From Macrostomum lignano (lineage: Eukaryota): a stretch of 64,000 bases of DNA. The position numbers were made by a program, and so were the translations under genes. The stretch is taken from positions 186,001-250,000 of the forward strand of contig NIVC01000886.1 in NCBI GenBank assembly GCA_002269645.1, in the 5' to 3' direction. Below the pieces are notes generated by a model. The model saw only the letters and a program-made list of their open reading frames with translations. It had not been told where the DNA came from and did no database searches. Below are positions 1 to 64,000 of the stretch, in pieces (position 1 is the first letter of the stretch; the number at the start of each line of letters is the position of its first letter).

Positions 1-519
1 TCTACACTAAACTCATAGCCACAGGCGCAATCTACATTCGTTAGCTCGTGATGCAAAGGAGGTTTTATTATTTGTGTAATAAATCAACGCTCGAGCTGTC
101 CAACCGGCCCCGCCACTCACCCACGAACTTTCTTTGTGCTCCAACTCGAGTGGAGGCTTCACAATCGCCTCCTCAAGCAACCCTGGCCAAATTGTATAAG
201 GCAACTAGGATCCCCCATAACCTGGCATAGCAACCGACTCGTCTGCATCATCTGCATGCTTCGCTGCATGCCCGCCAGCCCAGCAAAAGTGCACCGACAG
301 GAGGCAGAGACTTGAGCAAATTTCAGTTATGCGATAGGTTTTGGATTAGTTGCTAGAGTAGCGGCTTGGCCTGACCGGCTGGGCAAACAGTTTGCGGATT
401 CTGGGATTTTCTCCCCGATCTGGGGACTGAAAATTACGGCTGGGGTTGTTCGGGGGAAACTTTTTTATCCGACACTCAGTCGGTGCAGTCGCTCAGTTGA
501 TCAGCTGATCATTTCGTTC

Positions 520-1300
520 CTCAGTCACTCAGTCAGTCATCAGTCAGTCAGTTAGTCACTCAGTTAGTCATTCACTGATTCACTCAGTCAGTCACTAATT
601 CACTGATTCAGTCAGTCAGTCACTCATTCACTGATTCAGTCAGTCACTCATTCATTGATTCACTTAGTCAGTCACTCAGTAACTCAATCACTCAGTCCCT
701 CAGTCAATCAGTCACTCAGTAACTCAGTCGCTCAGTCACTCAGTCACTCAATCACTCAGTCACTCAATCACTCAGTCACTCAATCACTCAGTCACTCAAT
801 CACTCAGTCACTCAATCACTCAGTAACTCAGTAACTCAGTCACTCAATCACTCAGTCACTCAGTCACTCAATCACTCAGTCACTCAATCACTCAGTCACT
901 CAATCACTCAGTCACTCAATCACTCAGTAACTCAGTCACTCAGTCACTCAATCACTCAGTCACTCAGTCACTCAATCACTCAGTCACTCAATCACTCAGT
1001 CACTCAATCACTCAGTCACTCAATCACTCAGTAACTCAGTCACTCAGTCACTCAATCACTCAGTCACTCAGTCACTCAGTCACTCAGTCACTCAGTCACT
1101 CAGTCACTCAGTCACCCAGTAGTCACTCAGTCAATCAGTAACTAAACCACTCAGTCAGTCAACCATTCATTGATTCACTCAGTCAGTCACTAAGTCACCC
1201 AGTAGTCAATCAGTCACTCAATCACGCAGTCACTCAGTCACCCAGTAGTCACACAACCAATTAGTCATGTCATTTCTTCGTCACTGCATAATTTAATCAC
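520..1300. repeat. CAGT / 8-bp TCACTCA(G/A) tandem array
   Basis: Direct reading: (tcactcag/tcactcaa)n grading into CAGT units. Confidence 0.9.
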
Positions 1301-2021
1301 TCACTCACTACTGCACAACTAACTAAAATCCCACTAAATCCCGACACACTAGCAGCTGGCATTTTAATCCCTCGCTCAGCTTTCACAACAGAAGCTGAGC
1401 ACCGCAACTCACTGATTGGCTGGCTCAGCACTAGCAGGTCCTCGTGTAGCGCACGTGTCCACTCAGCACCCGGCAACCTCAGCCTCAGCCATCCCTCAGT
1501 CTCCACCTCAGCTCTCCTCCCCTGCCATCCACTCAGCTCCCAGTCGAGCTCCGCGTGCCCACGCACTCCTGCAAGCTCCTCTCTGGTTAAGAAACTCGGC
1601 AGGTCCGCCTTCTTCTCGGCTTGATAATAAGGCTGCTCTAGTGAGCACAGATCGAGTTGAGAGAGAGAGACAGAGAAAGAAAATAAGGTTACAGCAGCAG
1701 CAACATAAAAAATCGCACCCCAACCTCTCACATCTCCCACTTCATCTAATTAACCGCTCGGCAACTCCAGTCTCCAGAATCTACTGAGTTTTACTTTTTT
1801 ATAAGTTATTATAGCACTATAGTGAGCCGCCAAAGGATCACAGGATAAGGGCGGCTATGCTACCTCAAGGCTAAGTAAACATTTTCAAAGCCGAAATTAA
1901 GAAGAAACCATGTCGCATTCGTGCGCTCAGCGAAATGCAAGAATTCGGTGAGTTTTCCTGGAAATAAAAATTCCAAGTTTGTTCAAAATTGCTAAAATGA
2001 TTTTTTAGCTGAATAACTAGG

Positions 2022-3368
2022 GCATAGCAACCAAATAACCAATAGCATAGCAACCAGATAATCAACTACATAGCAACCAGATAATCAACTGTATAGCAAC
2101 TGGATAATCAACAGCATAGCAACCAGATAATCAACTACATAGCAACCAGATAATCAACTGCATAGCAACCAAATAACCAATAGCATAGCAACCAGATAAT
2201 CAACTGCATAGCAACCAAATAACCAATAGCATAGCAACCAGATAATCAACTGCACAGCAACCAGATAATCAACTACATAGCAACCAGATAACCAACAGCA
2301 TAGCAACCGGATAATCAACAGCATAGCAACCAGATAATCAACAACATAGCAACCAGATAATCAACAACATAGCAACCAGATAATCAACAGCATAGCAACC
2401 AGATAACCAACTGCATAGCAACCAGATAATCAACTGCATAGCAACCAGATAATCAACAGCATAGCAACCAGATAATCAACTACATAGCAACCAGATAATC
2501 AACTGCATAGCAACCAAAATAACCAATAGCATAGCAACCAGATAATCAACTGCATAGCAACCAAATAACCAATAGCATAGCAACCAGATAATCAACTGCA
2601 CAGCAACCAGATAATCAACTACATAGCAACCAGATAACCAACAGCATAGCAACCGGATAATCAACAGCATAGCAACCAGATAATCAACAACATAGCAACC
2701 AGATAATCAACAACATAGCAACCAGATAATCAACAGCATAGCAACCAGATAACCAACTGCATAGCAACCAGATAATCAACTGCATAGCAACCAGATAATC
2801 AAAAACATAGCAACCAAATAACCAACAGCACAGCAACCAGATAACCAACAGCATAGCAACCAGATAATCAACAACATAGCAACCAGATAATCAACAACAT
2901 AGCAACCAGATAATCAACAACATAGCAACCAGATAATCAACTGCATAGCAACCAGATAACCAACAGCATAGCAACCAGATAATCAACAACATAGCAACCA
3001 GATAATCAACAACATAGCAACCAGATAATCAACTGCATAGCAACCAGATAATCAACTGCATAGCAACCAGATAATCAACTGCATAGCAACCAGATAATCA
3101 AAAACATAGCAACCAAATAACCAACAGCACAGCAACCAGATAACCAACAGCATAGCAACCAGATAATCAACAACATAGCAACCAGATAATCAACAACACA
3201 GCAACCAGATAATCAAAAACATAGCAACCAAATAACCAACAGCACAGCAACCAGATAACCAACAGCATAGCAACCAGATAACCAACAGCATAGCAACCAG
3301 ATAATCAACTGCACAGCAACCAGATAATCAACTGCATAGCAACCAGATAATCAATAGCATAGCAACCA
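2022..3368. repeat. 23-bp minisatellite
   Basis: Unit atagcaaccagataatcaac(tgc/aac/agc); ends about 27 nt before the E1 acceptor. Confidence 0.95.
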
Positions 3369-3395
3369 GTTTCGAACAATTAACTCTCTCTACAG

Positions 3396-3806
3396 CCGCT
3401 GGCTCGATGGCACGGTCCAGTGGCAGGAATTTCTCACATCAGCTCACCTTCTGGCAGCTGCCGCTCCATCAGAAGTTGGTAACAGCGAAATCCGCCACTC
3501 GGAAGTCAGATCTCGAGGCCTCTGTCTTGTTGCTGAGGCTGTCTCGGACAGAGCCACGAAACTGGCCGAATCGCTTCTATTTGAACCCGACTCAGAAGAA
3601 TCCAAAAATGGTCTGATTGAGCTCACCGATGAGTACGTCTACTCTGAGGAGACCGGAACCATCCGGAGGAGGCGAAATGGCGAGAAGAGGCTGCCAGCAA
3701 CCTCCGTGCCAGCAGCCATCGCTGTGGAGTCTTCTTTGGCTAAAACTGAAGTTCTGCAACTGCTGCAACAGCACAGGGACCGGCTGGGGTGTCTGCAGAC
3801 CGAGTG
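3396..3806 (+). CDS. Dys: Dystrophin-family rod-domain exon (E1 in window), phase 2-2
   Basis: Acceptor ctctctctacag at 3395 and donor GTGGGT at 3807. The 411 nt are open (RWLDGTVQWQEFLTSAHLL...LLQQHRDRLGCLQTE) with spectrin-like helical ends, and chain in phase with the acceptor at 21735. Assignment to the gene rests on phase and linkage, not on strong motif identity. Confidence 0.65.
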
Positions 3807-3813
3807 GTGGGTT

Positions 3814-5395
3814 CTTGTCTACTTCTCACCCTGTGTCCTCTTGGTTCCTGCCTACTTCTCACCCTGTGTCCTCTTGGTTCGTGTCTACTTCTCACCCCCT
3901 GTGTTCTCTTTGTTTATGTCTACTTCTCACCCCCAGTGTCCTCTTGGTTCCTACCTACTTCTCACCCCCTGTGTTCTCTTGGTTATTGTCTACTTCTCAT
4001 CCTGTGTCATCTTGGTTCCTGCCTACTTCTCACCCCCTGTGTTCTCTTGGTTATTGTCTACTTCTCATCCTGTGTCATCTTGGTTCCTGCCTACTTCTCA
4101 CCCCCTGTGTTCTCTTGGTTGTTGTCTACTTCTCATCCTGTGTCATCTTGGTTCCTGCTTACTTCTCACCCCCTGTGTTCTCTTGGTTATTGTCTACTTC
4201 TCATCCTGTGTCATCTTGGTTCCTGCCTACTTCTCACCCCTGTGTCCTCTTGGTTCTTGTATACTTCTCACCCCCTGTGTTCACTTGGTTCTTGTCTACT
4301 TCTCACCCCCTGTGTTCTCTTGGTTCGTGTCTACTTCTCACCCCTGTGTCCTCTTGGTTCTTGCATACTTCTCACCCCCTGTGTTCACTTGGTTCTTGTC
4401 TACTTCTCACCCCCTGTGTTCTCTTGGTTCGTGTCTACTTCTCACCCCGTGTCCAATTGGTTATCGTCTACTTTTCACCCCGTTTCCAATTGGTTCTTGT
4501 CTACTTCTCACCCCTGTGTCCAATTGGTTCTTGTCTACTTCTCACCCCTGTGTTCTCTTGGTTCGTGTCTACTTCTCACCCTGTGTCCTCTTGGTTCTTG
4601 TATACTTCCCACCCCCTGTGTTCACTTCGTTCTTGTCTACTTCTCACCCCCTGTGTTCTCTTGGTTCGTGTCTACTTCTCACCCCGTGTCCAATTGGTTA
4701 TTGTCTACTTCTCACCCCCGTGTCCAATTGGTTTTTGTCTACTTCTCACCCCCGTGTACAATTGGTCATTGTCTACTTCTCACCCCCGTGTCCAATTGGT
4801 TATTGTCTACTTCTCACCCCTGTGTCCAATTGGTTCTTGTCTACTTTTCACCCCTGTGTTCTCTTGGTTCCTATCTACTTCTCACCCCTGTGTCCAATTG
4901 GTCATTGTCTACTTCTCACCCCTGTGTCCTCTTGGTTCGTGTCTACTTCTCGCTCTGTGTTCTCTTGGTTCGTGTCTACTTCTCACCCCTGTATCCTCTT
5001 GGTTCGTGTCTACTTCTCACCCCTGTATCCTCTTGGTTCGTGTCTACTTCTCACCCCCTGTGTTCACTTGGTTCTTGTCTACTTCTCACCCCCTGTGTTC
5101 TCTTGGTTCGTGTCTACTTCTCACCCCTGTATCCTCTTGGTTCGTGTCTACTTCTCACCCCTGTGTTCACTTGGTTCTTGTCTACTTCTCACCCCCTGTG
5201 TTCTCTTGGTTCGTGTCTACTTCTCACCCCCGTGTCCAATTGGTTCTTGTCTACTTCTCACCCTTGTGTTCTCTTGGTTCCTATCTACTTCTCACCCCTG
5301 TGTCCAATTGGTCATTGTCTACTTCTCACCCCTGTGTCCTCTTGGTTCCTGTCTACTTCTCACCATTTTGTTCTCTTGGTTATTGTCTACTTCTC
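3814..5395. repeat. 34-35-bp minisatellite
   Basis: Unit gtctacttctcaccc(c)ctgtgttctcttggttcgt; starts 8 nt after the E1 donor. It lacks stop codons, hence three overlapping spurious ORFs. Confidence 0.95.
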
Positions 5396-6149
5396 AACCC
5401 AGTCTCTTTACCCTCCATCTCTCCATCTCACCTTTCTGTCTCCCTCTTTGTCTCCCTCTCATTTTTCTGCCTCCCTCTCACCCCTCTAGTTCCCCCTCAC
5501 CTGTCTCTATTAGAATCAAACCATTTCTAATGTCCTTCTTAGATGCACTTTCACTACTGAAGATGACATGTCGGAGTAGAATGATTATTGCAGATAATAA
5601 AATCAATTAATCGCAAAAGACACACACAGCAACCGCTACCAGAGCTGCATACTTTAAAGCTTCCGGCCCTGCACAGAGCATTATATAATAATTCCTTTTA
5701 GCCATCGCCCAGCTATATGAGGCTATAGGGTAAGCCTTAAGGCCGTTTGCAATTAATTAATTTGCATAATTATCTTTCTAACCTAGCTGGTAGACCGCCC
5801 CCTCCCCTCCCCCACCGTCCTCTCCAGTTCCTCCATACCGCCTTTCATTTTCTTCCCCAACCCGCTTCCCTGCTCAGCTGGTGAGTTCATCTCACTGTTT
5901 TCCCTTGGCTCCAGATGGGGATCGATAACTCAGTCTACAGGGGGGGGGGGCTTTCTCTAGTGGACTCGGTTGCCAATGGCTCGGATGCCGCTGGATAAAA
6001 TGGTTGCGGGGATTATTAATATGGGGAAGAATTGGAAGTTGGGAAAGTTTGCATCGGTGAGCATACTTTGAGGGAGCGCACTGTTTTATTGTTTGTTGGG
6101 TAGAAATTTATTTATTCTCCTTCCTAGCAACCTTGATTCTGACTTCATA

Positions 6150-6955
6150 TATGTCTGACACAGTTTATCTGACTCTCTCATCTAATTAGTCTCTGGCACA
6201 GTTTATCTGACTCTCATCCAATAGTCTCTGACACAGTTTATATGACTCTCATCCAATAGTCTCTGACACAGTTTATCTGACTCTCATCCAGTTAGTCTCT
6301 GACACAGTTTATCTGACTCTCTCATCCAATAGTCTCTGACACAGTTTATCTGACTCTCTCATTCAATTAGTCTCTGACACCGTTTATCTGACTCTCTCAT
6401 CCAATTAGTCTCTGACACAGTTTATCTGACTCTCTCATCCAATAGTCTCTGAAACAGTTTATCTGACTCTCTCATCCAATTAGTCTCTGACACAGTTTAT
6501 CTGACTCTCTCATCCAATTAGTCTCTGACACAGTTTATCTGACTCTCATCCAATTAGTCTCTGACACAGTTTATCTGACTCTCATCCAATAGTCTCTGAC
6601 ACAGTTTATCTGACTCTCTTATCCAGTTAGTGTCTGACACAGTTTATCTAACTCTCTCATCCAGTTAGTCTCTGACACAGTTTATCTGACTCTCATCCAA
6701 TTAGTCTCTGACACAGTTTATCTGACTCTCTTATCCAGTTAGTGTCTGACACAGTTTATCTGACTCTCTCATCCAATAGTCTCTGACACAGTTTATATGA
6801 CTCTCATCCAATAGTCTCTGACACAGTTTATCTGACTCTCATCCAGTTAGTCTCTGACACAGTTTATCTGACTCTCATCCAATTAGTCTCTGACACAGTT
6901 TATCTGACTCTCTTATCCAGTTAGTGTCTGACACAGTTTATCTGAGTCTTACTCA
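6150..6955. repeat. 35-38-bp minisatellite
   Basis: Unit ctctgacacagtttatctgactct(ct)catccaa(t)tagt. Confidence 0.95.
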
Positions 6956-7479
6956 TATCTCTGAAGCAATAATTACCCCTCTCTGACACACTTCTTTTGA
7001 CTCTCCACCCAATTTTGAATCTGTCAAAACAAGAAAATATCATTCTTGCATTTCTAGGTCGCTAAGCATGGTGTTAGTCTAGTGGACTGTGCTTGCATAT
7101 TTTATAAAGTTTAATAGTACAGAACAGGGAGAGAGATAGAGAGGGAGAGAGAGACATATTATATATAGGAGAGATGAAGACAGGCATTTAAGATGAGCTC
7201 CAGCTCTCTCGTCTAAAAACGGCTGAGTGAAAGGTTTGGATTTTGCTGGCTGAGGTTTTATTTTGCACGGGCTGTTTTTAAGTGCGAGATAATGGGGTGT
7301 TCTCTGAGACTGTAGGAATCTGGTTTCAATTATTTATTTCAATAATCTCACTTATGTCGCACTTAATCTCCGAATATTTATATTTTTTGATGTAAAGAAA
7401 TTTAATTGTTCAACAGATTTGACAGCTGTGGTGAGATTAGATTGGTAGAGGAGAGAAGGTTATGTATGATTAGGCCTAC

Positions 7480-8300
7480 AGAAGACATAAGATTAGATCT
7501 ACAGAAGCTTAGAGATTAGATCTACAGAAGATAAGAGATTAGATCTACAGAAGACAAGATATTAGATCTACAGAAGATAAGAGATTAGATCTACAGAAGA
7601 TAAGAGATTGGATCTACAGAATACAGGAGATTAGATCTACACAAGCTAGGAGATTAGATCTACAGAAGCTAAGATATTAGATCTGCAGAAGACATGAGAT
7701 TAGATCTACACAAGTTAGGAGATTAGATATCAATAAGCTGAGAGATTAGATCTACAGAAGACAAGAGATTAGATCTACAGAAGCTAAGATATTAGATCTG
7801 CAGAAGACATGAGATTAGATCTACACAAGCAAGGAGATTAGATATAAAAAAGCTGAGAGATTAGATCTACAGAAGACAAGATATTAGATATACAGAAGCT
7901 AAGATATTAGATCTACAAAAGACATGAGATTAGATCTACAGAAGACAAGAGATTAGATCTAAAGAAGACAAGAGATTATATCTACAGAAGACAAGAGATT
8001 AGATCTACAGAAGACAAGAGATTATATCTACAGAAGACAAGAGATTAGATTCTACAGAAGACATGAGATTAGATCTACACAAGCTAGGAGATTAGATATC
8101 AATAAGCTGAGAGATTAGATCTTACAGAAGACAAGAGATTCGATCTACAGAAGACAAGAGATTAGATCTACAGAAGACAAGAGATTAGATCCTACAGAAG
8201 ACATGAGATTAGATCTACACAAGCTAGGAGATTAGATATCAATAAACTGAGAGATTAGATCTTACAGAAGACAAGAGATTAGATCTTACAGAAGACAAGA
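7480..8300. repeat. 23-bp minisatellite
   Basis: Unit gagattagatctacagaagacaa. Confidence 0.95.
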
Positions 8301-8889
8301 AAGACTACACCTACACAAGATAGAAGAAGAGATCTAAACAATATAAAAGATTAGGTATGAAGCAAAACATGAAGAATGTTTTAATAACTAGACAAACATG
8401 TCACGTGACTGAGTACTCAAAACTGAAACTCAAAGCCCTTTGTCAAAGGCATTAAAGTAATTAGTTTTTCTGAGGGGAAGGGAGGGGAGCAACACGGGAG
8501 GGCAACGGTGCCACTTGAGAAAGTAGCGGCGTGTCCCTACTCGCTACCTGAACCTTTGTGTCCAAGCCTCGCCCCTTGTCATCGCTAGACAAATCTGAGC
8601 ACGGTGCGGGCGGACGACCCTGGATATTGAGCAGATTTTTTCCCACACTATGCCTCGCTCTGTGCTCACTGGGTGGGCTCAACACCTTGGATAGGCCGGT
8701 TTAGCGAGGCCATACACGCGACCTGATCTGAGGAGGTCAACAATTTGCTTAATCTGGCGGCTTATAGGGAAACCATAAATGTGCCAATCTGTGTATGGAC
8801 TGATTTACTGATAATTTTGTCGCTGCTCGTATGGCTTCTCATTCCTCATCAAGACTGCTAGGCATGGCTCAGCATCTTTCAGTGTGCCT

Positions 8890-9400
8890 ACGTCTCCCTC
8901 TCACCTCTGTCTCCCTCTCACCTCTGTCTCCCTCTCACACCTCTGTCTCTCTCTCACCTCTGTCTCCCTCTCACACCTCTGTCTCTCTCTCACCTCTGTC
9001 TCTCTCTCACCTCTGTCTCCCTCTCACACCTCTGCCTCCCTCTCACCACTGTCTCCCTCTCACCTATCTGTCTCCCTCTCACCTATCTGTCTCCCTCTAA
9101 CCTCTCTGTCTCCCTCTCACCTCTGTCTCCCTCTCACCTCTGTATCCCTCTCACACCTCTGTCTCCCTCTCACCTCTGTCTCCCTCTCACCTCTCTGTCT
9201 CCCTCTCACCTCTGTCTCCCTCTCACACCTCTGTCTCCCTCTCACCTCTCTGTCTCCCTCTCACACCTCTGTCTCCCTCTCACCTCTGTCTCCCTCTCAC
9301 ACCTCTGTCTCCCTCTCACCTCTCTGTCTCCCTCTCACACATCTGTCTTTATCTCAGCTGTCTTTATCTCACCCTGTCTCTATCTCACCCCTATCTCCCT
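8890..9400. repeat. 17-19-bp pyrimidine-rich minisatellite
   Basis: Unit ctc(ac)acctctgtctccct. Confidence 0.9.
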
Positions 9401-10169
9401 CTCCCTCGTCACTCCAGTCTTAGATTTTCATATCCCCATGGGAGCATCCTGAAGTACCACATCAGGTTGTGCTGCTATCTGCTTCAACCTGCTTTGCCTG
9501 TTAAACCGTCCATCTCTCTTTTGCGTCTTTTCAAATTTCTGACCGTCAGTGCTCTGCCCGTCTCATGGACTTGCCCTGAGTAGGTTTTCTCTCAGAGAGT
9601 TAGTTATAGGAAGACTAATGCCTGAGCTTACAGATTTCGGCAAGATTAAAGCCAGGAGATGCCCGGGGGCGTTCTCTCCATCCCGAAACCCCCCCCCCCT
9701 TAAGATTCCAAGACAGCCTCCAGTCTTTTAATAGCCAGTGTAGCCCTCGCAGAAGCAGAGCCAGAGCTGCTTCTGGCTTTCTAGAAGCAGAGACTGACAG
9801 GCCTGAAGTGGGAGAAACACAGCCGATGCAGTGGGGAAGAGCCGGATTAATAAGTAAGTGAGACTGTTTGATGAGGCTGAGGAAAGAAAAATCCATTGAG
9901 TAGTTGAGGTTGGATTGAATGGTTTGGTGAGGGTCAGATGTGAGGATTTCAAAATGTGAATAATTGCAATTTGTACTTGAATAATAGAAAAGATAAGGAA
10001 AAATATGATAAGGTAATAAGTGAGGTGAGATATGTGAGATTATATATAAGAAGAGAGAGAGAGAGCAACTAATGTATTAAACAACGAATAGATAAATGAA
10101 ATAAAATTGAAAGACAAAATAAAGGAATGAAAATTTACAGAAAAAATAAAATACGAGAAATGAAAAAGA

Positions 10170-10400
10170 GGAGAGATGAGAGATAAACAATGAGAGATGA
10201 GAGATGGAGATGAGACATGAGACACGAGAGATTAAAGATGAGAGATTAGAGATCAGAGATGAGAGATGAACGATAAGAGATGCGAGATAAGAGATGAGAG
10301 ATGAGATATGAGAGATGAGAGATGAGAGATGCGAGATGAGAGATGAGAGATGATAGATGAGAGATGAGATATGAGAGATGAGAGATGAGAGATGAGAGAT
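10170..10400. repeat. GAGAT-type microsatellite
   Basis: Degenerate (gagat/gagatga)n. Confidence 0.85.
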
Positions 10401-10873
10401 ACATGTAGAAAAGTCAAAATGGTAGATTTGCAAGAAAATAATTAAAGTGCAAGCTAACACAGTCAACTCCCAGAAAACAATTAAAGCAAGGGAGGCATGC
10501 ATGTCGAAAACCTGCTGTGTTAAATTATGCAAAGCATAGCATTTTTAAGAGTACAGCATTTTGCAACTGCGGTTTACCTACAAATGTCCCAAGCAAAGTT
10601 TTGAACTGTTTTTATTTTGTTATGCAGAAACAATTGGGCGATTTTTTTGGAATGAAGAGCTTTGGAATAAACACTATGGAATGTCATTGTTCTGATTTCC
10701 AATCTCTGCAAGTTCAAACTAGATTTTTTTTAGGTTTGCATTTCCTAAATGTTTTTTGGGAGTGTTGTTCTAAACTTCGTTAGTTTTGTTATGTTTTGAC
10801 TGTGAGAGCTGGAGTCCAGGGTAATATGGAGGTTTTTGATGAGACACTTAGGTTATTTATATTAGGTTTTATA

Positions 10874-11528
<655 letters not shown>

Positions 11529-11859
11529 TGATTACTGATGACTGAGAAGTAGGTTGATAGTGGTAGTGCAGTGAGAATGAGAAGGAGTCTGAAAAAAAGA
11601 TTGATAAAGACAGAGAAGTGAGAATGAGAAGGAGGCTGAGAAGTAGCTTGATGGAGATACAGCACTGAGTATGAAATGGAGGCTGAGAAATGTGCTGGTA
11701 AGATATAGAATAACAGAGATTTAAAAAGTCTCCACACAGCAAGTTTCAATTATCCATTACTATTATAAGTTTCTTAAAAAACCAAAAGCCATAAAAAGTG
11801 GCAGAAAAGTGCGCGCCAAGTCAAGAACAAACCGGATGGATTTTCCGTGTAGGAACCAA

Positions 11860-12180
11860 CTGCAGTCGGGAAGGCATGGCTTGACCCTGAGTGGTTGGCT
11901 GTCAAAACTGCCTGGCAGGTTCAAACCCCAGCATGATGAGGCTTGGCCAAGTGTACAACAATGTCGCTCCCAGGGCTCGCAATGGTTTTCGCATGGCTGC
12001 TTCTTCTGTCGAACAGAAAAAAATCTCTTCTGGCTTTTTTCTTGGCGTACGCAAGGTTGCTGCTTTTAGAAGTCAAGTGAAGTGTGGAGCGCGCCCGCGT
12101 CTTTTGCTTTCAAGTTGGTGGAATTTCTGAAGATTTTTTTAAGTCTCTGTGATTTATTGGCACTCGAAAATTTTGCAAGT
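11860..12180 (+). mobile_element. Dispersed SINE-like repeat copy with a GA-rich tail
   Basis: Homologous to 13835-14040 (ggctcgca.tg.ttttcgcatggctgct...aaaatctcttctgg...cgcaag...gctgctttta...ctcgaaaatttt) and partly to 37020-37140 on the minus strand. A B-box-like GGTTCAAACCC lies at 11918. Confidence 0.5.
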
Positions 12181-12184
12181 TATG

Positions 12185-13835
12185 AAATGCGATATGAGAG
12201 GTAAGAGATAAGAGTTGAGAGACGACAGACGAGAGTTGAGGGATTAAAATGTGAGAGATGAGAGATGAGAGATGAAAAATGAGAGATGAGAGATGAGATG
12301 AATAAATAAGAGATGAGAGATTGGTGATCAGAGATGAGGGATGAGAGGTGAGAGATGAGAGAGGTGAGAGATGATAAATCGGAGATCAGATATTAAGGAG
12401 GAGAGATTAGAGATAAGGGATGAGAGACGAGAGATGATAGATGAGAAATGAGAGATCAGAAATCAGAAAGGAGAGAGGAGAGATGAAAAGTTGGAGATTA
12501 CAGACGAGAGATGATAATTGAGAGATGAGAGATGAGAGATGAAAGTTGAGAGATGAGAGTTAAGAGATTACAGATGAGAGATGATAGATGAGAAATAGGA
12601 GATGAGAGATGAGAGATGAGGGATGAGAGATCATAAAAGAGGATAGATGAGAGATGAGATGAAGAAATAGGAGATTAGAGATGGGTGATGAAAAATGAGA
12701 GACGAGAGATGAGGGATGAGAGGTGAAAGATGAGAGAGATGAGAGATGAGAAATCACAGATCAGAGATCAGAGAGGAGAGAGGAGAGAGGAGAGATGAGA
12801 GCTAAGAGATTAGAGATGAGAGATGATAGATGAGAGATGAAAGATTAGAGATCAGCGATCAAAGAGGAGAGAGGACAGATGAGAGATGAGATGAAGAAAT
12901 AAGAGATGAGAGATGGGTGATGAGAGATGAAAGATGAGGGATGAGAGGTGAAAGATGAGAGATATGAGAGATGAGTGATGAGAAAAGGAGAGATAAGAGA
13001 TGATAGATGAGAAATGAGAGATCAGAGATCAGAGAGGAGAGAGGAGAGAGGAGAGATGAGATATGAGAGACGAGAGAGGAGGGATGAGAGATTATAGAGG
13101 AGAGATAAGATATGAGAGACGACAGAGGAGAGTTGAGGGATTAAAATATGAGAGATGAGAGATGAGAGATGAGAGATTGGTGATCAGAGATGAGGGATGA
13201 GAGGTGAGAGATGAGAGAGGTGAGAGATGAGAAATCAGAGATCAGAGATTAAAGAGGAGAGATTAGAGATGAGGGATGAGAGACGAGAGATGACAGATAA
13301 GAAATCAGAGATCAGAAATCAGACAGGAAAGAGGAGAGATGAAAAGTTGGAGATTACAGACGAGAGATAATAATTGAGAGATGAGAGATGAGAGATGAGA
13401 GATGAAAGTTGAGAGATGAGAGCTAAGAGATTAGAGACGAGAGATGATAGATGAGAGATGAAAGATTAGAGATCAGCGATCAAAGAGGAGAGAGGACAGA
13501 TGAGAGATGAGATGAAGAAATAAGAGATGAGAGATGGGTGATGAGAGATGAAAGATGAGGGATGAGAGGTGAAAGATGAGAGATATGAGAGATGAGTGAT
13601 TAGAAAAGGAGGGATAAGAGATGATAGATGAGAAATGAGAGATCAGAGATCAGAGAGGAGAGAGGAGAGAGGAGAGAGGAGAGATGAGAGATGAGAGACG
13701 AGAGAGTAGGGATAAGAGATTAGAGAGGAGAGATAAGATGAGAGTTGAGAGATGAGAGATGGGAGTTGAGAGATGAGAAATGAAGTGATGAGAAATGAAG
13801 AGATGAGAAATGAGAAATGAGAAATGAAGAAATGA
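12185..13835. repeat. Degenerate GAGAT(GA) array with internal block duplications
   Basis: Purine-rich (gagatga)n lying between the two dispersed-repeat copies. Confidence 0.9.
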
Positions 13836-14040
13836 GAGGTTCAATCACCTGCAGGATCTCCCGTGGCTCGCAGTGTTTTCGCATGGCTGCTCCATCCGTT
13901 GAACAAAAATTTAATTTTGCTAAAAATCTCTTCTGGTATTTCTGGGCGTGCGCAAGACTGCTGCTGCTGTGGCTGCTTTTAAAATTCAAGAGTGAATTTT
14001 ATCTCGAAAATTTTTTATCAAGCCTTTTAATTTTATAAAG
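13835..14040 (+). mobile_element. Second, diverged copy of the dispersed repeat at 11860
   Basis: Shared blocks ttttcgcatggctgct, aaaatctcttctgg, gctgctttta and ctcgaaaatttt. Confidence 0.5.
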
Positions 14041-14585
14041 CTTTCAGAGACCTGATCTGTTCCTATGTTAAGAAACACCCCCATAAACATATTGCCAAAA
14101 TATTTTCGTCCCTCGAGTTCGGAAGCGTCAATATTTTCCAGGAAAAAGATTAGCCACTGCGCAGGACATTCGCTGTAAATACAGACAGACAGACTCTCGC
14201 ACTGACACGCATTGGGAATAGCGAGGACATTGACAAGGATAAAATCTAGGATTTAAGATGAGGCAATGTACAGATTTTGCTCTCAAATTTTATCCTATGC
14301 ATGATGGATGCATGCAAATCTCAGTGGATTTTTGCTACTTATGAGGCTTCTCAGGCTCCTTCTCGTCTCCTACACTTAGCAAGGAGGATTTTGTAGCAGA
14401 AATTTTCAGTCCTCGAAGTTGTAGGAAAATATGCCGCTGTAAGGAAACTGATGTTGGAGTAGGGAGACTGGGCGTGTGTGCTTCCCTACCTGCCTTCTGG
14501 TATTAATCAACTTTTGAGGGCTAATTCACGTATCGAAAGAGTACGGCTGCTACTTTGTTAGGCTAGTAGAGGCATGGCAGATACG

Positions 14586-15375
14586 GGAGATGAGAGATGA
14601 GAGATAAGATATGAAGGGTGAGATATGACAGATAAGAAATGAAGGGTGAGATATGACAGGTGAGATATGAAAGTTGAGAAATGACAGGTGAGAAATGACA
14701 GTTGAGAAATGACAGGTGAGAAATGACAGGTGAGATATGACAGGTGAGATATGACAGGTGAGAAATAACAGGTGAGATATGACAGTTGAGAAATGACAGG
14801 TGAGAAATGACAGGTGAGATATGACAGTTGAGAATTGACAGGTGAGAAATAACAGGTGAGATATGATAGGTGAGATATGACAGGTGAAATAGGACAGGTG
14901 AGATATGACAGGTGAGATATGACAGGTGAGATATGACAGGTGAGATATGACAGTTGAGATATGACAGGTGAGATATGACAGTTGAGAAATGACAGGTGAA
15001 AAATAACAGGTGAGATATGACAGGTGAGATATGACAGGTGAAATAGGACAGTTGAGAAATGACAGCTGAGATATGACAGGTGAGATATGACAGGTGAGAT
15101 ATGACAGGTGAGATATAACAGGTGAGATATGACAGGTGAGAAATGACAGCTGAGATATGACAGTTGAGAAATGACAGGTGAGAAATAACAGGTGAGATAT
15201 GACAGGTGAGATATGACAGTTGAGAAATGACAGGTGAGAAATGACAGTTGAGAAATGACAGGTGATAAAAGACAGGTGAGATATGACAGGTGAAATAGGA
15301 CAGGTGAGATATGACAGGTGAGATATGACAGGTGAGATATGAGTGATAAAATATGAGAGATGAGAAATGAGAAAT
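14586..15375. repeat. 14-bp minisatellite
   Basis: Unit gacaggtgaga(t/a)at. Confidence 0.95.
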
Positions 15376-15904
15376 GTTAGATGGAATATGAAAGTAGGTT
15401 AATATAGATATGTAAGTAGGTAATTTACAGTTGGTAGGTTGATAGATACATCGTTAGATTTTTAGTTAGATTAGGTAGGCAAGTAATTATTAGTACATGT
15501 AAATATTTAGGTAACACAGATAAAACGGTTAGGTGAACTCATCTTAATGCAGTTAAAATCCTTTTAAGTACATTTCCAATTCTCAGTTCTCTCTAAATAA
15601 TTATTTAGCGGAATCCCTGGCCAGCTGTGGTCAAAGTCTGTCCGTGAAAGTGCATTCCTATGAGTAGCAAATACTTGGGAGGGACGGCCTGCCTGACGGA
15701 GTCACTCAAAAAATTTAACTTAATTTTACTGCTTAGCGATGATATTTGAATGACAGATCACTTGAGGATGAGGAAAGAGTGATGAGTTAGCTGTACATGT
15801 CCTTGATCTAAGTGCAAGCACTGTTAGCCTTTGGGGATCTAATTGTAATTGATTTTGAGTGCATTTACTACCCATTATGTAATGAAAATACAGTATATAA
15901 AGTT

Positions 15905-16447
15905 CCCGATATGTATCGAAAATCACAATAATTAGGATTTCCAATATGTATCGAAAATCACTTTAGTTATGAAGTCCGATATGTATCGAAAATCACTTTA
16001 GTTATGAAGTCCGATATGTATCGAAAATCACTTTAGTTATGATGTCCGATATGTATCGAAAATCACTTTAGTTATGATGTCCGATATGTATCGAAAATCA
16101 CTTTAGTTATGATGCCCGATATGTATCGAAAATCACTTTAGTTGTGATGCCCGATATGTATCGAAAATCACTTTAGTTATGATGCCCGATATGTATCGAA
16201 AATCACTTTAGTTATGATGCCCGATATGTATCGAAAATCACTTTAGTTATGATGCCCGATATGTATCGAAAATCACTTTAGTTATGATGCCCGATATGTA
16301 TCGAAAATCACTTTAGTTATGATGCCCGATATGTATCGAAAATCACTTTAGTTATGATGCCCGATATGTATCGAAAATCACTTTAGTTATGATGCCCGAT
16401 ATGTATCGAAAATCACTTTAGTTATGATGTCCGATATGTATCGAAAT
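15905..16447. repeat. 35-bp homogeneous minisatellite
   Basis: Unit cgatatgtatcgaaaatcactttagttatgatgcc, about 15 copies, no spacers. Confidence 0.95.
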
Positions 16448-17289
16448 TAAACACTTGAATTTACGGTGGTTGAGAGTTTAAAATTCAATTTAGGAAGTGT
16501 GTTTTATAATAAATTTAACGAACCATTTAAACCGGCTTTTCGAATGCATCTCATTAGAGCAGCGGCTTCCCCAGGTTCCAGTCCCCAAGTTTTAATCCTC
16601 TCTCTGTGCCTTCCTTCTCATCATTTCTCGGATTACAAATTATTTGAGACTAATAACAAATTTTTGCCAGCGACCCGACTCCATGTGCGAGCACTGCTCA
16701 ATTTTATGGCTTAGCGGTGACTCACACGAAGCTGGGCTACATCATGTTGATGAAGTTGATTCTGTGCACGCGGAAAAAGGCAGCCAGTCGGTGCAACTCC
16801 CCCCGGGCCGCACAGCTGGGACCCCAGATGTTTTGTGCGTAGGCGATGCCAGGCTAAAAGATGACAATCAAGTCGGGCAGCTGCCTCCCTATCCCTGGCA
16901 TTGGATCGTGTTTAATTATTAGCAGGTCTCTGTGTCACGCAATGCCTCTTGGCAGTTGTTCAATCACGTGACTTGTGACTCGGGCATCGCTTCTACTGAC
17001 TGTTCCATTTTTTTCTATTCCCACAAGGTGAATTTTAAAAATTTAAAATCTAATTCACTTGTTAACCATCCACCTGTGACCAGTTAATTCCATTCAATCT
17101 TTCCTTTCGAAGCTTTTCAAATAGGTTATCAGGCCTTTAGGCTAATGAGTTCTAATCCCAGATGGCACGTGTTGCCAGTCTCCATTGCTTGCTTCTTTGT
17201 CTTCTTTGCAAACCTGCCTTCCCTCGGATTCTGATACAAATCAGTCTGATAAAATATCCTGTGCCCTGAGAGCTCTAGCGAGATGAAGA

Positions 17290-17512
17290 GACAGATAGGG
17301 AGAGAGATAGGGAGAGAGATGGGGAGAGAGATGGGGAGAGAGATGGGGAGACAGATGGGGAGAGAGATGGGGAGAGAGATGGGGAGAGAGATGGGGAGAG
17401 AGATGGGGAGAGAGATGGGGAGAGAGATGGGGAGAGAGATGGGGAGAGAGATGGGGAGAGAGATGGGGAGAGAGATGGGGAGAGAGATGGGGAGAGAGAT
17501 GGGGAGAGAGAT
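17290..17512. repeat. (GGGGAGAGAGAT)n 12-bp array
   Basis: Near-perfect copies, each with a G4 run. Confidence 0.95.
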
Positions 17513-18096
17513 GTGAAGAAACAAGAAGATAAGGGTGAGAAGGGACAGAAACAAAAAGGCAGAGAACAGGGTGGAAAGAGATTCAGTGGGCACAGATAAG
17601 GAGAAGGAGATTTAATAAAAGAGTGGCAGACCGAACAGCATTCAGTAGATGGCAGTGAAGCAGTCAATATAATCTGGTCAGCCAAAGTCGTTGGGTCTCA
17701 TTGGGCAGCCAACTGCCTTCAGATTGGGTGCTCCAAAAATAGGCAAACGTGAGTTGGTGCAGATTGAGGGCCGGCCGCGGAGCTGAGGGCCTCTCACACG
17801 AGGCTGATAGAAAATCAGTTGGCCCAGTGCTGCCTGGGGTGCTGGAAACGGTAGCTGGACCGGCTGCTTTGCTTGAGAGAAAAGTTCTCCACAAATTGCC
17901 CGGCTGTTCTCCTAGAGGGAAGGAACTGTTCTGGTCGAAATTGAGCTCACAGTGTGTGCGCTCCCTGTGAACTATTGGATTTCAGGAAAGTGGCCGGTCT
18001 TTGCTAACCAGCCTGGGGTGGCCAATGCGACATTGAACTGGAAGCTGGAGTGCCAAGTCTTGGCTCAAAAACTCATTTTCAGGCATTATAGGACTC

Positions 18097-18129
<33 letters not shown>

Positions 18130-18334
18130 TAGATAGCGAGAAAGAGCGAGCGAAGCGAGCTCTTTCGAGCTTGCTTGCCGCAGCCAATCAAGCTGAATGC
18201 ACGCACACAAGATCACCGGAAACGATTAAGGCAGCTGGAAAGCCAATGGGCGCGGTAAGCGCTTTTATCCAGAGGAACTACCTGCTGGAACCAGCTATGC
18301 CGAACGAAAATCAGACTACTCAGACTACTCAGAC

Positions 18335-18370
<36 letters not shown>

Positions 18371-18734
18371 CAGTTCAGCCACAGGCCATATTGGTTTGGT
18401 TTCAGTCCCCCTTGAAATCTGGGCTACTGATAACATTGGGTCAGAAAAAAGTGACAGGTGATATTGATTTACTATCTGAGCAGGGCAGGCAGTGCAAGCG
18501 TACTTACCCATACCTATTTCCCACCTGCTTGACAGACATATTGCCGGTCGGAGTTGGAGAACAGGTCACGAGATTTTCATTGCATATTGAGTTGAAATGG
18601 AGACCTGTCATGTAGTGTGGACAGCCCCATGTTGAAGTGGGCTTCCAGTTGATCAACTGAATAATTTTTTCTGACTGTGGACACCCCTATCTTCATATGG
18701 ATACCTTTTTCTAATGGACGCCCTTACACTATAG

Positions 18735-19760
18735 TGGACACCCCAGTCCTCTGGTGGACACCTTAGTCCTATAGTGGACATTCAGTACTATAGTGGACAC
18801 CCTAATCCTATAGTGGACACCCAGTCCTATAGTGGACACCCAGTCCTATAGTGGACACCCCAATCCTGTAGTGGACACCCAATCCTATAGTGGACACCCA
18901 ATCCTATAGTGGACACCCAATCCTATAGTGGACACCCAATCCTATAGTGGACACCCCAGTCCTGTGGTGGACACCTTAGTCCTATAGTGGACACCCAATC
19001 CTATAGTGGACACCCAATCCTATAGTGGACACCCCAGTCCTGTGGTGGGCACCTTAGTCCTATAGTGGACATTCAGTACTATAGTGGACACCCTAATCCT
19101 ATAATGGACACCCAGTCCTATAGTGGACACCCAGTCCTATAGTGGACACCCCAATCCTGTAGTGGACACCCAATCCTATAGTGGACACCCAATCCTATAG
19201 TGGACACCCAGTCCTATAGTGGACACCCCAATCCTGTAGTGGACACCCAATCCTATAGTGGACACCCAATCCTATAGTGGACACCCAATCCTATAGTGGA
19301 CACCCCAGTCCTGTGGTGGACACCTTAGTCCTATAGTGGACACCCAATCCTATAGTGGACACCCAATCCTATAGTGGACACCCCAGTCCTGTGGTGGGCA
19401 CCTTAGTCCTATAGTGGACATTCAGTACTATAGTGGACACCCTAATCCTATAATGGACACCCAGTCCTATAGTGGACACCCCAGTCCTATAGTGGACACC
19501 CCAGTCCTATAGTGGACACCCAATCCTATAGTGGACACCCAGTCCTATAGTGGACACCCCAGTCCTATAGTGGACACCCCAGTCCTATAGTGGACAACCA
19601 GATCCTATAGTGGACACCCCAGTCCTATAGTGGACACCCCAGTCTCATAGTGACACGCCAGTACTATAGTGGACACCCCAGTCCTATAGTGGACACCCAA
19701 TCCTATAGTGTACACCCAAGTTCTACAATGGACACCCCATTACTATAGAGGACAGTTCAG
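18735..19760. repeat. 19-20-bp minisatellite
   Basis: Unit cctatagtggacaccc(c)a(a/g)t, with higher-order block repeats. Confidence 0.95.
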
Positions 19761-20324
19761 TCCTATTCTGTAGGACACCCCGATGTTGAGGCGGACATTG
19801 CCCAGTTCTCATTGGGACACTTCGGCTTCAAGTGGACATCCCTGTTTATTAATTATAATTCTAGTCTTACAGTAAACACTTTTCTCTGTCCTTGGGATGG
19901 ACAGGACACCCCAGTGATCAAGCAGACACCCCAAATGTGACATCCCATTTGGTATCGGATTTTCCCGTCGAAGCCTTCCCTTCGGGGCCGTCACTGAGGC
20001 TCGGTTTTTTATCTTCTTAAGTCCCTCTCTCTGCTCAGCGTTTAATCCCGGAGGCTTATGGGTGAGAATTCAGTTCGCCTATGGAATTGTCGATGATATT
20101 CGACCTGCCCGGCAACTCCAGCTTCGTGTCCCCCCCCAATGCTCTCTTTTGGCTTAAATACATCAATTTCTATTCTTTATTATGCGGCTGCCGAATCGGA
20201 CAGAATGTATGGCCCATCATTTATTGCCATAAATTTCCCATATTTAGGAATGGAGCGAGAGTCAGCCTGGCCTGGAGTCGTAGTTTTGTCAGATAATGCG
20301 ATGGGGAAAGATGACAGGGGAACT

Positions 20325-20372
20325 GAGAGAGTGAGAGTGAGAGAGAGAGTGAGTGAGAGTGAGAGAGAGAGT

Positions 20373-20408
<36 letters not shown>

Positions 20409-20426
20409 AGGAGAGATGGTAAAAGA

Positions 20427-20457
<31 letters not shown>

Positions 20458-20568
20458 GGAAGGGGAGATGGTAAAAGAGTGAGAGAGAGAGAGAGAGAGA
20501 GAGGGAAGGAGAGATGGTAAAAAAGTGTGAGAGAGAGAGAGAGGGAAGGAGAGATGGTAAAAGAGTGT

Positions 20569-20604
<36 letters not shown>

Positions 20605-21480
20605 AGGGGAGATGATAAAAGAGTGTGAGAGAGAGAGAGAGTGAGAGAGAGAGGGAAGGAGAGATGGTAAAAGAGTGTGAGAGAGAGAGAGTGAGAGAGA
20701 GAGGGAAGGAGAGATGGTAAAAGAGTGTGACAGAGAGAGTGAGAGAGAGAGGGAAGGAGAGATGGTAAGAGTGTGAGAGAGAGAGAGTGAGAGAGAGAGG
20801 GAAGGAGAGATGGTAAAAGAGTGTGTGAGAGAGAGAGAGAGTGAGAGAGAGTGAGAGAGAGAGGGAAGGAGAGATGGTAAAAGAATGTGAGAGAGAGAGA
20901 GTGAGAGAGAGAGAGGGAAGGAGAGATGGTAAAAGAATGTGAGAGAGAGAGTGAGAGAGAGAGAGGGAAGGAGAGATGGTAAAAGAGTGTGTGAGAGAGA
21001 GAGAGTGAGAGAGAGTGAGAGAGAGAGGGAAGGAGAGATAGTAAAAGAATGTGAGAGAGAGAGAGTGAGAGAGAGAGGGAAGGAGAGATGGTAAAAGAGT
21101 GTGAGAGAGAGAGTGAGAGAGAGAGGGAAGGAGAGATGGTAAAAGAGTGTGAGAGAGAGAGTGAGAGAGAGAGAGGGAAGGAGAGATGGTAAAAGAGTGA
21201 GAGAGAGAGAGAGTGAGAGAGAGTGAGAGAGAGAGGGAAGGAGAGATGGTAAAAGAATGTGAGAGAGAGAGTGAGAGAGAGAGGGAAGGAGAGATGGTAA
21301 AAGAGTGTGAGAGAGAGTGAGAGAGAGAGAGGGAAGGAGAGATGGTAAAAGAGTGTGAGAGAGAGAGAGAGAGTGAGAGAGAGTGTGAGAGAGAGTAAGA
21401 GAGAGAGTGAGAGAGAGTGAGAGAAAGAGAGTGAGATAAAAGAGAGAGAGAGAGAGAGATTGATGGAGAGAAGGAGAGAC
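20325..21480. repeat. Compound GA-rich array
   Basis: gagagggaaggagagatggtaaaagagtgt followed by a variable (ga)n spacer. Confidence 0.95.
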
Positions 21481-21735
21481 ATAAGAGGGAGAGAGATACA
21501 TTAGAAGAAGCGATGGAAGAGACCAGGCGGGGAAAGAAAAAGCGGAGCGAGATGAAGGGCCGAAAGATGTAGATTGGCAGCTGAGCGGACAAGGTATGCC
21601 TGAGAATCTCTAATTCCACTTTAAACTTCAAAAAACTTATTATACTACTTACCTGGGCTCTAACTGTGAGTAGCAATTTCCTGATCTGCAGATAACTAAA
21701 TACCAGACCCCCCGTCTGTGCCTCAACACCTGCAG

Positions 21736-22111
21736 CACCGATGCATCACAGGAGCAGCAAGTGGAGCGCCAGAGTCAGCCACTGAAGACCGCCAAGCTGG
21801 CAGCATCTCTGGATGCCTGTCTCACCTGGCTCCGCGACGCCGGCGGTGCAGCTGCAGAGGCCGAGACCTGGCTGTCAGGCCTGACCCACTGGGACGATTT
21901 GCCCGGCTTGAGAAAAGTGCAAGCTCGATTCGAAGCCCTGCAGATCGGCCTGGAAGCTGAGGGAATCCGGTTGAAGGCTCTTCAAGATGAGGCTGCGGCT
22001 GCTGGAGGCTGTGGGAATGGCGCAGTCGCTTCTGCGGAGGTCAACGGGAAGGATTCCGCCGGCAAAGCGGATGTTGAGGAGGCTGAGGAGATCCGGGATC
22101 GGCTGGATGAG
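21736..22111 (+). CDS. Dys: Dystrophin-family rod exon E2 (phase 2-0); alternative phase-0 acceptors at 21691, 21706 and 21751
   Basis: Acceptor cccccgtctgtgcctcaacacctgcag with branch-like taactaa about 40 nt upstream; donor GAG|GTGAAT at 22112. Encodes LAASLDACLTWLRDA...RKVQARFEALQIGLEAEGIRLKAL...EIRDRLDE, a spectrin-repeat pattern. The 5' boundary is uncertain. Confidence 0.75.
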
Positions 22112-22175
22112 GTGAATCTTGCATTCTTAGAAATGGGATTATTTCATGTTATTTAATGTGCGAGCAATACGATCC

Positions 22176-22620
22176 CAGTCAGTGTCAGTCAGTGTCAGTC
22201 AGTGCCAGTCAGTGTCAGTCAGTGTCAGTCAGTGTCAGTCAGTGTCAGTCAGTGTCAGTCAGTGTCAGTCAGTGTCAGTCAGTGTCAGATAGTGTCAGAT
22301 AGTGTCAGTCAGTGTCAGTCAGTGTCAGTCAGTGTCAGTCAGTGTCAGTCAGTGTCAGTCAGTGTCAGTCAGTGTCAGTCAGTGTCAGTCAGTGTCAGTC
22401 AGTGTCAGTCAGTGTCAGTCAGTGTCAGTCAGTGTCAGTCAGTGTCAGTCAGTGTCAGTCAGTGTCAGTCAGTGTCAGATAGTGTCAGATAGTGTCAGAT
22501 AGTGTAAGATGGTGTCAGTCAGTGTCAGGTAGTGTCAGACAGTGTCAGACAGTGTCAGTCAGTGTCAGGTAGTGTCAGACAGTGTCAGACAGTGTCAGTC
22601 AGTGTCAGTTAGTGTCAGAC
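22176..22620. repeat. (AGTGTCAGTC)n 10-bp array filling the E2-E3 intron
   Basis: Direct reading. Confidence 0.95.
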
Positions 22621-22641
22621 GGAATCCCTCATTCACCCCAG

Positions 22642-22934
22642 GCCAGCACTGAGTACCGTCGGCTGCAGCAGGTCTTCTCAGACCGTCAGCTCGCACTGGA
22701 GCACTCAGTCAGCCAGCTGGAGTCGCTACTCACCGACATCAACGACCTGACGGCGTGGACGCGAGCCCAGCTGGTGAGCTCGCCTCCAGCGGCGGCCTCT
22801 GACATGTCTGCTGAGCAGCGGCTGCAGCTGGCGGACATTGATGATGAAGCGTGGACTCAACGCACCGACTCAATGCAGCGGCTGAGAGAGCAGCTGGATC
22901 ATGTGACCCAATGCGATTTGCGGGATCCCGCCAA
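22642..22934 (+). CDS. Dys: Dystrophin-family rod exon E3 (phase 0-2)
   Basis: Acceptor ctcattcaccccag and donor AA|GTGAGT. ASTEYRRLQQVFSDRQLALEHSVSQLESLLTDINDLTAWTRAQL continues the E2 helix as a spectrin C-to-A junction. Confidence 0.8.
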
Positions 22935-23099
22935 GTGAGTGCCGAAACTCAAATCACAGAGGGTGCACAATGTGTACACTGCCGATGAGCTAGTCGGGGC
23001 CGCTGTACCCACTGTCTGAGCACGTGTGTTTGCGTCCGTACGTGTCGTGTGCGCGGAGTGAGCACAGCTGCCTGCCTCCTCTGCTGTTAATCTGTCCTC

Positions 23100-23560
23100 G
23101 CTTTAGAATCGCCCCTTTAAAATTGGCCCACATAATCGCTATCTAGAATCGCCTAAGGAACCACCCGTAAAAATCGCCACTAAGAAACAACCCTTTAGAA
23201 CCACCCCTCAAGAATTGCCCCTTAAAATGGCCCTTTTAGAATAATCGCCCTTTTAAAATCGCCCTTTCAGAATCACCTCTTTAGAATCACCCCTAAAATC
23301 GTTATTTTAGAATCGCCGTAAAATAGAGCCCTAAAAATCGCCCCTAAGAATCGCCCTTTTATAACCGCCTTTTAAGAATCACCCCTAAGAATCGCCCCTA
23401 AGAAATCGTCCCTAAGAATCGCCCCTAAGAAATCGTCCCTAAGAATCGCCCTTTCAGAATCACCCCTTTAGAATCACCCTTTAAGAATCACCCTTTTAGA
23501 ATCGCCCATTACCGCTAAGAAATCGCCCTTCAAAATCGCCACTAAGGGATCGCCATGAGA
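23100..23560. repeat. Degenerate 13-15-bp array
   Basis: Unit approximately tttagaatcgccc(c). Confidence 0.85.
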
Positions 23561-23648
23561 ATTACCCATGAATCTATCCAGGTTAAATGTCAGTGACATG
23601 CATTCATTAGCATCCAGCTAATTCTATGTAAACTGTCTCAAACTTCAG

Positions 23649-23955
23649 CTGCTCAGGCACCCAGCAGCAGCATCCAAAGCGCAAGCTGAAATCCTCAGAC
23701 GAGATGCGACGCCGTCTCAGCGAGCTGGAGCAAAACTGGCTCCAATTGATGGAGCTTCGAGCGGCTGTGTGCTCCGAGGAAGTGAAAGAAGTCCGTCAGC
23801 AGCAGGTGCAGCAGGAGAAGCATCAGCAGCAGCAGCAGAAACAGCGAGATGATCAGAAGCTGAAGCACCAGCCAGTAGCCGAGTGGTTAGAAAGGTCGCA
23901 GGCTTTTCTTACCAGTCAACGCGTCGTGATTGGTCGGATTTTCGACGGAGACGAC
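23649..23955 (+). CDS. Dys: Dystrophin-family rod exon E4 (phase 2-0)
   Basis: Acceptor tctcaaacttcag and donor GAC|GTGAGT. AA+C gives Asn in frame with E3. Encodes EMRRRLSELEQNWLQLMELR...VAEWLERSQAFL, a spectrin pattern with a Q-rich insert. Confidence 0.8.
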
Positions 23956-24004
23956 GTGAGTTTGTTGTTGGTGTCCTTGACGACTATTTTTTTGCGTCAT
24001 TGAC

Positions 24005-24295
24005 AACCGCTTTGGTCTTCATTTGGACAAACCCTTACATTTAGGCGTCCTTGACAACCTTTTAGGCGTCCTTGACGACTTTTTAGGCGCCTTTGACAAC
24101 CGCTTAGGAGACGTCCTTGACGACCTTTGAGGCATCCTTGATGACTTTTTAGGCGTCTTTGACAACCGCTTAGGCGTCCTTGACGACCTTTGAGGCGTCC
24201 TTGACGACTTTTTAGGCGTCTTTGACAACCACTTAGGTGTCCTTGACGACCTCTTAGACGTCCCTGAGGACTACTTAGGCGTCCTTGACAACCAT
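24005..24295. repeat. 21-bp minisatellite
   Basis: Unit tttaggcgtccttgac(a/g)ac(c/t)t. Confidence 0.9.
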
Positions 24296-24626
24296 TTTAT
24301 CGTCTTTTATCGCCAGTTTGGCACTTTTAGCAACAACTATTTGACCGAATAAACCTCTCGGTGCCACTAGCAACTGTTTTTTGGGAAATTTGAAAAAAAC
24401 ATTCTTTTATCTTTACTTACTTAAACGTTGCCAGTGATTTGAGACTGAATTCAAAGATATGCCATTGAAAATTACTTCAATTTTCATTTTTTGTGCGGCT
24501 ACTACTAACAAAAGCCAATGAGTAGTGCAGTTCGGAATTAGTAACTATTTTTTGCTTAATTATTAAATCCGAAATTCAATGAAATTGACTTACTCGTCCT
24601 ATTATTACTTTTCAATACTCCATCAG

Positions 24627-24795
24627 TCCGAGTTATCCCAGCAATCGGTGGGCAGTCTCGACAGCCTCTCGCCTGCCGAAGCTCTGGCTAAAGCGAAATC
24701 ATTGCTGACTGAGCTGGACACCCGTCACAGGCAGAGTCTGCGCGAGGTGAAAGCAACGCTTAGACGGAAACCCGAGTCTGCTAATGCCGCCCTGG
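24627..24795 (+). CDS. Dys: Dystrophin-family rod exon E5 (phase 0-1)
   Basis: Acceptor ttttcaatactccatcag and donor G|GTGAGA at 24796. SELSQQ...ALAKAKSLLTELDTRHRQSLREVKATLRR; the phase matches E6. Confidence 0.75.
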
Positions 24796-24815
24796 GTGAG
24801 AGGGTGTGGCTGAAT

Positions 24816-25436
24816 GTTAGACAGGAGTGTCACCTGTTACACACGATTAGTGTGTCACCTGTTAGACACGATTAGTGTGTCACCTGTTAGACAGGAGTGT
24901 GTCACCTGTTAGACACGGTTAGTGTGTCACCTGTTAGACACGATTAGTGTGTCACCTGTTAGACAGGAGTGTGTCACCTGTTAGACACGGTTAGTGTGTC
25001 ACCTGTTACACACGGTTAGTGTGTCACCTGTTACACACGATTAGTGTGTCACCTGTTAGACAGGAGTGTGTCACCTGTTAGACAGGAGTGTGTCACCTGT
25101 TAGACAGAAGTGTGTCACCTGTTAGACAGGAGTGTGTCACCTGTTAGACACGATTAGTGTGTCACCTGTTAGACAGGAGTGTGTCACCTGTTAGACAGAA
25201 GTGTGTCACCTGTTAGACAGGAGTGTGTCACCTGTTAGACAGGAGTGTGTCACCTGTTAGACACGATTAGTGTGTCACCTGTTAGACAGGAGTGTGTCAC
25301 CTGTTAGACACGATTAGTGTGTCACCTGTTAGACAGGAGTGTGTCACCTGTTAGACAGGAGTGTGTCACCTGTTAGACACGACGAGTGTGCTACCCGTTA
25401 GACAGAGAACAGTTACACCTGTTAGACACGAGTGTG
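24816..25436. repeat. 22-24-bp minisatellite
   Basis: Unit gttagac(aggag/acgattag)tgtgtcacct; begins about 20 nt after the E5 donor. Confidence 0.95.
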
Positions 25437-26102
25437 TCATGTGTTTGCACCTGAGTGTTCAGAAGTAACCAGTTCATTCAATTCAAGTGGAGAATCTGCA
25501 TTTAAAGCTACAATATAAGCCCCACACAGTGGTACATTGTGCTTGCGACGCTGTTGTGTAGGTTGGAAATACTCTGTGTATTACTCTGTGAGGAAGCAAG
25601 GAAGGAAATTCTCCATTGACTTTTAATCATAATCCACTGCACTGTTACCTTCTCGTTTGCTTTGAGAACCGCCCAGTGCGGTATTACACTTTGAGCAGGA
25701 CTCCACCACGCAAAGGGCAAAGAGAAGGGCAAAGAAAATTTGATATGCAATTCTCGGGAGCTCTTGGATGCTTTGAGATATAGAAAAAAATTGGCTATGT
25801 ACTTTTACTATCGACGACTCTAATCCGCTTCAACAGTGGGATGGTAACTAATCCAGTAATGCTGGGGAATTGGGGCTGCGACTTTCATCAGTTTGAGTCG
25901 ACCCCGGGACCTATCCAGGCTGAGCACCCCAAGAGTAATTTAGCCGAGTTCATTGGCATTCTCTGTCTCGCCTCCTCGTTTGAATCCTTTGGGAATACTT
26001 TTAAAGACTGATGAGGCTGCGAAGCTGCAAGCGAACTTTCTTTTAAATTTCTGCGGCATTTTTCAGATTAGTTGGCGCAGGCATTTCTGAAAGAGTTAAT
26101 TA

Positions 26103-26119
26103 TTTAGTTACTTAGTTAC

Positions 26120-26172
<53 letters not shown>

Positions 26173-26217
26173 GAGTTAGTTAGTGAGTTAGTTAGTTAGT
26201 TAGTGAGTTAGTTAGTG

Positions 26218-26284
<67 letters not shown>

Positions 26285-26337
26285 GAGTTAGTTAGTTAGT
26301 GAGTTAGTTAGTTAGTTAGTTAGTGAGTTAGTTAGTG

Positions 26338-26376
<39 letters not shown>

Positions 26377-26436
26377 GAGTTAGTTAGTTAGTTAGTTTGT
26401 TAGTTAGTTAGTTAGTTAGTTAATCAGTAAGTTAGC

Positions 26437-26488
<52 letters not shown>

Positions 26489-26533
26489 GAGTTAGTTAGT
26501 AAGTTAGTTAGTTAGTTAGTGAGTTAGTTAGTG

Positions 26534-26580
<47 letters not shown>

Positions 26581-26811
26581 GAGTTAGCTAGTTAGTTAGT
26601 TAGTTAGTTAGTGAGTTAGTTAGTTAGTTAGTTAGTTAGTGAGTGAGTGAGTTAGTTAGTGAGTTAGTTAGTTAGTTAGTGAGTTAGTTAGTTAGTTAGT
26701 TTGTTAGTTAGTTAGTTAGTTAGTCAGTCAGTTAGTTATTTAGTTAGTTAGTCAGTCAGTCAGTCAGTTAGTTATTTAGTTAGTTAGTCAGTCAGTCAGT
26801 CAGTTAGTTAT

Positions 26812-26892
<81 letters not shown>

Positions 26893-27132
26893 CAGCCAGT
26901 TAATTAGTTAGTTAGTTAGTTAGTTAGTTAGCTAGTTAGTTAGTTAGTTAGCTAGTTAGTTAGCTAGTTAGTTAGTTCGTCAGTTAGTGAGTTAGTTAGT
27001 TATTTAGTTAGTTAGTTAGTTCGTCAGTTAGTGAGTTAGTTAGTTATTTAGTCAGTCACTTAGCTAGTTCGTTAGTTAGTTAGTCAGTTAGTTACTTAGT
27101 TAGTCAGTTAGTTACCTAGTTAGTCAGTTAGC
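26103..27132. repeat. (TTAG)n microsatellite
   Basis: Direct reading, with tgag/tcag variants. Confidence 0.95.
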
Positions 27133-28014
27133 CATTTCTACAGCCGGACCTCACCGTCACGCAAATTCAAATCCCGAGTAGTTTTTTCAACATAAAAATT
27201 CACTCAATATTTTTCAGACGCACATCACGCGATACGCGAGCTTGAATTTAAAAAATGAGCATTGACAAATTGACAGAATCCGAGCTGCTGGTCCCCGGTC
27301 CCGCCTGAGGAGCAGACAGAATATTGAGCAGTTAAATATTGCCCAAGCAAGCATCGATGGGCAGCGCTCATCCTGTCAAAACTGAACTCCTCTCTAAAAC
27401 CATAATCGTTAAGATAACAAGACCGAAGCGGTGCCCGGAGAAAGAACATTACTTTAACATTGGACATCGTTGAGCTGATTACTATATCAGGAGAGCCGAG
27501 CTCTGAGATGGATAATGCCTCAGGACTGGGATTTGCTCAACGATCAGCCCCCCCCCCCGGATGAAAATGAAGGGGGGAGAATTTCTGGGGAGATTTTCAC
27601 TTTTGAGAACGGCTGCTCAGAGGCCGTTGGTAGCATTTCTAAACTTCTCGGCTGTCTCATCCTCTGAGTGGGGGGGGGGGAAGATGAAGGAATTAATGGC
27701 TGAACTGAGGAGCATGGGGGAGTCTCGCGCATAAAAACTGCAATCTGTCGTTCTGTTCTCTTTCTCGCTATGCATTCCATTATCCCCGCTCGGCCCAATC
27801 TCCACCGCGTGATCAGGCCATGCCGAGATCTGGGCCTGGCATTCATTCGATCATTTCCAATTTTCTAGGCAGATATGAATCTCGGGGTCCGAAGCTGAGG
27901 CTGCCGCTCTGGCCTGGTGCAGAGAGTGACTGAGACGGATTGGATCGTCACTTTATTTTTGTACTTTTCCTTTCAGAGGCTCGACGCATGATACTTCAGC
28001 TTCTTTGGTTGTTT

Positions 28015-28335
28015 GTTTTCAAGGTCATGGAGTAAGGTGGGTGAAATTTAAAGAGTGTAGAGATTTCCCTGTAGCCTGTTAATGAACTGAATTGTCTGTA
28101 CACTGTTTTCAAGGTCATGGAGTGAGGTGGGTAAAATGTACAGTGTGTGGAGATTTCTCGGTAGCCTGTTAATGAACAGAATTGCATGCACGCTGTTTTC
28201 AAGGTCATGCAGTGAGGTTGGTGAAGTGTACATTCAGTGGAGATTTCCACGCAGTCTGTAAATGTTATCAGGAAATTTGTGTACGCCGTTTTCAAGGTCG
28301 CACGAGGTGAGGTGGTTGATTTTCAAGGTCAAGGA
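28015..28335. repeat. Diverged 90-bp tandem repeat (about 3.5 copies)
   Basis: ttttcaaggtc anchors with aaggtc at 28021, 28111, 28201 and 28294; the intervening sequence aligns with mismatches. Confidence 0.85.
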
Positions 28336-29149
28336 AATAGGGTTGACGGGGTCTTCTCCTAAGCTCGTGCATGACTTGAAACACTGTACAATCAGCCAGT
28401 TAGGCTTCTGATGTACATGCTTGGATGTGTTCAAAGATTTTTAGACTGCTCTCAGCAGCGTCTGTTTGAACCAATCAGAATCCTTTTAACTGCCATCCAA
28501 AAGCCAAAAACTCAACTGATGCATGAAAGAAACAGCCAGACAGACAAATTCTGTGTCCAGCTATCTTTGATACATTTTGGACTCAAGCATTAGTAGGTTT
28601 TCCTGCCCGCGATGTTAGCCTTTTATCCGTTTTAGCTTGCTGTCATTCTTTTGATAATTATATGCAATGTAAAAGCAAAAAACAGTAGAGAGGTTTCAGC
28701 AGAGCAGCAGTGGCGGGAATCTCAACAAGGTTCGATAATCGATAGACAGAATAATTTTCTTTTGCTTCTCAGAGCCGAGCCGGAGGGTAAGGGAGCTGAT
28801 CCCTGTGTGTAGTTAACCAATATAGTTTCTAGTTTTTTGTATGAGCAGGGAAATGCTAGTAGAGCCTGTGACCTGCCTACGCTATAAAGTGCGTGTCCAA
28901 TCTAATATTATTGTTACGATTTGCGGTGTGACGATATTTGGCTTAGCTGCTAGTGCAATAGGAGTATGAGTCTAGCTGAGATCGCTAGATTGCTATAGTT
29001 TGCATCCAGAGTTATTTACCAGTAGTTCAGGGATTGTAGGATTACCTATGAGACAATGATCTAAAAAAGTAGATAAGGCGCTTTATCAATATCTGGCTGG
29101 TCGACCACGATTTTTTCTTCCCTAGCATGCATGAGGGAAGAGAGGCAAG

Positions 29150-29805
29150 AAGAGACTGGGAGGGACTGGGAGAGACTGGGAGAGACTAGGAGAGACTGAG
29201 AGAGACTGGGAGAGACTGGGAGAGACAGGGAGAGACTGGGAGAGACAGGGAGAGACTGGGAGAGAAAGGGAGAGACTAAGAGACACAGGGAGACACAGGG
29301 AGACACAGGGAGAGACTGGGAGAGACAGGGAGAGACTGGGAGAGACTGGGAGAGACTGGGAAAGACTGGGAGACACAGGGAGACACAGGGAGAGACTGGG
29401 AGAGACAGGGAGAGACTGCGAGACACAGGGAGACACAGGGAGAGACTGGGAGAGACTGGGAGAATCTGGGAGAGACTGGGAGAGACTGGGAGAGACTGGG
29501 AGAGACTGGGAGAGACTGGGAGAGACTGGGAGACACAGGGAGACACAGGGGGAGACTGGGAGAGACAGGGAGAGACTGGGAGAGACTGGGAGAGACTGGG
29601 AAAGACTGGGAGACACAGGGAGACACAGGGAGAGACTGGGAGAGACAGGGAGAGACTGCGAGACACAGGGAGACACAGGGAGAGACTGGGAGAGACTGGG
29701 AGACACAGGGAGACACAGGGGGAGACTGGGAGAGACTGGGGGAGAAAGGGAGAGACTGGGAGAGACTGGGAGAGACTGGGAGAGAAAGGGAGACACGGGG
29801 AGACA
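29150..29805. repeat. 10-bp GGGAGA(G/C)AC(T/A) array
   Basis: Direct reading; includes an internal 240-bp block duplication. Confidence 0.95.
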
Positions 29806-30444
29806 GACAGTCAGACAGTGTCATGCACACACAGTCAGCACATGCAGGCTAGGTCATCTACCCACACGCATGATATCATAACTGGGTAAACTGATTTTCC
29901 AGAAGCTACTGAAATGAAGCGAGGGGTTTAGAGGAGATGATGAGCGGAGAGGAGAAGAGGAGAGAGAGAGAGAGAGAGAGGGGGAACGAGAGAGGCTCCT
30001 GGGAAGCGCTGAAGCAGTGTGGTTGGGTCACTTGAAATCAGTGTGTACTCACTATATGCACAACAGCCTCTAACCAACCTTCTTGGCTCTCCGGCTCTCG
30101 CATCTTCTTCACGTCTTTTTTTGTTGCCAACAGGGCAAACTGTTTCTAACGAAAAAATATGCACGAACAGGCATATAACACAAAGAATATATGCATATAC
30201 ACGCGAAACTTCCTATAGACCCGATGTCCAGCCACTTGTCGCAGCTGGGGTTAAACATGACACACTGCAGCTGGCAACTGGGACCGGCGTGGAGATTTCC
30301 AGATTCGTCTCCGCCTCCTCCAATCGCCGATCTGTCCCGCGAGCTTTAGTTGCTAGCCGAAAGCAGGAGGGAAGAAAGTTAAAAAGCAGCCCAAGGGCCC
30401 TCGCTCGGACAGTCTGTAACCGGACAAGTCGGACGGACACAAAA

Positions 30445-31957
30445 ATGTCTGGCTACTGGAACAAATTCGGCCAGGTGTTCCGCGCCACCAAGGCGCTCTC
30501 GTCGGCGTCGTTGAACCTGTTCGATGACGGAGCGGAAGATGGCGAGGATGGCATCGCCGGGAGCAGCGGCGACGGGGGTGCCAGCGAACCGCTGCCAGAC
30601 CTCGGCGGCATCACCGGCTGGATCGCCAAGCGCGCCTCGGTGGTGCTCAGCGACTGGGATCTCAACAGTGACGACGAAGACTACGACGAATCGGATGATA
30701 ACGAAGTCCGCAACGCCGACAGTCGAATCCCGTTCGAGATTCCCAGCCTGCGGAACGCCAGACAGGCTGGCAAGCTGCGCAGTCTGGAGGACCGGCTGCG
30801 AGACGGCGCCGCAGCCAGCGTCGCTGCATCCGCCGCTGCCGCCGCTGCCGCCGCCGCCGCCGCCTCCGCCACCTCAGCAGCTCCATCAGCTTCAACAGCC
30901 GCCTCAGCATCCGCTAGCATGGGCAGCAGCCCGACCCCGAGTCCGGCGCACCTGTCCCGCAGGCAGCAGCCAGCCAGACAACCGTCTCAGCGAGGCTCTT
31001 CGTTGAGGGAGACAAGTCGAAGACCGCTGCACTCTGTGCCGCCTCCGCTGCCGCCGCCGCCTCAGCTGCCGCCGCCGCCACAGCAACTTCAAAAATTAGA
31101 AGCTTCTAAAGCTTATGAGGCTCAAAGCCAGAAGCATGAACACCAGGCTCAGCCTGCGAATCAATCGTTACCATCGACTCAGCAACAGGAATGCACAGCT
31201 CAGCCACTTCAACCACCAACTCAGCAACCGGAGCCTATGACTCAGCAAAGTCAATCTCCAGCTCAAAAAACTGAGTCTCCTAGTCAGAAACTTCAAAAAC
31301 CCACTCAGCAATCTCCTCCGACTTCGCTACCGCAATCTCCGGTTCATCAATCTCAACCATCGACTCAGCAATCTGAACCATCGACTCAGCAATCTGAACC
31401 ATCGACTCAGCAATCTGAACCATCGACTCAGCAACCTGAATCATCGACTCAGCAATTTAAAACAACAAATCAGCAAACTCTTCGAAATCAGCAACTTCCA
31501 CCGAATCAGCAACATCAACTATCAGCTCAGCAACCTCAACAATCGACTCAACAACTTCGAACACCAAATCAGCAGCCTCAACCTTCGACTCAGCAACCTG
31601 AACCACAGACTCAGCAACCTCAACCTTCGACTCAGCAAACTGAACCAAATACTCAGCAACCTCAACCTTCGACTCAGCAACCTGAACCACAGACTCAGCA
31701 ATCTCAACCTTCGACTCAGCAACCTGAACCACAGACTCAGCAACCTCAAACGCAGCCCAAAAAACCACCTCAGCAGCGCCCACTGCCGCCGCCGCCCCGA
31801 CCGCCCAGACCGGTCTCCAAGCCGTTAGTCTTTGCGGGAACTCCAGCAGCAGTTGTCAAGGAAACCAACTCTGAGAGGAAGAACTCCGACTCGCCTGTTT
31901 CCAATAAGGATGGAGGTTTTCATTCAAAGAATGAAGAGACTGGAAACTCATCAGATG
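30445..31957 (+). CDS. Large Q/P-rich alternative exon of the dystrophin gene (first exon from ATG 30445, or cassette exon from acceptor 30133)
   Basis: ATG in caaaaATG context, GC-rich coding-like codons (MSGYWNKFGQVFRATKALSS...), about 504 codons, donor G|GTCAGT at 31958 in phase 1, the same phase as E5. The frame is also open upstream to a strong phase-1 acceptor (tcttttttt gttgccaacag, 30133). Confidence 0.65.
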
Positions 31958-32007
31958 GTCAGTATGGGCGCTTCTGGTTTAGGGTAGCTTTAGAGTAGAT
32001 TTTTGGG

Positions 32008-32429
<422 letters not shown>

Positions 32430-33042
32430 TTCCGTTTTAAAATCTTTCTATTTTCTCACAGTGAACCCAGTGTCAAAGCAGCCAGTGAAGCTAAGTAACT
32501 TCATCCGCCAGGCAAAATCACACACCGATTCTCAAAGCAGTCTCAAGGCAGTTTGCTGCCAATTAGCAGGGGATTTGAGCTGGGGGTTGCCAGGCTGGGA
32601 GCATTAATTAGCCCAAATTCCGTTGCCAAGCCAAGTGGCATCCGTGCCGGTGCATCGCAGAATTGAATGCATTAAGATGGGCCAATATTCAAATCCCCTC
32701 CGTATAATGGGGAATTCAATTGGTTTGTTGTGAAGAAAATTTGCATGCAGATGGGTCGAAGCGCACGTAGTGTTATTCATATATATAGTGAGGCAGGAGT
32801 TCAATACTTCTAGCTGAGAGGCACTTTATAACCAATGGAAAACTTCATTGCTTTATTACTCTCAACAGAATATAAGTTTATTTATAAGAAACTTTATATA
32901 GAATTCTGATTTTATATAGGGTAAATTTAGATTTGTACTTTTACTTTTTAGATTTAGAAACTGTAACTTAGTCTGTTTTTTCTTCAATTAATGTTATACA
33001 TATATATTATATATTGTATCTTTGTAAATTTAGGTATATTGG

Positions 33043-33442
33043 GAGACACAAGGACACATACGGAAACACAGGGAGAGACAGGGAGAAACAGGGAGACACA
33101 GGGAGACACAGGGAGACACAGGGAGACACAGGGAGACACAGGGAGACACAGGGAGACACAGGGAGACACAGGGAGACACAGGGAGACACAGGGAGACACA
33201 GGGAGACACAGGGAGACACAGGGAGACACAGGGAGACACAGGGAGACACAGGGAGACACAGTGAGACACAGGGAGACACAGGGAGACACAGGGAGACACA
33301 GGGAGACACAGGGAGACACAGGGAGACACAGGGAGACACAGGGAGACACAGGGAGACACAGGGAGACACAGGGAGACACAGGGAGACACAGGGAGACACA
33401 GGGAGACACAGGGAGACACAGGGAGACACAGGGAGACGGGGA
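33043..33442. repeat. (CAGGGAGACA)n 10-bp array
   Basis: Near-perfect; the unit also occurs as a variant in the 29150 array. Confidence 0.95.
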
Positions 33443-34119
33443 GACAGTAGATTAGTTGCCAGGCGCATGCAAGCTGTCGATTTTGTCACCTTAAGAGTTG
33501 GCGGATGGGAACGGCAGATCGATGCCCCATCTCCCCAAGCTTCAGCGCACACGGCTATTGTCGGCTAAAAGCCAAGTAAGGAAAAATTCAGAAAATGAAG
33601 TTAGGAAAAAGGGAAGGAAGGAAGTTAAGGCGGAGACTGACTGCATCGTCGGGTGTCATCATCAAAAATACCTGTGCTAAGCTAGCTGTTTTCCTGGGAA
33701 TTGGGATATATTGTCAGGACTTGGGCTTATCCTATATAGCTAGCATGCATGCTGTTAAAAGTTTATATCGAAGCAGAGCAGGGAAATGATTGATTGTATC
33801 CCCGATCTCAGTGGCTGGTAGGCTTTCGGTCTCTGTACTTTAATATGAGTAGTTAGTTATAGGTTTGGCTCTGGGCTTCCTGCTTTCTTAGAAGGCAAAC
33901 TACTTGGGTCTCTGAGAGTCAACCGCTGGGGCTTTGAGGACACTCCCTGTGTGAGATGCTAATTTTGAGCTGGAGGAATTCCAGTTATAAGTATAGACTT
34001 AGTATTGTAGTAATATGGGTGTACTTGGCAGTGTGCAGAGGCGGCTCTGGATAAAAGTCAGGGACTGCTCAGAAGATAAATGTGTGACTATTCAGTGAAT
34101 AAGTCTGGGACTATTGAGA

Positions 34120-34700
34120 GGAAAAATTTAGGACTATTTAGTTGAGAAAGCTGGGACTATTTAGTTGAGAAATCTGGGACTATTTAGTTGAGAAATCTGG
34201 GACTATTTAGTTGAGAAAGCTGGGACTATTTAGTTGAGAAATCTGGGACTATTTAGTTGAGAAATCTGGGACTATTTAGTTGAGAAATCTGGGACTATTT
34301 AGTGAAGAAATCTGGGACTATTTAGTATGGATATCTGGGACTACTTACTAGAGAAACCTGGGACTGTTTAGTTGAGAAATCTGGGACTATTTAGTTGAGA
34401 AATCTGGGACTATTTAGTGAAGAAATCTGGGACTATTTTGTATGGATATCTGGGACTACTTACTAGAGAAACCTGGGACTGTTTAGTTGAGAAATCTGGG
34501 ACTATTTAGTTGAGAAATCTGGGACTATTTAGTGAAGAAATCTGGGACTATTTAGCAATGAAATCTGGGACTATTTAGTAGAGAATCTGGGACTATTTAG
34601 TATAGAAATCTGGGACTATTTAGTATGGATATCTGGGACTACTTACTAGAGAAACCTGGGACTGTTTAGTAAAAAGACCTGGGACTATTTAGTAAAGAAT
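34120..34700. repeat. 23-bp minisatellite
   Basis: Unit ctgggactatttagttgagaaat. Confidence 0.95.
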
Positions 34701-35044
34701 AATAATAATTTGGTCTTGTTTGTCTACTTAGGTGAGTAGTAAGCTAAGCAATATATTGCGGTTATTTTTTCATTTTCCACTCAAAACAGGAAGCTGGTTA
34801 AATCTCTTGAAATTCGCTAGCAACAATGAAAGCTTTGACTCGAAAATTTTTTTAAGAGCCACTTCAAAGAAAATATTTATTAAACATTTTTCAAGGATCA
34901 TTGATTCTTATTGTGGTTAGATTATTCCCAACTTTGAGTTCAATTCAGGTTGTGTATTGTGTAAATTCGAAAATATGGTCAAGTAGCGGCTTTTATTATA
35001 AATGGCCCATTCTAGCTTGAGATAAATTTTCAAGGGAAATATAG

Positions 35045-35505
35045 GTGGAGTTTCGGCGGTAATTCGGATATAGTTTGGGGGGAATTCTGGTGGAGTTTGG
35101 GGGAATTCTGGTGAAGTTCCGGGGGAATTCAGGTGAAGCTTTGGGAAAAATTCAGGTGGAGTTTCGGGAGAATTCAGGTAGAGTTTCGGGGGAATTCAGG
35201 TGGAGTTTCGGGGGAATTCAGGTGGAGTTTTGGGGGTGAATTCAGGTGGAGTTTCGGGGGAATTCAGGTGTAGTTTCGGGGGAATTCAGGTGGAGTTTCG
35301 GGCGGAATTCAGGTGGAGTTTCGGGCGGAATTCAGGTGGAGTTTCGGGGGAATTCAGTTGGAGTTTCGGGGAATTCAGGTGGAGTTTTGGGGAAATTCAG
35401 GGGAAGTTTCGGGGGAATTCAGGTGGAGTTTTGGGGGGAATTCAGGTGGAGTTTCGGGGGAATTAAGTTGGAGTTTCGGTGAATTTAGGTGGAGTTTTGG
35501 GGTGA
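35045..35505. repeat. 22-bp G-rich minisatellite
   Basis: Unit ggtggagtttcgggggaattca. Confidence 0.9.
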
Positions 35506-36149
35506 ATTTGAAAGCTTTGTATTCCTCATATTGATTTCATTTTCGGCACCACAACCTTCAAAAACCCGATTGGATCAATAGACAGGTTCAAAAGAATAGG
35601 AACGTTCTGAACCGTATTCGTTCATTTTTTCTACAATTCACGAGTGCTCAAGTTAAACAGGCCATCATAAAGCATTCTATACATGTAGCCTCATCTACCC
35701 TTCCCCCCAACCCCTGATGAGGCGGGAGCAGCCCAGCTTCCTGGGCGAAAGTTTCTTCGCATGGCTTCTTCGGTGAGGAAACAACCTCTAACGGAGCCTG
35801 CAGCCCGCCCCCAACCCAAACCCCATCGCCATCCATCTCGGGGCATAAGAAACACGAGGGGGGAGGCAGCCACAGTGTACAGGGCATGCCCTGGCTCAGT
35901 GCTGGAGTCGGGACGGAGGGCAGAGAGCCACACTGGCTCTCGCCCGCCCGCTAGCAAAATAATTCAAGGAGACCCGTATGGACCAAAATCTGGAGTGCAG
36001 ATTCTGCTGCCTCAGACCCTCAAATCCTAGTCAGTTAGTAGACACCTGCAGCATCTGCGCCCCCCCCCCTCGGGCAGTGGGCAACTCGGATTTACGGCAT
36101 TTTCGAAGAAGGTTGGACTTCACCGCTCCAATCCTCACTTCATTTCTCC

Positions 36150-37020
36150 AATATTCTCTCCTCTCTCCTCTATCCCCTCTCCTCTATCCCCTCTCCTTTC
36201 TCCCCCTTCTCTTTTCCCTATCCTACCTCTTCTCTCTTATTTCTTTTTTTCCTCTCCTCTCTCCTCTCTCTCCTCTCTTCTCTCTCCTCCCCTCTCTCTC
36301 TCTCTCCTCCTCCCCTCTCTCTCTCTCCTCTCCTCTCTTCCTTCTCTTCTCTCCTCTCTCTTCTCTCTCCTCTCCTCTCTCCCTTCTCTTCTCTCCCCTC
36401 TGCTCTTTCCTCTCTCATGTCTCCTGTCTCCTTTCTCCCCCTTCTCTCTTCACTCTCCTACATCTTCTCTCCTCTCTAATTTCTCTTTTTTCCTCTCCCC
36501 TATCATCTCTCTGATCTCCCCTCTTTTTTCTTCACTCTTTTCTCTTTTCTCCCATCTCCTCTCTCCTTTCTACCGTCTTCTCTCTTCCATCTCCCACCTC
36601 TTCTCTCCTCTCTCATTTCTCTTTTATCCTCTCTCCTCTCCTCTATCCCCTCTCCTCTCTCTCCTCTCCTCTCTCTCCTCTCCTCTCTCTCCTCTCCTCT
36701 CCTCTCCTCACTCTCCTCTCCTCTCTCTCCTCTCTTCTCTGTCCTCTCCTCTCCTCTCCTCACTCTCCTCTCCTCACTCTCCTCTCCTCTCCTCTCTCTC
36801 CTCTCCTCTCTCTCCTCTCCTCTCCTCTCTCTCTTCTCCTCTCTCTCCTCTCCTCTCCTCTCCTCACTCTCCTCTCCTCTCTCTCCTCTCTTCTCTGTCC
36901 TCCCCTCTCCTCTCTCTCCTCTCCTCTCTCTCCTCTCTTCTCTGTCCTCCCATCTCCTCCCTGTCCTCTCTCTCCTCTCTCCTCTCCCCTCTGCTCTTTC
37001 CTGTCTCCTGTCTCCTCTTT
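36150..37020. repeat. Polypyrimidine (CT-rich) array
   Basis: Degenerate (ctcct/ctct)n. Confidence 0.9.
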
Positions 37021-38052
37021 CCCGCACGTTTTCAATTTAAAATTTGCGCGCTCCACACTCAATCATTGACTTCTCACTTTTTCTTGCGTTTGTACCGGTG
37101 AGCACCTGCCTTTAAAATATTCGCGATCATATTAGCCCTGAAAAAGAGTATAAAATATTCGAAATAGAGTTTGGAGTTTGAGTGCTTTTCCCTTACTGCT
37201 CTCTCTTCTTAGGTACTAAATATGCTGGTTTAGACAGGTAGAGAACCTCTGAGCACCCGATTGATCTCAACAATCACAACAGTCTCGCCAATATTATAAA
37301 AAGTTTCCCACTCCAGATCTTTTTAGTTCACAGTCTGCTTGGCTCTTCCCCTTTTAGTTGTGGGCCCAAGCTTTTCCTCCTTACTCTCCCGTGCATCCCT
37401 CAGCACCCCCCCAACCTTCTTGTTCTCTCGTTCTCTCCCTAATCCGACTAAGGTCATGGATTTTTACTAGGATGAGAATTAATTATCTATCCGAATTGAA
37501 ACTTTACTTCATAGAATAATAAAAATAGCAAGCCTTTCCCTTTGTTTGAAATTATTAAACTTTTTAGAATTCAAACAATACAAATGAAAATTCAAAAATT
37601 CACCTGACTCGTCTTTAAACATGAATGTTTAATCATTTTTTCACTCCAGATTCCTTATTCTAGAGCTCCATGAGCACATTGGACATCCGAGGCCCAATAG
37701 GCCCATCCAACAACCTCTCTCCCACCTCCCCCCTCTCCCTCCGGCCTAAAAAAAAAAGCTTTTTCGCACATCTCCTTCAAGGCCGTTCCTTCACTGCGCT
37801 GCCTCAGATCCTTTAGTTAAATGCCATCGCCGCCTCCTTACCTCACTGGGGCATCCACTGATCTGAGTTGAGATAATACAGAGGTACAAAGCTACACCTT
37901 CTACCTGAGGTGTGAAATATTTTGAGTATTTGTGCCCTGCTGTGTTGCTTGTGTCTCTTCTGGCTGAATTGGTGAGTGCCTTCAGATCAGATTGCTTTAT
38001 TGAGGAATAGATGTGAAGAGATAGATAGATAGATAGCACAGTGAAGGATAGT

Positions 38053-39378
38053 AGAAAAAGGGAGATAGTAGACACAGAGAGGGAGATAGTAGACACAGAG
38101 AGGGAGATAGTAGACACAGAGAGAGATAGTAGACACAGAGAGGGAGATAGTAGACACAGAGAGGGAGATAGTAGACACAGAGAGGGAGATAGTAGACACA
38201 GAGAGGGAGATAGTAGACACAGAGAGGGAGATAGTAGACACAGAGAGGGAGATAGTAGACACAGAGAGGGAGATAGTAGACACGGAGAGGGGGATAGTAG
38301 ACACGGAGAGGGGGAGATAGTAGACACGGAGAGAGGGGGATAGTAGACACGGAGAGGGAGATAGTAGACACGGAGAGAGGGGGATAGTAGACACAGAGAG
38401 GGAAATAGTAGACACGGAGAGAGGGAGATAGTAGACACGGAGAGAGGGAGATCGTAGACACGGAGAGGGGGGGATAGTAGACACGGAGAGAGGGGGATAG
38501 TAGACACGGAGAGAGGGAGATAGTAGACACAGAGAGGGAGATAGTAGACACGGAGAGGGAGATAGTAGACACGGAGAGAGGGAGATAGTAGACACGGAGA
38601 GAGGGAGATCGTAGACACGGAGAGGGGGGGATAGTAGACACGGAGAGAGGGAGATAGTAGACACAGAGAGGGAGATAGTAGACACAGAGAGGGAGATAGT
38701 AGACACGGAGAGAGGGAGATAGTAGACACAGAGAGAGGGGGATAGTAGACACGGAGAGAGGGAGATAGTAGACACAGAGAGAGGGGGATAGTAGACATAG
38801 GTAGGGAGATAGTAGACACAGAGAGGGAGATAGTAGACACGGAGAGAGGGAGATAGTAGACACAGAGAGAGGGGGATAGTAGACACGGAGAGAGGGAGAT
38901 AGTAGACACAGAGAGAGGGGGATAGTAGACATAGGTAGGGAGATAGTAGACACAGAGAGAGGGGGATAGTAGACACAGAGAGGGAGATAGTAGACACAGA
39001 GAGGGAGATAGTAGACACAGAGAGGGAGATAGTAGACACAGAGAGGGAGATAGTAGACACAGAGAGGGAGATAGTAGACACAGAGAGGGAGATAGTAGAC
39101 ACAGAGAGGGAGATAGTAGACACAGAGAGGGAGATAGTAGACACGGAGAGAGGGAGATAGTAGACACAGAGAGGGAGATAGTAGACACAGATAGGGAGAT
39201 AGTAGACACAGAGAGGGAGATAGTAGACACAGAGAGGGAGATAGTAGACACAGAGAGGGAGATAGTAGACACAGAGAGGGAGATAGTAGACACAGAGAGA
39301 GATAGTAAACACAGAGAGGGAGATAGTAGACACGGAGAGGGAGATAGTAGACACGGAGAGAGGGAGATAGTAGACAGA
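38053..39378. repeat. 22-24-bp minisatellite
   Basis: Unit gag(ag)agggagatagtagacac(a/g). Confidence 0.95.
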
Positions 39379-39683
39379 GAGCGATACAATGGGCAGAGCA
39401 AAAGTGTAGGCTAGACAATATTTCATTAATTTCCATAAGAAAAGCTACCAGAGCCAATTTCGTTGTGTTGCAAAGTGAATTCCTGCCCGAACTTTCTGTT
39501 CGATCCGACGCCTCCCTGCGGTTTCTCTATGAGAGCTGAGTGCAGAAACTTCTCTGTAGAGCTGGTTTCTCTAAATTTATCTCTGAGTCCTCATTCATTA
39601 AGGATTGATTTGCTTCGCTGCCACTCAGTTTGGTCTACTTTTTCTATCCTAAAGTGCATAAACACTGGTCATATGTGGTGTCT

Positions 39684-41360
<1,677 letters not shown>

Positions 41361-41989
41361 CCAATCAGCCTCTTTAAATTATTAGCCCCAATAGTAGTCC
41401 CTAAGGCTATTACGTAATCGAAGGTGCTACGCAGATTAGCTCAGAGCTGTCAGGCTGCCACTTACGCAATCGTCGCAGTACTTGACCCCTGTAATCAGCT
41501 TTGTATTATGGCTCACAATGAATTTTATCCACTCTACCATATAGAAAGCATCTAATTTGTCTTGACAGAGCGCAAATGACTAACAAAACTTCTATTCAAT
41601 GAGCCAGCTCTTTCATTACCCACGCGAATAAAGTAAAATCTCTTTAGCTTTTCCCTGTGACCTGAGCTCCAGTTTTGGGAATATTTTCCAACCCTATAAC
41701 TATGACGGGTATTCTAAATGTAATCTCATTGCAATTTAGACGGGATGAAGAAGGGATTAGTGAAGAAAGGAGGCTCGAGGTTAGCTCAAAAAACCGTTTC
41801 TTTTGCGCAATGAAATGCACGAGTCGAGCGAGTTTGTCGACCGAAAGTTTTTGCTGAATCACGGCGCCCCTTTGACTCGCGAACCGTGTAGGAGTAATGA
41901 GTGAGGGCGCTGACTGAGAGGCCTGAGGCACGGTTACTGTGGGAGGTGGAGAGAGAAATACACTGATGGTGGAGATAATGGGTGAGAGA

Positions 41990-42400
41990 GAGAGGGAGAT
42001 AGAGAGGAGGAGAGAAGGAGAGGGAGAGAAGGAGAGGGAGAGAAGGAGAGGGAGAGAAGAAGAGGGAGAGAAGGAGAGGGAGAGAAGGAGAGGGAGAGAA
42101 GGAGAGGGAGAGAAGGAGAGGGAGAGAAGGAGAGGGAGAGAAGGAGAGGGAGAGGGAGATGGAGAGAAGGAGAGGGAGAGAAGGAGAGGGAGAGAAGGAG
42201 AGGGAGAGGGAAAGAATGAGAGGGAGAGAAGGAGAGGGAGAGAAGGAGAGGGAGAGGGAGAGAAGGAGAGGGAGAGAAGGAGAGGGAGAGAAGGAGAGGG
42301 AGAGGGAAAGAATGAGAGGGAGAGAGGGAGAGAGAGAGAAGGAGAGGGACGGGAAGAGAAGGAGAGGGAGAAGGAGAGGGAGAGGAGAGAAAGACGAAGA
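41990..42400. repeat. GA-rich 14-bp array
   Basis: Unit gagagggagagaag. Confidence 0.9.
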
Positions 42401-42704
42401 GTAGGGGAGGAAGGGGCAGGAATGGGATCTGAGAAGTGCATCCCCACCGAAGAGTCAAGTGTGCATCAGAGCTAGAATGCTAGCAGACTCATCTGCAGAG
42501 CGGAACATTTGCAGAAATGCTTTATTTTCCCAAAGCAAACATTATTGTAACGCAGTAATTTTTTCCCAGGAAGAAACTAAATACCCCTTAACGTTACAGT
42601 TGGAAGGACTGCACAAATTAATAAATGATAAGTTAGCCGTATTGCTTACTGAATATTCTTCTAGTGGAAAACCCGGCTTTTACTGCATTTAGCGGGAAAA
42701 TTTG

Positions 42705-44385
42705 AAATGCGTCAGTAGATTCTAATTGAAATGTGTCAGTAGATTCTAATTGAAATGTGTCAGTAGATTCTAATTGAAATGTGTCAGTAGATTCTAATTG
42801 AAATTTGTCAGTAAATTCTAATTGAAATGTGTCAGTAGATTCTAATTGAAATTTGTCAGTAAATTCTAATTGAAATGTGTCAGTAGATTCTGATTAAAAT
42901 GTGTCAGTAGATTCTAATTGAAATTTGTCAGTAAATTCTAATTGAAATGTGTCAGTAGATTCTAATTGAAATGTGTCAGTAGATTCTAATTGAAATGTGT
43001 CAGTAGATTCTAATTGAAATTTGTCAGTAAATTCTAATTGAAATGTGTCAGTAGATTCTGATTAAAATGTGTCAGTAGATTCTAATTGAAATGCGTCAGT
43101 AGATTCTAATGGAAATGTGTCAGTAGATTCTAATGGAAATGTGTCAGTAGACTCTAAGTGAAATGTGTCAGTAGATTCTAATTGAAATGTGTCAGTAGAC
43201 TCTAATTGAAATGTGTCAGTAGATTCTAATTGAAATGTGTCAGTAGATTCTAATTGAAATGTGTCAGTAGACTCTAATTGAAATGTGTCAGTAGATTCTA
43301 ATTGAAATGTGTCAGTAGATTCTAATTGAAATGTGTCAGTAGACTCTAATTGAAATGTGTCAGTAGATTCTAGTTGAAATGCGTCAGTAGATTCTAATTG
43401 AAATGTGTCAGTAGACTCTAATTGAAATGTGTCAGTAGATTCTAGTTGAAATGCGTCAGTAGATTCTAATTGAAATGTGTCAGTAGATTCTAATTGAAAT
43501 GTGTCAGTAGATTCTAATTGAAATGTTTCAGTAGACTCTAATTGAAATGTGTCAGTAGATTCTAATTGAAATGTGTCAGTAGATTCTAATTGAAATGTTT
43601 CAGTAGACTCTAATTGAAATGTGTCAGTAGAATCTAAGTGAAATGTGTCAGTAGATTCTAATTAGGATTTGTCAGTAGATTCTTATTGAAATGCGTCAGT
43701 AGATTCTAATTGAAATGTGTCAGTAGATTCTAATTGAAATTTGTCAGTAATTTCTAATTGAAATGTGTCAGTAGATTCTAATTGAAATTTGTCAGTAATT
43801 TCTAATTGAAATGTGTCAGTAGATTCTAATTGAAATGTGTCAGTAGATTCTAATGGAAATGTGTCAGTAGACTCTAATTGAAATGTGTCAGTAAATTCTA
43901 ATTGAAATGTGTCAGTAGAATCTGATTGAAATGTGTTAGTAAATTCTAATTGAAATGTGTCAGTAGAATCTGATTGAAATGTGTCAGTAAATTCTAATTG
44001 AAATGTGTCAGTAGATTCTAATTGAAATGTGTCAGTAGATTCTAATTGAAATGTGTCAGAATTTTCTAATTGAAATGTGTCAGTAGATTCTAATGGAAAT
44101 GTGTCAGTAGACTCTAATTGAAATGTGTCAGTAGATTCTAATTGAAATGTGTCAGTAGATTCTAATTGAAATGTGTCAGTAGATTCTAATTGAAATGTGT
44201 CAGTAGATTCGGATTGAAATGTTTCAGTAGATTCTAGTTGAAATGTGTCAGTAGATTCTAATTGAAATGTGTCAGTAGATTCTAATTGAAATATGTCAGT
44301 AGATTCGGATTGAAATGTGTCAGTAGATTCTAGTTGAAATGTGTCAGTAGATTCTAATTGAAATGTGTCAGTAGATTCCAATGAA
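42705..44385. repeat. 24-bp minisatellite, about 70 copies
   Basis: Unit gtgtcagtagattctaattgaaat. Confidence 0.97.
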
Positions 44386-44528
44386 AAGTTGTCAGCAGAT
44401 GAGTAGATAAGTCAGGTTTCAGTGAAAGTCAAAGAAAAAAGTGTGTCAGGTAGTGCTTGTCAGCTGAAACAGTCTGTGTCAGATTCATAAACCAAGTGAG
44501 TTTATGACCCTCCGCCCGCCACCCGCAG

Positions 44529-45172
44529 CCGCTGCCACTGTAGCGAGTTGCGAAGCGACCGAACGAAATCTGCAGCAGCGCAGAGCCGAGATGGAGGAGG
44601 CGGCCATCGAGCTGCGCCAGTGGGAGCAGCTGTGCCGCCAGACCGAGTCGCTGCTCAGTCAAGTCGCCGACGGCCCGGCGCCGCCGCCAACAGAGCTGGT
44701 CCGACAGCTCGAGAGTCTCATCGACAGCGGCGAACTGCTCAGATCCAAGTACTCCGGAGAGGACACTCAACCGCTGCGTCAGAGACTCGCTCGACTGTCG
44801 GCGACTCTTGCCGGCATTCGAGGAGCTGGCGGCGGAGCTGCGGCGACCTCCTGCAGCAACGGAGCGGCGCTCGAGGACGACTCGCAGCCGCCGCCACAGC
44901 CGCCGCCACAGCCGCCGCCGAAACCCAACGCTGCGGTGGTGGCGGCCGCGGCGGCCAGGCGTCGACGAGAGAGCGGCGGCGGCGATCCCGACGGCTGCGA
45001 CCGGCTGGCCAACGGGGCCGCTGAGGATGCAAGCAAAACGGGAGATGCTGCGGCCGGTGATGAGGCCACAGTGGCAAAACTGGAGACCAGGGCCGCCTGC
45101 TGGGAGGAGCGGCTGGCGGCTGCGGCTGCGGGAACTGCGGAAGATGGAGGAGGAGAGGACGCGTGGCTGAAG
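44529..45172 (+). CDS. Dys: Dystrophin exon E6: end of R20, R21, low-complexity insert, start of R22 (phase 1-0)
   Basis: Acceptor ccgcccgccacccgcag and donor AAG|GTGAGG. NLQQRRAEMEE...QWEQLCRQTESLLSQV resembles human HLQNRRQQLNE...QWLEAKEEAEQVLGQA, and KYSGEDT (YSGEDT at 44750-44767) resembles DYSADDT of R21 (recalled sequences). Confidence 0.85.
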
Positions 45173-45204
45173 GTGAGGCTGGGGTTGCGACTGTCAGTGC
45201 TGCG

Positions 45205-45467
45205 ACTGTGTGCTCAGGGATCTGTGTGCTCAGGGATCTGTGTGCTCAGGGATCTGTGTGCTCAGGGATCTGTGTGCTCAGGGATCTGTGTGCTCAGGGA
45301 TCTGTGTGCTCAGGGATCTGTGTGCTCAGGGATCTCTGTGTGCTCAGGGATATGTGTGCTCAGGGATCTCTGTGTGCTCAGGGATATGTGTGCTCAGGGA
45401 TATGTGTGCTCAGGGATATGTGTGCTCAGGGATCTGTGTGCTCAGGGATCTCTGTGTGCTCAGGGAT
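45205..45467. repeat. 16-bp minisatellite
   Basis: Unit gggatctgtgtgctca; starts about 30 nt after the E6 donor. Confidence 0.95.
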
Positions 45468-46139
45468 CCTCGGCCACTCGCAGATAACCAGATGCACTTT
45501 CTACAAAATAGTAATCTTATTAGCATTCATTCCTAAGCATTTTAGGAGTTTTCTCCCAGCGTCTGTTTGCAAATCATCCCAAAGGACCATTGTGGGCAGC
45601 ACAGGCCATCTCGCGGCAGGATGTCCATGAGTCGGATATAAATTTTCCAACCCTCGGGGGGTCCGGCTTGGGGAACCCAGAATCGACTTGGGTATTGGGT
45701 TACAGTCCAGCCCTCCCTAAGTCTGGGCTACCAGTTCACTCTAATTTGTGACACTGCATCCGCCCTAATTGCATGACATGCTCCTCAGCCAGTCACCATC
45801 CTCTCGTGCACAAAGATGTCCGAGATGAACTCAGTAGGCAAACCCAGAGAGACAGCAAAAAAGTTGCTACTTGCATAACGAAAAGTTACCAATTAACTCT
45901 TTATGAAGATGGCGTTTGGGGGGAGGCAAAGCTATTGACTATGCTCTGTAGTGACTACTAGTGGGTTTTGCAAAAATTATTCAAATAAAGTAATTTCCAG
46001 CCAAAAATGATTCGCTTTTTCTACTGAAAGTAGCTAGTTCGCAAACTTATGGGTTTTGCTTTCATTAACAATATTTTTCAAATTAAATAGAATTCTAGTC
46101 TACTACTCACTTTTTTCGTTTTCCTCTTCATCTTACTCT

Positions 46140-48464
46140 ATCCACTCTCTCCAACCGCTCTCTCCATCCGCTCTCTCCATCCGCTCTCTCTCCATCCGCT
46201 CTCTCCATCCGCTCTCTCCATCCGCTCTCTCCATCCGCTCTCTCCATCCGCTCTCTCCATCCGCTCTCTCCATCCGCTCTCTCCATCCGCTCTCTCCATC
46301 CGCTCTCTTTCCATCCGCTCTCTCCATTCGCTCTCTCAATCCGCTCTCTTCATCCGCTCTCTCCATCCGCTCTCTCCATCCGCTCTCTCCATCCGCTCTC
46401 TCCATCCGCTCTCTTTCCATCCGCTCTCTCCATTCGCTCTCTCAATCCGCTCTCTTCATCCGCTCTCTCCATCCGCTCTCTCCATCCGCTCTCTCAATCC
46501 GCTCTCTCCATCCGCTCTCTCTCCATCCGCTCTCTCCATCCGCTCTCTCCATCCGCTCTCTCTCCATCCGCTCTCTCCATCCGCTCTCTCCATCCGCTCT
46601 CTCCATCCGCTCTCTCCATCCGCTCTCTCTCCATCCGCTCTCTCCATCCGCTCTCTCCATCCGCTCTCTCCATTCGCTCTCTCCATCCGCTCTCTCCATT
46701 CGCTCTCTCAATCCGCTCTCTCCATCCGCTCTCTCCATCCGCTCTCTCAATCCGCTCTCTTCATCCGCTCTCTCCATCCGCTCTCTCCATCCGCTCTCTC
46801 CATCCGCTCTCTCCATCCGCTGTCTCCATCCGCTCTCTCCATCCGCTGTCTCCATCCGCTGTCTCCATCCGCTCTCTCCATCCACTCTCTCTATCCGCTC
46901 TCTCCATCCGCTCTCTCCATCCGCTCTCTCCATCCGCTCTCTCCATCCGCTCTCTCCATCCGCTCTCTCAATCCACTCTCTCCATCCGCTCTCTCCATCC
47001 GCTCTCTCCATCCGCTCTCTCCATCCGCTCTCTCCATCCGCTCTCTCCATCCGCTGTCTCCATCCGCTCTCTCCATCCACTCTCTCTATCCGCTCTCTCC
47101 ATCCGCTCTCTCCATCCGCTCTCTCCATCCGCTCTCTCCATCCGCTCTCTCCATCCGCTCTCTCAATCCACTCTCTCCATCCGCTCTCTCCATCCGCTCT
47201 CTCCATCCGCTCTCTCCATCCGCTCTCTCAATCCACTCTCTCCATCCGCTCTCTCCATCCGCTCTCTCCATCCGCTCTCTCCATCCGCTCTCTCCATCCG
47301 CTGTCTCCATCCGCTGTCTCCATCCGCTCTCTCCATCCACTCTCTCTATCCGCTCTCTCCATCCGCTCTCTCCATCCGCTCTCTCCATCCGCTCTCTCCA
47401 TCCGCTCTCTCCATCCGCTCTCTCAATCCACTCTCTCCATCCGCTCTCTCCATCCGCTCTCTCCATCCGCTCTCTCCATCCGCTCTCTCCATCCGCTCTC
47501 TCCATCCGGTCTCTCTCCATCCGCTCTCTCCATCCGCTCTCTCCATCCGCTCTCTCTCCATCCGCTCTCTCCATCCGCTCTCTCCATCCGCTCTCTCCAT
47601 CCACTCTCTCCATCCGCTCTCTCTCCATCCGCTCTCTCCATCCGCTCTCTCCATAAGCTCTCTTCATCCGCTCTCTCCATCCGCTCTCTCCATCCGCTCT
47701 ATCCATCCGCTCTCTCCATCCGCTCTCTCCATCCGCTCTCTCCCCGGTTTTGTTCTCAATTCCATCCGCTCTCTCCATCCGGTCTCTCTCCATCCGCTCT
47801 CTCCATCCGCTCTCTCCATCCGCTCTCTCAATCCGCTCTCTTCATCCGCTCTCTCCATCCGCTCTCTCCATCCACTCTCTCCATCCGCTCTCTCTCTCCA
47901 TCCGCTCTCTCCATCCGCTCTCTCCATCCGCTCTCTCCATCCGCTCTCTCCATCCGCTCTCTCCATCCGGTCTCTCTCCATCCGCTCTCTCCATCCGCTC
48001 TCTCCATCCGGTCTCTCTCCATCCGCTCTCTCCATCCGCTCTCTCCATCCGCTCTCTCCATCCACTCTCTCCATCCGCTCTCTCTCCATCCGCTCTCTCC
48101 ATCCGCTCTCTCCATCCGCTCTCTTCATCCGCTCTCTCCATCCGCTCTCTCCATCCGCTCTCTCCATCCGCTCTCTCCATCCGCTCTCTCCATCCGCTCT
48201 CTCCCCGGTTTTGTTCTCAATTCCATCCGCTCTCTCCATCCGGTCTCTCTCCATCCGCTCTCTCCATCCGCTCTCTCCATCCGCTCTCTCAATCCGCTCT
48301 CTTCATCCGCTCTCTCCATCCGCTCTCTCCATCCACTCTCTCCATCCGCTCTCTCTCCATCCGCTCTCTCCATCCGCTCTCTCCATCCGCTCTCTCCATC
48401 CGCTCTCTCCATCCGCTCTCTCCGACCGCTCTCTCCATCCGCTCTCTCTCCATCCGCTCTCTCC
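46140..48464. repeat. 13-bp (CCATCCGCTCTCT)n array, block 1
   Basis: Direct reading; a marker ccccggttttgttctcaattcc recurs 459 bp apart. Confidence 0.97.
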
Positions 48465-49009
48465 AACTCGGGTCACAAATATGTCTCTCCCCTATTCGCT
48501 TCAATAGAATTTTCCGTAACATACTCGTAACTTTTCTTAACCTTTATGAGCTGCTTGAGCTACAAAAAAATTCTTGGGTCATTCTTCGAGTCCTTGAGCA
48601 GAAATGTTTCTTGTATGAAAGAAAGGAAAGCTGTTTCATTGCTCTTCCTGCCTCTTCTCGAAGAGGGGTCTGTCGGATCCCCAAGTTTACTGCTTTACTC
48701 CATATTTCATTGCCAAGCCAAGGAGTTTGAGGTGAAGGCACATTGGCTTGCATTGCTGAGTTATGACTTTCCCAAGCAGCCTGTAACTTCAGCCCACAAA
48801 AATGGGGAAAAATTTCTGTTCGAAGGCAAACAGCTTACAGTATAGTAAAGGTTTTGGGGAGAAATATGAGAGAATTTATTATTAATGCGCTGAGTATTGC
48901 GGCCTCGAATGGGCTAACGAATATATGCTACCCTATATTTAGAGTGAAAGAACTCGATGATTTAAGTAGGTCCTGTTAGTCCTCTCTGATTAAAGAGACA
49001 GAATTATTT

Positions 49010-49742
49010 CTAGTTGGAGTGACAGAATTCTCTCTAATTGGAGTGACCGATTTCTCTCTAATCAGAGTGACGGAATTCTCCCTGATTAGAGTGACAGAAC
49101 TCTCTTGAACCAGAGTGACAGAATTCTATCTAATCAGAGTGACAGAATTCTCTCTAATCAGAGTTACAGAGTTCTATCTAATCAGAGTGACTGAACTCTA
49201 TCTAATCAGAGTGAGTGAACTCTGTCTAATCAGAGTGACAGAATTCTATCTAATCAGAGTGACTGAACTCTCTCTAACCAGAGTGACTGAACTCTCTCTA
49301 ACCAGAGTGACAGAATTCTCCCTGATTAGAGTGACAGAACTCTCTTGAACCAGAGTGACAGAATTCTATCTAATCAGAGTGACAGAACTCTCTCTAATCA
49401 GAGTGACAGAATTCTCTCTAATCAAAGTGACAGAACTCTCTCTAATCAGAGTGACAGAATTCTCTCTAATCAAAGTGACAGAACTCTCTCTAATTAGAGT
49501 GACAGAATTCTCTCTAATCAGAAAAGATTCCTTACTAATCAGAGTGACAGATTTTTCTCTAATCAGAGTGACAGAACTCTCTCTAAACAGAGTGACAGAA
49601 CTCTCTCTAACCAGAGTGACAGAACTCTCTCTAACCAGAGTGACAGAACTCTCTCTAATCAGAGTGACAGAACTCTCTAAACAGAGTGACAGAACTCTCT
49701 CTAACCAGAGTGACAGAACTCTCTCTAACCAGAGTGACAGAT
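49010..49742. repeat. 24-bp minisatellite (copy 1)
   Basis: Unit cagagtgacagaa(c/t)tctctctaat. Confidence 0.95.
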
Positions 49743-50348
49743 TTCAGCTGTAGATAAGATTAGCAAACTAATAGAACGCCAAAAGATGCTCAGTATAACT
49801 TTTAACTATTCGAAAACAACCAGAAAGTCAAACCCAAAAACCCTTCAATGCTCGCATACAAAGAACATCTAATCTAATATCAGAGAAGAATGAGAACAGA
49901 GCGGTCTCGGGGGGGTCAGCTGCAGGTCCGCCAACTCCTTGACTACTAGCTGGCTAACCTGATTAGCCGCTCAGATAGAAAATATAATTTCCATAGCGGC
50001 TGCTCCAGCGGGCATTTTTGGACGACAATAAAAGTACACAACCTTCTCCGTCTCTCTTCCCCCGTGTGCGGGGAGCAGGGTTGGGGCTCGCTCAGATCCG
50101 CAATAATATTATCGATCGGTGGACAACTTTGTCAAGCGTCTTGAAAGATCAAGAGAGCTGGAATGTACTTTTCGTTGAGCTCAGCCTGTGTGCGGGATAT
50201 TTTACTGCCAGCAGGGAGTCTGAGAGAAATTGAATTATCGAAGAAAAGTTGTGAAGGTCTCAACTTTTCTTTTACGTGTATGAGCTCATTTGAGCGGCTT
50301 TGTTTACAGAATGACTTTAATATTGGTCTCATATGTTCGGCTCTCCTT

Positions 50349-50948
50349 CCGCTCTCTCCATCCGCTCTCTCCATCCGCTCTCTCCATCCGCTCTCTCCAT
50401 CCGCTCTCTCTCCATCCGGTCTATCCATCCGCTCTCTCCATCCGCTTTATCCATCCGCTCTCTCCATCCGCTCTCTCCATCCGCTCTCTCCATCCGCTCT
50501 CTCCATCCGCTCTCTCCATCCGCTCTCTCCATCCGCTCTCTCCATCCGCTCTCTCCATCCGCTCTCTCCATCCGCTCTCTCCATCCGCTCTCTCCATCCG
50601 CTCTCTCCATCCGCTCTCTCCATCCGCTCTCTCCATCCGCTCTCTCCATCCGCTCTCTCCATCCGCTCTCTCCATCCGCTCTCTCCATCCGCTCTCTCCA
50701 TCCGCTCTCTCCATCCGCTCTCTCCATCCGCTCTCTCCATCCGCTCTCTCCATCCGCTCTCTCCATCCGCTCTCTCCATCCGCTCTCTCCATCCGCTCTC
50801 TCCATCCGCTCTCTCCATCCGCTCTCTCCATCCGCTCTCTCCATCCGCTCTCTCCATCCGCTCTCTCCATCCGCTCTCTCCATCCGCTCTCTCCATCCGC
50901 TCTCTCCATCCGCTCTCTCCATCCGCTCTCTCTCCATCCGCTCTCTCC
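50349..50948. repeat. 13-bp (CCATCCGCTCTCT)n array, block 2
   Basis: Direct reading; it forms the junction of the 2484-bp duplication. Confidence 0.97.
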
Positions 50949-51493
50949 AACTCGGGTCACAAATATGTCTCTCCCCTATTCGCTTCAATAGAATTTTCCG
51001 TAACATACTCGTAACTTTTCTTAACCTTTATGAGCTGCTTGAGCTACAAAAAAATTCTTGGGTCATTCTTCGAGTCCTTGAGCAGAAATGTTTCTTGTAT
51101 GAAAGAAAGGAAAGCTGTTTCATTGCTCTTCCTGCCTCTTCTCGAAGAGGGGTCTGTCGGATCCCCAAGTTTACTGCTTTACTCCATATTTCATTGCCAA
51201 GCCAAGGAGTTTGAGGTGAAGGCACATTGGCTTGCATTGCTGAGTTATGACTTTCCCAAGCAGCCTGTAACTTCAGCCCACAAAAATGGGGAAAAATTTC
51301 TGTTCGAAGGCAAACAGCTTACAGTATAGTAAAGGTTTTGGGGAGAAATATGAGAGAATTTATTATTAATGCGCTGAGTATTGCGGCCTCGAGTGGGCTA
51401 ACGAATATATGCTACCCTATATTTAGAGTGAAAGAACTCGATGATTTAAGTAGGTCCTGTTAGTCCTCTCTGATTAAAGAGACAGAATTATTT

Positions 51494-52226
51494 CTAGTTG
51501 GAGTGACAGAATTCTCTCTAATTGGAGTGACCGATTTCTCTCTAATCAGAGTGACGGAATTCTCCCTGATTAGAGTGACAGAACTCTCTTGAACCAGAGT
51601 GACAGAATTCTATCTAATCAGAGTGACAGAATTCTCTCTAATCAGAGTTACAGAGTTCTATCTAATCAGAGTGACTGAACTCTATCTAATCAGAGTGAGT
51701 GAACTCTGTCTAATCAGAGTGACAGAATTCTATCTAATCAGAGTGACTGAACTCTCTCTAACCAGAGTGACTGAACTCTCTCTAACCAGAGTGACAGAAT
51801 TCTCCCTGATTAGAGTGACAGAACTCTCTTGAACCAGAGTGACAGAATTCTATCTAATCAGAGTGACAGAACTCTCTCTAATCAGAGTGACAGAATTCTC
51901 TCTAATCAAAGTGACAGAACTCTCTCTAATCAGAGTGACAGAATTCTCTCTAATCAAAGTGACAGAACTCTCTCTAATTAGAGTGACAGAATTCTCTCTA
52001 ATCAGAAAAGATTCCTTACTAATCAGAGTGACAGATTTTTCTCTAATCAGAGTGACAGAACTCTCTCTAAACAGAGTGACAGAACTCTCTCTAACCAGAG
52101 TGACAGAACTCTCTCTAACCAGAGTGACAGAACTCTCTCTAATCAGAGTGACAGAACTCTCTAAACAGAGTGACAGAACTCTCTCTAACCAGAGTGACAG
52201 AACTCTCTCTAACCAGAGTGACAGAT
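51494..52226. repeat. 24-bp minisatellite (copy 2, part of the duplication)
   Basis: Matches 49010-49742 at offset 2484. Confidence 0.95.
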
Positions 52227-52831
52227 TTCAGCTGTAGATAAGATTAGCAAACTAATAGAACGCCAAAAGATGCTCAGTATAACTTTTAACTATTCGAAAA
52301 CAACCAGAAAGTCAAACCCAAAAACCCTTCAATGCTCGCATACAAAGAACATCTAATCTAATATCAGAGAAGAATGAGAACAGAGCGGTCTCGGGGGGGT
52401 CAGCTGCAGGTCCGCCAACTCCTTGACTACTAGCTGGCTAACCTGATTAGCCGCTCAGATAGAAAATATAATTTCCATAGCGGCTGCTCCAGCGGGCATT
52501 TTTGGACGACAATAAAAGTACACAACCTTCTCCGTCTCTCTTCCCCGTGTGCGGGGAGCAGGGTTGGGGCTCGCTCAGATCCGCAATAATATTATCGATC
52601 GGTGGACAACTTTGTCAAGCGTCTTGAAAGATCAAGAGAGCTGGAATGTACTTTTCGTTGAGCTCAGCCTGTGTGCGGGATATTTTACTGCCAGCAGGGA
52701 GTCTGAGAGAAATTGAATTATCGAAGAAAAGTTGTGAAGGTCTCAACTTTTCTTTTACGTGTATGAGCTCATTTGAGCGGCTTTGTTTACAGAATGACTT
52801 TAATATTGGTCTCATATGTTCGGCTCTCCTT

Positions 52832-53790
52832 CCGCTCTCTCCATCCGCTCTCTCCATCCGCTCTCTCCATCCGCTCTCTCCATCCGCTCTCTCTCCATCC
52901 GGTCTATCCATCCGCTCTCTCCATCCGCTCTATCCATCCGCTCTCTCCATCCGCTCTCTCCATCCGCTCTCTCCATCCGCTCTCTCCATCCGCTCTCTCC
53001 ATCCGCTCTCTCCATCCGCTCTCTCCATCCGCTCTCTCCATCCGCTCTCTCCATCCGCTCTCTCCATCCGCTCTCTCCATCCGCTCTCTCCATCCGCTCT
53101 CTCCATCCGCTCTCTCCATCCGCTCTCTCCATCCGCTCTCTCCATCCGCTCTCTCCATCCGCTCTCTCCATCCGCTCTCTCCATCCGCTCTCTCCATCCG
53201 CTCTCTCCATCCGCTCTCTCCATCCGCTCTCTCCATCCGCTCTCTCCATCCGCTCTCTCCATCCGCTCTCTCCATCCGCTCTCTCCATCCGCTCTCTCCA
53301 TCCGCTCTCTCCATCCGCTCTCTCCATCCGCTCTCTCCATCCGCTCTCTCCATCCGCTCTCTCCATCCGCTCTCTCCAACCGCTCTCTCCATCCGCTCTC
53401 TCCATCCGCTCTCTCCATCCGCTCTCTCCATCCGCTCTCTCCATCCGCTCTCTCCATCCGCTCTCTCCATCCGCTCTCTCCATCCGCTCTCTCCATCCGC
53501 TCTCTCCATCCGCTCTCTCCATCCGCTCTCTCCATCCGCTCTCTCCATCCGCTCTCTCCATCCGCTCTCTCCATCCGCTCTCTCCATCCGCTCTCTCCAT
53601 CCGCTCTCTCCATCCGCTCTCTCCATCCGCTCTCTCCATCCGCTCTCTCCATCCGCTCTCTCCATCCGCTCTCTCCATCCGCTCTCTCCATCCGCTCTCT
53701 CCATCCGCTCTCTCCATCCGCTCTCTCCCCGGTTTTATTCTCAATTCCATCCGCTCTCTCCCTTTGTTCTTTCCTTCACTCTCATCCGCT
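52832..53790. repeat. 13-bp (CCATCCGCTCTCT)n array, block 3
   Basis: Direct reading. Confidence 0.97.
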
Positions 53791-54857
53791 CTCTCCTCCT
53801 CAACTGTAAGTGGCCAGGTGCGCAGGCAGCGGTGCATCAGCTGCAATCCTAAGGCTGAGTACTCACCAGATGCAGTGCTTTGCAGCCCAGACCAGCTACC
53901 CTAAATTGCTTGCCTACTACAAAGCACACCAAATCATGCAGGAAATCTCTGTCAAATATCAAAGACAGCTGATAAAAACTTCGTTGCTATGCTCATACCC
54001 TAAGATGCGCGCACACGCACTGTACTATAATTAAAGTCCAGAGATGAAACAGGCCTTAAGCTTGGAGGATATTGTGGATAGGGGATATGAACTTTTTTTT
54101 CAGTCTGCCATAGCAACTGCCAACATCGATTTTCTCCTTAGCTGTTGAAGAGGTGGAGAGCGAATGAGAGAGAGAGAGACGACGGGGAGAGAGGGGAGGG
54201 GAGAGAGGGGAGCAGAGATCAGTTATAGGACTGGTGGGAAAGACACGGTCAACACGGGAGGCCTGGGGTTCGCCATCCAGACCCATTTTCCGTCCCTGTC
54301 TCGGTGCTTGGATATACATATAGCTGGGCCTAGTTGGGAAAGTGCCGCCCACTGCCTAACCAGGACAGTAAGCGGAATTTCAACACAAAACTAAATGGCT
54401 TGATGGATTAGATTCCCGCCAGCAGTTTGCCAGCTCTGGATAAGAGAAAGTGCTTCTCTACGGACAAAAAATGCTGTTCGCAACAGTAGACAATCAATTG
54501 AAGACTTGTCGCATCCGATGGAGTTCGAAGGTCGCGAGTTCTGCACCGGCACTAAAATTAGCATCCTACTTCGAAGCATTCCGTTAGGCTAAATCATAGT
54601 TTTTTTAGCTTTAATTTATAGCAATAAATAAATACAAAGTTACATCAGTTAAATTATTTATAAATTATAGTTTATTAATAAAATATTTCGGAAAAAATAA
54701 AGACTAGTAGCAGAGTGGCTGCCGCACGGGAACAAAGACCGCCTCTGGCCAACAAGTGGCAGATAAATGCATGCGAGGAGATGCTGGACATCAGTCTCTG
54801 TCTGCACAGCCTGCTCATCTCGTTTGAGACCGTAGGTACTTTTCTGAGTTTGGGGGG

Positions 54858-55668
<811 letters not shown>

Positions 55669-56399
55669 CATAAAACTAACAGAGTGAACTATAAAATTGG
55701 AGAAAGAGCACCAGAATCCCAGATCTTCTTCCCATCGCTATAGTTGATCCTCTTATCAGATCAAATGTCCCCTTGGGGCCTTCTCTTCCCCTTTGCACCG
55801 ATCAATCTTATACTGCAGATTTGGAATCAGAAATATTTGCAAAGCATGTCCAGAAAGGCGAGCTCTGGGTGAAAGATCTGCACTGACCTCGTTTGAACCC
55901 CATGCAGTCGCGTACCTATACAGTGCCACCATAATATGCTTTTAAAACTTCCGCCCGCCAAGCGAAAGAGTGACTACGTACTTTTATTCCGAGAAAGTAT
56001 GCGATAAGTCGCTTTAATGTCATTCAGATTTTCACGCTTCGAATCTTTCTTTATCGAGGGAGGCCAAACCACACGAATGATGGATGTTGAATGCTACTGA
56101 AGTGAAATCCTAAAGCATCGAATTGAAAAACTGCCTTGGCAACTATTGGGAAGCTTAATAATGATCTGCTTGCGTTGCGTTGTTGCTTTGTAAAAAAAAT
56201 CTTCCAAAAGTTGCAACGAAATGCTTCTGAACTCTCTTGGTTGATGACACGACATGACAGGAGATTGACAGTAAATTCCACAACTTCTTGAGTAAATATC
56301 AATATATTCCCCGAGCGAATGTCTCTCCCCGATAAGAGTTGGTAGAACGTGTGCTCCGATCGTGTGGTCGGCTAACTTTACATCATAGACAAGATAAAC

Positions 56400-57885
56400 A
56401 AATAAGAGGAGAGGAAATAGAAGATGAGAGATGAGACAATAAGAGAGGAGAGGCAGGAAATGGAATGAGAAAAGAGATGAGAGAGAAAATATGATAAGAG
56501 AAGTGGGGAGCAAGGGATGTGATGGAAAGGGGTGGAAAGAAGAAAATGAGGAGAGGAAAGAGGAAGACAAGGGAGGGAAGAGAGAGGAGAGAGGGGAGAG
56601 AGAAGAGGGGAGAGAGAAGAGGGGAGAGAGAAGAGGGGAGAGAGAAGAGGGGAGAGAGAAGAGGGGAGAGAGAAGAGGGGAGAAAGAAGAGGGGAGAGAG
56701 AGGAGGGGAGAGAGAGGAGGGGAGAGAGAAGAGGGGAGAGAGAAGAGGGGAGGGAGAAGAGGGAGAGAGAAGAGGGGAGAGAGAAGAGGGGAGGGAGAAG
56801 AGGGGAGAGAGAAGAGGGGAGGGAGAAGAGGGGAGAGAGAAGAGGGGAGAGAGAAGAGGGGAGAGAGAAGAGGGGAGAGAGAAGAGGGGAGAGAGAAGAG
56901 GGGAGAGAGAAGAGGGGAGGGAGAAGAGGGGAGAGAGAAGAGGGGAGATGAAAGAGGGGAGAAAGAAGAAGGGAGAGAGAAGAGGGGAGAGAGAAGAGGG
57001 GAGAGAGAAGAGGGGAGAGAGAAGAGGGGAGAGAGAAGAGGGGAGAAAGAAGAGGGGAGAGAGAGGAGGGGAGAGAGAGGAGGGGAGAGAGAAGAGGGGA
57101 GAGAGAAGAGGGGAGGGAGAAGAGGGAGAGAGAAGAGGGGAGAGAGAAGAGGGGAGGGAGAAGAGGGGAGAGAGAAGAGGGGAGAGAGAAGAGGGGAGAG
57201 AGAAGAGGGGAGAGAGAAGAGGGGAGAGAGAAGAGGGGAGAGAGAAGAGGGGAGAGAGAAGAGGGGAGAGAGAAGAGGGGAGAGAGAAGAGGGGAGGGAG
57301 AAGAGGGGAGAGAGAAGAGGGGAGATGAAAGAGGGGAGAAAGAAGAGGGGAGAGAGAAGAGGGGAGAGAGAAGAGGGGAGAGAGAAGAGGGGAGAGAGAA
57401 GAGGGGAGGGAGAAGAGGGAGAGAGAAGAGGAGAGAGAGAAGAGGGGAGGGAGAAGAGGGGAGGGAGAATAGGGGAGAGAGAAGAGGGGAGAGAGAAGAG
57501 GGGAGAGAGAAGAGGGGAGAGAGAAGAGGGGAGAGAGAAGAGGGAAGAGAGAAGAGGGGAGAGAGAAGAGGGGAGAGAGAAGAGGGGAGAGAGAAGAGGG
57601 GAGAGAAGAGGGGAGAGAGAAGAGGGGAGAGAGAAGAGGGAGAGAGAAGAGGGGAGAGAGAAGAGGGGAGAGAGAAGAGGGGAGAGAGAAGAGGGGAGAG
57701 AGAAGAGGGGAGAGAGAAGAGGGGAGAGAGAAGAGGGGAGAGAGAAGAGGGGAGAGAGAAGAGGGAGAGAGAAGAGGGGAGAGAGAAGAGGGGAGAGAGA
57801 AGAGGGGAGAGAGAAGAGGGGAGAGAGAAGAGGGGAGAGAAGAGGGAGAGAGAAGAGGGGAGAGAAGAGGGGAGAGAGAAGAGTT
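56400..57885. repeat. Polypurine 14-15-bp array
   Basis: Unit gagagagaagaggg(g); almost no pyrimidines; ends about 120 nt before the E7 acceptor. Confidence 0.95.
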
Positions 57886-58005
57886 AATAAGAGACATAAG
57901 TATTGGTATTTTGAATTCTCAAAGGATTTGATGTCCCCATGTAGTCCCCATGTAAATAAGCATCAAACTCCAGCTCACAAAACTAGTTGGTCTCCCACCT
58001 CCCAG

Positions 58006-58674
58006 GACCTCGACGCCGAGAGTTTGCTGCACTCCGCCGAACTGGAGATCCTGTCGCATCGCTACGCCAACGTGTCCTGCGGCGGCACCAGTTCGGATCC
58101 TCGAGCTCGACTCCGGGCTCGGCTGGACAATGTCAACCAGCGCTGGCGACGGCTCGGCGAGCAGGCGGCGGAACTGCGCAGCCGGATTCGTCGCCAGGAG
58201 GACACCGCCTGGCAGGGCATGCTGGCCAGGCTGAAGAGTCTCAACGATTGGCTCGCCAGTCGAGACGCTGGACTTCGTCAGCGACAGCTCCTGCTGGGTG
58301 GCGACAGCGCCTCGCTACGCCAGCAGATCAGCGAGCACGAGACTCTTGTCGGCGAGTTGCAGTCGCGTCGAATCGAAGTTGAGCAGGCCCTGGAGCAGGG
58401 CGAGAGCTACTTCGGTCAGCAAGACTTCGCAGGTGGGCAGCAGCAGCAGCAGCAGCAGCAGCAACTCCCGCGGCCAGCCAGTGCGATGAGTCAGAGCGGG
58501 CACGAGTCCGGAGCTGAATCAGAGGACGCCGGAGGCGAAGGCGAAGACCAGCAGCAGCCGCAGCAGAAAAATCTGCGACTGACGCGACGGATTCGAAGGA
58601 ATTTGCATCAACTGAAACGGCGATGGCTGGAGTTGAACTTGCGAGTTAGAGAGTACCAGGAGAAGCTGCAGCAG
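58006..58674 (+). CDS. Dys: Dystrophin exon E7: R22-R23 (phase 0-0)
   Basis: Acceptor tctcccacctcccag and donor CAG|GTTGGT. RLDNVNQRW..L...AAELRSRI...W..MLARLKSLNDWL...LGGDSASLRQQ...HE...LTRRIRR...W parallels human RLDNMNFKWSELRKKSLNIRSHL...WL..KDDEL...IGGDFPAVQKQNDVH...VTRLLRK (recalled). Confidence 0.92.
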
Positions 58675-58694
58675 GTTGGTGGCCACACTTTGGG

Positions 58695-58755
58695 GTGATT
58701 AGATGTTATACTATGGTGTGATTAGATGTTATACTATGGTGTGATTAGATGTTAT
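58695..58755. repeat. 23-bp minisatellite truncated by the LTR insertion
   Basis: gtgattagatgttatactatggt at 58695 and 58718; the third copy (58741) stops after 15 nt at the LTR end. Confidence 0.9.
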
Positions 58756-59743
58756 TGTTGTACCTTTGGTTGTCCTGCTGTACAGCGCAGTGACTTAGGC
58801 TTCGTCCTCTCACTTAGAAGCCTTCTTAACTTTAGTAGCGTAGGTAGTGCTGCCACCAGTTCCTTCAGGTCTCGGCCTTCGGTGAGGTGAGCTTCCCGTC
58901 GGAACGAAATAATGAAGTCAACGAACACAGCACGACGTGCAGATTTGCAGCTCAACGTATAAGGCGTCTCGTCAGCAGTACCTGCCGGGCTAGGATGGTA
59001 GAGGGAGGGCTGAGTTAGCCTCTCGTAGACTTGGGTTGACTTGGTCGGGTTTCAGTCGGAGCAGTAGGAATAGAGTCAATACTCGCAAAGGCTCGGACAC
59101 TCGGGGATTTGGTCACACGCAGACGTAGAACTCGAGGTTGAACAGAAAGAAGACTCCTTGACGGAAACAAGGGGGAGAGAGCTCCTATTTATAGCCGGGA
59201 AACACCCACGCAGAAGACCTCGTGACTTGTTCTATTTTTAGAACTGACGTCACTCGAGAGTCTTGGGCAGGGTACAAGCGTGCGGAAGACCTCGTGACTT
59301 GTTCTATTTTTAGAACTGACGTCACTTGAGGTCCCCGGCCAGAGTACACGCGGCTGTGACTCAGTTGCTATTTTTAGCAACATGAGTCACTCCTCTCCTT
59401 AGAGAAGGGAGGGGTCCGAAAGCACGTGACTCACCCGGTAAACAGGGCCAACGAGTGCAGTAAACATGTTTACTGCACTTTAAGACTCAAAGAACGCAAG
59501 AACTGTCATGTGACTTGCTCACAAGACAGGGAAAACGGGACGGGAGCGAAACAGAGACAGCCCACAGCCGAGAGGCTGTGGGCTGAGAACGGAGACGCAG
59601 AAGGCCAGAACAGGCCACGGGCAGCAGCAGACAAACGAAAGGGAGGGGCGGGAAGCTGACCAGCGGCAGACAGCAACCCAGGGCGGAGGCGAGGGAACAG
59701 CTGACAAGTGCGACGCCTAACCATAAACTAGCGGCTCACTACA
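58756..59743 (-). repeat. 3' LTR (988 bp), TGTAGT...ACAACA
   Basis: On the minus strand it starts TGTAGTGAGC directly after the purine tract and ends GTACAACA (imperfect terminal inverted repeat). It has a TATA-like CTATAAATAG at 59194-59185, with tandem enhancer-like repeats upstream. Confidence 0.8.
59185..59433 (-). promoter_or_regulatory. LTR U3 promoter/enhancer: TATA, MEF2-consensus sites, CRE, AP-1 and E-box motifs
   Basis: CTATTTATAG 59185; CTATTTTTAG 59232, 59304, 59368; TGACGTCA 59245, 59317; TGACTCA/TGAGTCA 59357, 59383, 59427; CACGTG 59423. These are motif matches only; function is untested. Confidence 0.6.
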
Positions 59744-59755
59744 CTCTCCCCGTTC
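59744..59755 (-). other. Polypurine tract (plus-strand DNA primer)
   Basis: Minus strand GAACGGGGAGAG abuts the LTR TG. Confidence 0.8.
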
Positions 59756-60391
59756 AAATAAAGAGGCGGAGTGAAGGCGGAGCGCGCCTTTATTTAAAAA
59801 GGTAAACTGCAGAAAATAAAATTTTGATTGGCAAAGAGATGTTACACTGTCGGCGCAATGCACGATTTGGCTGGGTCAGGGCCTTGATTGACCCTAAACG
59901 CATTGCGGGGGCGTCGGCCCGCCTTGAGAAAGACGCCTAAATGCCGGGTTGCCTTCGAATAATAGCAGAGCCCGTGGGGGGAAGAAAAGGGGTCACCGAG
60001 CAGGCAACGGGGACATTAAAAGAGAAGGCCACTAAGGGCTACAAACGCGCGGCTGGGCGAGGGCCGTATTGCTGCCCAAAAATTGCTGGCAAGACACGGA
60101 AAACCGGAAAAGAAAGGGGGGCGCCGGCCCCATCATAAGAAAGAGGCGCCTAAATAGATAAGTAGGTGGGTTGCGGGAGTCAAGTGCAGAGCCCACAATT
60201 CGGCAAGAAAAAAAAAGGGGTCAAATGCGCCAGGAAGGCAAGAGGGACATGGCGATGGCGGGCAAGAGTCGCCCAAAACGCAGTGACAGGCGCGGACTGC
60301 ACCTGAACAAACGCAGGCAGCGCGGAAGAGGCAAGGGCGCTAAATTAGCGGGGCGCCAATTGTTTCACTAGGGCAGTTAGCAAGTCCGCAG

Positions 60392-63300
60392 TTATTCCGC
60401 TCCGGGTCCATCGCAGCGCCGTATGATGTCCGGTACCTCTGGAGTGCGGCCAGCGATGTGCTCCGCAATCAGCCGGGCTGCCGCTCGCGCCGCTTCAGGG
60501 TACGGCGGGTTGCGTAGCGTAGGTGCTGCCAGATGTGCGACCTCATCCATGAGACGCTGGCGGTCCTCGGCGCTAAGGGCTCTTACGGCGGCCCACCGAG
60601 GCCACGCGGCCAGGTTTGGTAGGATACCAAGCTGGGCTGCGGCTGTTAGTTGCTGGCCTAGGTAATAAATGGTTTCGATATAACGGGAGACCGCAGCTTG
60701 CACGTCCATCAGCGGAGGGTCCTGGCGCTGTGCCGCGGGCTCGGCGTCGGCCGCGTCCTGGTCGGCCGTCGGGGGCTCCGGTGAGCTGGGCGGGGCTGCC
60801 GTCGCCGGGTAATCGGGGCCGACGAGAGCCTGGCGGAGGTCCGTGGCCAGGCCCGCCCAATCGGTAGTTTCGAGAGGCGCGTCCGCCTGACAGGCGGCTT
60901 CCGCTGTCGTGGGCGCCTCCGGTGGGCTGGACTCCGGGGTGGTCGGGAGCCTTGGGCCGTCATCGGTGGGCGGCGTGGCTGGTTCCATGCGAAGCTCCGG
61001 CCCGGCGATCCTAAAATCAAAGGGGTCATTGGCAACTGCCGTTTCCGCTTTAGGCTTCTGGTCCTTAGTGAGTGCCTCCGGTTGTAGCGCTGGCTGTACA
61101 GCTGCCTGCACCGTTGCAGGCGCCTCGGGGACCGGGACCTCAGGTCGGGGCGGTTGTAGTTGTTGTCGCACCGCAGCAGTTCCTCGTGACACGGCCTTCT
61201 GGATGTCGACGTTATGTGCCACCTTCTCGCTCTTGAGGCGGCGCACGGGGTTGTCCGGCTGAGTGAGATCGATGAACATCGGTGGGGCAACCGCCGTGGC
61301 TCCGGTCGAGGCTTGCCCACTGGATGGCCGGGCGACGTCGCGAGCTTGATCGGTCTCGACTTGCATGCGGATTTCAGCCAGGCCGCGACTAACTCCGTCC
61401 TCGGGGTCTGTCTGGCGGCATCGAGCCCTGCGCCTCCGGCGCGATCGCCTGGACGGGCGCCTCTCAGGGGGCGGCGAACGGGTCCTAGATGGCGGTGACG
61501 CGAGCCGGCTGCTGGCCCGGGATCCAATTCGATGCTGGAGGGCGCTGCGGGGTGCATCCTGCGGACCGCCGAAAGGCTCGTACTGGCCAGCGGCCGCGCC
61601 AATTGGTGGCCCCCGGAAACTTGGGACCGAGGCGTCTCGGCGGCGAATCTGCCTTTGGCTTTCCTCGGAAGAGGAGCGCTCAGTGCGCTTCGTGGAGCGT
61701 TGCGAGTGCATTTCTGCGCTGAAATGCGTTTCAATTTGTGCGCGGATGCGGGCGGTGCGGCTATCATAAGTCTTAGCCCTAGGATTAATAATCAGCCTCT
61801 CAGGCTGCCTACGATTCCTAGCCGGCCTACCGGCATCTACCGTTCCTAATGACGCTTCCACCGGAGTGGTGCATAGCGACGGCCCAGGGGTCTGGACCAC
61901 AGAAAAAGCAGCACTGGGGGCAGGAGCAGAAACGGGCGGAAAAGAAACAACAGGCGTAGACGCATCAAGAACAGGCTCATGCAAATGACATTCACCATAC
62001 GGCACTGGCTCACGCCGAAGTGCACTTGCCTGGTTCGCTGGTGTCGTGACCGGTCCACCTCCTGGCTGCACCTCCGGGATCGCCAAAGGCCGGAAGTGCC
62101 ATCGGAGGGCCGGCCTTGCGTCGTAGCCGTCATCATCATCATCATCGGGGTCGTCCTGGTCGTCCTCGGGAATCGACGTCAGGGTCGCGGGTCCTGCGCC
62201 GTCGGGGACGTCGGGCGGTCGCCGACGTTTCTTCGGTTTGTCGACTTCAGGATCGGAAGTCCTCGTGTAATCGGCGTCAGGCACGAGTAGGAGGTTCCGG
62301 CGATGGACGATTAGTTCGTCTCGTCTGGCTCTCGGGTTGGGCAGTCTCCGTCGAATCTTGTAGACGACCTCGCCCTTGGGCTCGACGACTTCGTATAAGG
62401 CTTTGCGAGGTCGATGAAATTTCGCCGCTTCATCCGGTTCGAGCACCGGGTTGTTGAGGAAGACCAGATCGCCGGGTTGGAGCTTCTTGGCGGCGGGCAG
62501 GTTCGAGTAGTGCTCGTCTCGCAGTTGTTGGTGCAGGTGCAGGCGCTCCTTGGCCAGCTCAGTCGCCTCGTCCAGGCGACACTGGAAGTCTTTGACGTAG
62601 TCGGGCAGATCGGCGTACTCAGGCAGCTTCTTCAGCGCGTTGTCGATCGGGAGTCGGAAGTCACGGCCGAACACCAGGTAGTGAGGCGTGAAACCTGTCA
62701 CCGGGTGGACGCTGGAGCGGAGAGCCATCAGGCAGGCTGGGAGGTAGGTATCCCAGTCGTTGTGGTTGCGCTCAAGCAGGCAGGTGAGGACCTTCTTTAG
62801 TTGTTTGTTCAGATTCTCGACTTGTCCATTGGAAGCTGGGTTGTATGGTGTTGTTGTCGTGTGCCGAATGCCGAACAGGTCGCAGAACTTCTTGAAAGCT
62901 GTGCCGGTAAAGTTGGTGCCTTGGTCGGTGTGAATCCAGCATGGTACACCGAATTCGGGGATGAAGCGCTCTTGCAGAAGCTTGATGACTGTTTTGGCTT
63001 TCTGGTTTCTCATCGGGTAGGCGAATGGATACTTCGACGTCGCATCGCACAAGGTCAGGATGTAGCGGTTGCCGCTCTTGCTTTTCTGCGCGATTGGTCC
63101 TACTACATCACAGTGGATTCTACCCAGAACTTCGCAGACTGGGAAGCTCTGGACCGGAACTCTTTCTCGCCGTCGCGATTTACTTTCAAGGCAGGTGCGG
63201 CACTTACTGATGAAGGTCTTGGTAGCACGGGCTAATCCGGGTCTCCAGAACCGTTCTCGTAGCCGCAGTAACGTCTTCGTCTCGCCGAGGTGTCCACACA

Positions 63301-64000
63301 GTGGCGAACTGTGGAGCTCCTGGAGCACCTGGGCGTCAAGGGCCTCAGGCAGAACAACCTTTGGCGGCTGCTGGCCATCGGACAGGTCAATCAGCAGCAG
63401 GCCGTTGTCCTCCTGCAGGTTCTCGTAGTATCCGAGCAGGTTCCGCTGCTCCTTCGTCAGGCGCAACCGGGCGTCGAACTCAGGCTTCGGGGCTTCGTCC
63501 TTGACCAGGTTGAGCACGTAGCTAATGGCTCGGTCAGCGCGCTGGGCTTCAACGAACTGTTGGCGAGTCATCGGCAGTTGCAGAAAATCAGTGAGCACAG
63601 CGCGGCATGGCTGAGGGGTCATGACTACCGCAGTCTCCGCTTTAATGGCTCCAGGTCGATCACACAGCACCGTCTTGTCGGCGTCAGGATTAGGTCGCTC
63701 CGAGGGACTTTGTCTCACAACGTCGGCGTACGTCCGTTGATCTCGAATCGAAGTTCTCTTCATCGCTCTCATGACAGAAGATTCCGCAGATGGAGCAGCG
63801 CGCATGCCTCCACTGCATAGCACAGGCGACTCTTGGCTGTAGGGCGGGACGCAACACGTGAAGCACGCCTCGTCGCAGGCAGCCGTAGCCGTCGGCTCGG
63901 TAGTCATCAAAATTGGGTGAGTCTTCTCCTGCACTGGGCGGTGTCGCAAAGGGGGACTCGACTTTCCGCACAGGCGATGAGCAGCTGTCTGTTGGCCCGG
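60392..64000 (-). CDS. Pol C-terminal part: integrase (HHCC zinc finger, DDE core, GPY/F-like region) plus a long C-terminal extension
   Basis: The frame is open to the window edge. LHSSPLCGHLG...KCRTC (H at 63313); RIHCDVVGP (D 63109), IHTDQGTNF (D 62926), SNGQVENLNK (E 62818). Stop at 60392-60394. Confidence 0.92.
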   Translation of the reverse strand, partial: PGQQTAAHRLCGKSSPPLRHRPVQEKTHPILMTTEPTATAACDEACFTCCVPPYSQESPVLCSGGMRAAPSAESSVMRAMKRTSIRDQRTYADVVRQSPSERPNPDADKTVLCDRPGAIKAETAVVMTPQPCRAVLTDFLQLPMTRQQFVEAQRADRAISYVLNLVKDEAPKPEFDARLRLTKEQRNLLGYYENLQEDNGLLLIDLSDGQQPPKVVLPEALDAQVLQELHSSPLCGHLGETKTLLRLRERFWRPGLARATKTFISKCRTCLESKSRRRERVPVQSFPVCEVLGRIHCDVVGPIAQKSKSGNRYILTLCDATSKYPFAYPMRNQKAKTVIKLLQERFIPEFGVPCWIHTDQGTNFTGTAFKKFCDLFGIRHTTTTPYNPASNGQVENLNKQLKKVLTCLLERNHNDWDTYLPACLMALRSSVHPVTGFTPHYLVFGRDFRLPIDNALKKLPEYADLPDYVKDFQCRLDEATELAKERLHLHQQLRDEHYSNLPAAKKLQPGDLVFLNNPVLEPDEAAKFHRPRKALYEVVEPKGEVVYKIRRRLPNPRARRDELIVHRRNLLLVPDADYTRTSDPEVDKPKKRRRPPDVPDGAGPATLTSIPEDDQDDPDDDDDDGYDARPALRWHFRPLAIPEVQPGGGPVTTPANQASALRREPVPYGECHLHEPVLDASTPVVSFPPVSAPAPSAAFSVVQTPGPSLCTTPVEASLGTVDAGRPARNRRQPERLIINPRAKTYDSRTARIRAQIETHFSAEMHSQRSTKRTERSSSEESQRQIRRRDASVPSFRGPPIGAAAGQYEPFGGPQDAPRSALQHRIGSRASSRLASPPSRTRSPPPERRPSRRSRRRRRARCRQTDPEDGVSRGLAEIRMQVETDQARDVARPSSGQASTGATAVAPPMFIDLTQPDNPVRRLKSEKVAHNVDIQKAVSRGTAAVRQQLQPPRPEVPVPEAPATVQAAVQPALQPEALTKDQKPKAETAVANDPFDFRIAGPELRMEPATPPTDDGPRLPTTPESSPPEAPTTAEAACQADAPLETTDWAGLATDLRQALVGPDYPATAAPPSSPEPPTADQDAADAEPAAQRQDPPLMDVQAAVSRYIETIYYLGQQLTAAAQLGILPNLAAWPRWAAVRALSAEDRQRLMDEVAHLAAPTLRNPPYPEAARAAARLIAEHIAGRTPEVPDIIRRCDGPGAE

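What the first reader, a model, noticed from the sequence alone, without database searches (positions are those of the whole stretch)
30134..31957. A 1.5-1.8 kb Q/P-rich exon hidden in a dystrophin intron: Dp186-like first exon or giant cassette exon
Seen: a stop-free frame ends at a donor (G|GTCAGT, 31958) in phase 1, the same phase as E5 (24795) and the E6 acceptor (44529). It has two possible entries. One is ATG 30445 (caaaaATG), giving a 504-aa unique N-terminus. The other is a strong acceptor at 30133, also phase 1, giving a symmetric 1824-nt (608-codon) cassette; more than 100 open codons upstream of the ATG favour coding there too. Content: possible amphipathic MSGYWNKFGQVFRATKAL, acidic DWDLNSDDEDYDESDD, SRIP (SxIP-like, 30721, but in acidic context), poly-Ala, poly-Pro (PPPLPPPP, PPPPRPPRP), and in-frame 21/42-nt repeats (STQQSEP, 31355-31745). 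Established (recalled): Drosophila Dp186 joins a long unique N-terminus to the last few spectrin repeats. Inference: the first-exon model would give the same architecture (R21-R24 onward) with an unrelated N-terminus, or else a titin-PEVK-like disordered spring inside the rod.
Basis: partly seen in the sequence, partly recalled or inferred. Interest (0 to 1): 0.8.

Follow-up and report, generated by a model that had tools for sequence, protein, structure and literature searches.

The report
Probable short-isoform first exon, flatworm dystrophin
Inside a 20-kb intron of the dystrophin gene of the flatworm Macrostomum lignano lies a real-looking protein-coding stretch that most likely starts a shorter dystrophin with a roughly 500-residue disordered head, as in the fly isoform Dp186, but no transcript data could be reached to prove it.

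Summary
A stop-free + strand frame runs 30013-31998. It contains ATG 30445, an acceptor-like site at 30133/30134 and a donor GATG|GTCAGT at 31957/31958. Both sites are in phase 1, matching the E5 donor (24795) and the E6 acceptor (44529).

The host gene is a dystrophin: exon 58006-58674 matches insect, mollusc and flatworm dystrophins. The genome is Macrostomum lignano, a flatworm that uses SL trans-splicing, not an arthropod.

The host-like codon signature covers only 30445 to about 31090. The 311 nt between the acceptor and the ATG look non-coding, although their lack of stops is unusual (P about 0.003-0.01). The 21-nt repeat array keeps its frame but shows no amino-acid constraint.

No homologue of the new N-terminus exists in any database searched. 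A constitutive exon of the same gene is also missing there, so that absence says nothing about expression.

My best reading (about 0.5) is an alternative first exon. It would give a Dp186-like short dystrophin with a 504-aa unique N-terminus, joined about 250 aa upstream of the conserved RLDxxNQRW landmark; the fly figures are 512 aa and 212 aa. Rivals are a nested intronless gene, a cassette exon and an unexpressed ORF. Splicing and expression remain untested.

The parts
24627..24795 (+). Host exon 'E5' of the dystrophin rod. Donor CTGG|GTGAGA, phase 1.
   Evidence: It is part of the 807-aa rod model that hits dystrophins.
30013..30444 (+). Stop-free leader in the ORF frame, with no in-frame ATG. 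Probably 5' UTR or outron. It contains four out-of-frame ATGs (30159, 30191, 30224, 30257).
   Evidence: No stop in 144 codons, P about 0.001-0.003. However, GC3 is .33-.57 and the synonymous-codon score is -0.9 to +0.1, with no frame preference.
30114..30133 (+). Acceptor-like site tctttttttgttgccaacag|G, phase 1. It could be a cis acceptor (cassette model) or a trans-splice acceptor.
   Evidence: There are 23 sites as good or better in the same 19.7-kb intron. It does not match the M. lignano SL-acceptor motif [T/C]TNCAG (motif from PMC8629364).
30265..30302 (+). Two matches to the M. lignano SL-acceptor motif. CTGCAG| has first exon base 30271, where the leader's terminal AUG would be in frame with the ORF and add 58 codons. 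TTCCAG| has first exon base 30303 and is out of frame.
   Evidence: About 0.8 such matches are expected by chance in 432 nt (my estimate from the motif's degeneracy), so these are leads only.
30445..30828 (+). Start codon (caaaaATG) and an acidic 128-aa N-terminal region (net charge -12). This segment has the strongest coding signature.
   Evidence: GC1/2/3 = .66/.49/.79. Codon log-likelihood is +0.26 in frame against -0.46 and -0.17 out of frame. It ranks at the top in the six-frame scan. Single-sequence AF2 gives three low-confidence helices and no fold. No Pfam match.
30829..31098 (+). Low-complexity region rich in Ala, Ser and Pro: poly-Ala, then a basic S/R/Q stretch, then PPPLPPPPQLPPPP.
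   Evidence: The synonymous-codon score is still positive in frame up to about 31030.
31099..31761 (+). Q/P/S/T-rich array of 21-nt (7-aa) units, consensus TQQPQPS. It is unique to this locus within the window.
   Evidence: TRF. The unit is found only here. Spacing departs from the 21-nt period only by -3 and -6 nt. P(no stop) is 0.005-0.08. GC3 is only .285 and third positions show no excess variation.
31762..31957 (+). Tail: RPLPPPPRPPRP (matches SH3-ligand patterns), then a mixed S/K/N-rich stretch that ends at the donor.
   Evidence: The codon signal is ambiguous.
31958..31963 (+). Donor GTCAGT after GATG, phase 1. It matches 5 of 7 consensus positions but has C at +3, so it is outside the GT[G/A]AG class.
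   Evidence: It is the only site scoring at least 5/7 in the ORF, and lies 39 nt before the stop.
31996..31998 (+). TAG that would end the protein (517 aa) if the donor is not used. It is followed by (GTCT)105 at 32008-32429.
   Evidence: No AATAAA or ATTAAA occurs in 31957-34500.
44529..45172 (+). Host exon 'E6'. Acceptor ccgcag|CC is phase 1; donor is AAG|GTGAGG. It is the proposed partner of the 31957 donor and contains a Pro/Ala-rich insert that looks like a hinge.
   Evidence: The C-terminal part aligns to M. lignano 'Dystrophin' paralogues.
58006..58674 (+). Host exon 'E7'. It encodes conserved late spectrin repeats of dystrophin (RLDNVNQRW ... LNDWLASRD ... LKRRWLEL).
   Evidence: Pfam Spectrin, weak, E 0.017. 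phmmer hits to dystrophins. BLASTP E 2e-13 to Malaya dystrophin. tblastn of the hits maps to 58003-58713.

Best explanation
The stretch 30445-31957 is the coding part of an alternative first exon of the Macrostomum lignano dystrophin gene. Transcription, or SL trans-splicing, would begin inside the E5-E6 intron somewhere in about 30040-30440. Translation would start at ATG 30445. After 504 codons the donor at 31957 would be spliced to the E6 acceptor at 44529 in phase 1.

The product would be a short dystrophin without the actin-binding head and most of the rod. In their place it would carry a lineage-specific, largely disordered N-terminus with four parts:
- an acidic 128-aa segment;
- a poly-Ala / Pro-rich linker;
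- about 30 copies of a TQQPxPS heptad;
- a PxxP-rich tail.
This would be fused to the last few spectrin repeats and the C-terminal dystroglycan-binding region, as in Drosophila Dp186.

Shown: the ORF and its sites, the phase compatibility, the codon signature, and the dystrophin identity of the host. Inferred: transcription start, use of the donor, and function. Plausible functions are a scaffold or SH3/WW-ligand region that targets the isoform.
For: 1. Coding signature. 30445-30828 has the host exons' GC1/2/3 pattern and codon preference in the ORF frame only. In a six-frame scan of the window, only the host exons, an antisense frame of E6, a retrotransposon pol ORF and this segment reach that score.
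2. The signature switches on at the ATG. The region 30013-30250 scores -0.5 to -0.9, and 30433-31030 scores +0.14 to +0.38. This favours a start at 30445.
3. The ORF is on the host strand. The only good donor in it sits 13 codons before the stop, in the phase that E6 needs. I estimate a chance of about 0.03 for a donor of that quality in the last 40 nt and in the right phase.
4. There is no canonical poly(A) signal within 2.5 kb downstream, and no LTR or TIR around the ORF.
5. The host is a dystrophin.
6. A precedent exists with nearly the same geometry. The Dp186-sized D. subobscura isoform has a 512-aa unique N-terminus rich in A, S, P and Q, with PPPLPP and poly-Ala, joined 212 aa before RLDEMNQRW. 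Here the figures are 504 aa and 252 aa before RLDNVNQRW, including an insert of about 80 aa (PMC2840664).
7. The repeat array keeps its frame. Spacing departs from the 21-nt period only by -3 and -6 nt, and there is no stop (P 0.005-0.08).
Against: - No transcript, junction or orthologue evidence could be obtained.
- The donor GTCAG lies outside the GT[G/A]AG class found at about 65% of M. lignano donors.
- The repeat array (a third of the exon) uses A/T-ending codons (GC3 .285), unlike the host, and shows no third-position excess.
- The tail 31762-31956 has no clear coding signal.
- The 144 stop-free codons upstream of the ATG (P about 0.003) are not explained by a plain first-exon model.
- No promoter evidence beyond one Inr-like TCAGT without a DPE.
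- The N-terminus has no sequence similarity to the fly Dp186-type N-terminus (E 0.4).
- Only E7 aligns significantly to insect dystrophin. The repeat-level correspondence of the junction is therefore approximate.
Confidence: 0.5

Rival explanations
1. It is an independent, intronless gene nested in the dystrophin intron on the same strand. It would make a 517-aa orphan protein from ATG 30445 to TAG 31996. In M. lignano it could be released from the host pre-mRNA by SL trans-splicing at an upstream acceptor plus its own polyadenylation. The donor-like GTCAGT would be fortuitous.
For: - It is a complete ORF with a good start context and its own stop 39 nt after the donor.
- The donor is non-canonical at +3.
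- About 30% of M. lignano genes are SL trans-spliced (PMC8629364).
- Acceptor-like and SL-motif sites lie upstream of the ATG.
- There is no homologue anywhere, as expected for an orphan gene.
Against: - No AATAAA or ATTAAA occurs within 2.5 kb of the stop, and a 420-nt (GTCT)n array follows immediately.
- The 13 codons after the donor score as non-coding, though the stretch is very short.
- A poly(A) site inside the intron on the same strand would truncate host transcripts.
- The in-phase donor at the very end of the ORF would have to be coincidence (about 0.03, my estimate).
Confidence: 0.2
2. It is a giant cassette exon, 30134-31957 (1824 nt, 608 codons, phase 1 at both ends). It would be included between E5 and E6 in some long dystrophin transcripts and insert a disordered Q/P-rich segment into the rod. 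This could occur alongside use as a first exon.
For: - Acceptor and donor have symmetric phase and match E5 and E6.
- The frame is open through all 103 codons between the acceptor and the ATG (P = 0.013). It is open for 144 codons in all (P 0.001-0.003), while the other two frames carry 4 and 7 stops.
Against: - 30134-30270 has GC3 .33 and the most negative synonymous-codon score of the locus, with no frame preference.
- Acceptors of this quality occur about once per 860 nt in this intron.
- The composition is not PEVK-like.
- A 608-aa insertion would fall inside a spectrin repeat, in what I read by eye as its B-C loop. I know of no precedent for that in dystrophins.
Confidence: 0.12
3. It is not a functional exon. 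It would be an unexpressed or only spuriously transcribed ORF, for example a decaying or newly arisen open frame kept open partly by a period-21 minisatellite.
For: - Repeat arrays with a period that is a multiple of 3 routinely give long ORFs in this window.
- The array has unpreferred codons and no amino-acid constraint.
- There is no homologue and no domain.
- AF2 confidence is low.
Against: - The non-repetitive 650 nt after the ATG carry a codon signature matched only by genuine coding sequence in this window.
- The open frame spans four compositionally different segments, not just the array.
- The array stays free of stops although 4 of 63 possible single substitutions per unit would create one.
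Confidence: 0.15

Closest known systems
Drosophila dystrophin short isoform Dp186 (represented here by D. subobscura dystrophin isoform X19, XP_034660514.1, 1683 aa)
   Same: - A unique N-terminus of about 500 aa (512 against 504), encoded by an exon inside a rod intron.
- Both are rich in A, S, P and Q, with PPPLPP motifs and a poly-Ala run.
- Both join about two spectrin repeats upstream of the conserved RLDxxNQRW helix (212 against 252 aa).
- Both leave about 4 repeats plus the C-terminal domains.
   Different: - The N-termini share no detectable sequence similarity (E 0.4).
- By my by-eye alignment, the junction lies about 23 residues earlier relative to the helix-C tryptophan.
- The flatworm exon has a 21-nt heptad repeat array that the fly sequence lacks.
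- Expression and splicing are proven in the fly and untested here.
Mammalian internal-promoter dystrophins (Dp260, Dp140, Dp116, Dp71)
   Same: The principle is the same: promoters inside introns of the rod region give shorter products that keep the C-terminal dystroglycan-binding region (PMC2840664).
   Different: From my own knowledge, the mammalian unique first exons encode only a few residues or none. They are not a 500-aa disordered domain.
Flatworm SL trans-spliced mRNAs that use the leader's 3'-terminal AUG (Cheng et al. 2006, as cited in PMC9851317)
   Same: - The M. lignano leader ends in ATG (PMC8629364).
- An SL-acceptor motif at 30265-30270 would put that AUG in frame with the ORF and add 58 codons.
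   Different: - This rests purely on a motif.
- The motif is expected about 0.8 times by chance in this stretch.
- The tract upstream of it is not pyrimidine-rich.
- No SL-containing reads could be examined.
Titin PEVK-type disordered spring exons
   Same: It is a long, proline-rich, low-complexity, repeat-built segment within a cytoskeletal gene.
   Different: - The composition is Q/P/S/A/T rather than P/E/V/K.
- The segment is more likely N-terminal than internal.
- The part that would make it an internal cassette shows no coding signature.

Membership tests
Dystrophin (host gene) | Rod exons homologous to the late spectrin repeats of dystrophins | tested here: met
   phmmer of the spliced E2-E7 model gave 27 hits. 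Those whose names I looked up include 'dystrophin' from Macrostomum lignano, Aplysia, Diaphorina, Eupeodes, Malaya and Drosophila. BLASTP of E7 against Malaya dystrophin gives E 2e-13. Only E7 aligns significantly outside Macrostomum.
Dystrophin (host gene) | C-terminal WW, EF-hand and ZZ domains, and N-terminal CH domains | not testable with these tools
   These parts lie outside the 64-kb window. The M. lignano paralogue P0019, which aligns to E6-E7, does carry a WW-like PPW motif and ZZ-like cysteines.
Dp186-type short dystrophin isoform | A long unique N-terminal coding exon inside an intron of the distal rod, on the gene's strand | tested here: met
   The ORF runs from ATG 30445 to donor 31957, inside the E5-E6 intron on the + strand, and has a host-like codon signature.
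Dp186-type short dystrophin isoform | The unique exon is spliced in frame to the next common rod exon | tested here: inconclusive
   Phase 1 donor and phase 1 E6 acceptor give a continuous reading frame. No junction reads were accessible, and the donor is GTCAG rather than GT[G/A]AG.
Dp186-type short dystrophin isoform | Its own promoter or transcript 5' end within the intron | not testable with these tools
   There is only an Inr-like TCAGT at 30038 without a DPE, plus SL-acceptor motif matches at chance frequency.
Dp186-type short dystrophin isoform | Junction leaves about 4 spectrin repeats before the WW domain | tested here: inconclusive
   The junction is 252 aa upstream of RLDNVNQRW, against 212 aa in D. 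subobscura X19. E6 does not align significantly to insect dystrophin, and the WW domain is outside the window.
Dp186-type short dystrophin isoform | Sequence homology of the unique N-terminus to the Drosophila Dp186 N-terminus | tested here: not met
   BLASTP E = 0.4. There is compositional resemblance only. The locus may therefore work like Dp186, but it is not shown to be its orthologue.
SL trans-spliced mRNA of M. lignano | Acceptor with the [T/C]TNCAG motif upstream of the start codon, carrying the 35-nt leader in transcripts | tested here: inconclusive
The motif is present at 30265-30270 and 30297-30302, but about 0.8 matches are expected by chance. SL-containing reads could not be examined.
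PEVK-like elastic cassette | Internal exon that is coding throughout, with a composition dominated by P, E, V and K | tested here: not met
   30134-30444 lacks a coding signature. The composition is Q .17, P .15, S .135, A .095, T .07.
SxIP (EB1-binding) motif | S/T-x-I-P embedded in a basic, Ser/Pro-rich region free of acidic residues | tested here: not met
   SRIP lies in ...NEVRNADSRIPFEIPS..., within a 128-aa segment of net charge -12. The context rule is from my own knowledge of the motif.

The most novel reading that the evidence does not exclude
A Dp186-type dystrophin may be ancient rather than an insect peculiarity. That would mean a long, fast-evolving disordered N-terminus, made from an internal start in essentially the same distal-rod intron and fused to the last four or so spectrin repeats. 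Its presence in a macrostomid flatworm and in flies would place the internal start site in the protostome ancestor. The N-terminal sequence would then have turned over beyond recognition while keeping its length (about 500 aa) and its Pro/Ala/Gln-rich, PxxP-bearing character. In the flatworm the 5' end might in addition be made by SL trans-splicing at 30271, with the leader's AUG read in frame.
Probability: 0.12. Interest if true: 0.6.

Novelty: new member of a known kind. Interest (0 to 1): 0.38.

Why it matters
Short dystrophins made from internal promoters are the forms linked to the brain, retina and synapse phenotypes of dystrophin loss. In Drosophila, Dp186 acts postsynaptically at central cholinergic synapses (PMC2840664).

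A flatworm counterpart with the same geometry would have two uses:
- It would show whether this isoform class predates insects.
- It would provide a transgenic, regenerating model (M. lignano) for asking what a long disordered N-terminus does on a dystrophin C-terminal module.

If the ORF is instead an ordinary nested orphan gene or an unused ORF, the finding is routine annotation.

Tried and rejected
- **Word-indexed homology search with the full 504 aa.** No hits. The 8000-candidate list was probably saturated by low-complexity words.
- **Repeat of that search without the low-complexity middle, plus the first 100 aa of E6.** No hits.
- **Exact look-ups of the ORF product from the ATG and from the GTG start.** Not on record.
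- **How to read these negatives.** They say nothing about expression. The exhaustive search found no M. lignano entry for the constitutive exon E7 either, where the best hit was a 41%-identical paralogue. This gene is therefore barely represented in the protein collections.
- **Pfam on the N-terminus.** Nothing.
- **PDB sequence search with the rod model.** Only chance-level hits.
- **Rfam on the whole window.** Nothing.
- **Transposon or retrogene origin.** Rejected. There are no flanking LTRs or TIRs, no copies elsewhere in the window, and no related proteins among 5.8 billion.
- **Arthropod origin.** This was my first guess, from the microsatellites and the caaaATG context. It is rejected: UniRef A0A1I8F819 of M. 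lignano maps at 97-100% identity.
- **Amphipathic N-terminal helix.** Not above shuffles.
- **AF2 single-sequence model of residues 1-128.** Low confidence (pLDDT 53.7), so I ran no fold search.
- **An earlier in-phase donor that would leave the repeat array intronic.** The only candidate is 31249, CAAA|GTCAAT, scoring 4/7. I judged it weaker than 31957.
- **Collinear alignment of E5-E6 to insect dystrophin, to fix the junction repeat exactly.** Only an out-of-register repeat-to-repeat match appeared (E 0.013).
- **Search for the 'WAGSLP' residues of A0A1I8F819 between E3 and E4.** Not found.
- **Unused.** The third homologous-protein search. No remaining query seemed able to change the verdict.
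Full report
**1. What is in the sequence**

The + strand frame with codons starting at positions ≡ 1 (mod 3) is free of stops from 30013 to the TAG at 31996-31998, which is 659 codons from the first GTG.
- ATG 30445, in the context caaaaATGtc;
- an acceptor-like tttttttgttgccaacag|GGC at 30133/30134;
- a donor GATG|GTCAGT at 31957/31958.

Both junctions fall after the first base of a codon (phase 1). The same holds for the donor of the upstream host exon (CTGG|GTGAGA, 24795) and the acceptor of the downstream one (ccgcag|CC, 44528/44529).

Joining 31957 to 44529, and then 45172 to 58006, gives one uninterrupted reading frame of 942 codons within the window. The poly-Ala, the Pro runs, the acidic block, SRIP and the 21/42-nt arrays are all present.

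**2. Which organism and which gene**

My spliced model of the flanking exons (807 aa) was scored against 1.84 billion representative proteins.
- The best hit is a 100-aa UniRef entry of the flatworm Macrostomum lignano. It maps back onto the window at 97-100% identity with one frame switch, so it is the same locus in an error-prone older assembly. The window is therefore M. lignano or something nearly identical, not an arthropod.
- The other hits whose names I looked up all concern exon 58006-58674. They are named dystrophin (Macrostomum paralogues, Aplysia, Diaphorina, Eupeodes, Malaya, Drosophila subobscura) or are a 3204-aa WW-domain protein of a tapeworm.
- BLASTP of that exon against mosquito dystrophin gives E 2e-13. 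The alignment runs through the landmarks RLDxxNQRW, LxxW[LV]xxxD and the final helix.

'Dystrophin intron' is thus supported. The WW, EF and ZZ domains lie outside the window.

**3. Is the ORF more than chance?**

Length alone is not evidence. Simple repeats with periods that are multiples of three give many 500-800-codon ORFs in this window. The following observations do count.

(a) *Codon signature.* The 384 nt after the ATG have GC at codon positions 1/2/3 of .66/.49/.79, the pattern of the host exons (GC3 .61-.73). Their codon log-likelihood is positive only in the ORF frame.

(b) *Sliding synonymous-codon score.* The score is -0.5 to -0.9 before about 30250, about 0 up to the ATG, and +0.14 to +0.38 from 30433 to about 31030. 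It turns negative again in the repeat array.

(c) *Six-frame scan.* Among all non-repetitive, stop-free 128-codon windows, the only high scorers are the host exons (the training data), an antisense frame of E6 (a known artefact of GC3-rich exons), a retrotransposon pol ORF and this segment.

(d) *The 21-nt array.*
- It is unique to this locus.
- Its unit spacing departs from 21 nt only by -3 and -6 nt.
- It has no stop, although 4 of 63 possible substitutions per unit would make one. P is 0.005 if the changes are independent and 0.08 if only distinct variants are counted.
- It uses A/T-ending codons (GC3 .285) and varies most at first codon positions. There is therefore no sign of amino-acid constraint.

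(e) *The donor.* The donor at 31957 is the only site in the 2-kb ORF matching at least 5 of 7 consensus positions. Such sites occur once per about 533 nt, and this one sits 39 nt before the stop, in the phase E6 needs. No GT[A/G]AG occurs anywhere in 30013-32010.

I conclude that at least 30445 to about 31090 is very probably coding. The rest of the frame is plausibly coding but unconstrained.

**4. How is it entered?**

However, 23 sites as good or better lie in the same 19.7-kb intron. The 311 nt between it and the ATG show no coding signature: GC3 is .33 for 30136-30270. This favours ATG 30445 as the start, which is the first-exon model.

One observation does not fit. The frame is open for 144 codons upstream of the ATG, while the other two frames carry 4 and 7 stops. 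Simulation gives P of 0.001-0.003, or 0.013 for the 103 codons after the acceptor. I cannot explain this away, and it keeps the cassette model alive.

Because the organism is M. lignano, a third entry is possible.
- About 30% of its genes receive a 35-nt spliced leader ending in ATG.
- The enriched trans-acceptor motif is [T/C]TNCAG (PMC8629364).
- Two such motifs lie upstream of the ATG. At the first (first exon base 30271), the leader's AUG would be in frame with the ORF and add 58 codons.
- Flatworm leader AUGs are known to serve as initiators (Cheng et al. 2006, cited in PMC9851317).
- About 0.8 motif matches are expected by chance in this stretch, so this is a lead, not a result.

The Inr-like TCAGT at 30038 has no DPE.

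**5. How does it end?**

If the donor is not used, the protein ends 13 codons later at TAG 31996 (517 aa). This is the nested-gene rival. Three points count against it:
- no AATAAA or ATTAAA occurs in the next 2.5 kb;
- a 420-nt (GTCT)n array follows at once;
- the in-phase donor would have to be coincidence.

In its favour, GTCAG is not in the GT[G/A]AG class that marks about 65% of M. lignano donors. Another host donor in this window, CAG|GTTGGT at 58674, is also outside that class.

**6. The protein**

The 504 aa divide into four segments:
- an acidic segment (residues 1-128, net charge -12);
- an Ala/Ser/Pro-rich linker with a basic patch and PPPLPPPPQLPPPP (129-218);
- about 30 heptads of consensus TQQPQPS (219-439);
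- a tail with RPLPPPPRPPRP, which fits SH3-ligand patterns (440-504).

Other results:
- There is no Pfam family.
- Single-sequence AF2 gives three low-confidence helices and no fold, pLDDT 53.7.
- The proposed amphipathic helix is not above shuffles.
- SRIP sits in an acidic context.
- No PPxY is present.

The most economical functional reading is a disordered scaffold or ligand region. This is inference.

**7. Comparison with Dp186**

The review PMC2840664 states that the fly isoforms Dp186, Dp205 and Dp117 carry unique N-termini conserved among Drosophila species, and that Dp186 keeps 4 spectrin repeats.

The Dp186-sized D. subobscura isoform retrieved here departs from long dipteran dystrophin at residue 513 (VTRLREHW...), which is 212 aa before RLDEMNQRW. 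In the window the junction is 252 aa before RLDNVNQRW, including a Pro/Ala-rich insert of about 80 aa in E6.

By eye, both junctions precede helix C of the same repeat, about 23 residues apart. E6 does not align significantly to insect sequences, however, so this is approximate.

The two N-termini are of equal length and similar composition, with PPPLPP and poly-Ala, but they share no sequence similarity (E 0.4). The locus may therefore work like Dp186. Orthology is not shown.

**8. Why the database negatives do not count**

Two word-indexed searches and two exact look-ups found nothing for the N-terminus. The same collections also lack any M. lignano entry for the first 100 aa of E6 and for E7. 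The gene is simply almost unrepresented.

**9. Verdict**

| Reading | Confidence |
|---|---|
| Alternative first exon of a short, Dp186-like dystrophin | about 0.5 |
| Nested intronless gene | about 0.2 |
| Non-functional ORF | about 0.15 |
| Cassette exon | about 0.12 |

This is a new member of a known kind, of moderate interest. It can be settled within minutes from the existing M. lignano RNA-seq, SL-read and poly(A) tracks.

Noticed in passing
window 60392-63949 (- strand): A 1185-codon ORF carries an integrase zinc-binding domain and an integrase core domain (Pfam Integrase_H2C2 and rve). It looks like the 3' part of an LTR-retrotransposon pol gene. It lies downstream of exon E7, probably within the next intron, and has a strong coding signature.
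   Followed up: partly
window 48500-50000 and 50984-52484: Two segments 2484 nt apart are 100% identical over about 1.5 kb, including identical 99-aa and 132-aa ORFs. This is either a very recent tandem duplication or an assembly artefact inside the E6-E7 intron.
   Followed up: partly
window 22804-23795 (E3/E4): UniRef A0A1I8F819 (M. lignano) is named 'DUF2630 family protein'. It is in fact a frame-shifted fragment of this dystrophin rod: it maps here at 97-100% identity with a switch from frame 1 to frame 3 at 23754. The database name is wrong.
   Followed up: yes
window about 44820-45065 (inside E6): E6 contains a non-helical insert of about 80 aa, rich in Gly, Ala and Pro (QPPPQPPPQPPPKP, poly-Ala, RRRR), between helices that look like spectrin-repeat helices. 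The M. lignano paralogue (UniRef A0A1I8GQR0) has a Pro-rich stretch (PKLPPKPPPHRRPDAPPTPP) in a similar but unaligned place. This may be a hinge.
   Followed up: no
window 58003-58404, compared with P0004 and P0019: M. lignano has at least one further dystrophin-family gene. Two UniRef 'Dystrophin' entries are only 37-44% identical to E7, so they are paralogues, not this locus.
   Followed up: partly
window 21752-22157 and 22934-23699: My upstream exon boundaries are not clean. The exon at 21752-22144 has no canonical donor before its in-frame stop. The E3 donor (phase 2) and the obvious E4 acceptor (phase 1) do not match, which suggests a micro-exon or different splice sites. The six extra residues 'WAGSLP' in the UniRef fragment were not found in the intron.
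   Followed up: partly
whole window, e.g. 3617-5610, 10789-11749, 20180-21676, 37791-41417, 46056-48530, 52646-53904, 54815-55561, 56383-57897: A large share of the window consists of micro- and minisatellite arrays, such as (GTCT)n, (AGAGACTGGG)n, (TCTA)n-like units and GA-rich arrays. They create dozens of spurious ORFs of 150-820 codons on both strands. Any ORF-length argument in this genome needs a complexity filter.
   Followed up: partly
window 30013-32010 (+ strand): GT[A/G]AG does not occur at all in this 2-kb stretch, against 170 occurrences on the + strand of the window (about 5 expected). This may be depletion of cryptic donors in an exon, or only a composition effect, since repeat arrays inflate the count elsewhere.
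   Followed up: no

What the first reader, a model, noticed from the sequence alone, without database searches (positions are those of the whole stretch)
59185..59433. LTR U3 packed with MEF2, CRE and AP-1 motifs, inserted antisense next to an exon of a muscle gene
Seen: four perfect CTA(A/T)4TAG matches (59185, overlapping the TATA box; 59232; 59304; 59368), two TGACGTCA, three TGA(C/G)TCA and one CACGTG in about 250 bp, partly arising from a 72-bp direct repeat. Established: CTA(A/T)4TAG is the MEF2 consensus, and MEF2 drives muscle and neuronal genes. Inference: the element may be muscle- or activity-expressed. Its 3' LTR would fire toward lower coordinates, antisense through E7 only 81 nt beyond the LTR end, or act as an enhancer for dystrophin internal promoters.
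Basis: partly seen in the sequence, partly recalled or inferred. Interest (0 to 1): 0.7.

Follow-up and report, generated by a model that had tools for sequence, protein, structure and literature searches.

The report
Stress-type enhancer in flatworm retrotransposon LTR
A jumping gene inserted backwards in a flatworm's dystrophin gene carries a dense cluster of predicted binding sites for signal- and starvation-responsive transcription factors, probably to switch itself on under stress; any effect on dystrophin is untested.

Summary
The motifs are real and at the stated coordinates. They lie in U3 of the 988-bp 3' LTR (58756-59743, minus strand) of a Ty3/gypsy element; a sister copy's gene model carries this R/U5 sequence at both ends. 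The host exon matches Macrostomum lignano dystrophin at 100%. The four MEF2 sites are not independent: three are copies of one dyad module (bZIP-MEF2-bZIP) and the fourth is the TATA box. Two features suggest selection: 42 nt around the motifs are identical between the 72-bp repeats while the spacer diverged (P about 4e-4), and CRE is exchanged for AP-1 in the third copy. The cluster extends to 59514, with a forkhead/FoxO dimer site, a single Fox site and two MiT/TFE-type boxes (found post hoc), and has no CArG or heat-shock element. Best reading: a signal/starvation-responsive enhancer for the element's own transcription, not a muscle-specific one. A candidate Dp116-like dystrophin first exon lies 4.4 kb away, so an effect on the host is possible. 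No binding, expression, antisense RNA or host effect was shown. New variant of a known kind; interest 0.42.

The parts
58756..59743 (-). 3' LTR, 988 bp, TGTAG...CAACA (low end could be 58759)
   Evidence: follows a PPT; interrupts a 23-bp tandem repeat at 58755/58756; R/U5 stretch 58857-58988 is present at both ends of sister gene model P0003 (38 of 44 aa identical at its N-terminus)
59744..59751 (-). polypurine tract GGGGAGAG
   Evidence: sequence
59185..59194 (-). TATA box (59193-59187) that also matches the MEF2 consensus; predicted start near 59162-59159
   Evidence: start position inferred from TATA spacing
59213..59284 (-). 72-bp repeat copy 1: CRE 59245-59252, MEF2 59232-59241, GTCAC half-site
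59285..59352 (-). 72-bp repeat copy 2: CRE 59317-59324, MEF2 59304-59313, GTCAC half-site; 42 nt identical to copy 1
59356..59390 (-). third, diverged dyad module: AP-1 59383-59389, MEF2 59368-59377, AP-1 59357-59363; near-perfect inverted repeat
   Evidence: (fold z -6.3)
59423..59433 (.). overlapping E-box CACGTG (GTCACGTG on minus) and AP-1
   Evidence: motif per PMC8034652 and PMC6199276
   Evidence: DIV2 sequence identical to the oligo core in PMC8034652
59505..59514 (+).
   Evidence: M-box per PMC6355916
59558..59585 (.). 12-bp-arm inverted repeat in U3 with no motif of the panel
   Evidence: (z -6.9)
59739..59812 (-). predicted 3' UTR hairpin that buries an AATAAA (59794-59789) just before the PPT
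   Evidence: (z -2.68; 0 of 200 shuffles)
60392..64000 (-). open pol frame (1202 aa, 5' open): H2C2 zinc finger, integrase core, long low-complexity tail; no env ORF of 120 aa or more between it and the LTR
   Evidence: (rve E 2.7e-16; Integrase_H2C2 E 1.3e-14)
58006..58674 (+). dystrophin exon 'E7' (669 nt, phase 0/0): end of one spectrin repeat plus most of the next (R22/R23 by position; numbering recalled)
54781..54831 (+). coding part of a candidate alternative first exon of a Dp116-like short dystrophin; TATA-like at 54659, strict MEF2 site at 54552
   Evidence: 17 of 17 aa identical to the N-terminus of P0001; GT donor at 54832; in-frame stops upstream

Best explanation
The cluster is the U3 enhancer-promoter of a Ty3/gypsy retrotransposon, shaped for the element's own transcription. 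Shown: its anatomy, its growth by duplication of one symmetric bZIP-MEF2-bZIP module, and uneven conservation that favours the motif block. Inferred: Mef2 and CREB/ATF/AP-1 dimers bind the modules and relay calcium/MAPK signals (wounding, excitation). FoxO and a TFEB-like factor bind the upstream sites and relay starvation. Together they activate the TATA at 59193, mainly in the 5' LTR copy, giving bursts of element RNA when stem cells are mobilised; that is the route to inheritance in a regenerating worm. Its place in dystrophin is most likely incidental, with little effect on the host gene.
For: Motif excess survives de-duplication (MEF2, AP-1, Fox, DIV2 each 0 of 2000 shuffles; MiT P 0.0015; CRE P 0.0035). 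All hits of the 38-pattern panel fall in U3 and none in R-U5. One 350-nt window has 13 sites of 5 classes; the best window outside the LTR has 2. Between the 72-bp copies 42 nt are identical and 9 of 10 mismatches are in the 26-nt spacer (P 4e-4; 0.004-0.01 if gaps reduce them to 7-8 events). The third module keeps the MEF2 10-mer and replaces CRE with AP-1. A flatworm Mef2 binds this 10-mer. FoxO1 binds DIV2 cooperatively. [quoted passage not shown] In this species, LTR families are shown to have captured another stress element (HSE), and the one reporter tested was ubiquitous except in gonads (PMC12801592).
Against: No binding, expression or reporter data. The Fox and MiT patterns were added after I read the sequence. 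MiT and CRE miss a Bonferroni threshold of 0.0013 for 38 patterns. U3 is rich in spaced inverted repeats (14 against 3.7 expected), including one with no motif, and all these motifs are palindromic. The 42-nt identity could come from template switching or conversion instead of selection. Only one copy of U3 was available. Motif specificities come from human, fly, nematode and schistosome proteins; forkhead sites are not FoxO-specific and MEF2 is also a muscle and neuron factor.
Confidence: 0.5

Rival explanations
1. Tissue-specific enhancer: the LTR is constitutively active in muscle and/or neurons through MEF2.
For: Three copies of CTAAAAATAG, the commonest MEF2 site and the one in fly Actin57B; a MEF2-like TATA; a CAGTTG E-box abuts the 59368 site. 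Insertion into a muscle gene could reflect open chromatin there.
Against: No CArG; CAGSTG not enriched. Ten of the 13 sites counted in the best window are non-MEF2 or the TATA. No env frame for cell-to-cell spread, so muscle-only activity would not be inherited (inference). One insertion says nothing about target preference.
Confidence: 0.2
2. The motifs are by-products of hairpin-forming or palindrome-generating DNA and tandem duplication; any selected feature is RNA/DNA structure, not factor binding.
For: Every module folds as a hairpin (z -2.9 to -6.3). Spaced inverted repeats are enriched (0 of 300 shuffles reached 14). The 59558-59585 hairpin carries no panel motif. Symmetry extends beyond the motif cores.
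Against: Even given a hairpin, a MEF2 centre has a rough chance of 6e-4, a MEF2 centre plus TGAC arm 4e-5, and a DIV2 centre 1.5e-5 per palindrome (composition-based, post hoc). The extra base that makes a CRE breaks the dyad pairing yet gives a second known bZIP site.
Confidence: 0.12
3. The insertion acts on dystrophin: as an enhancer of the Dp116-like internal promoter 4.4-4.7 kb away, or by antisense read-out from the 3' LTR across E7.
For: Candidate first exon at 54781-54831 spliced to E7 in P0001. P0001 is collinear with dystrophin only from about residue 2730-2760 onward. A promoter in the orthologous intron is ancient (PMC1790709). No AATAAA/ATTAAA on the minus strand inside the LTR or between it and 56013, so read-through would cross E7.
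Against: No RNA data. 3' LTRs are often occluded by read-through from the 5' LTR and silenced (recalled). Proximal 2 kb sufficed for the promoters tested in this worm. The candidate promoter has its own MEF2 site at 54552. The assembly is redundant, so other copies may lack the insertion. A gene model of the sister copy uses a donor in U5 (58856), which could splice read-through RNA past E7 (prediction only).
Confidence: 0.12
4. The main host effect is passive: sense-strand poly(A) signals in the element truncate some dystrophin pre-mRNA after E7.
For: AATAAA at 59757, 59815, 60664 and ATTAAA at 60015 on the + strand.
Against: P0001 continues past E7 into WW, EF-hand and ZZ domains, though possibly from another copy. 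Nothing tested.
Confidence: 0.06

Closest known systems
HSE-containing LTR families of M. lignano (Mlig-id115, id36, id55, id38; PMC12801592, read parts 1-3 of 6 of the text, Table S1, searches of supplements) and ONSEN
   Same: Ty3/gypsy LTR in the same species with clustered host stress-response elements upstream of TATA
   Different: 0 canonical HSEs here. Its MEF2, CRE and DIV2 strings and LTR start were not found in that paper's supplements (line wraps and cut cells can hide matches). Those families are validated; this one is not.
HTLV-1 U3 (PMC4374383, passages)
   Same: Repeated CRE units plus MEF2 sites, one overlapping TATA; MEF2 and CREB act together on an LTR
   Different: HTLV-1 MEF2 sites are imperfect (7 of 10) and need Tax. 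Here they are perfect, sit inside each repeat and are joined by forkhead and MiT sites. That paper judged its TATA-overlapping site unlikely to function.
Arc SARE enhancer (PMC3561385, abstract and passages)
   Same: CRE and MEF2 sites within 100 bp
   Different: SARE is defined by CREB + MEF2 + SRF; no CArG here. It is a host enhancer in mammals.
Tandem 72-75-bp viral enhancer repeats (SV40, murine leukaemia virus; recalled, no call)
   Same: Enhancer multiplied by direct duplication just upstream of TATA
   Different: Different factors; the equal length is coincidence as far as shown.
Dp116 / G-utrophin / SuDp98 / Dp205 internal promoter (PMC1790709, passages)
   Same: Short first exon joined in phase to the exon holding the last helix of a repeat, then two full repeats and the C-terminal domains
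   Different: First-exon sequence not compared; the 5' end and the link to upstream exons are not shown here.

Membership tests
Ty3/gypsy (Ty3/Mdg4) LTR retrotransposon | terminal direct repeats with TG..CA ends | tested here: met
   TG..CA ends; the R/U5 piece occurs at both ends of sister model P0003; this copy's own 5' LTR is outside the window
Ty3/gypsy (Ty3/Mdg4) LTR retrotransposon | PPT directly before the 3' LTR | tested here: met
   59744-59751
Ty3/gypsy (Ty3/Mdg4) LTR retrotransposon | integrase last in pol (RT-RH-INT order), H2C2 + rve | tested here: met
   integrase is the last recognised domain; relatives P0004 (57%) and P0005 (43%) carry RT and RNase H domains with the integrase match near their C-terminal end
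Ty3/gypsy (Ty3/Mdg4) LTR retrotransposon | PBS, target-site duplication, RT phylogeny to clade (Mag, CsRN1, Gmr1/Osvaldo) | not testable with these tools
   these parts lie beyond position 64000; no labelled reference set
HSE-type heat-inducible LTR | canonical nGAAnnTTCnnGAAn in the LTR | tested here: not met
   0 matches for both forms
SARE-type activity enhancer | CRE and MEF2 sites within 100 bp | tested here: met
   3 bp apart in both 72-bp copies
SARE-type activity enhancer | SRF site (CArG) | tested here: not met
   0 in the LTR
SARE-type activity enhancer | induction by neuronal activity | not testable with these tools
   no expression data
Muscle-specific MEF2 enhancer | consensus MEF2 sites | tested here: met
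Muscle-specific MEF2 enhancer | partner myogenic E-box or CArG sites | tested here: inconclusive
   CAGSTG 1 (P 0.48), CArG 0, TEAD 0; one CAGTTG beside the 59368 site
Muscle-specific MEF2 enhancer | muscle-restricted activity | not testable with these tools
   no data
Dystrophin (host gene) | spectrin repeats followed by WW, EF-hand and ZZ domains | tested here: met
   P0001 versus PDB 9c3c_D E 2.3e-147; E7 224 of 224 aa identical to P0001
Dp116-like internal isoform | own first exon in the intron before the exon-56 equivalent | tested here: inconclusive
   position and phase fit; 5' end not mapped, trans-splicing not excluded
Dp116-like internal isoform | a longer isoform of the same gene upstream | tested here: inconclusive
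   upstream exon-like ORFs look spectrin-like but gave only Pfam E 0.069 for 1 of 4 tested, no dystrophin hit in PDB for 2 of 2, and no annotated protein for 1 of 1 (lengths up to 2000 aa)

The most novel reading that the evidence does not exclude
A living Ty3/gypsy family has assembled an immediate-early-type enhancer (MEF2+CRE/AP-1, as in Arc's SARE but without SRF) together with a FoxO/TFEB starvation module. It fires in wounded or starved flatworms to reach the germline through regenerating stem cells, and this copy imposes that inducibility on an ancient Dp116-like dystrophin promoter 4.4 kb away or sends antisense RNA through E7.
Probability: 0.1. Interest if true: 0.78.

Novelty: new variant of a known kind. 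Interest (0 to 1): 0.42.

Why it matters
LTRs that capture host stress elements are known, including heat-shock elements in this worm. A wound- or starvation-coupled LTR would add a second stress route and bear on how retrotransposons reach the germline in animals that rebuild gonads from somatic stem cells. It is directly testable with the reporter method already published for this species, and could yield an inducible promoter. The candidate short dystrophin isoform would extend the ancient Dp116-intron promoter to flatworms. If the tests are negative, this is an ordinary U3 enhancer in an ordinary intronic insertion.

Tried and rejected
Other DNA copies of the LTR: none elsewhere in the window; 0 exact matches of a 25-nt module pattern in genome contigs (prokaryotic genomes, so expected). 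Viral and metagenome contig collections stayed unchecked, and cluster membership of P0001-P0003 (names, isoforms, copy counts) stayed unknown. Motif conservation across copies is therefore untested. Rfam: 0 matches to E 1 in 53700-64000. The bacterial promoter scan is not meaningful here. A longer dystrophin isoform was not found. An 80-aa query of the start of E7 gave only weak, unrelated PDB hits, so the exact exon-56 junction was inferred from coordinates, not aligned. My first clustering test used a wrong run length of 46 nt; one search corrects it to 42 nt and P 4e-4, and notebook entry 1 still has the old figure. Heat-shock reading rejected (no HSE). Dystrophin or Mlig025191 was not found by name in the heat-stress DE table; family identity could not be matched to that table. 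PMC8439047 (passages) held nothing on MEF2 sites in LTRs. No structure or complex prediction was run, as none bears on the question.

Full report
Observation. All listed motifs are present at the stated positions: strict MEF2 10-mers at 59185, 59232, 59304, 59368; CRE at 59245, 59317; AP-1 at 59357, 59383, 59427; CACGTG at 59423. None of 20,000 dinucleotide shuffles of the 249-nt stretch reached the MEF2, CRE or AP-1 counts. CACGTG alone had P 0.065. The 72-bp direct repeat spans 59213-59352.

The element. A minus-strand frame of 1202 aa (60392-64000, open at the window edge) carries integrase H2C2 and rve domains. The best 4 of 104 hits were 43-99% identical over the matched part; three are named Macrostomum lignano proteins and one is unnamed. 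A 648-nt 3' UTR, a PPT (59744-59751) and a 988-bp LTR, TGTAG...CAACA (59743-58756), follow. The LTR end interrupts a 23-bp tandem repeat. The unnamed gene model P0003 translates the 58857-58988 stretch both before its gag-like region and after its integrase tail. That is independent evidence that this is a terminal repeat. The clade was not determined.

The host. The exon 58006-58674 is 224 of 224 aa identical to P0001, annotated as M. lignano BOX15_Mlig025191g1, dystrophin. P0001 matches solved dystrophin at E 2.3e-147 and is collinear with it from about residue 2730-2760 to the end. Its first 17 residues map to 54781-54831, which has a GT donor, upstream in-frame stops, a TATA-like 7-mer at 54659 and a strict MEF2 site at 54552. 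[quoted passage not shown] The arrangement here fits a Dp116-like isoform. This is inconclusive: the 5' end is unmapped, 38.8% of genes in this species are trans-spliced (PMC5730564 passage), and the upstream exon-like ORFs were not confirmed as dystrophin.

Anatomy of U3. Read in the element's sense, three MEF2 sites share one symmetric module: bZIP site, CTAAAAATAG, bZIP site or half-site. The two 72-bp copies have CRE and a half-site. The third has AP-1 on both sides and is a diverged homologue (z 3.8 and 4.8; the other 7 of 10 module pairs had z 2.3 or less). The fourth site is the TATA box. So there are about two independent origins, not four. Between the 72-bp copies, 42 consecutive nt covering the motifs are identical and 9 of 10 mismatches lie in the spacer (P 4e-4; 0.004-0.01 for 7-8 events, which replaces a mis-set test). 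This fits purifying selection but also homogenisation by template switching.

Of 38 recalled patterns tested on U3 with one repeat copy left out, 8 had P below 0.01 (two MEF2 forms, CRE, AP-1, MiT-type, Fox, DIV2, TATA). SP1 had 0.034, and HSE, CArG, TEAD, NF-kB, ETS, GATA and others had no site. R-U5 had no hit for any pattern. The Fox and MiT patterns were added after I read the sequence. The 14-mer at 59460-59473 is identical to the DIV2 site that FOXO1, FOXO3, FOXM1 and FOXI1 bind as dimers (PMC8034652 passages). 59506-59513 is the M-box used in MITF assays (PMC6355916 passages). DAF-16 and HLH-30 co-occupy stress promoters carrying such motifs (PMC6199276 passages). Schistosome Mef2 binds CTAAAAATAG in EMSA (PMC3250504 passages). 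The best 350-nt window holds 13 sites of 5 classes, against 2 for the best window outside the LTR; much of that background is simple repeat.

Counter-evidence. U3 is unusually rich in spaced inverted repeats (14 against 3.7), each module folds as a hairpin, and one hairpin has no motif. Palindromic motifs are easier to make in such DNA, though rough per-hairpin odds of these exact centres remain 6e-4 to 1.5e-5. Only one U3 copy was seen. No expression or binding data were available.

Mechanism. Most likely (0.5) this is a signal- and starvation-responsive enhancer serving the element itself. The sequence steps are shown; factor identity, inducibility and cell type are inferred. Precedent in this species: four HSE-bearing LTR families are heat-induced, HSE mutation abolished one reporter's response, and the authors note that regeneration of gonads from somatic stem cells could pass on insertions (PMC12801592, parts 1-3 of 6 read). 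Rivals: resting muscle/neuron enhancer (0.2), structural by-product (0.12), action on dystrophin by enhancer or antisense RNA (0.12), premature sense polyadenylation (0.06). For antisense: no AATAAA/ATTAAA lies on the minus strand from the LTR down to 56013, so any read-out would cross E7. Whether the 3' LTR fires is unknown; promoter occlusion and silencing (recalled) argue against it.

Literature. I found no description of MEF2, CRE, AP-1 or FoxO sites in M. lignano LTRs. Searches: 14 papers on the species and LTR retrotransposons (listing), 64 on MEF2 and LTRs of which 25 were listed, 3 on the species and dystrophin (listing), 0 mentions of MEF2, FoxO, AP-1 or CREB in PMC12801592 and no motif strings in its supplements (wrapped or cut sequences may hide them). 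The earlier classification paper that it cites was not seen, nor any bioRxiv supplement. MEF2 with CRE in an LTR is known from HTLV-1 (PMC4374383 passages), and MEF2+CRE+SRF defines SARE (PMC3561385 passages), whose SRF criterion is not met here.

Verdict. Observation confirmed and extended; interpretation partly supported. New variant of a known kind: an unusually clean, multi-factor U3 enhancer. Interest 0.42; the bold reading has probability 0.1 and interest 0.78.

Noticed in passing
window 54552-54831 (+): Candidate alternative first exon of a Dp116-like short dystrophin, with its own strict MEF2 site (54552) and TATA-like sequence (54659); possibly a flatworm instance of the ancient internal promoter.
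   Followed up: partly
window 59739-59812 (-): The element's only nearby AATAAA lies before the PPT, buried in a predicted hairpin (z -2.68). The LTR has no AATAAA, only a variant ACTAAA at 58836. It may be a switch between full-length and shorter 3' ends.
   Followed up: partly
window about 62250-60392 (-): Integrase carries a roughly 620-aa Pro/Ala/Arg-rich C-terminal tail without Pfam match. The sister model P0003 is 87-99% identical in the integrase stretches but 61% or less in the tail, suggesting fast evolution or recombination.
   Followed up: no
window 58857-58856 (-): The gene model of the sister copy leaves the LTR at this GT at both ends, hinting at a splice donor in U5 (prediction only).
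   Followed up: no
window 59757, 59815, 60015, 60664 (+): Poly(A) hexamers in the dystrophin sense direction inside the element.
   Followed up: no
window about 48500-50000 and 2484 nt downstream: Segment of about 1.5 kb or more duplicated at 100% identity in the intron (includes the MEF2 matches at 48933 and 51417); recent tandem duplication or assembly artefact.
   Followed up: partly
window 30013-31998 (+): 660-aa open frame with Asp/Ser-rich and Gln/Pro-repeat segments and no convincing Pfam hit; may be a large exon or another internal start of the host gene.
   Followed up: no
window 59558-59585: Strong 12-bp-arm inverted repeat in U3 with no motif from the panel.
   Followed up: no

Follow-up and report, generated by a model that had tools for sequence, protein, structure and literature searches.

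Our data show that the pol reading frame of a young Ty3/gypsy retrotransposon of the flatworm Macrostomum lignano runs on beyond the integrase into a tail of 439 amino acids, which constitutes a real and previously unnoticed accessory protein family. By sequence comparison, this tail seems to act as a separate accessory gene, i.e. it has its own ATG behind a splice acceptor that is used, evolves at its own rate, has been lost as a block, is under purifying selection and carries a conserved SUMO-interacting motif (SIM). Thus, the suggestion of a preliminary description of this DNA, that the end of the frame looks like a separate protein, has held, and we regard the architecture set out below as highly probable. 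Our explanation as a whole—a fused accessory gene that is likely also freed by trans-splicing to a spliced leader (SL), and that most likely shields the element from SUMO-dependent silencing—is more tentative, and we consider it plausible rather than probable.

The element and its pol frame

The window, i.e. the whole stretch of 64 000 nucleotides of contig NIVC01000886.1 that was analysed, holds the 3' half of a 10.3 kb element on the minus strand (G000:C886:244756-255093). The element is young, as its two LTRs (988 bp each, TG...CA) are 100% identical, and it is bordered by an ATAA target duplication. It has a PBS starting with TGG, a PPT, and a gag ORF with a CCHC knuckle (zf-CCHC), which is followed by pol in another frame. 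Pfam finds zf-CCHC, RVT_1, RT_RNaseH, H2C2 and rve in that order along gag-pol, and a protease motif, LLDSGS, can be read by eye in the pol frame. LTRs, duplication, PBS, PPT, CCHC gag and the order protease, reverse transcriptase (RT), RNase H, integrase are those of a Ty3/gypsy element. The pol frame of at least 2201 amino acids comprises RT, RNase H, an insert of about 330 residues, integrase and tail; its 3' part is the stop-free minus-strand frame 64000-60392, which extends upstream as the pol frame. The landmarks of the preliminary description, i.e. KPKKRRRP (62239-62216), an acidic D-run, GRPARNRRQPERL (61831-61793), the ATG, FIDLT and the TAA, were all recovered where it had placed them. 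The features of the 3' half are as follows.

58756..59743, minus strand: 3' LTR, 988 bp, TG...CA, identical to the 5' LTR outside the window and followed by the ATAA duplication (LTR comparison)
59744..59755, minus strand: polypurine tract (sequence)
60392..64000, minus strand: 3' part of the pol frame with RNase H-integrase insert, integrase, linker and accessory tail (frame analysis)
60392..61711, minus strand: accessory ORF, 439 aa, with basic disordered N-half, SIM, acidic Pro-rich linker and helical C-terminal domain (sequence and structure prediction)
60410..60712, minus strand: predicted all-helical domain, about 100 aa (pLDDT 88.8, pTM 0.80)
60884..60901, minus strand: EAACQA, site of an LC8-like xQT in other tail types, degenerate in the window copy (alignment)
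61262..61276, minus strand: SIM-like FIDLT; [VFYC]IDLT in 11/13 tail types (alignment)
61421..61486, minus strand: Arg/Ser-rich segment RTRSPPPERRPSRRSRRRRRAR (sequence)
61719..61724, minus strand: acceptor TTTCAG, 7 nt ahead of the tail ATG; the first whole codon beyond it is where the related-type gene model P0005 starts (copies and models)
61719..62029, minus strand: 311-nt GC-AG intron, CCAG/GCAAGT...TTTCAG/CGCAGAAATG, coding for 106 integrase-linker residues if retained; precisely absent in C2766, C1069 and C1341 (314 nt)
61741..61745, minus strand: divergence point of tail-less sister elements, whose stop lies 9 codons further (copy alignment)
61793..61831, minus strand: GRPARNRRQPERL motif, presumably an integrase end motif of the usual type (sequence)
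61985..62104, minus strand: nucleotide-conserved block round the GC donor, 88-97% identity between pol groups versus about 60-85% in its flanks; codons 361-368 invariant in 14 rows
62216..62239, minus strand: basic motif KPKKRRRP on the integrase side, which we take to be NLS-like; retained in tail-less copies (sequence)
62294..62395, minus strand: GPY/F-like C-terminal region, Integrase_p58_C PF22938, aa 536-569 (E 0.015, below the curated cut-off)
62837..63124, minus strand: integrase core, rve PF00665, aa 293-388 (Pfam E 3e-16)
63173..63349, minus strand: integrase HHCC zinc finger, Integrase_H2C2 PF17921, aa 218-276 (Pfam E 1e-14)

The insert of about 330 residues (63350-64000 of the window; L010:7002-7600) separates RNase H from the integrase zinc finger. 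It contains DLEAT-type repeats as well as a Cys-rich stretch and is shared by the other pol groups. In the U3 of the 3' LTR, a direct repeat of about 71 nt with GTTCTAAAAATAGAAC (59284-59352 and 59212-59280; two or three copies depending on the element) presumably resembles a spaced heat-shock-element-like palindrome; three short motifs of the element had no match in the text of the supplement on six M. lignano HSE families. The U5 ends of the family consist of tandem units of 60-90 nt, each starting with a PBS copy, whose number varies up to four on C723 (L113; also L018:9590-9720 on C543, L093, L096 and L127), as if LTRs lengthen once a downstream PBS takes over; the PBS of the window element has two bases more than the commoner form. 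Tandem copies about 8-9 kb apart are found on C3668 (L119/L120), C2137 (L046/L047) and C4250, those on C3668 with a common LTR and a common deletion of about 1150 nt.

The insertion site lies within a 23-bp satellite, antisense between exons of a dystrophin-like gene with a spectrin repeat before and WW and EF-hands after the element. Exons of this dystrophin/utrophin-like host gene occur among long simple repeats at 57931-58695 (+), 21674-22156 (+), 44468-45487 (+) and L011:2775-4043, the first and last recognized by spectrin, WW and EF-hand Pfam hits, the other two by eye. An open frame of 661 codons at 30013-31998 (+), which contains a Gln/Pro-rich repeat and, N-terminally, a MSGYWNKFGQVFRATK segment, is apparently an alternative exon or a nested gene.

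Anatomy of the tail protein

The tail starts at ATG 61711 and stops at TAA 60394-60392. In the AlphaFold2 model, most of the chain is disordered, apart from two amphipathic helices and a single confident domain of five to six helices (aa 334-434), in line with the C-terminal helical domain that had been proposed from the sequence. The first 120 residues are net basic and the remainder net acidic, lysine makes up 1.6% of the tail versus 6.8% of the integrase, and the number of cysteines per tail ranges from 0 to 7, none of them invariant.

Against a background identity of about 40% among 13 tail types, a few short motifs stand out, i.e. GA.AGQ in 10/13, Arg runs in 11/13 and PP.[ST]P in 13/13. 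IDLT is present in 11 of the 13 (mean in shuffled sequences 0.01), and xQT, in several cases TQT, in 12 (shuffled mean 3.0, maximum 8), with the reading of these counts tied to patterns picked after the alignment had been viewed and to types that are kin. Two types have no SIM, and the window copy has ACQA in place of xQT. At the level of the motif, therefore, the SIM that had been noticed in the window copy is a family feature, [VFYC]IDLT recurring in those 11 types. It has acidic neighbours and lies in a disordered region of low pLDDT; a hydrophobic core, acidic neighbours and a disordered setting define a SIM in the portion of the source on which we draw (PMC9071424).

A TM helix is absent since the maximum 19-residue hydropathy is 0.81 in the window copy and at most 1.62 in 14 tails. 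Pfam detects no chromodomain in these 14 tails, and nothing else of significance (best E 0.04-0.1, to unrelated families), so there is no recognizable host-derived domain. With the basic N-terminus, this agrees with the earlier view that the tail is not env-like. A profile search of 1.84 billion representatives returned no homologue outside the family and only three matches, all from within it, and no clear structural match to the helical domain was found. That the tail might belong to a well-described domain is thus not borne out by Pfam or the profile search, and its helical domain is a protein family without a detected relative. By its anatomy, the tail reads as a short-motif nuclear adaptor, neither an envelope nor an enzyme. 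A second frame of 360 codons overlaps it (60709-61791, minus strand), in which no conserved motifs were noticed and which is likely a by-product of GC-rich codon use.

A GC-AG intron at the end of the integrase

The preliminary description had pointed to an acceptor-like gcatttcag near the ATG. This sequence ends at 61719, with 7 nt between its AG and the ATG, and is the 3' end of an intron that is precisely absent in three genomic copies. The GC donor is the sole match to MAG/GYRAGT on the sense strand of the element. One of the intron-less copies, C1341, which extends from LTR to LTR, is of a different pol group and tail type; over the 3.4 kb compared, it differs from its sister C1835 only by the 314-nt intron and 0.3% substitutions (99.7% identity). 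In C3306, the same GC donor is joined to a pyrimidine-rich CAG 826 nt downstream.

Genome-wide, the 20-mer at the exon end occurs at 110 sites, 106 of which continue with G. In each of the remaining four, the exon end is joined exactly to an AG, namely the tail acceptor in three and the CAG 826 nt further on in C3306 in one. As a background, loci at least 90% like a reference contain 14 distinct deletions of 40 nt or more: two have G[TC]..AG ends, both at the GC donor, and 12 have no splice ends. Moreover, the public RNA-based model P0006 follows locus L092 over 709 residues, leaves the genome at the GC donor and ends PANQ/DR; this ending is compatible with one AG in the LTR region, 2926 nt downstream. 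The intron-less copies would be explained most simply if spliced genomic RNA had been reverse-transcribed. As C2766 and C1069, which share flanks, probably represent one event, use of the acceptor rests on two events and use of the donor on three plus one gene model.

As 311 cannot be divided by three, the splice shifts the integrase out of the tail frame; by itself it would make no tail protein and would give a shorter integrase. The earlier idea of a spliced subgenomic RNA like that of gypsy env therefore stands with respect to a used acceptor before the ATG and changes with respect to the donor: the one found in use is a GC only 311 nt upstream, inside the integrase, and no sign of splicing from the 5' LTR was found; no env-type join from a donor near the 5' LTR was seen among the fetched copies or the joints listed.

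The conserved block of about 120 nt round the donor includes fourfold-degenerate sites. It is retained in tail-less copies and could be a splicing regulator, a protein-binding site or an internal promoter. In L113 (C723), a clean in-frame integrase deletion of 762 nt begins at a perfect GTAAGT (equivalent to about 63208 of the window) and ends in GG; this GTAAGT is possibly a second donor.

The tail as a variable module

Only 7 loci came up with the tail as DNA query, a protein search with its last 122 residues gave 95 matches (identity 100% down to about 30%), and a search with the integrase end yielded 154 candidates, of which 40 were scored and the best 30 fetched. Among these 30 best integrase matches, 21 have a tail and 9 have none. 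Between donor and ATG, the frame is open in 19 of the 21 tail-bearing loci; a full tail of at least 420 residues is present in 11, the other 10 being broken. The fusion, the SIM and the AG-N7-ATG arrangement are conserved among genomic copies, with a dN/dS below 1. That other copies might stop after ERL and carry a decayed tail had been considered at the outset: all 9 tail-less loci do stop 27 codons past ERL, ending KTYVSRTARICVHRSTQRSD followed by a short 3' UTR, but their tail is absent outright rather than degenerate. They have lost the acceptor and kept the GC donor. In two more distant pol groups (integrase protein 91-94% identical), intact members carry tails in frame. Since tail, frame and AG-N7-ATG recur in diverged copies under purifying selection, the tail is more than chance.

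There are at least 13 intact tail types, the helical domain of the aligned types being 24-77% identical to that of the window copy, and nucleotide identity between copies falls at the tail ATG. Pairwise Nei-Gojobori estimates on 14 natural copies, many pairs of which are saturated, show that dS steps at this point from 0.03-0.3 in the integrase to more than 0.8 in the tail. For integrase, N-part of the tail and helical domain, respectively, dS is 0.03, 1.29 and 1.61 between C3051 and C1545 (helical dN/dS 0.09), 0.14, 2.10 and 2.22 between C886 and C1545, 0.22, 0.81 and 1.17 between C221 and C251 (helical dN/dS 0.08) and 0.07, 1.37 and 1.31 between C347 and C947 (helical dN/dS 0.22). The helical domain is the most constrained part of the tail: in the pol group of the window copy its dN/dS, where it could be estimated, is 0.04-0.13, versus 0.22-0.53 in other groups. 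The disordered part shows about 0.2-0.36 within groups, and deep pairs 0.3-0.85, i.e. values are below 1 throughout. By these estimates the diversity of tails appears to be old, and an adaptive origin has no support from a dN/dS below 1.

In a phylogeny of 29 rows, built on the 1 kb that precedes the donor, one clade with 100/100 support contains four different tail types, one tail type occurs at three places, and tail-less copies are nested among tailed ones with every outer group tailed. From this distribution, the tail would be ancestral in the family, lost in one lineage and recombining against pol mostly within pol groups. The tail-less elements are numerous and nearly identical to one another, which indicates that the tail is dispensable in cis. 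In tail remnants without integrase (L085-L087 on C317, C16 and C3000), other sequence is inserted between integrase end and helical domain, and the linker shows an expanded GLDVAG repeat.

Evidence for a tail-only RNA

The three database matches are tails annotated as stand-alone proteins, with a fourth coming from a cluster member. These models, P0002-P0005, are identical to the tails of L093, L089, L099 and L092, respectively, and their starts relative to the tail Met are M, M+1, M and M-2, although 554-1228 codons are open upstream; P0005 begins AEM, i.e. with the first whole codon past the acceptor AG. According to the parts of the publications on which we draw, the M. lignano gene-model pipeline uses mapped SL and poly(A) signals to split transcripts (PMC5730564), and about 30% of M. 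lignano genes are SL trans-spliced at acceptors enriched for [T/C]TNCAG, the top SL-acceptor motif (PMC8629364). Tail acceptors read TTTCAG, TTCCAG or TTGCAG and fit this motif; a match in 54/54 is partly circular because the copies had been preselected on YYYCAG.

Because the model starts lie at the acceptor or the Met, the pipeline cuts at SL sites and the acceptors fit, production of a free tail mRNA by SL trans-splicing appears, on the start points of these four models, somewhat more probable than improbable. An internal promoter or an unmapped upstream exon would look the same, and arbitrary model starts are also possible: P0003 starts one codon past the Met and P0006 at no acceptor, so such starts can be arbitrary. 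YTNCAG is an ordinary cis-acceptor too, with 24 occurrences on the sense strand of the element. Moreover, the M. lignano SL ends in ATG, as stated in the portion of the source used here (PMC8629364), which would open a short out-of-frame ORF across the tail ATG.

Possible functions of the tail

Three products can be envisaged. Unspliced RNA, whose frame is observed, would give Pol with an attached tail; cis-splicing from the GC donor, as recorded in the intron-less copies, would give a shorter integrase out of the tail frame; and an RNA beginning at the acceptor, to which the public gene models point, would give a free and putatively nuclear tail protein. The Arg-rich half of the latter may bind RNA or chromatin, its IDLT motif may dock on SUMO, LC8 may dimerize it, and it would act via its helical domain. 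An allele series of tail types would persist while gag-pol is homogenized by recombination, and tail-less elements would either borrow the protein in trans or manage without it.

We favour counter-silencing as the main function, by analogy and with a confidence that stays somewhat below even, because SUMO and LC8, to which the best-kept motifs point, are both found in Piwi-guided silencing in Drosophila, and because a deep allele series that is dispensable in cis suits a trans-acting, host-facing factor. SUMO reportedly acts in this pathway in Drosophila, according to a preprint. LC8 and its TQT motif do so as well, in the part of the source on which we draw (PMC7861614). For a flatworm tail, the Drosophila silencing complex can serve as an analogy only. 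A bolder version, which we find rather doubtful, is that the pol end is run as an operon: host SL machinery would cut a monocistronic counter-silencing mRNA from genomic RNA, a hypervariable allele series with a new helical domain would be shuffled over a common gag-pol, and tail-less copies would free-ride.

A serious alternative, somewhat less likely than counter-silencing and absent from the preliminary description, is a regulator like Rev or CERV, i.e. a free tail that binds unspliced element RNA, plausibly at the donor block, restrains splicing and exports full-length RNA. The splice sites on genomic RNA are indeed used, the donor sits in a nucleotide-conserved block, the N-half is Arg-rich, the acceptor has also been lost in tail-less copies, and Cer1 CERV provides a better precedent than exists for counter-silencing. 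Yet, the tails show no NES-like pattern at one conserved place and no CERV-like Cys loop, the block folds no better than shuffled sequences (z 0.31), tail-less copies keep the donor, and 13 deep tail types are left unexplained by a fixed RNA target.

Less likely again is an integration tether, in which the tail on the integrase, similar to a chromodomain, steers the complex to SUMO-marked chromatin and splicing sets the share of tailed integrase. Chromodomains sit at the same position, behind the integrase; the in-frame fusion is kept across all three pol groups, the 311/314-nt difference preserving the frame, and the splice provides tail-free integrase. However, the fusion needs only about 19 open codons of one origin, and a tether makes the conserved AG-N7-ATG and the tail-only gene models unnecessary. 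Also, the 3' flanks of 17 listed copies, mostly from one pol group, are diverse and mostly AT-rich without a common target, in terms of sequence rather than of chromatin state. Counter-silencing, export and tethering need not exclude each other and could coexist.

Slightly behind the tether we place some other host-facing role, e.g. in interference among element types or as a scaffold of condensates, SIM and xQT then being secondary; this would suit an allele-series pattern on a shared pol and a helical domain that is the most constrained part, but positive evidence for any specific mechanism is missing. That the tail has no function and reflects read-through into GC-rich 3' DNA, its splice sites having arisen by chance, is very improbable. 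Although such DNA has long open frames (as the 360-residue frame over the tail), tail-less copies thrive and 10/21 tails are broken, this reading is contradicted by a helical dN/dS of 0.04-0.13 in closer pairs, most with dS above 1, as well as by conserved motifs, ATG and acceptor and a confident fold.

The tail among accessory genes of LTR elements

To our knowledge, characterized non-env accessory proteins exist in few animal LTR elements, CERV being the example found. Neither a description of the tail nor a retroelement downstream gene expressed via SL trans-splicing was found in the open-access literature, among the matches listed, and in the main text of a paper on M. lignano LTR elements 'splic', 'accessory' and 'additional ORF' do not occur (PMC12801592). 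With more than 100 copies, at least 13 tail types, tail-less sisters and natural intron-less copies, the family amounts to a natural experiment, and its flatworm host is open to transgenesis and RNAi. Should SL trans-splicing produce the tail mRNA, a retroelement would have a way of expressing a downstream gene that needs no LTR donor; should the SIM serve to counter silencing, the role of SUMO in flatworm transposon control would become directly testable.

In errantiviruses such as gypsy and ZAM, env likewise occupies the position behind pol, with an acceptor just ahead of the ORF. In contrast to env, the tail has no signal peptide or TM helix and is not separated from pol by a stop, and a 5'-LTR donor was not found for it. 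Chromovirus integrases carry a chromodomain as an extra C-terminal module after GPY/F, i.e. at the place of the tail, whereas the tail is free of a chromodomain, comprises 439 residues with their own start and acceptor, and has an all-helical domain as its only confident fold. Plant LTR elements are said to have additional ORFs at the env position, which related families have gained or lost. The non-env ORF3s of Juno and Vesta in bdelloid rotifers are extra genes at this position as well, again gained and lost among related families, but are separate ORFs encoding enzymes (GDSL, DEDDy) or TM proteins (PMC5408684), whereas the tail is fused and matches no family.

According to the parts of the source on which we draw, CERV of the C. 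elegans Ty3/gypsy element Cer1 is a nuclear protein without outside homologues that is needed for gRNA export and is encoded by a 3' ORF in the polyprotein frame, also expressed from a spliced mRNA (PMC10309623). Tail and CERV are alike in being 3' ORFs in the polyprotein frame—in CERV, the last exon is in that frame—that are also reached by splicing, as intron-less copies and gene models suggest for the tail. CERV differs in being a five-exon product that starts with gag exons and in its H, M (Cys loop) and G-protein-like domains (PMC10309623, same parts). In the tail, for its part, an ATG of its own follows directly on the acceptor, and most of the chain is disordered, with SIM, xQT and one helical domain; the tail has neither sequence homology to CERV nor a Cys loop, exists in many types in one genome and can be lost. 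Thus, as judged by the features compared, the layout of the tail appears closest to that of Cer1 CERV, yet it would be neither a CERV, an env nor a chromodomain, and seems to work like a non-env ORF3.
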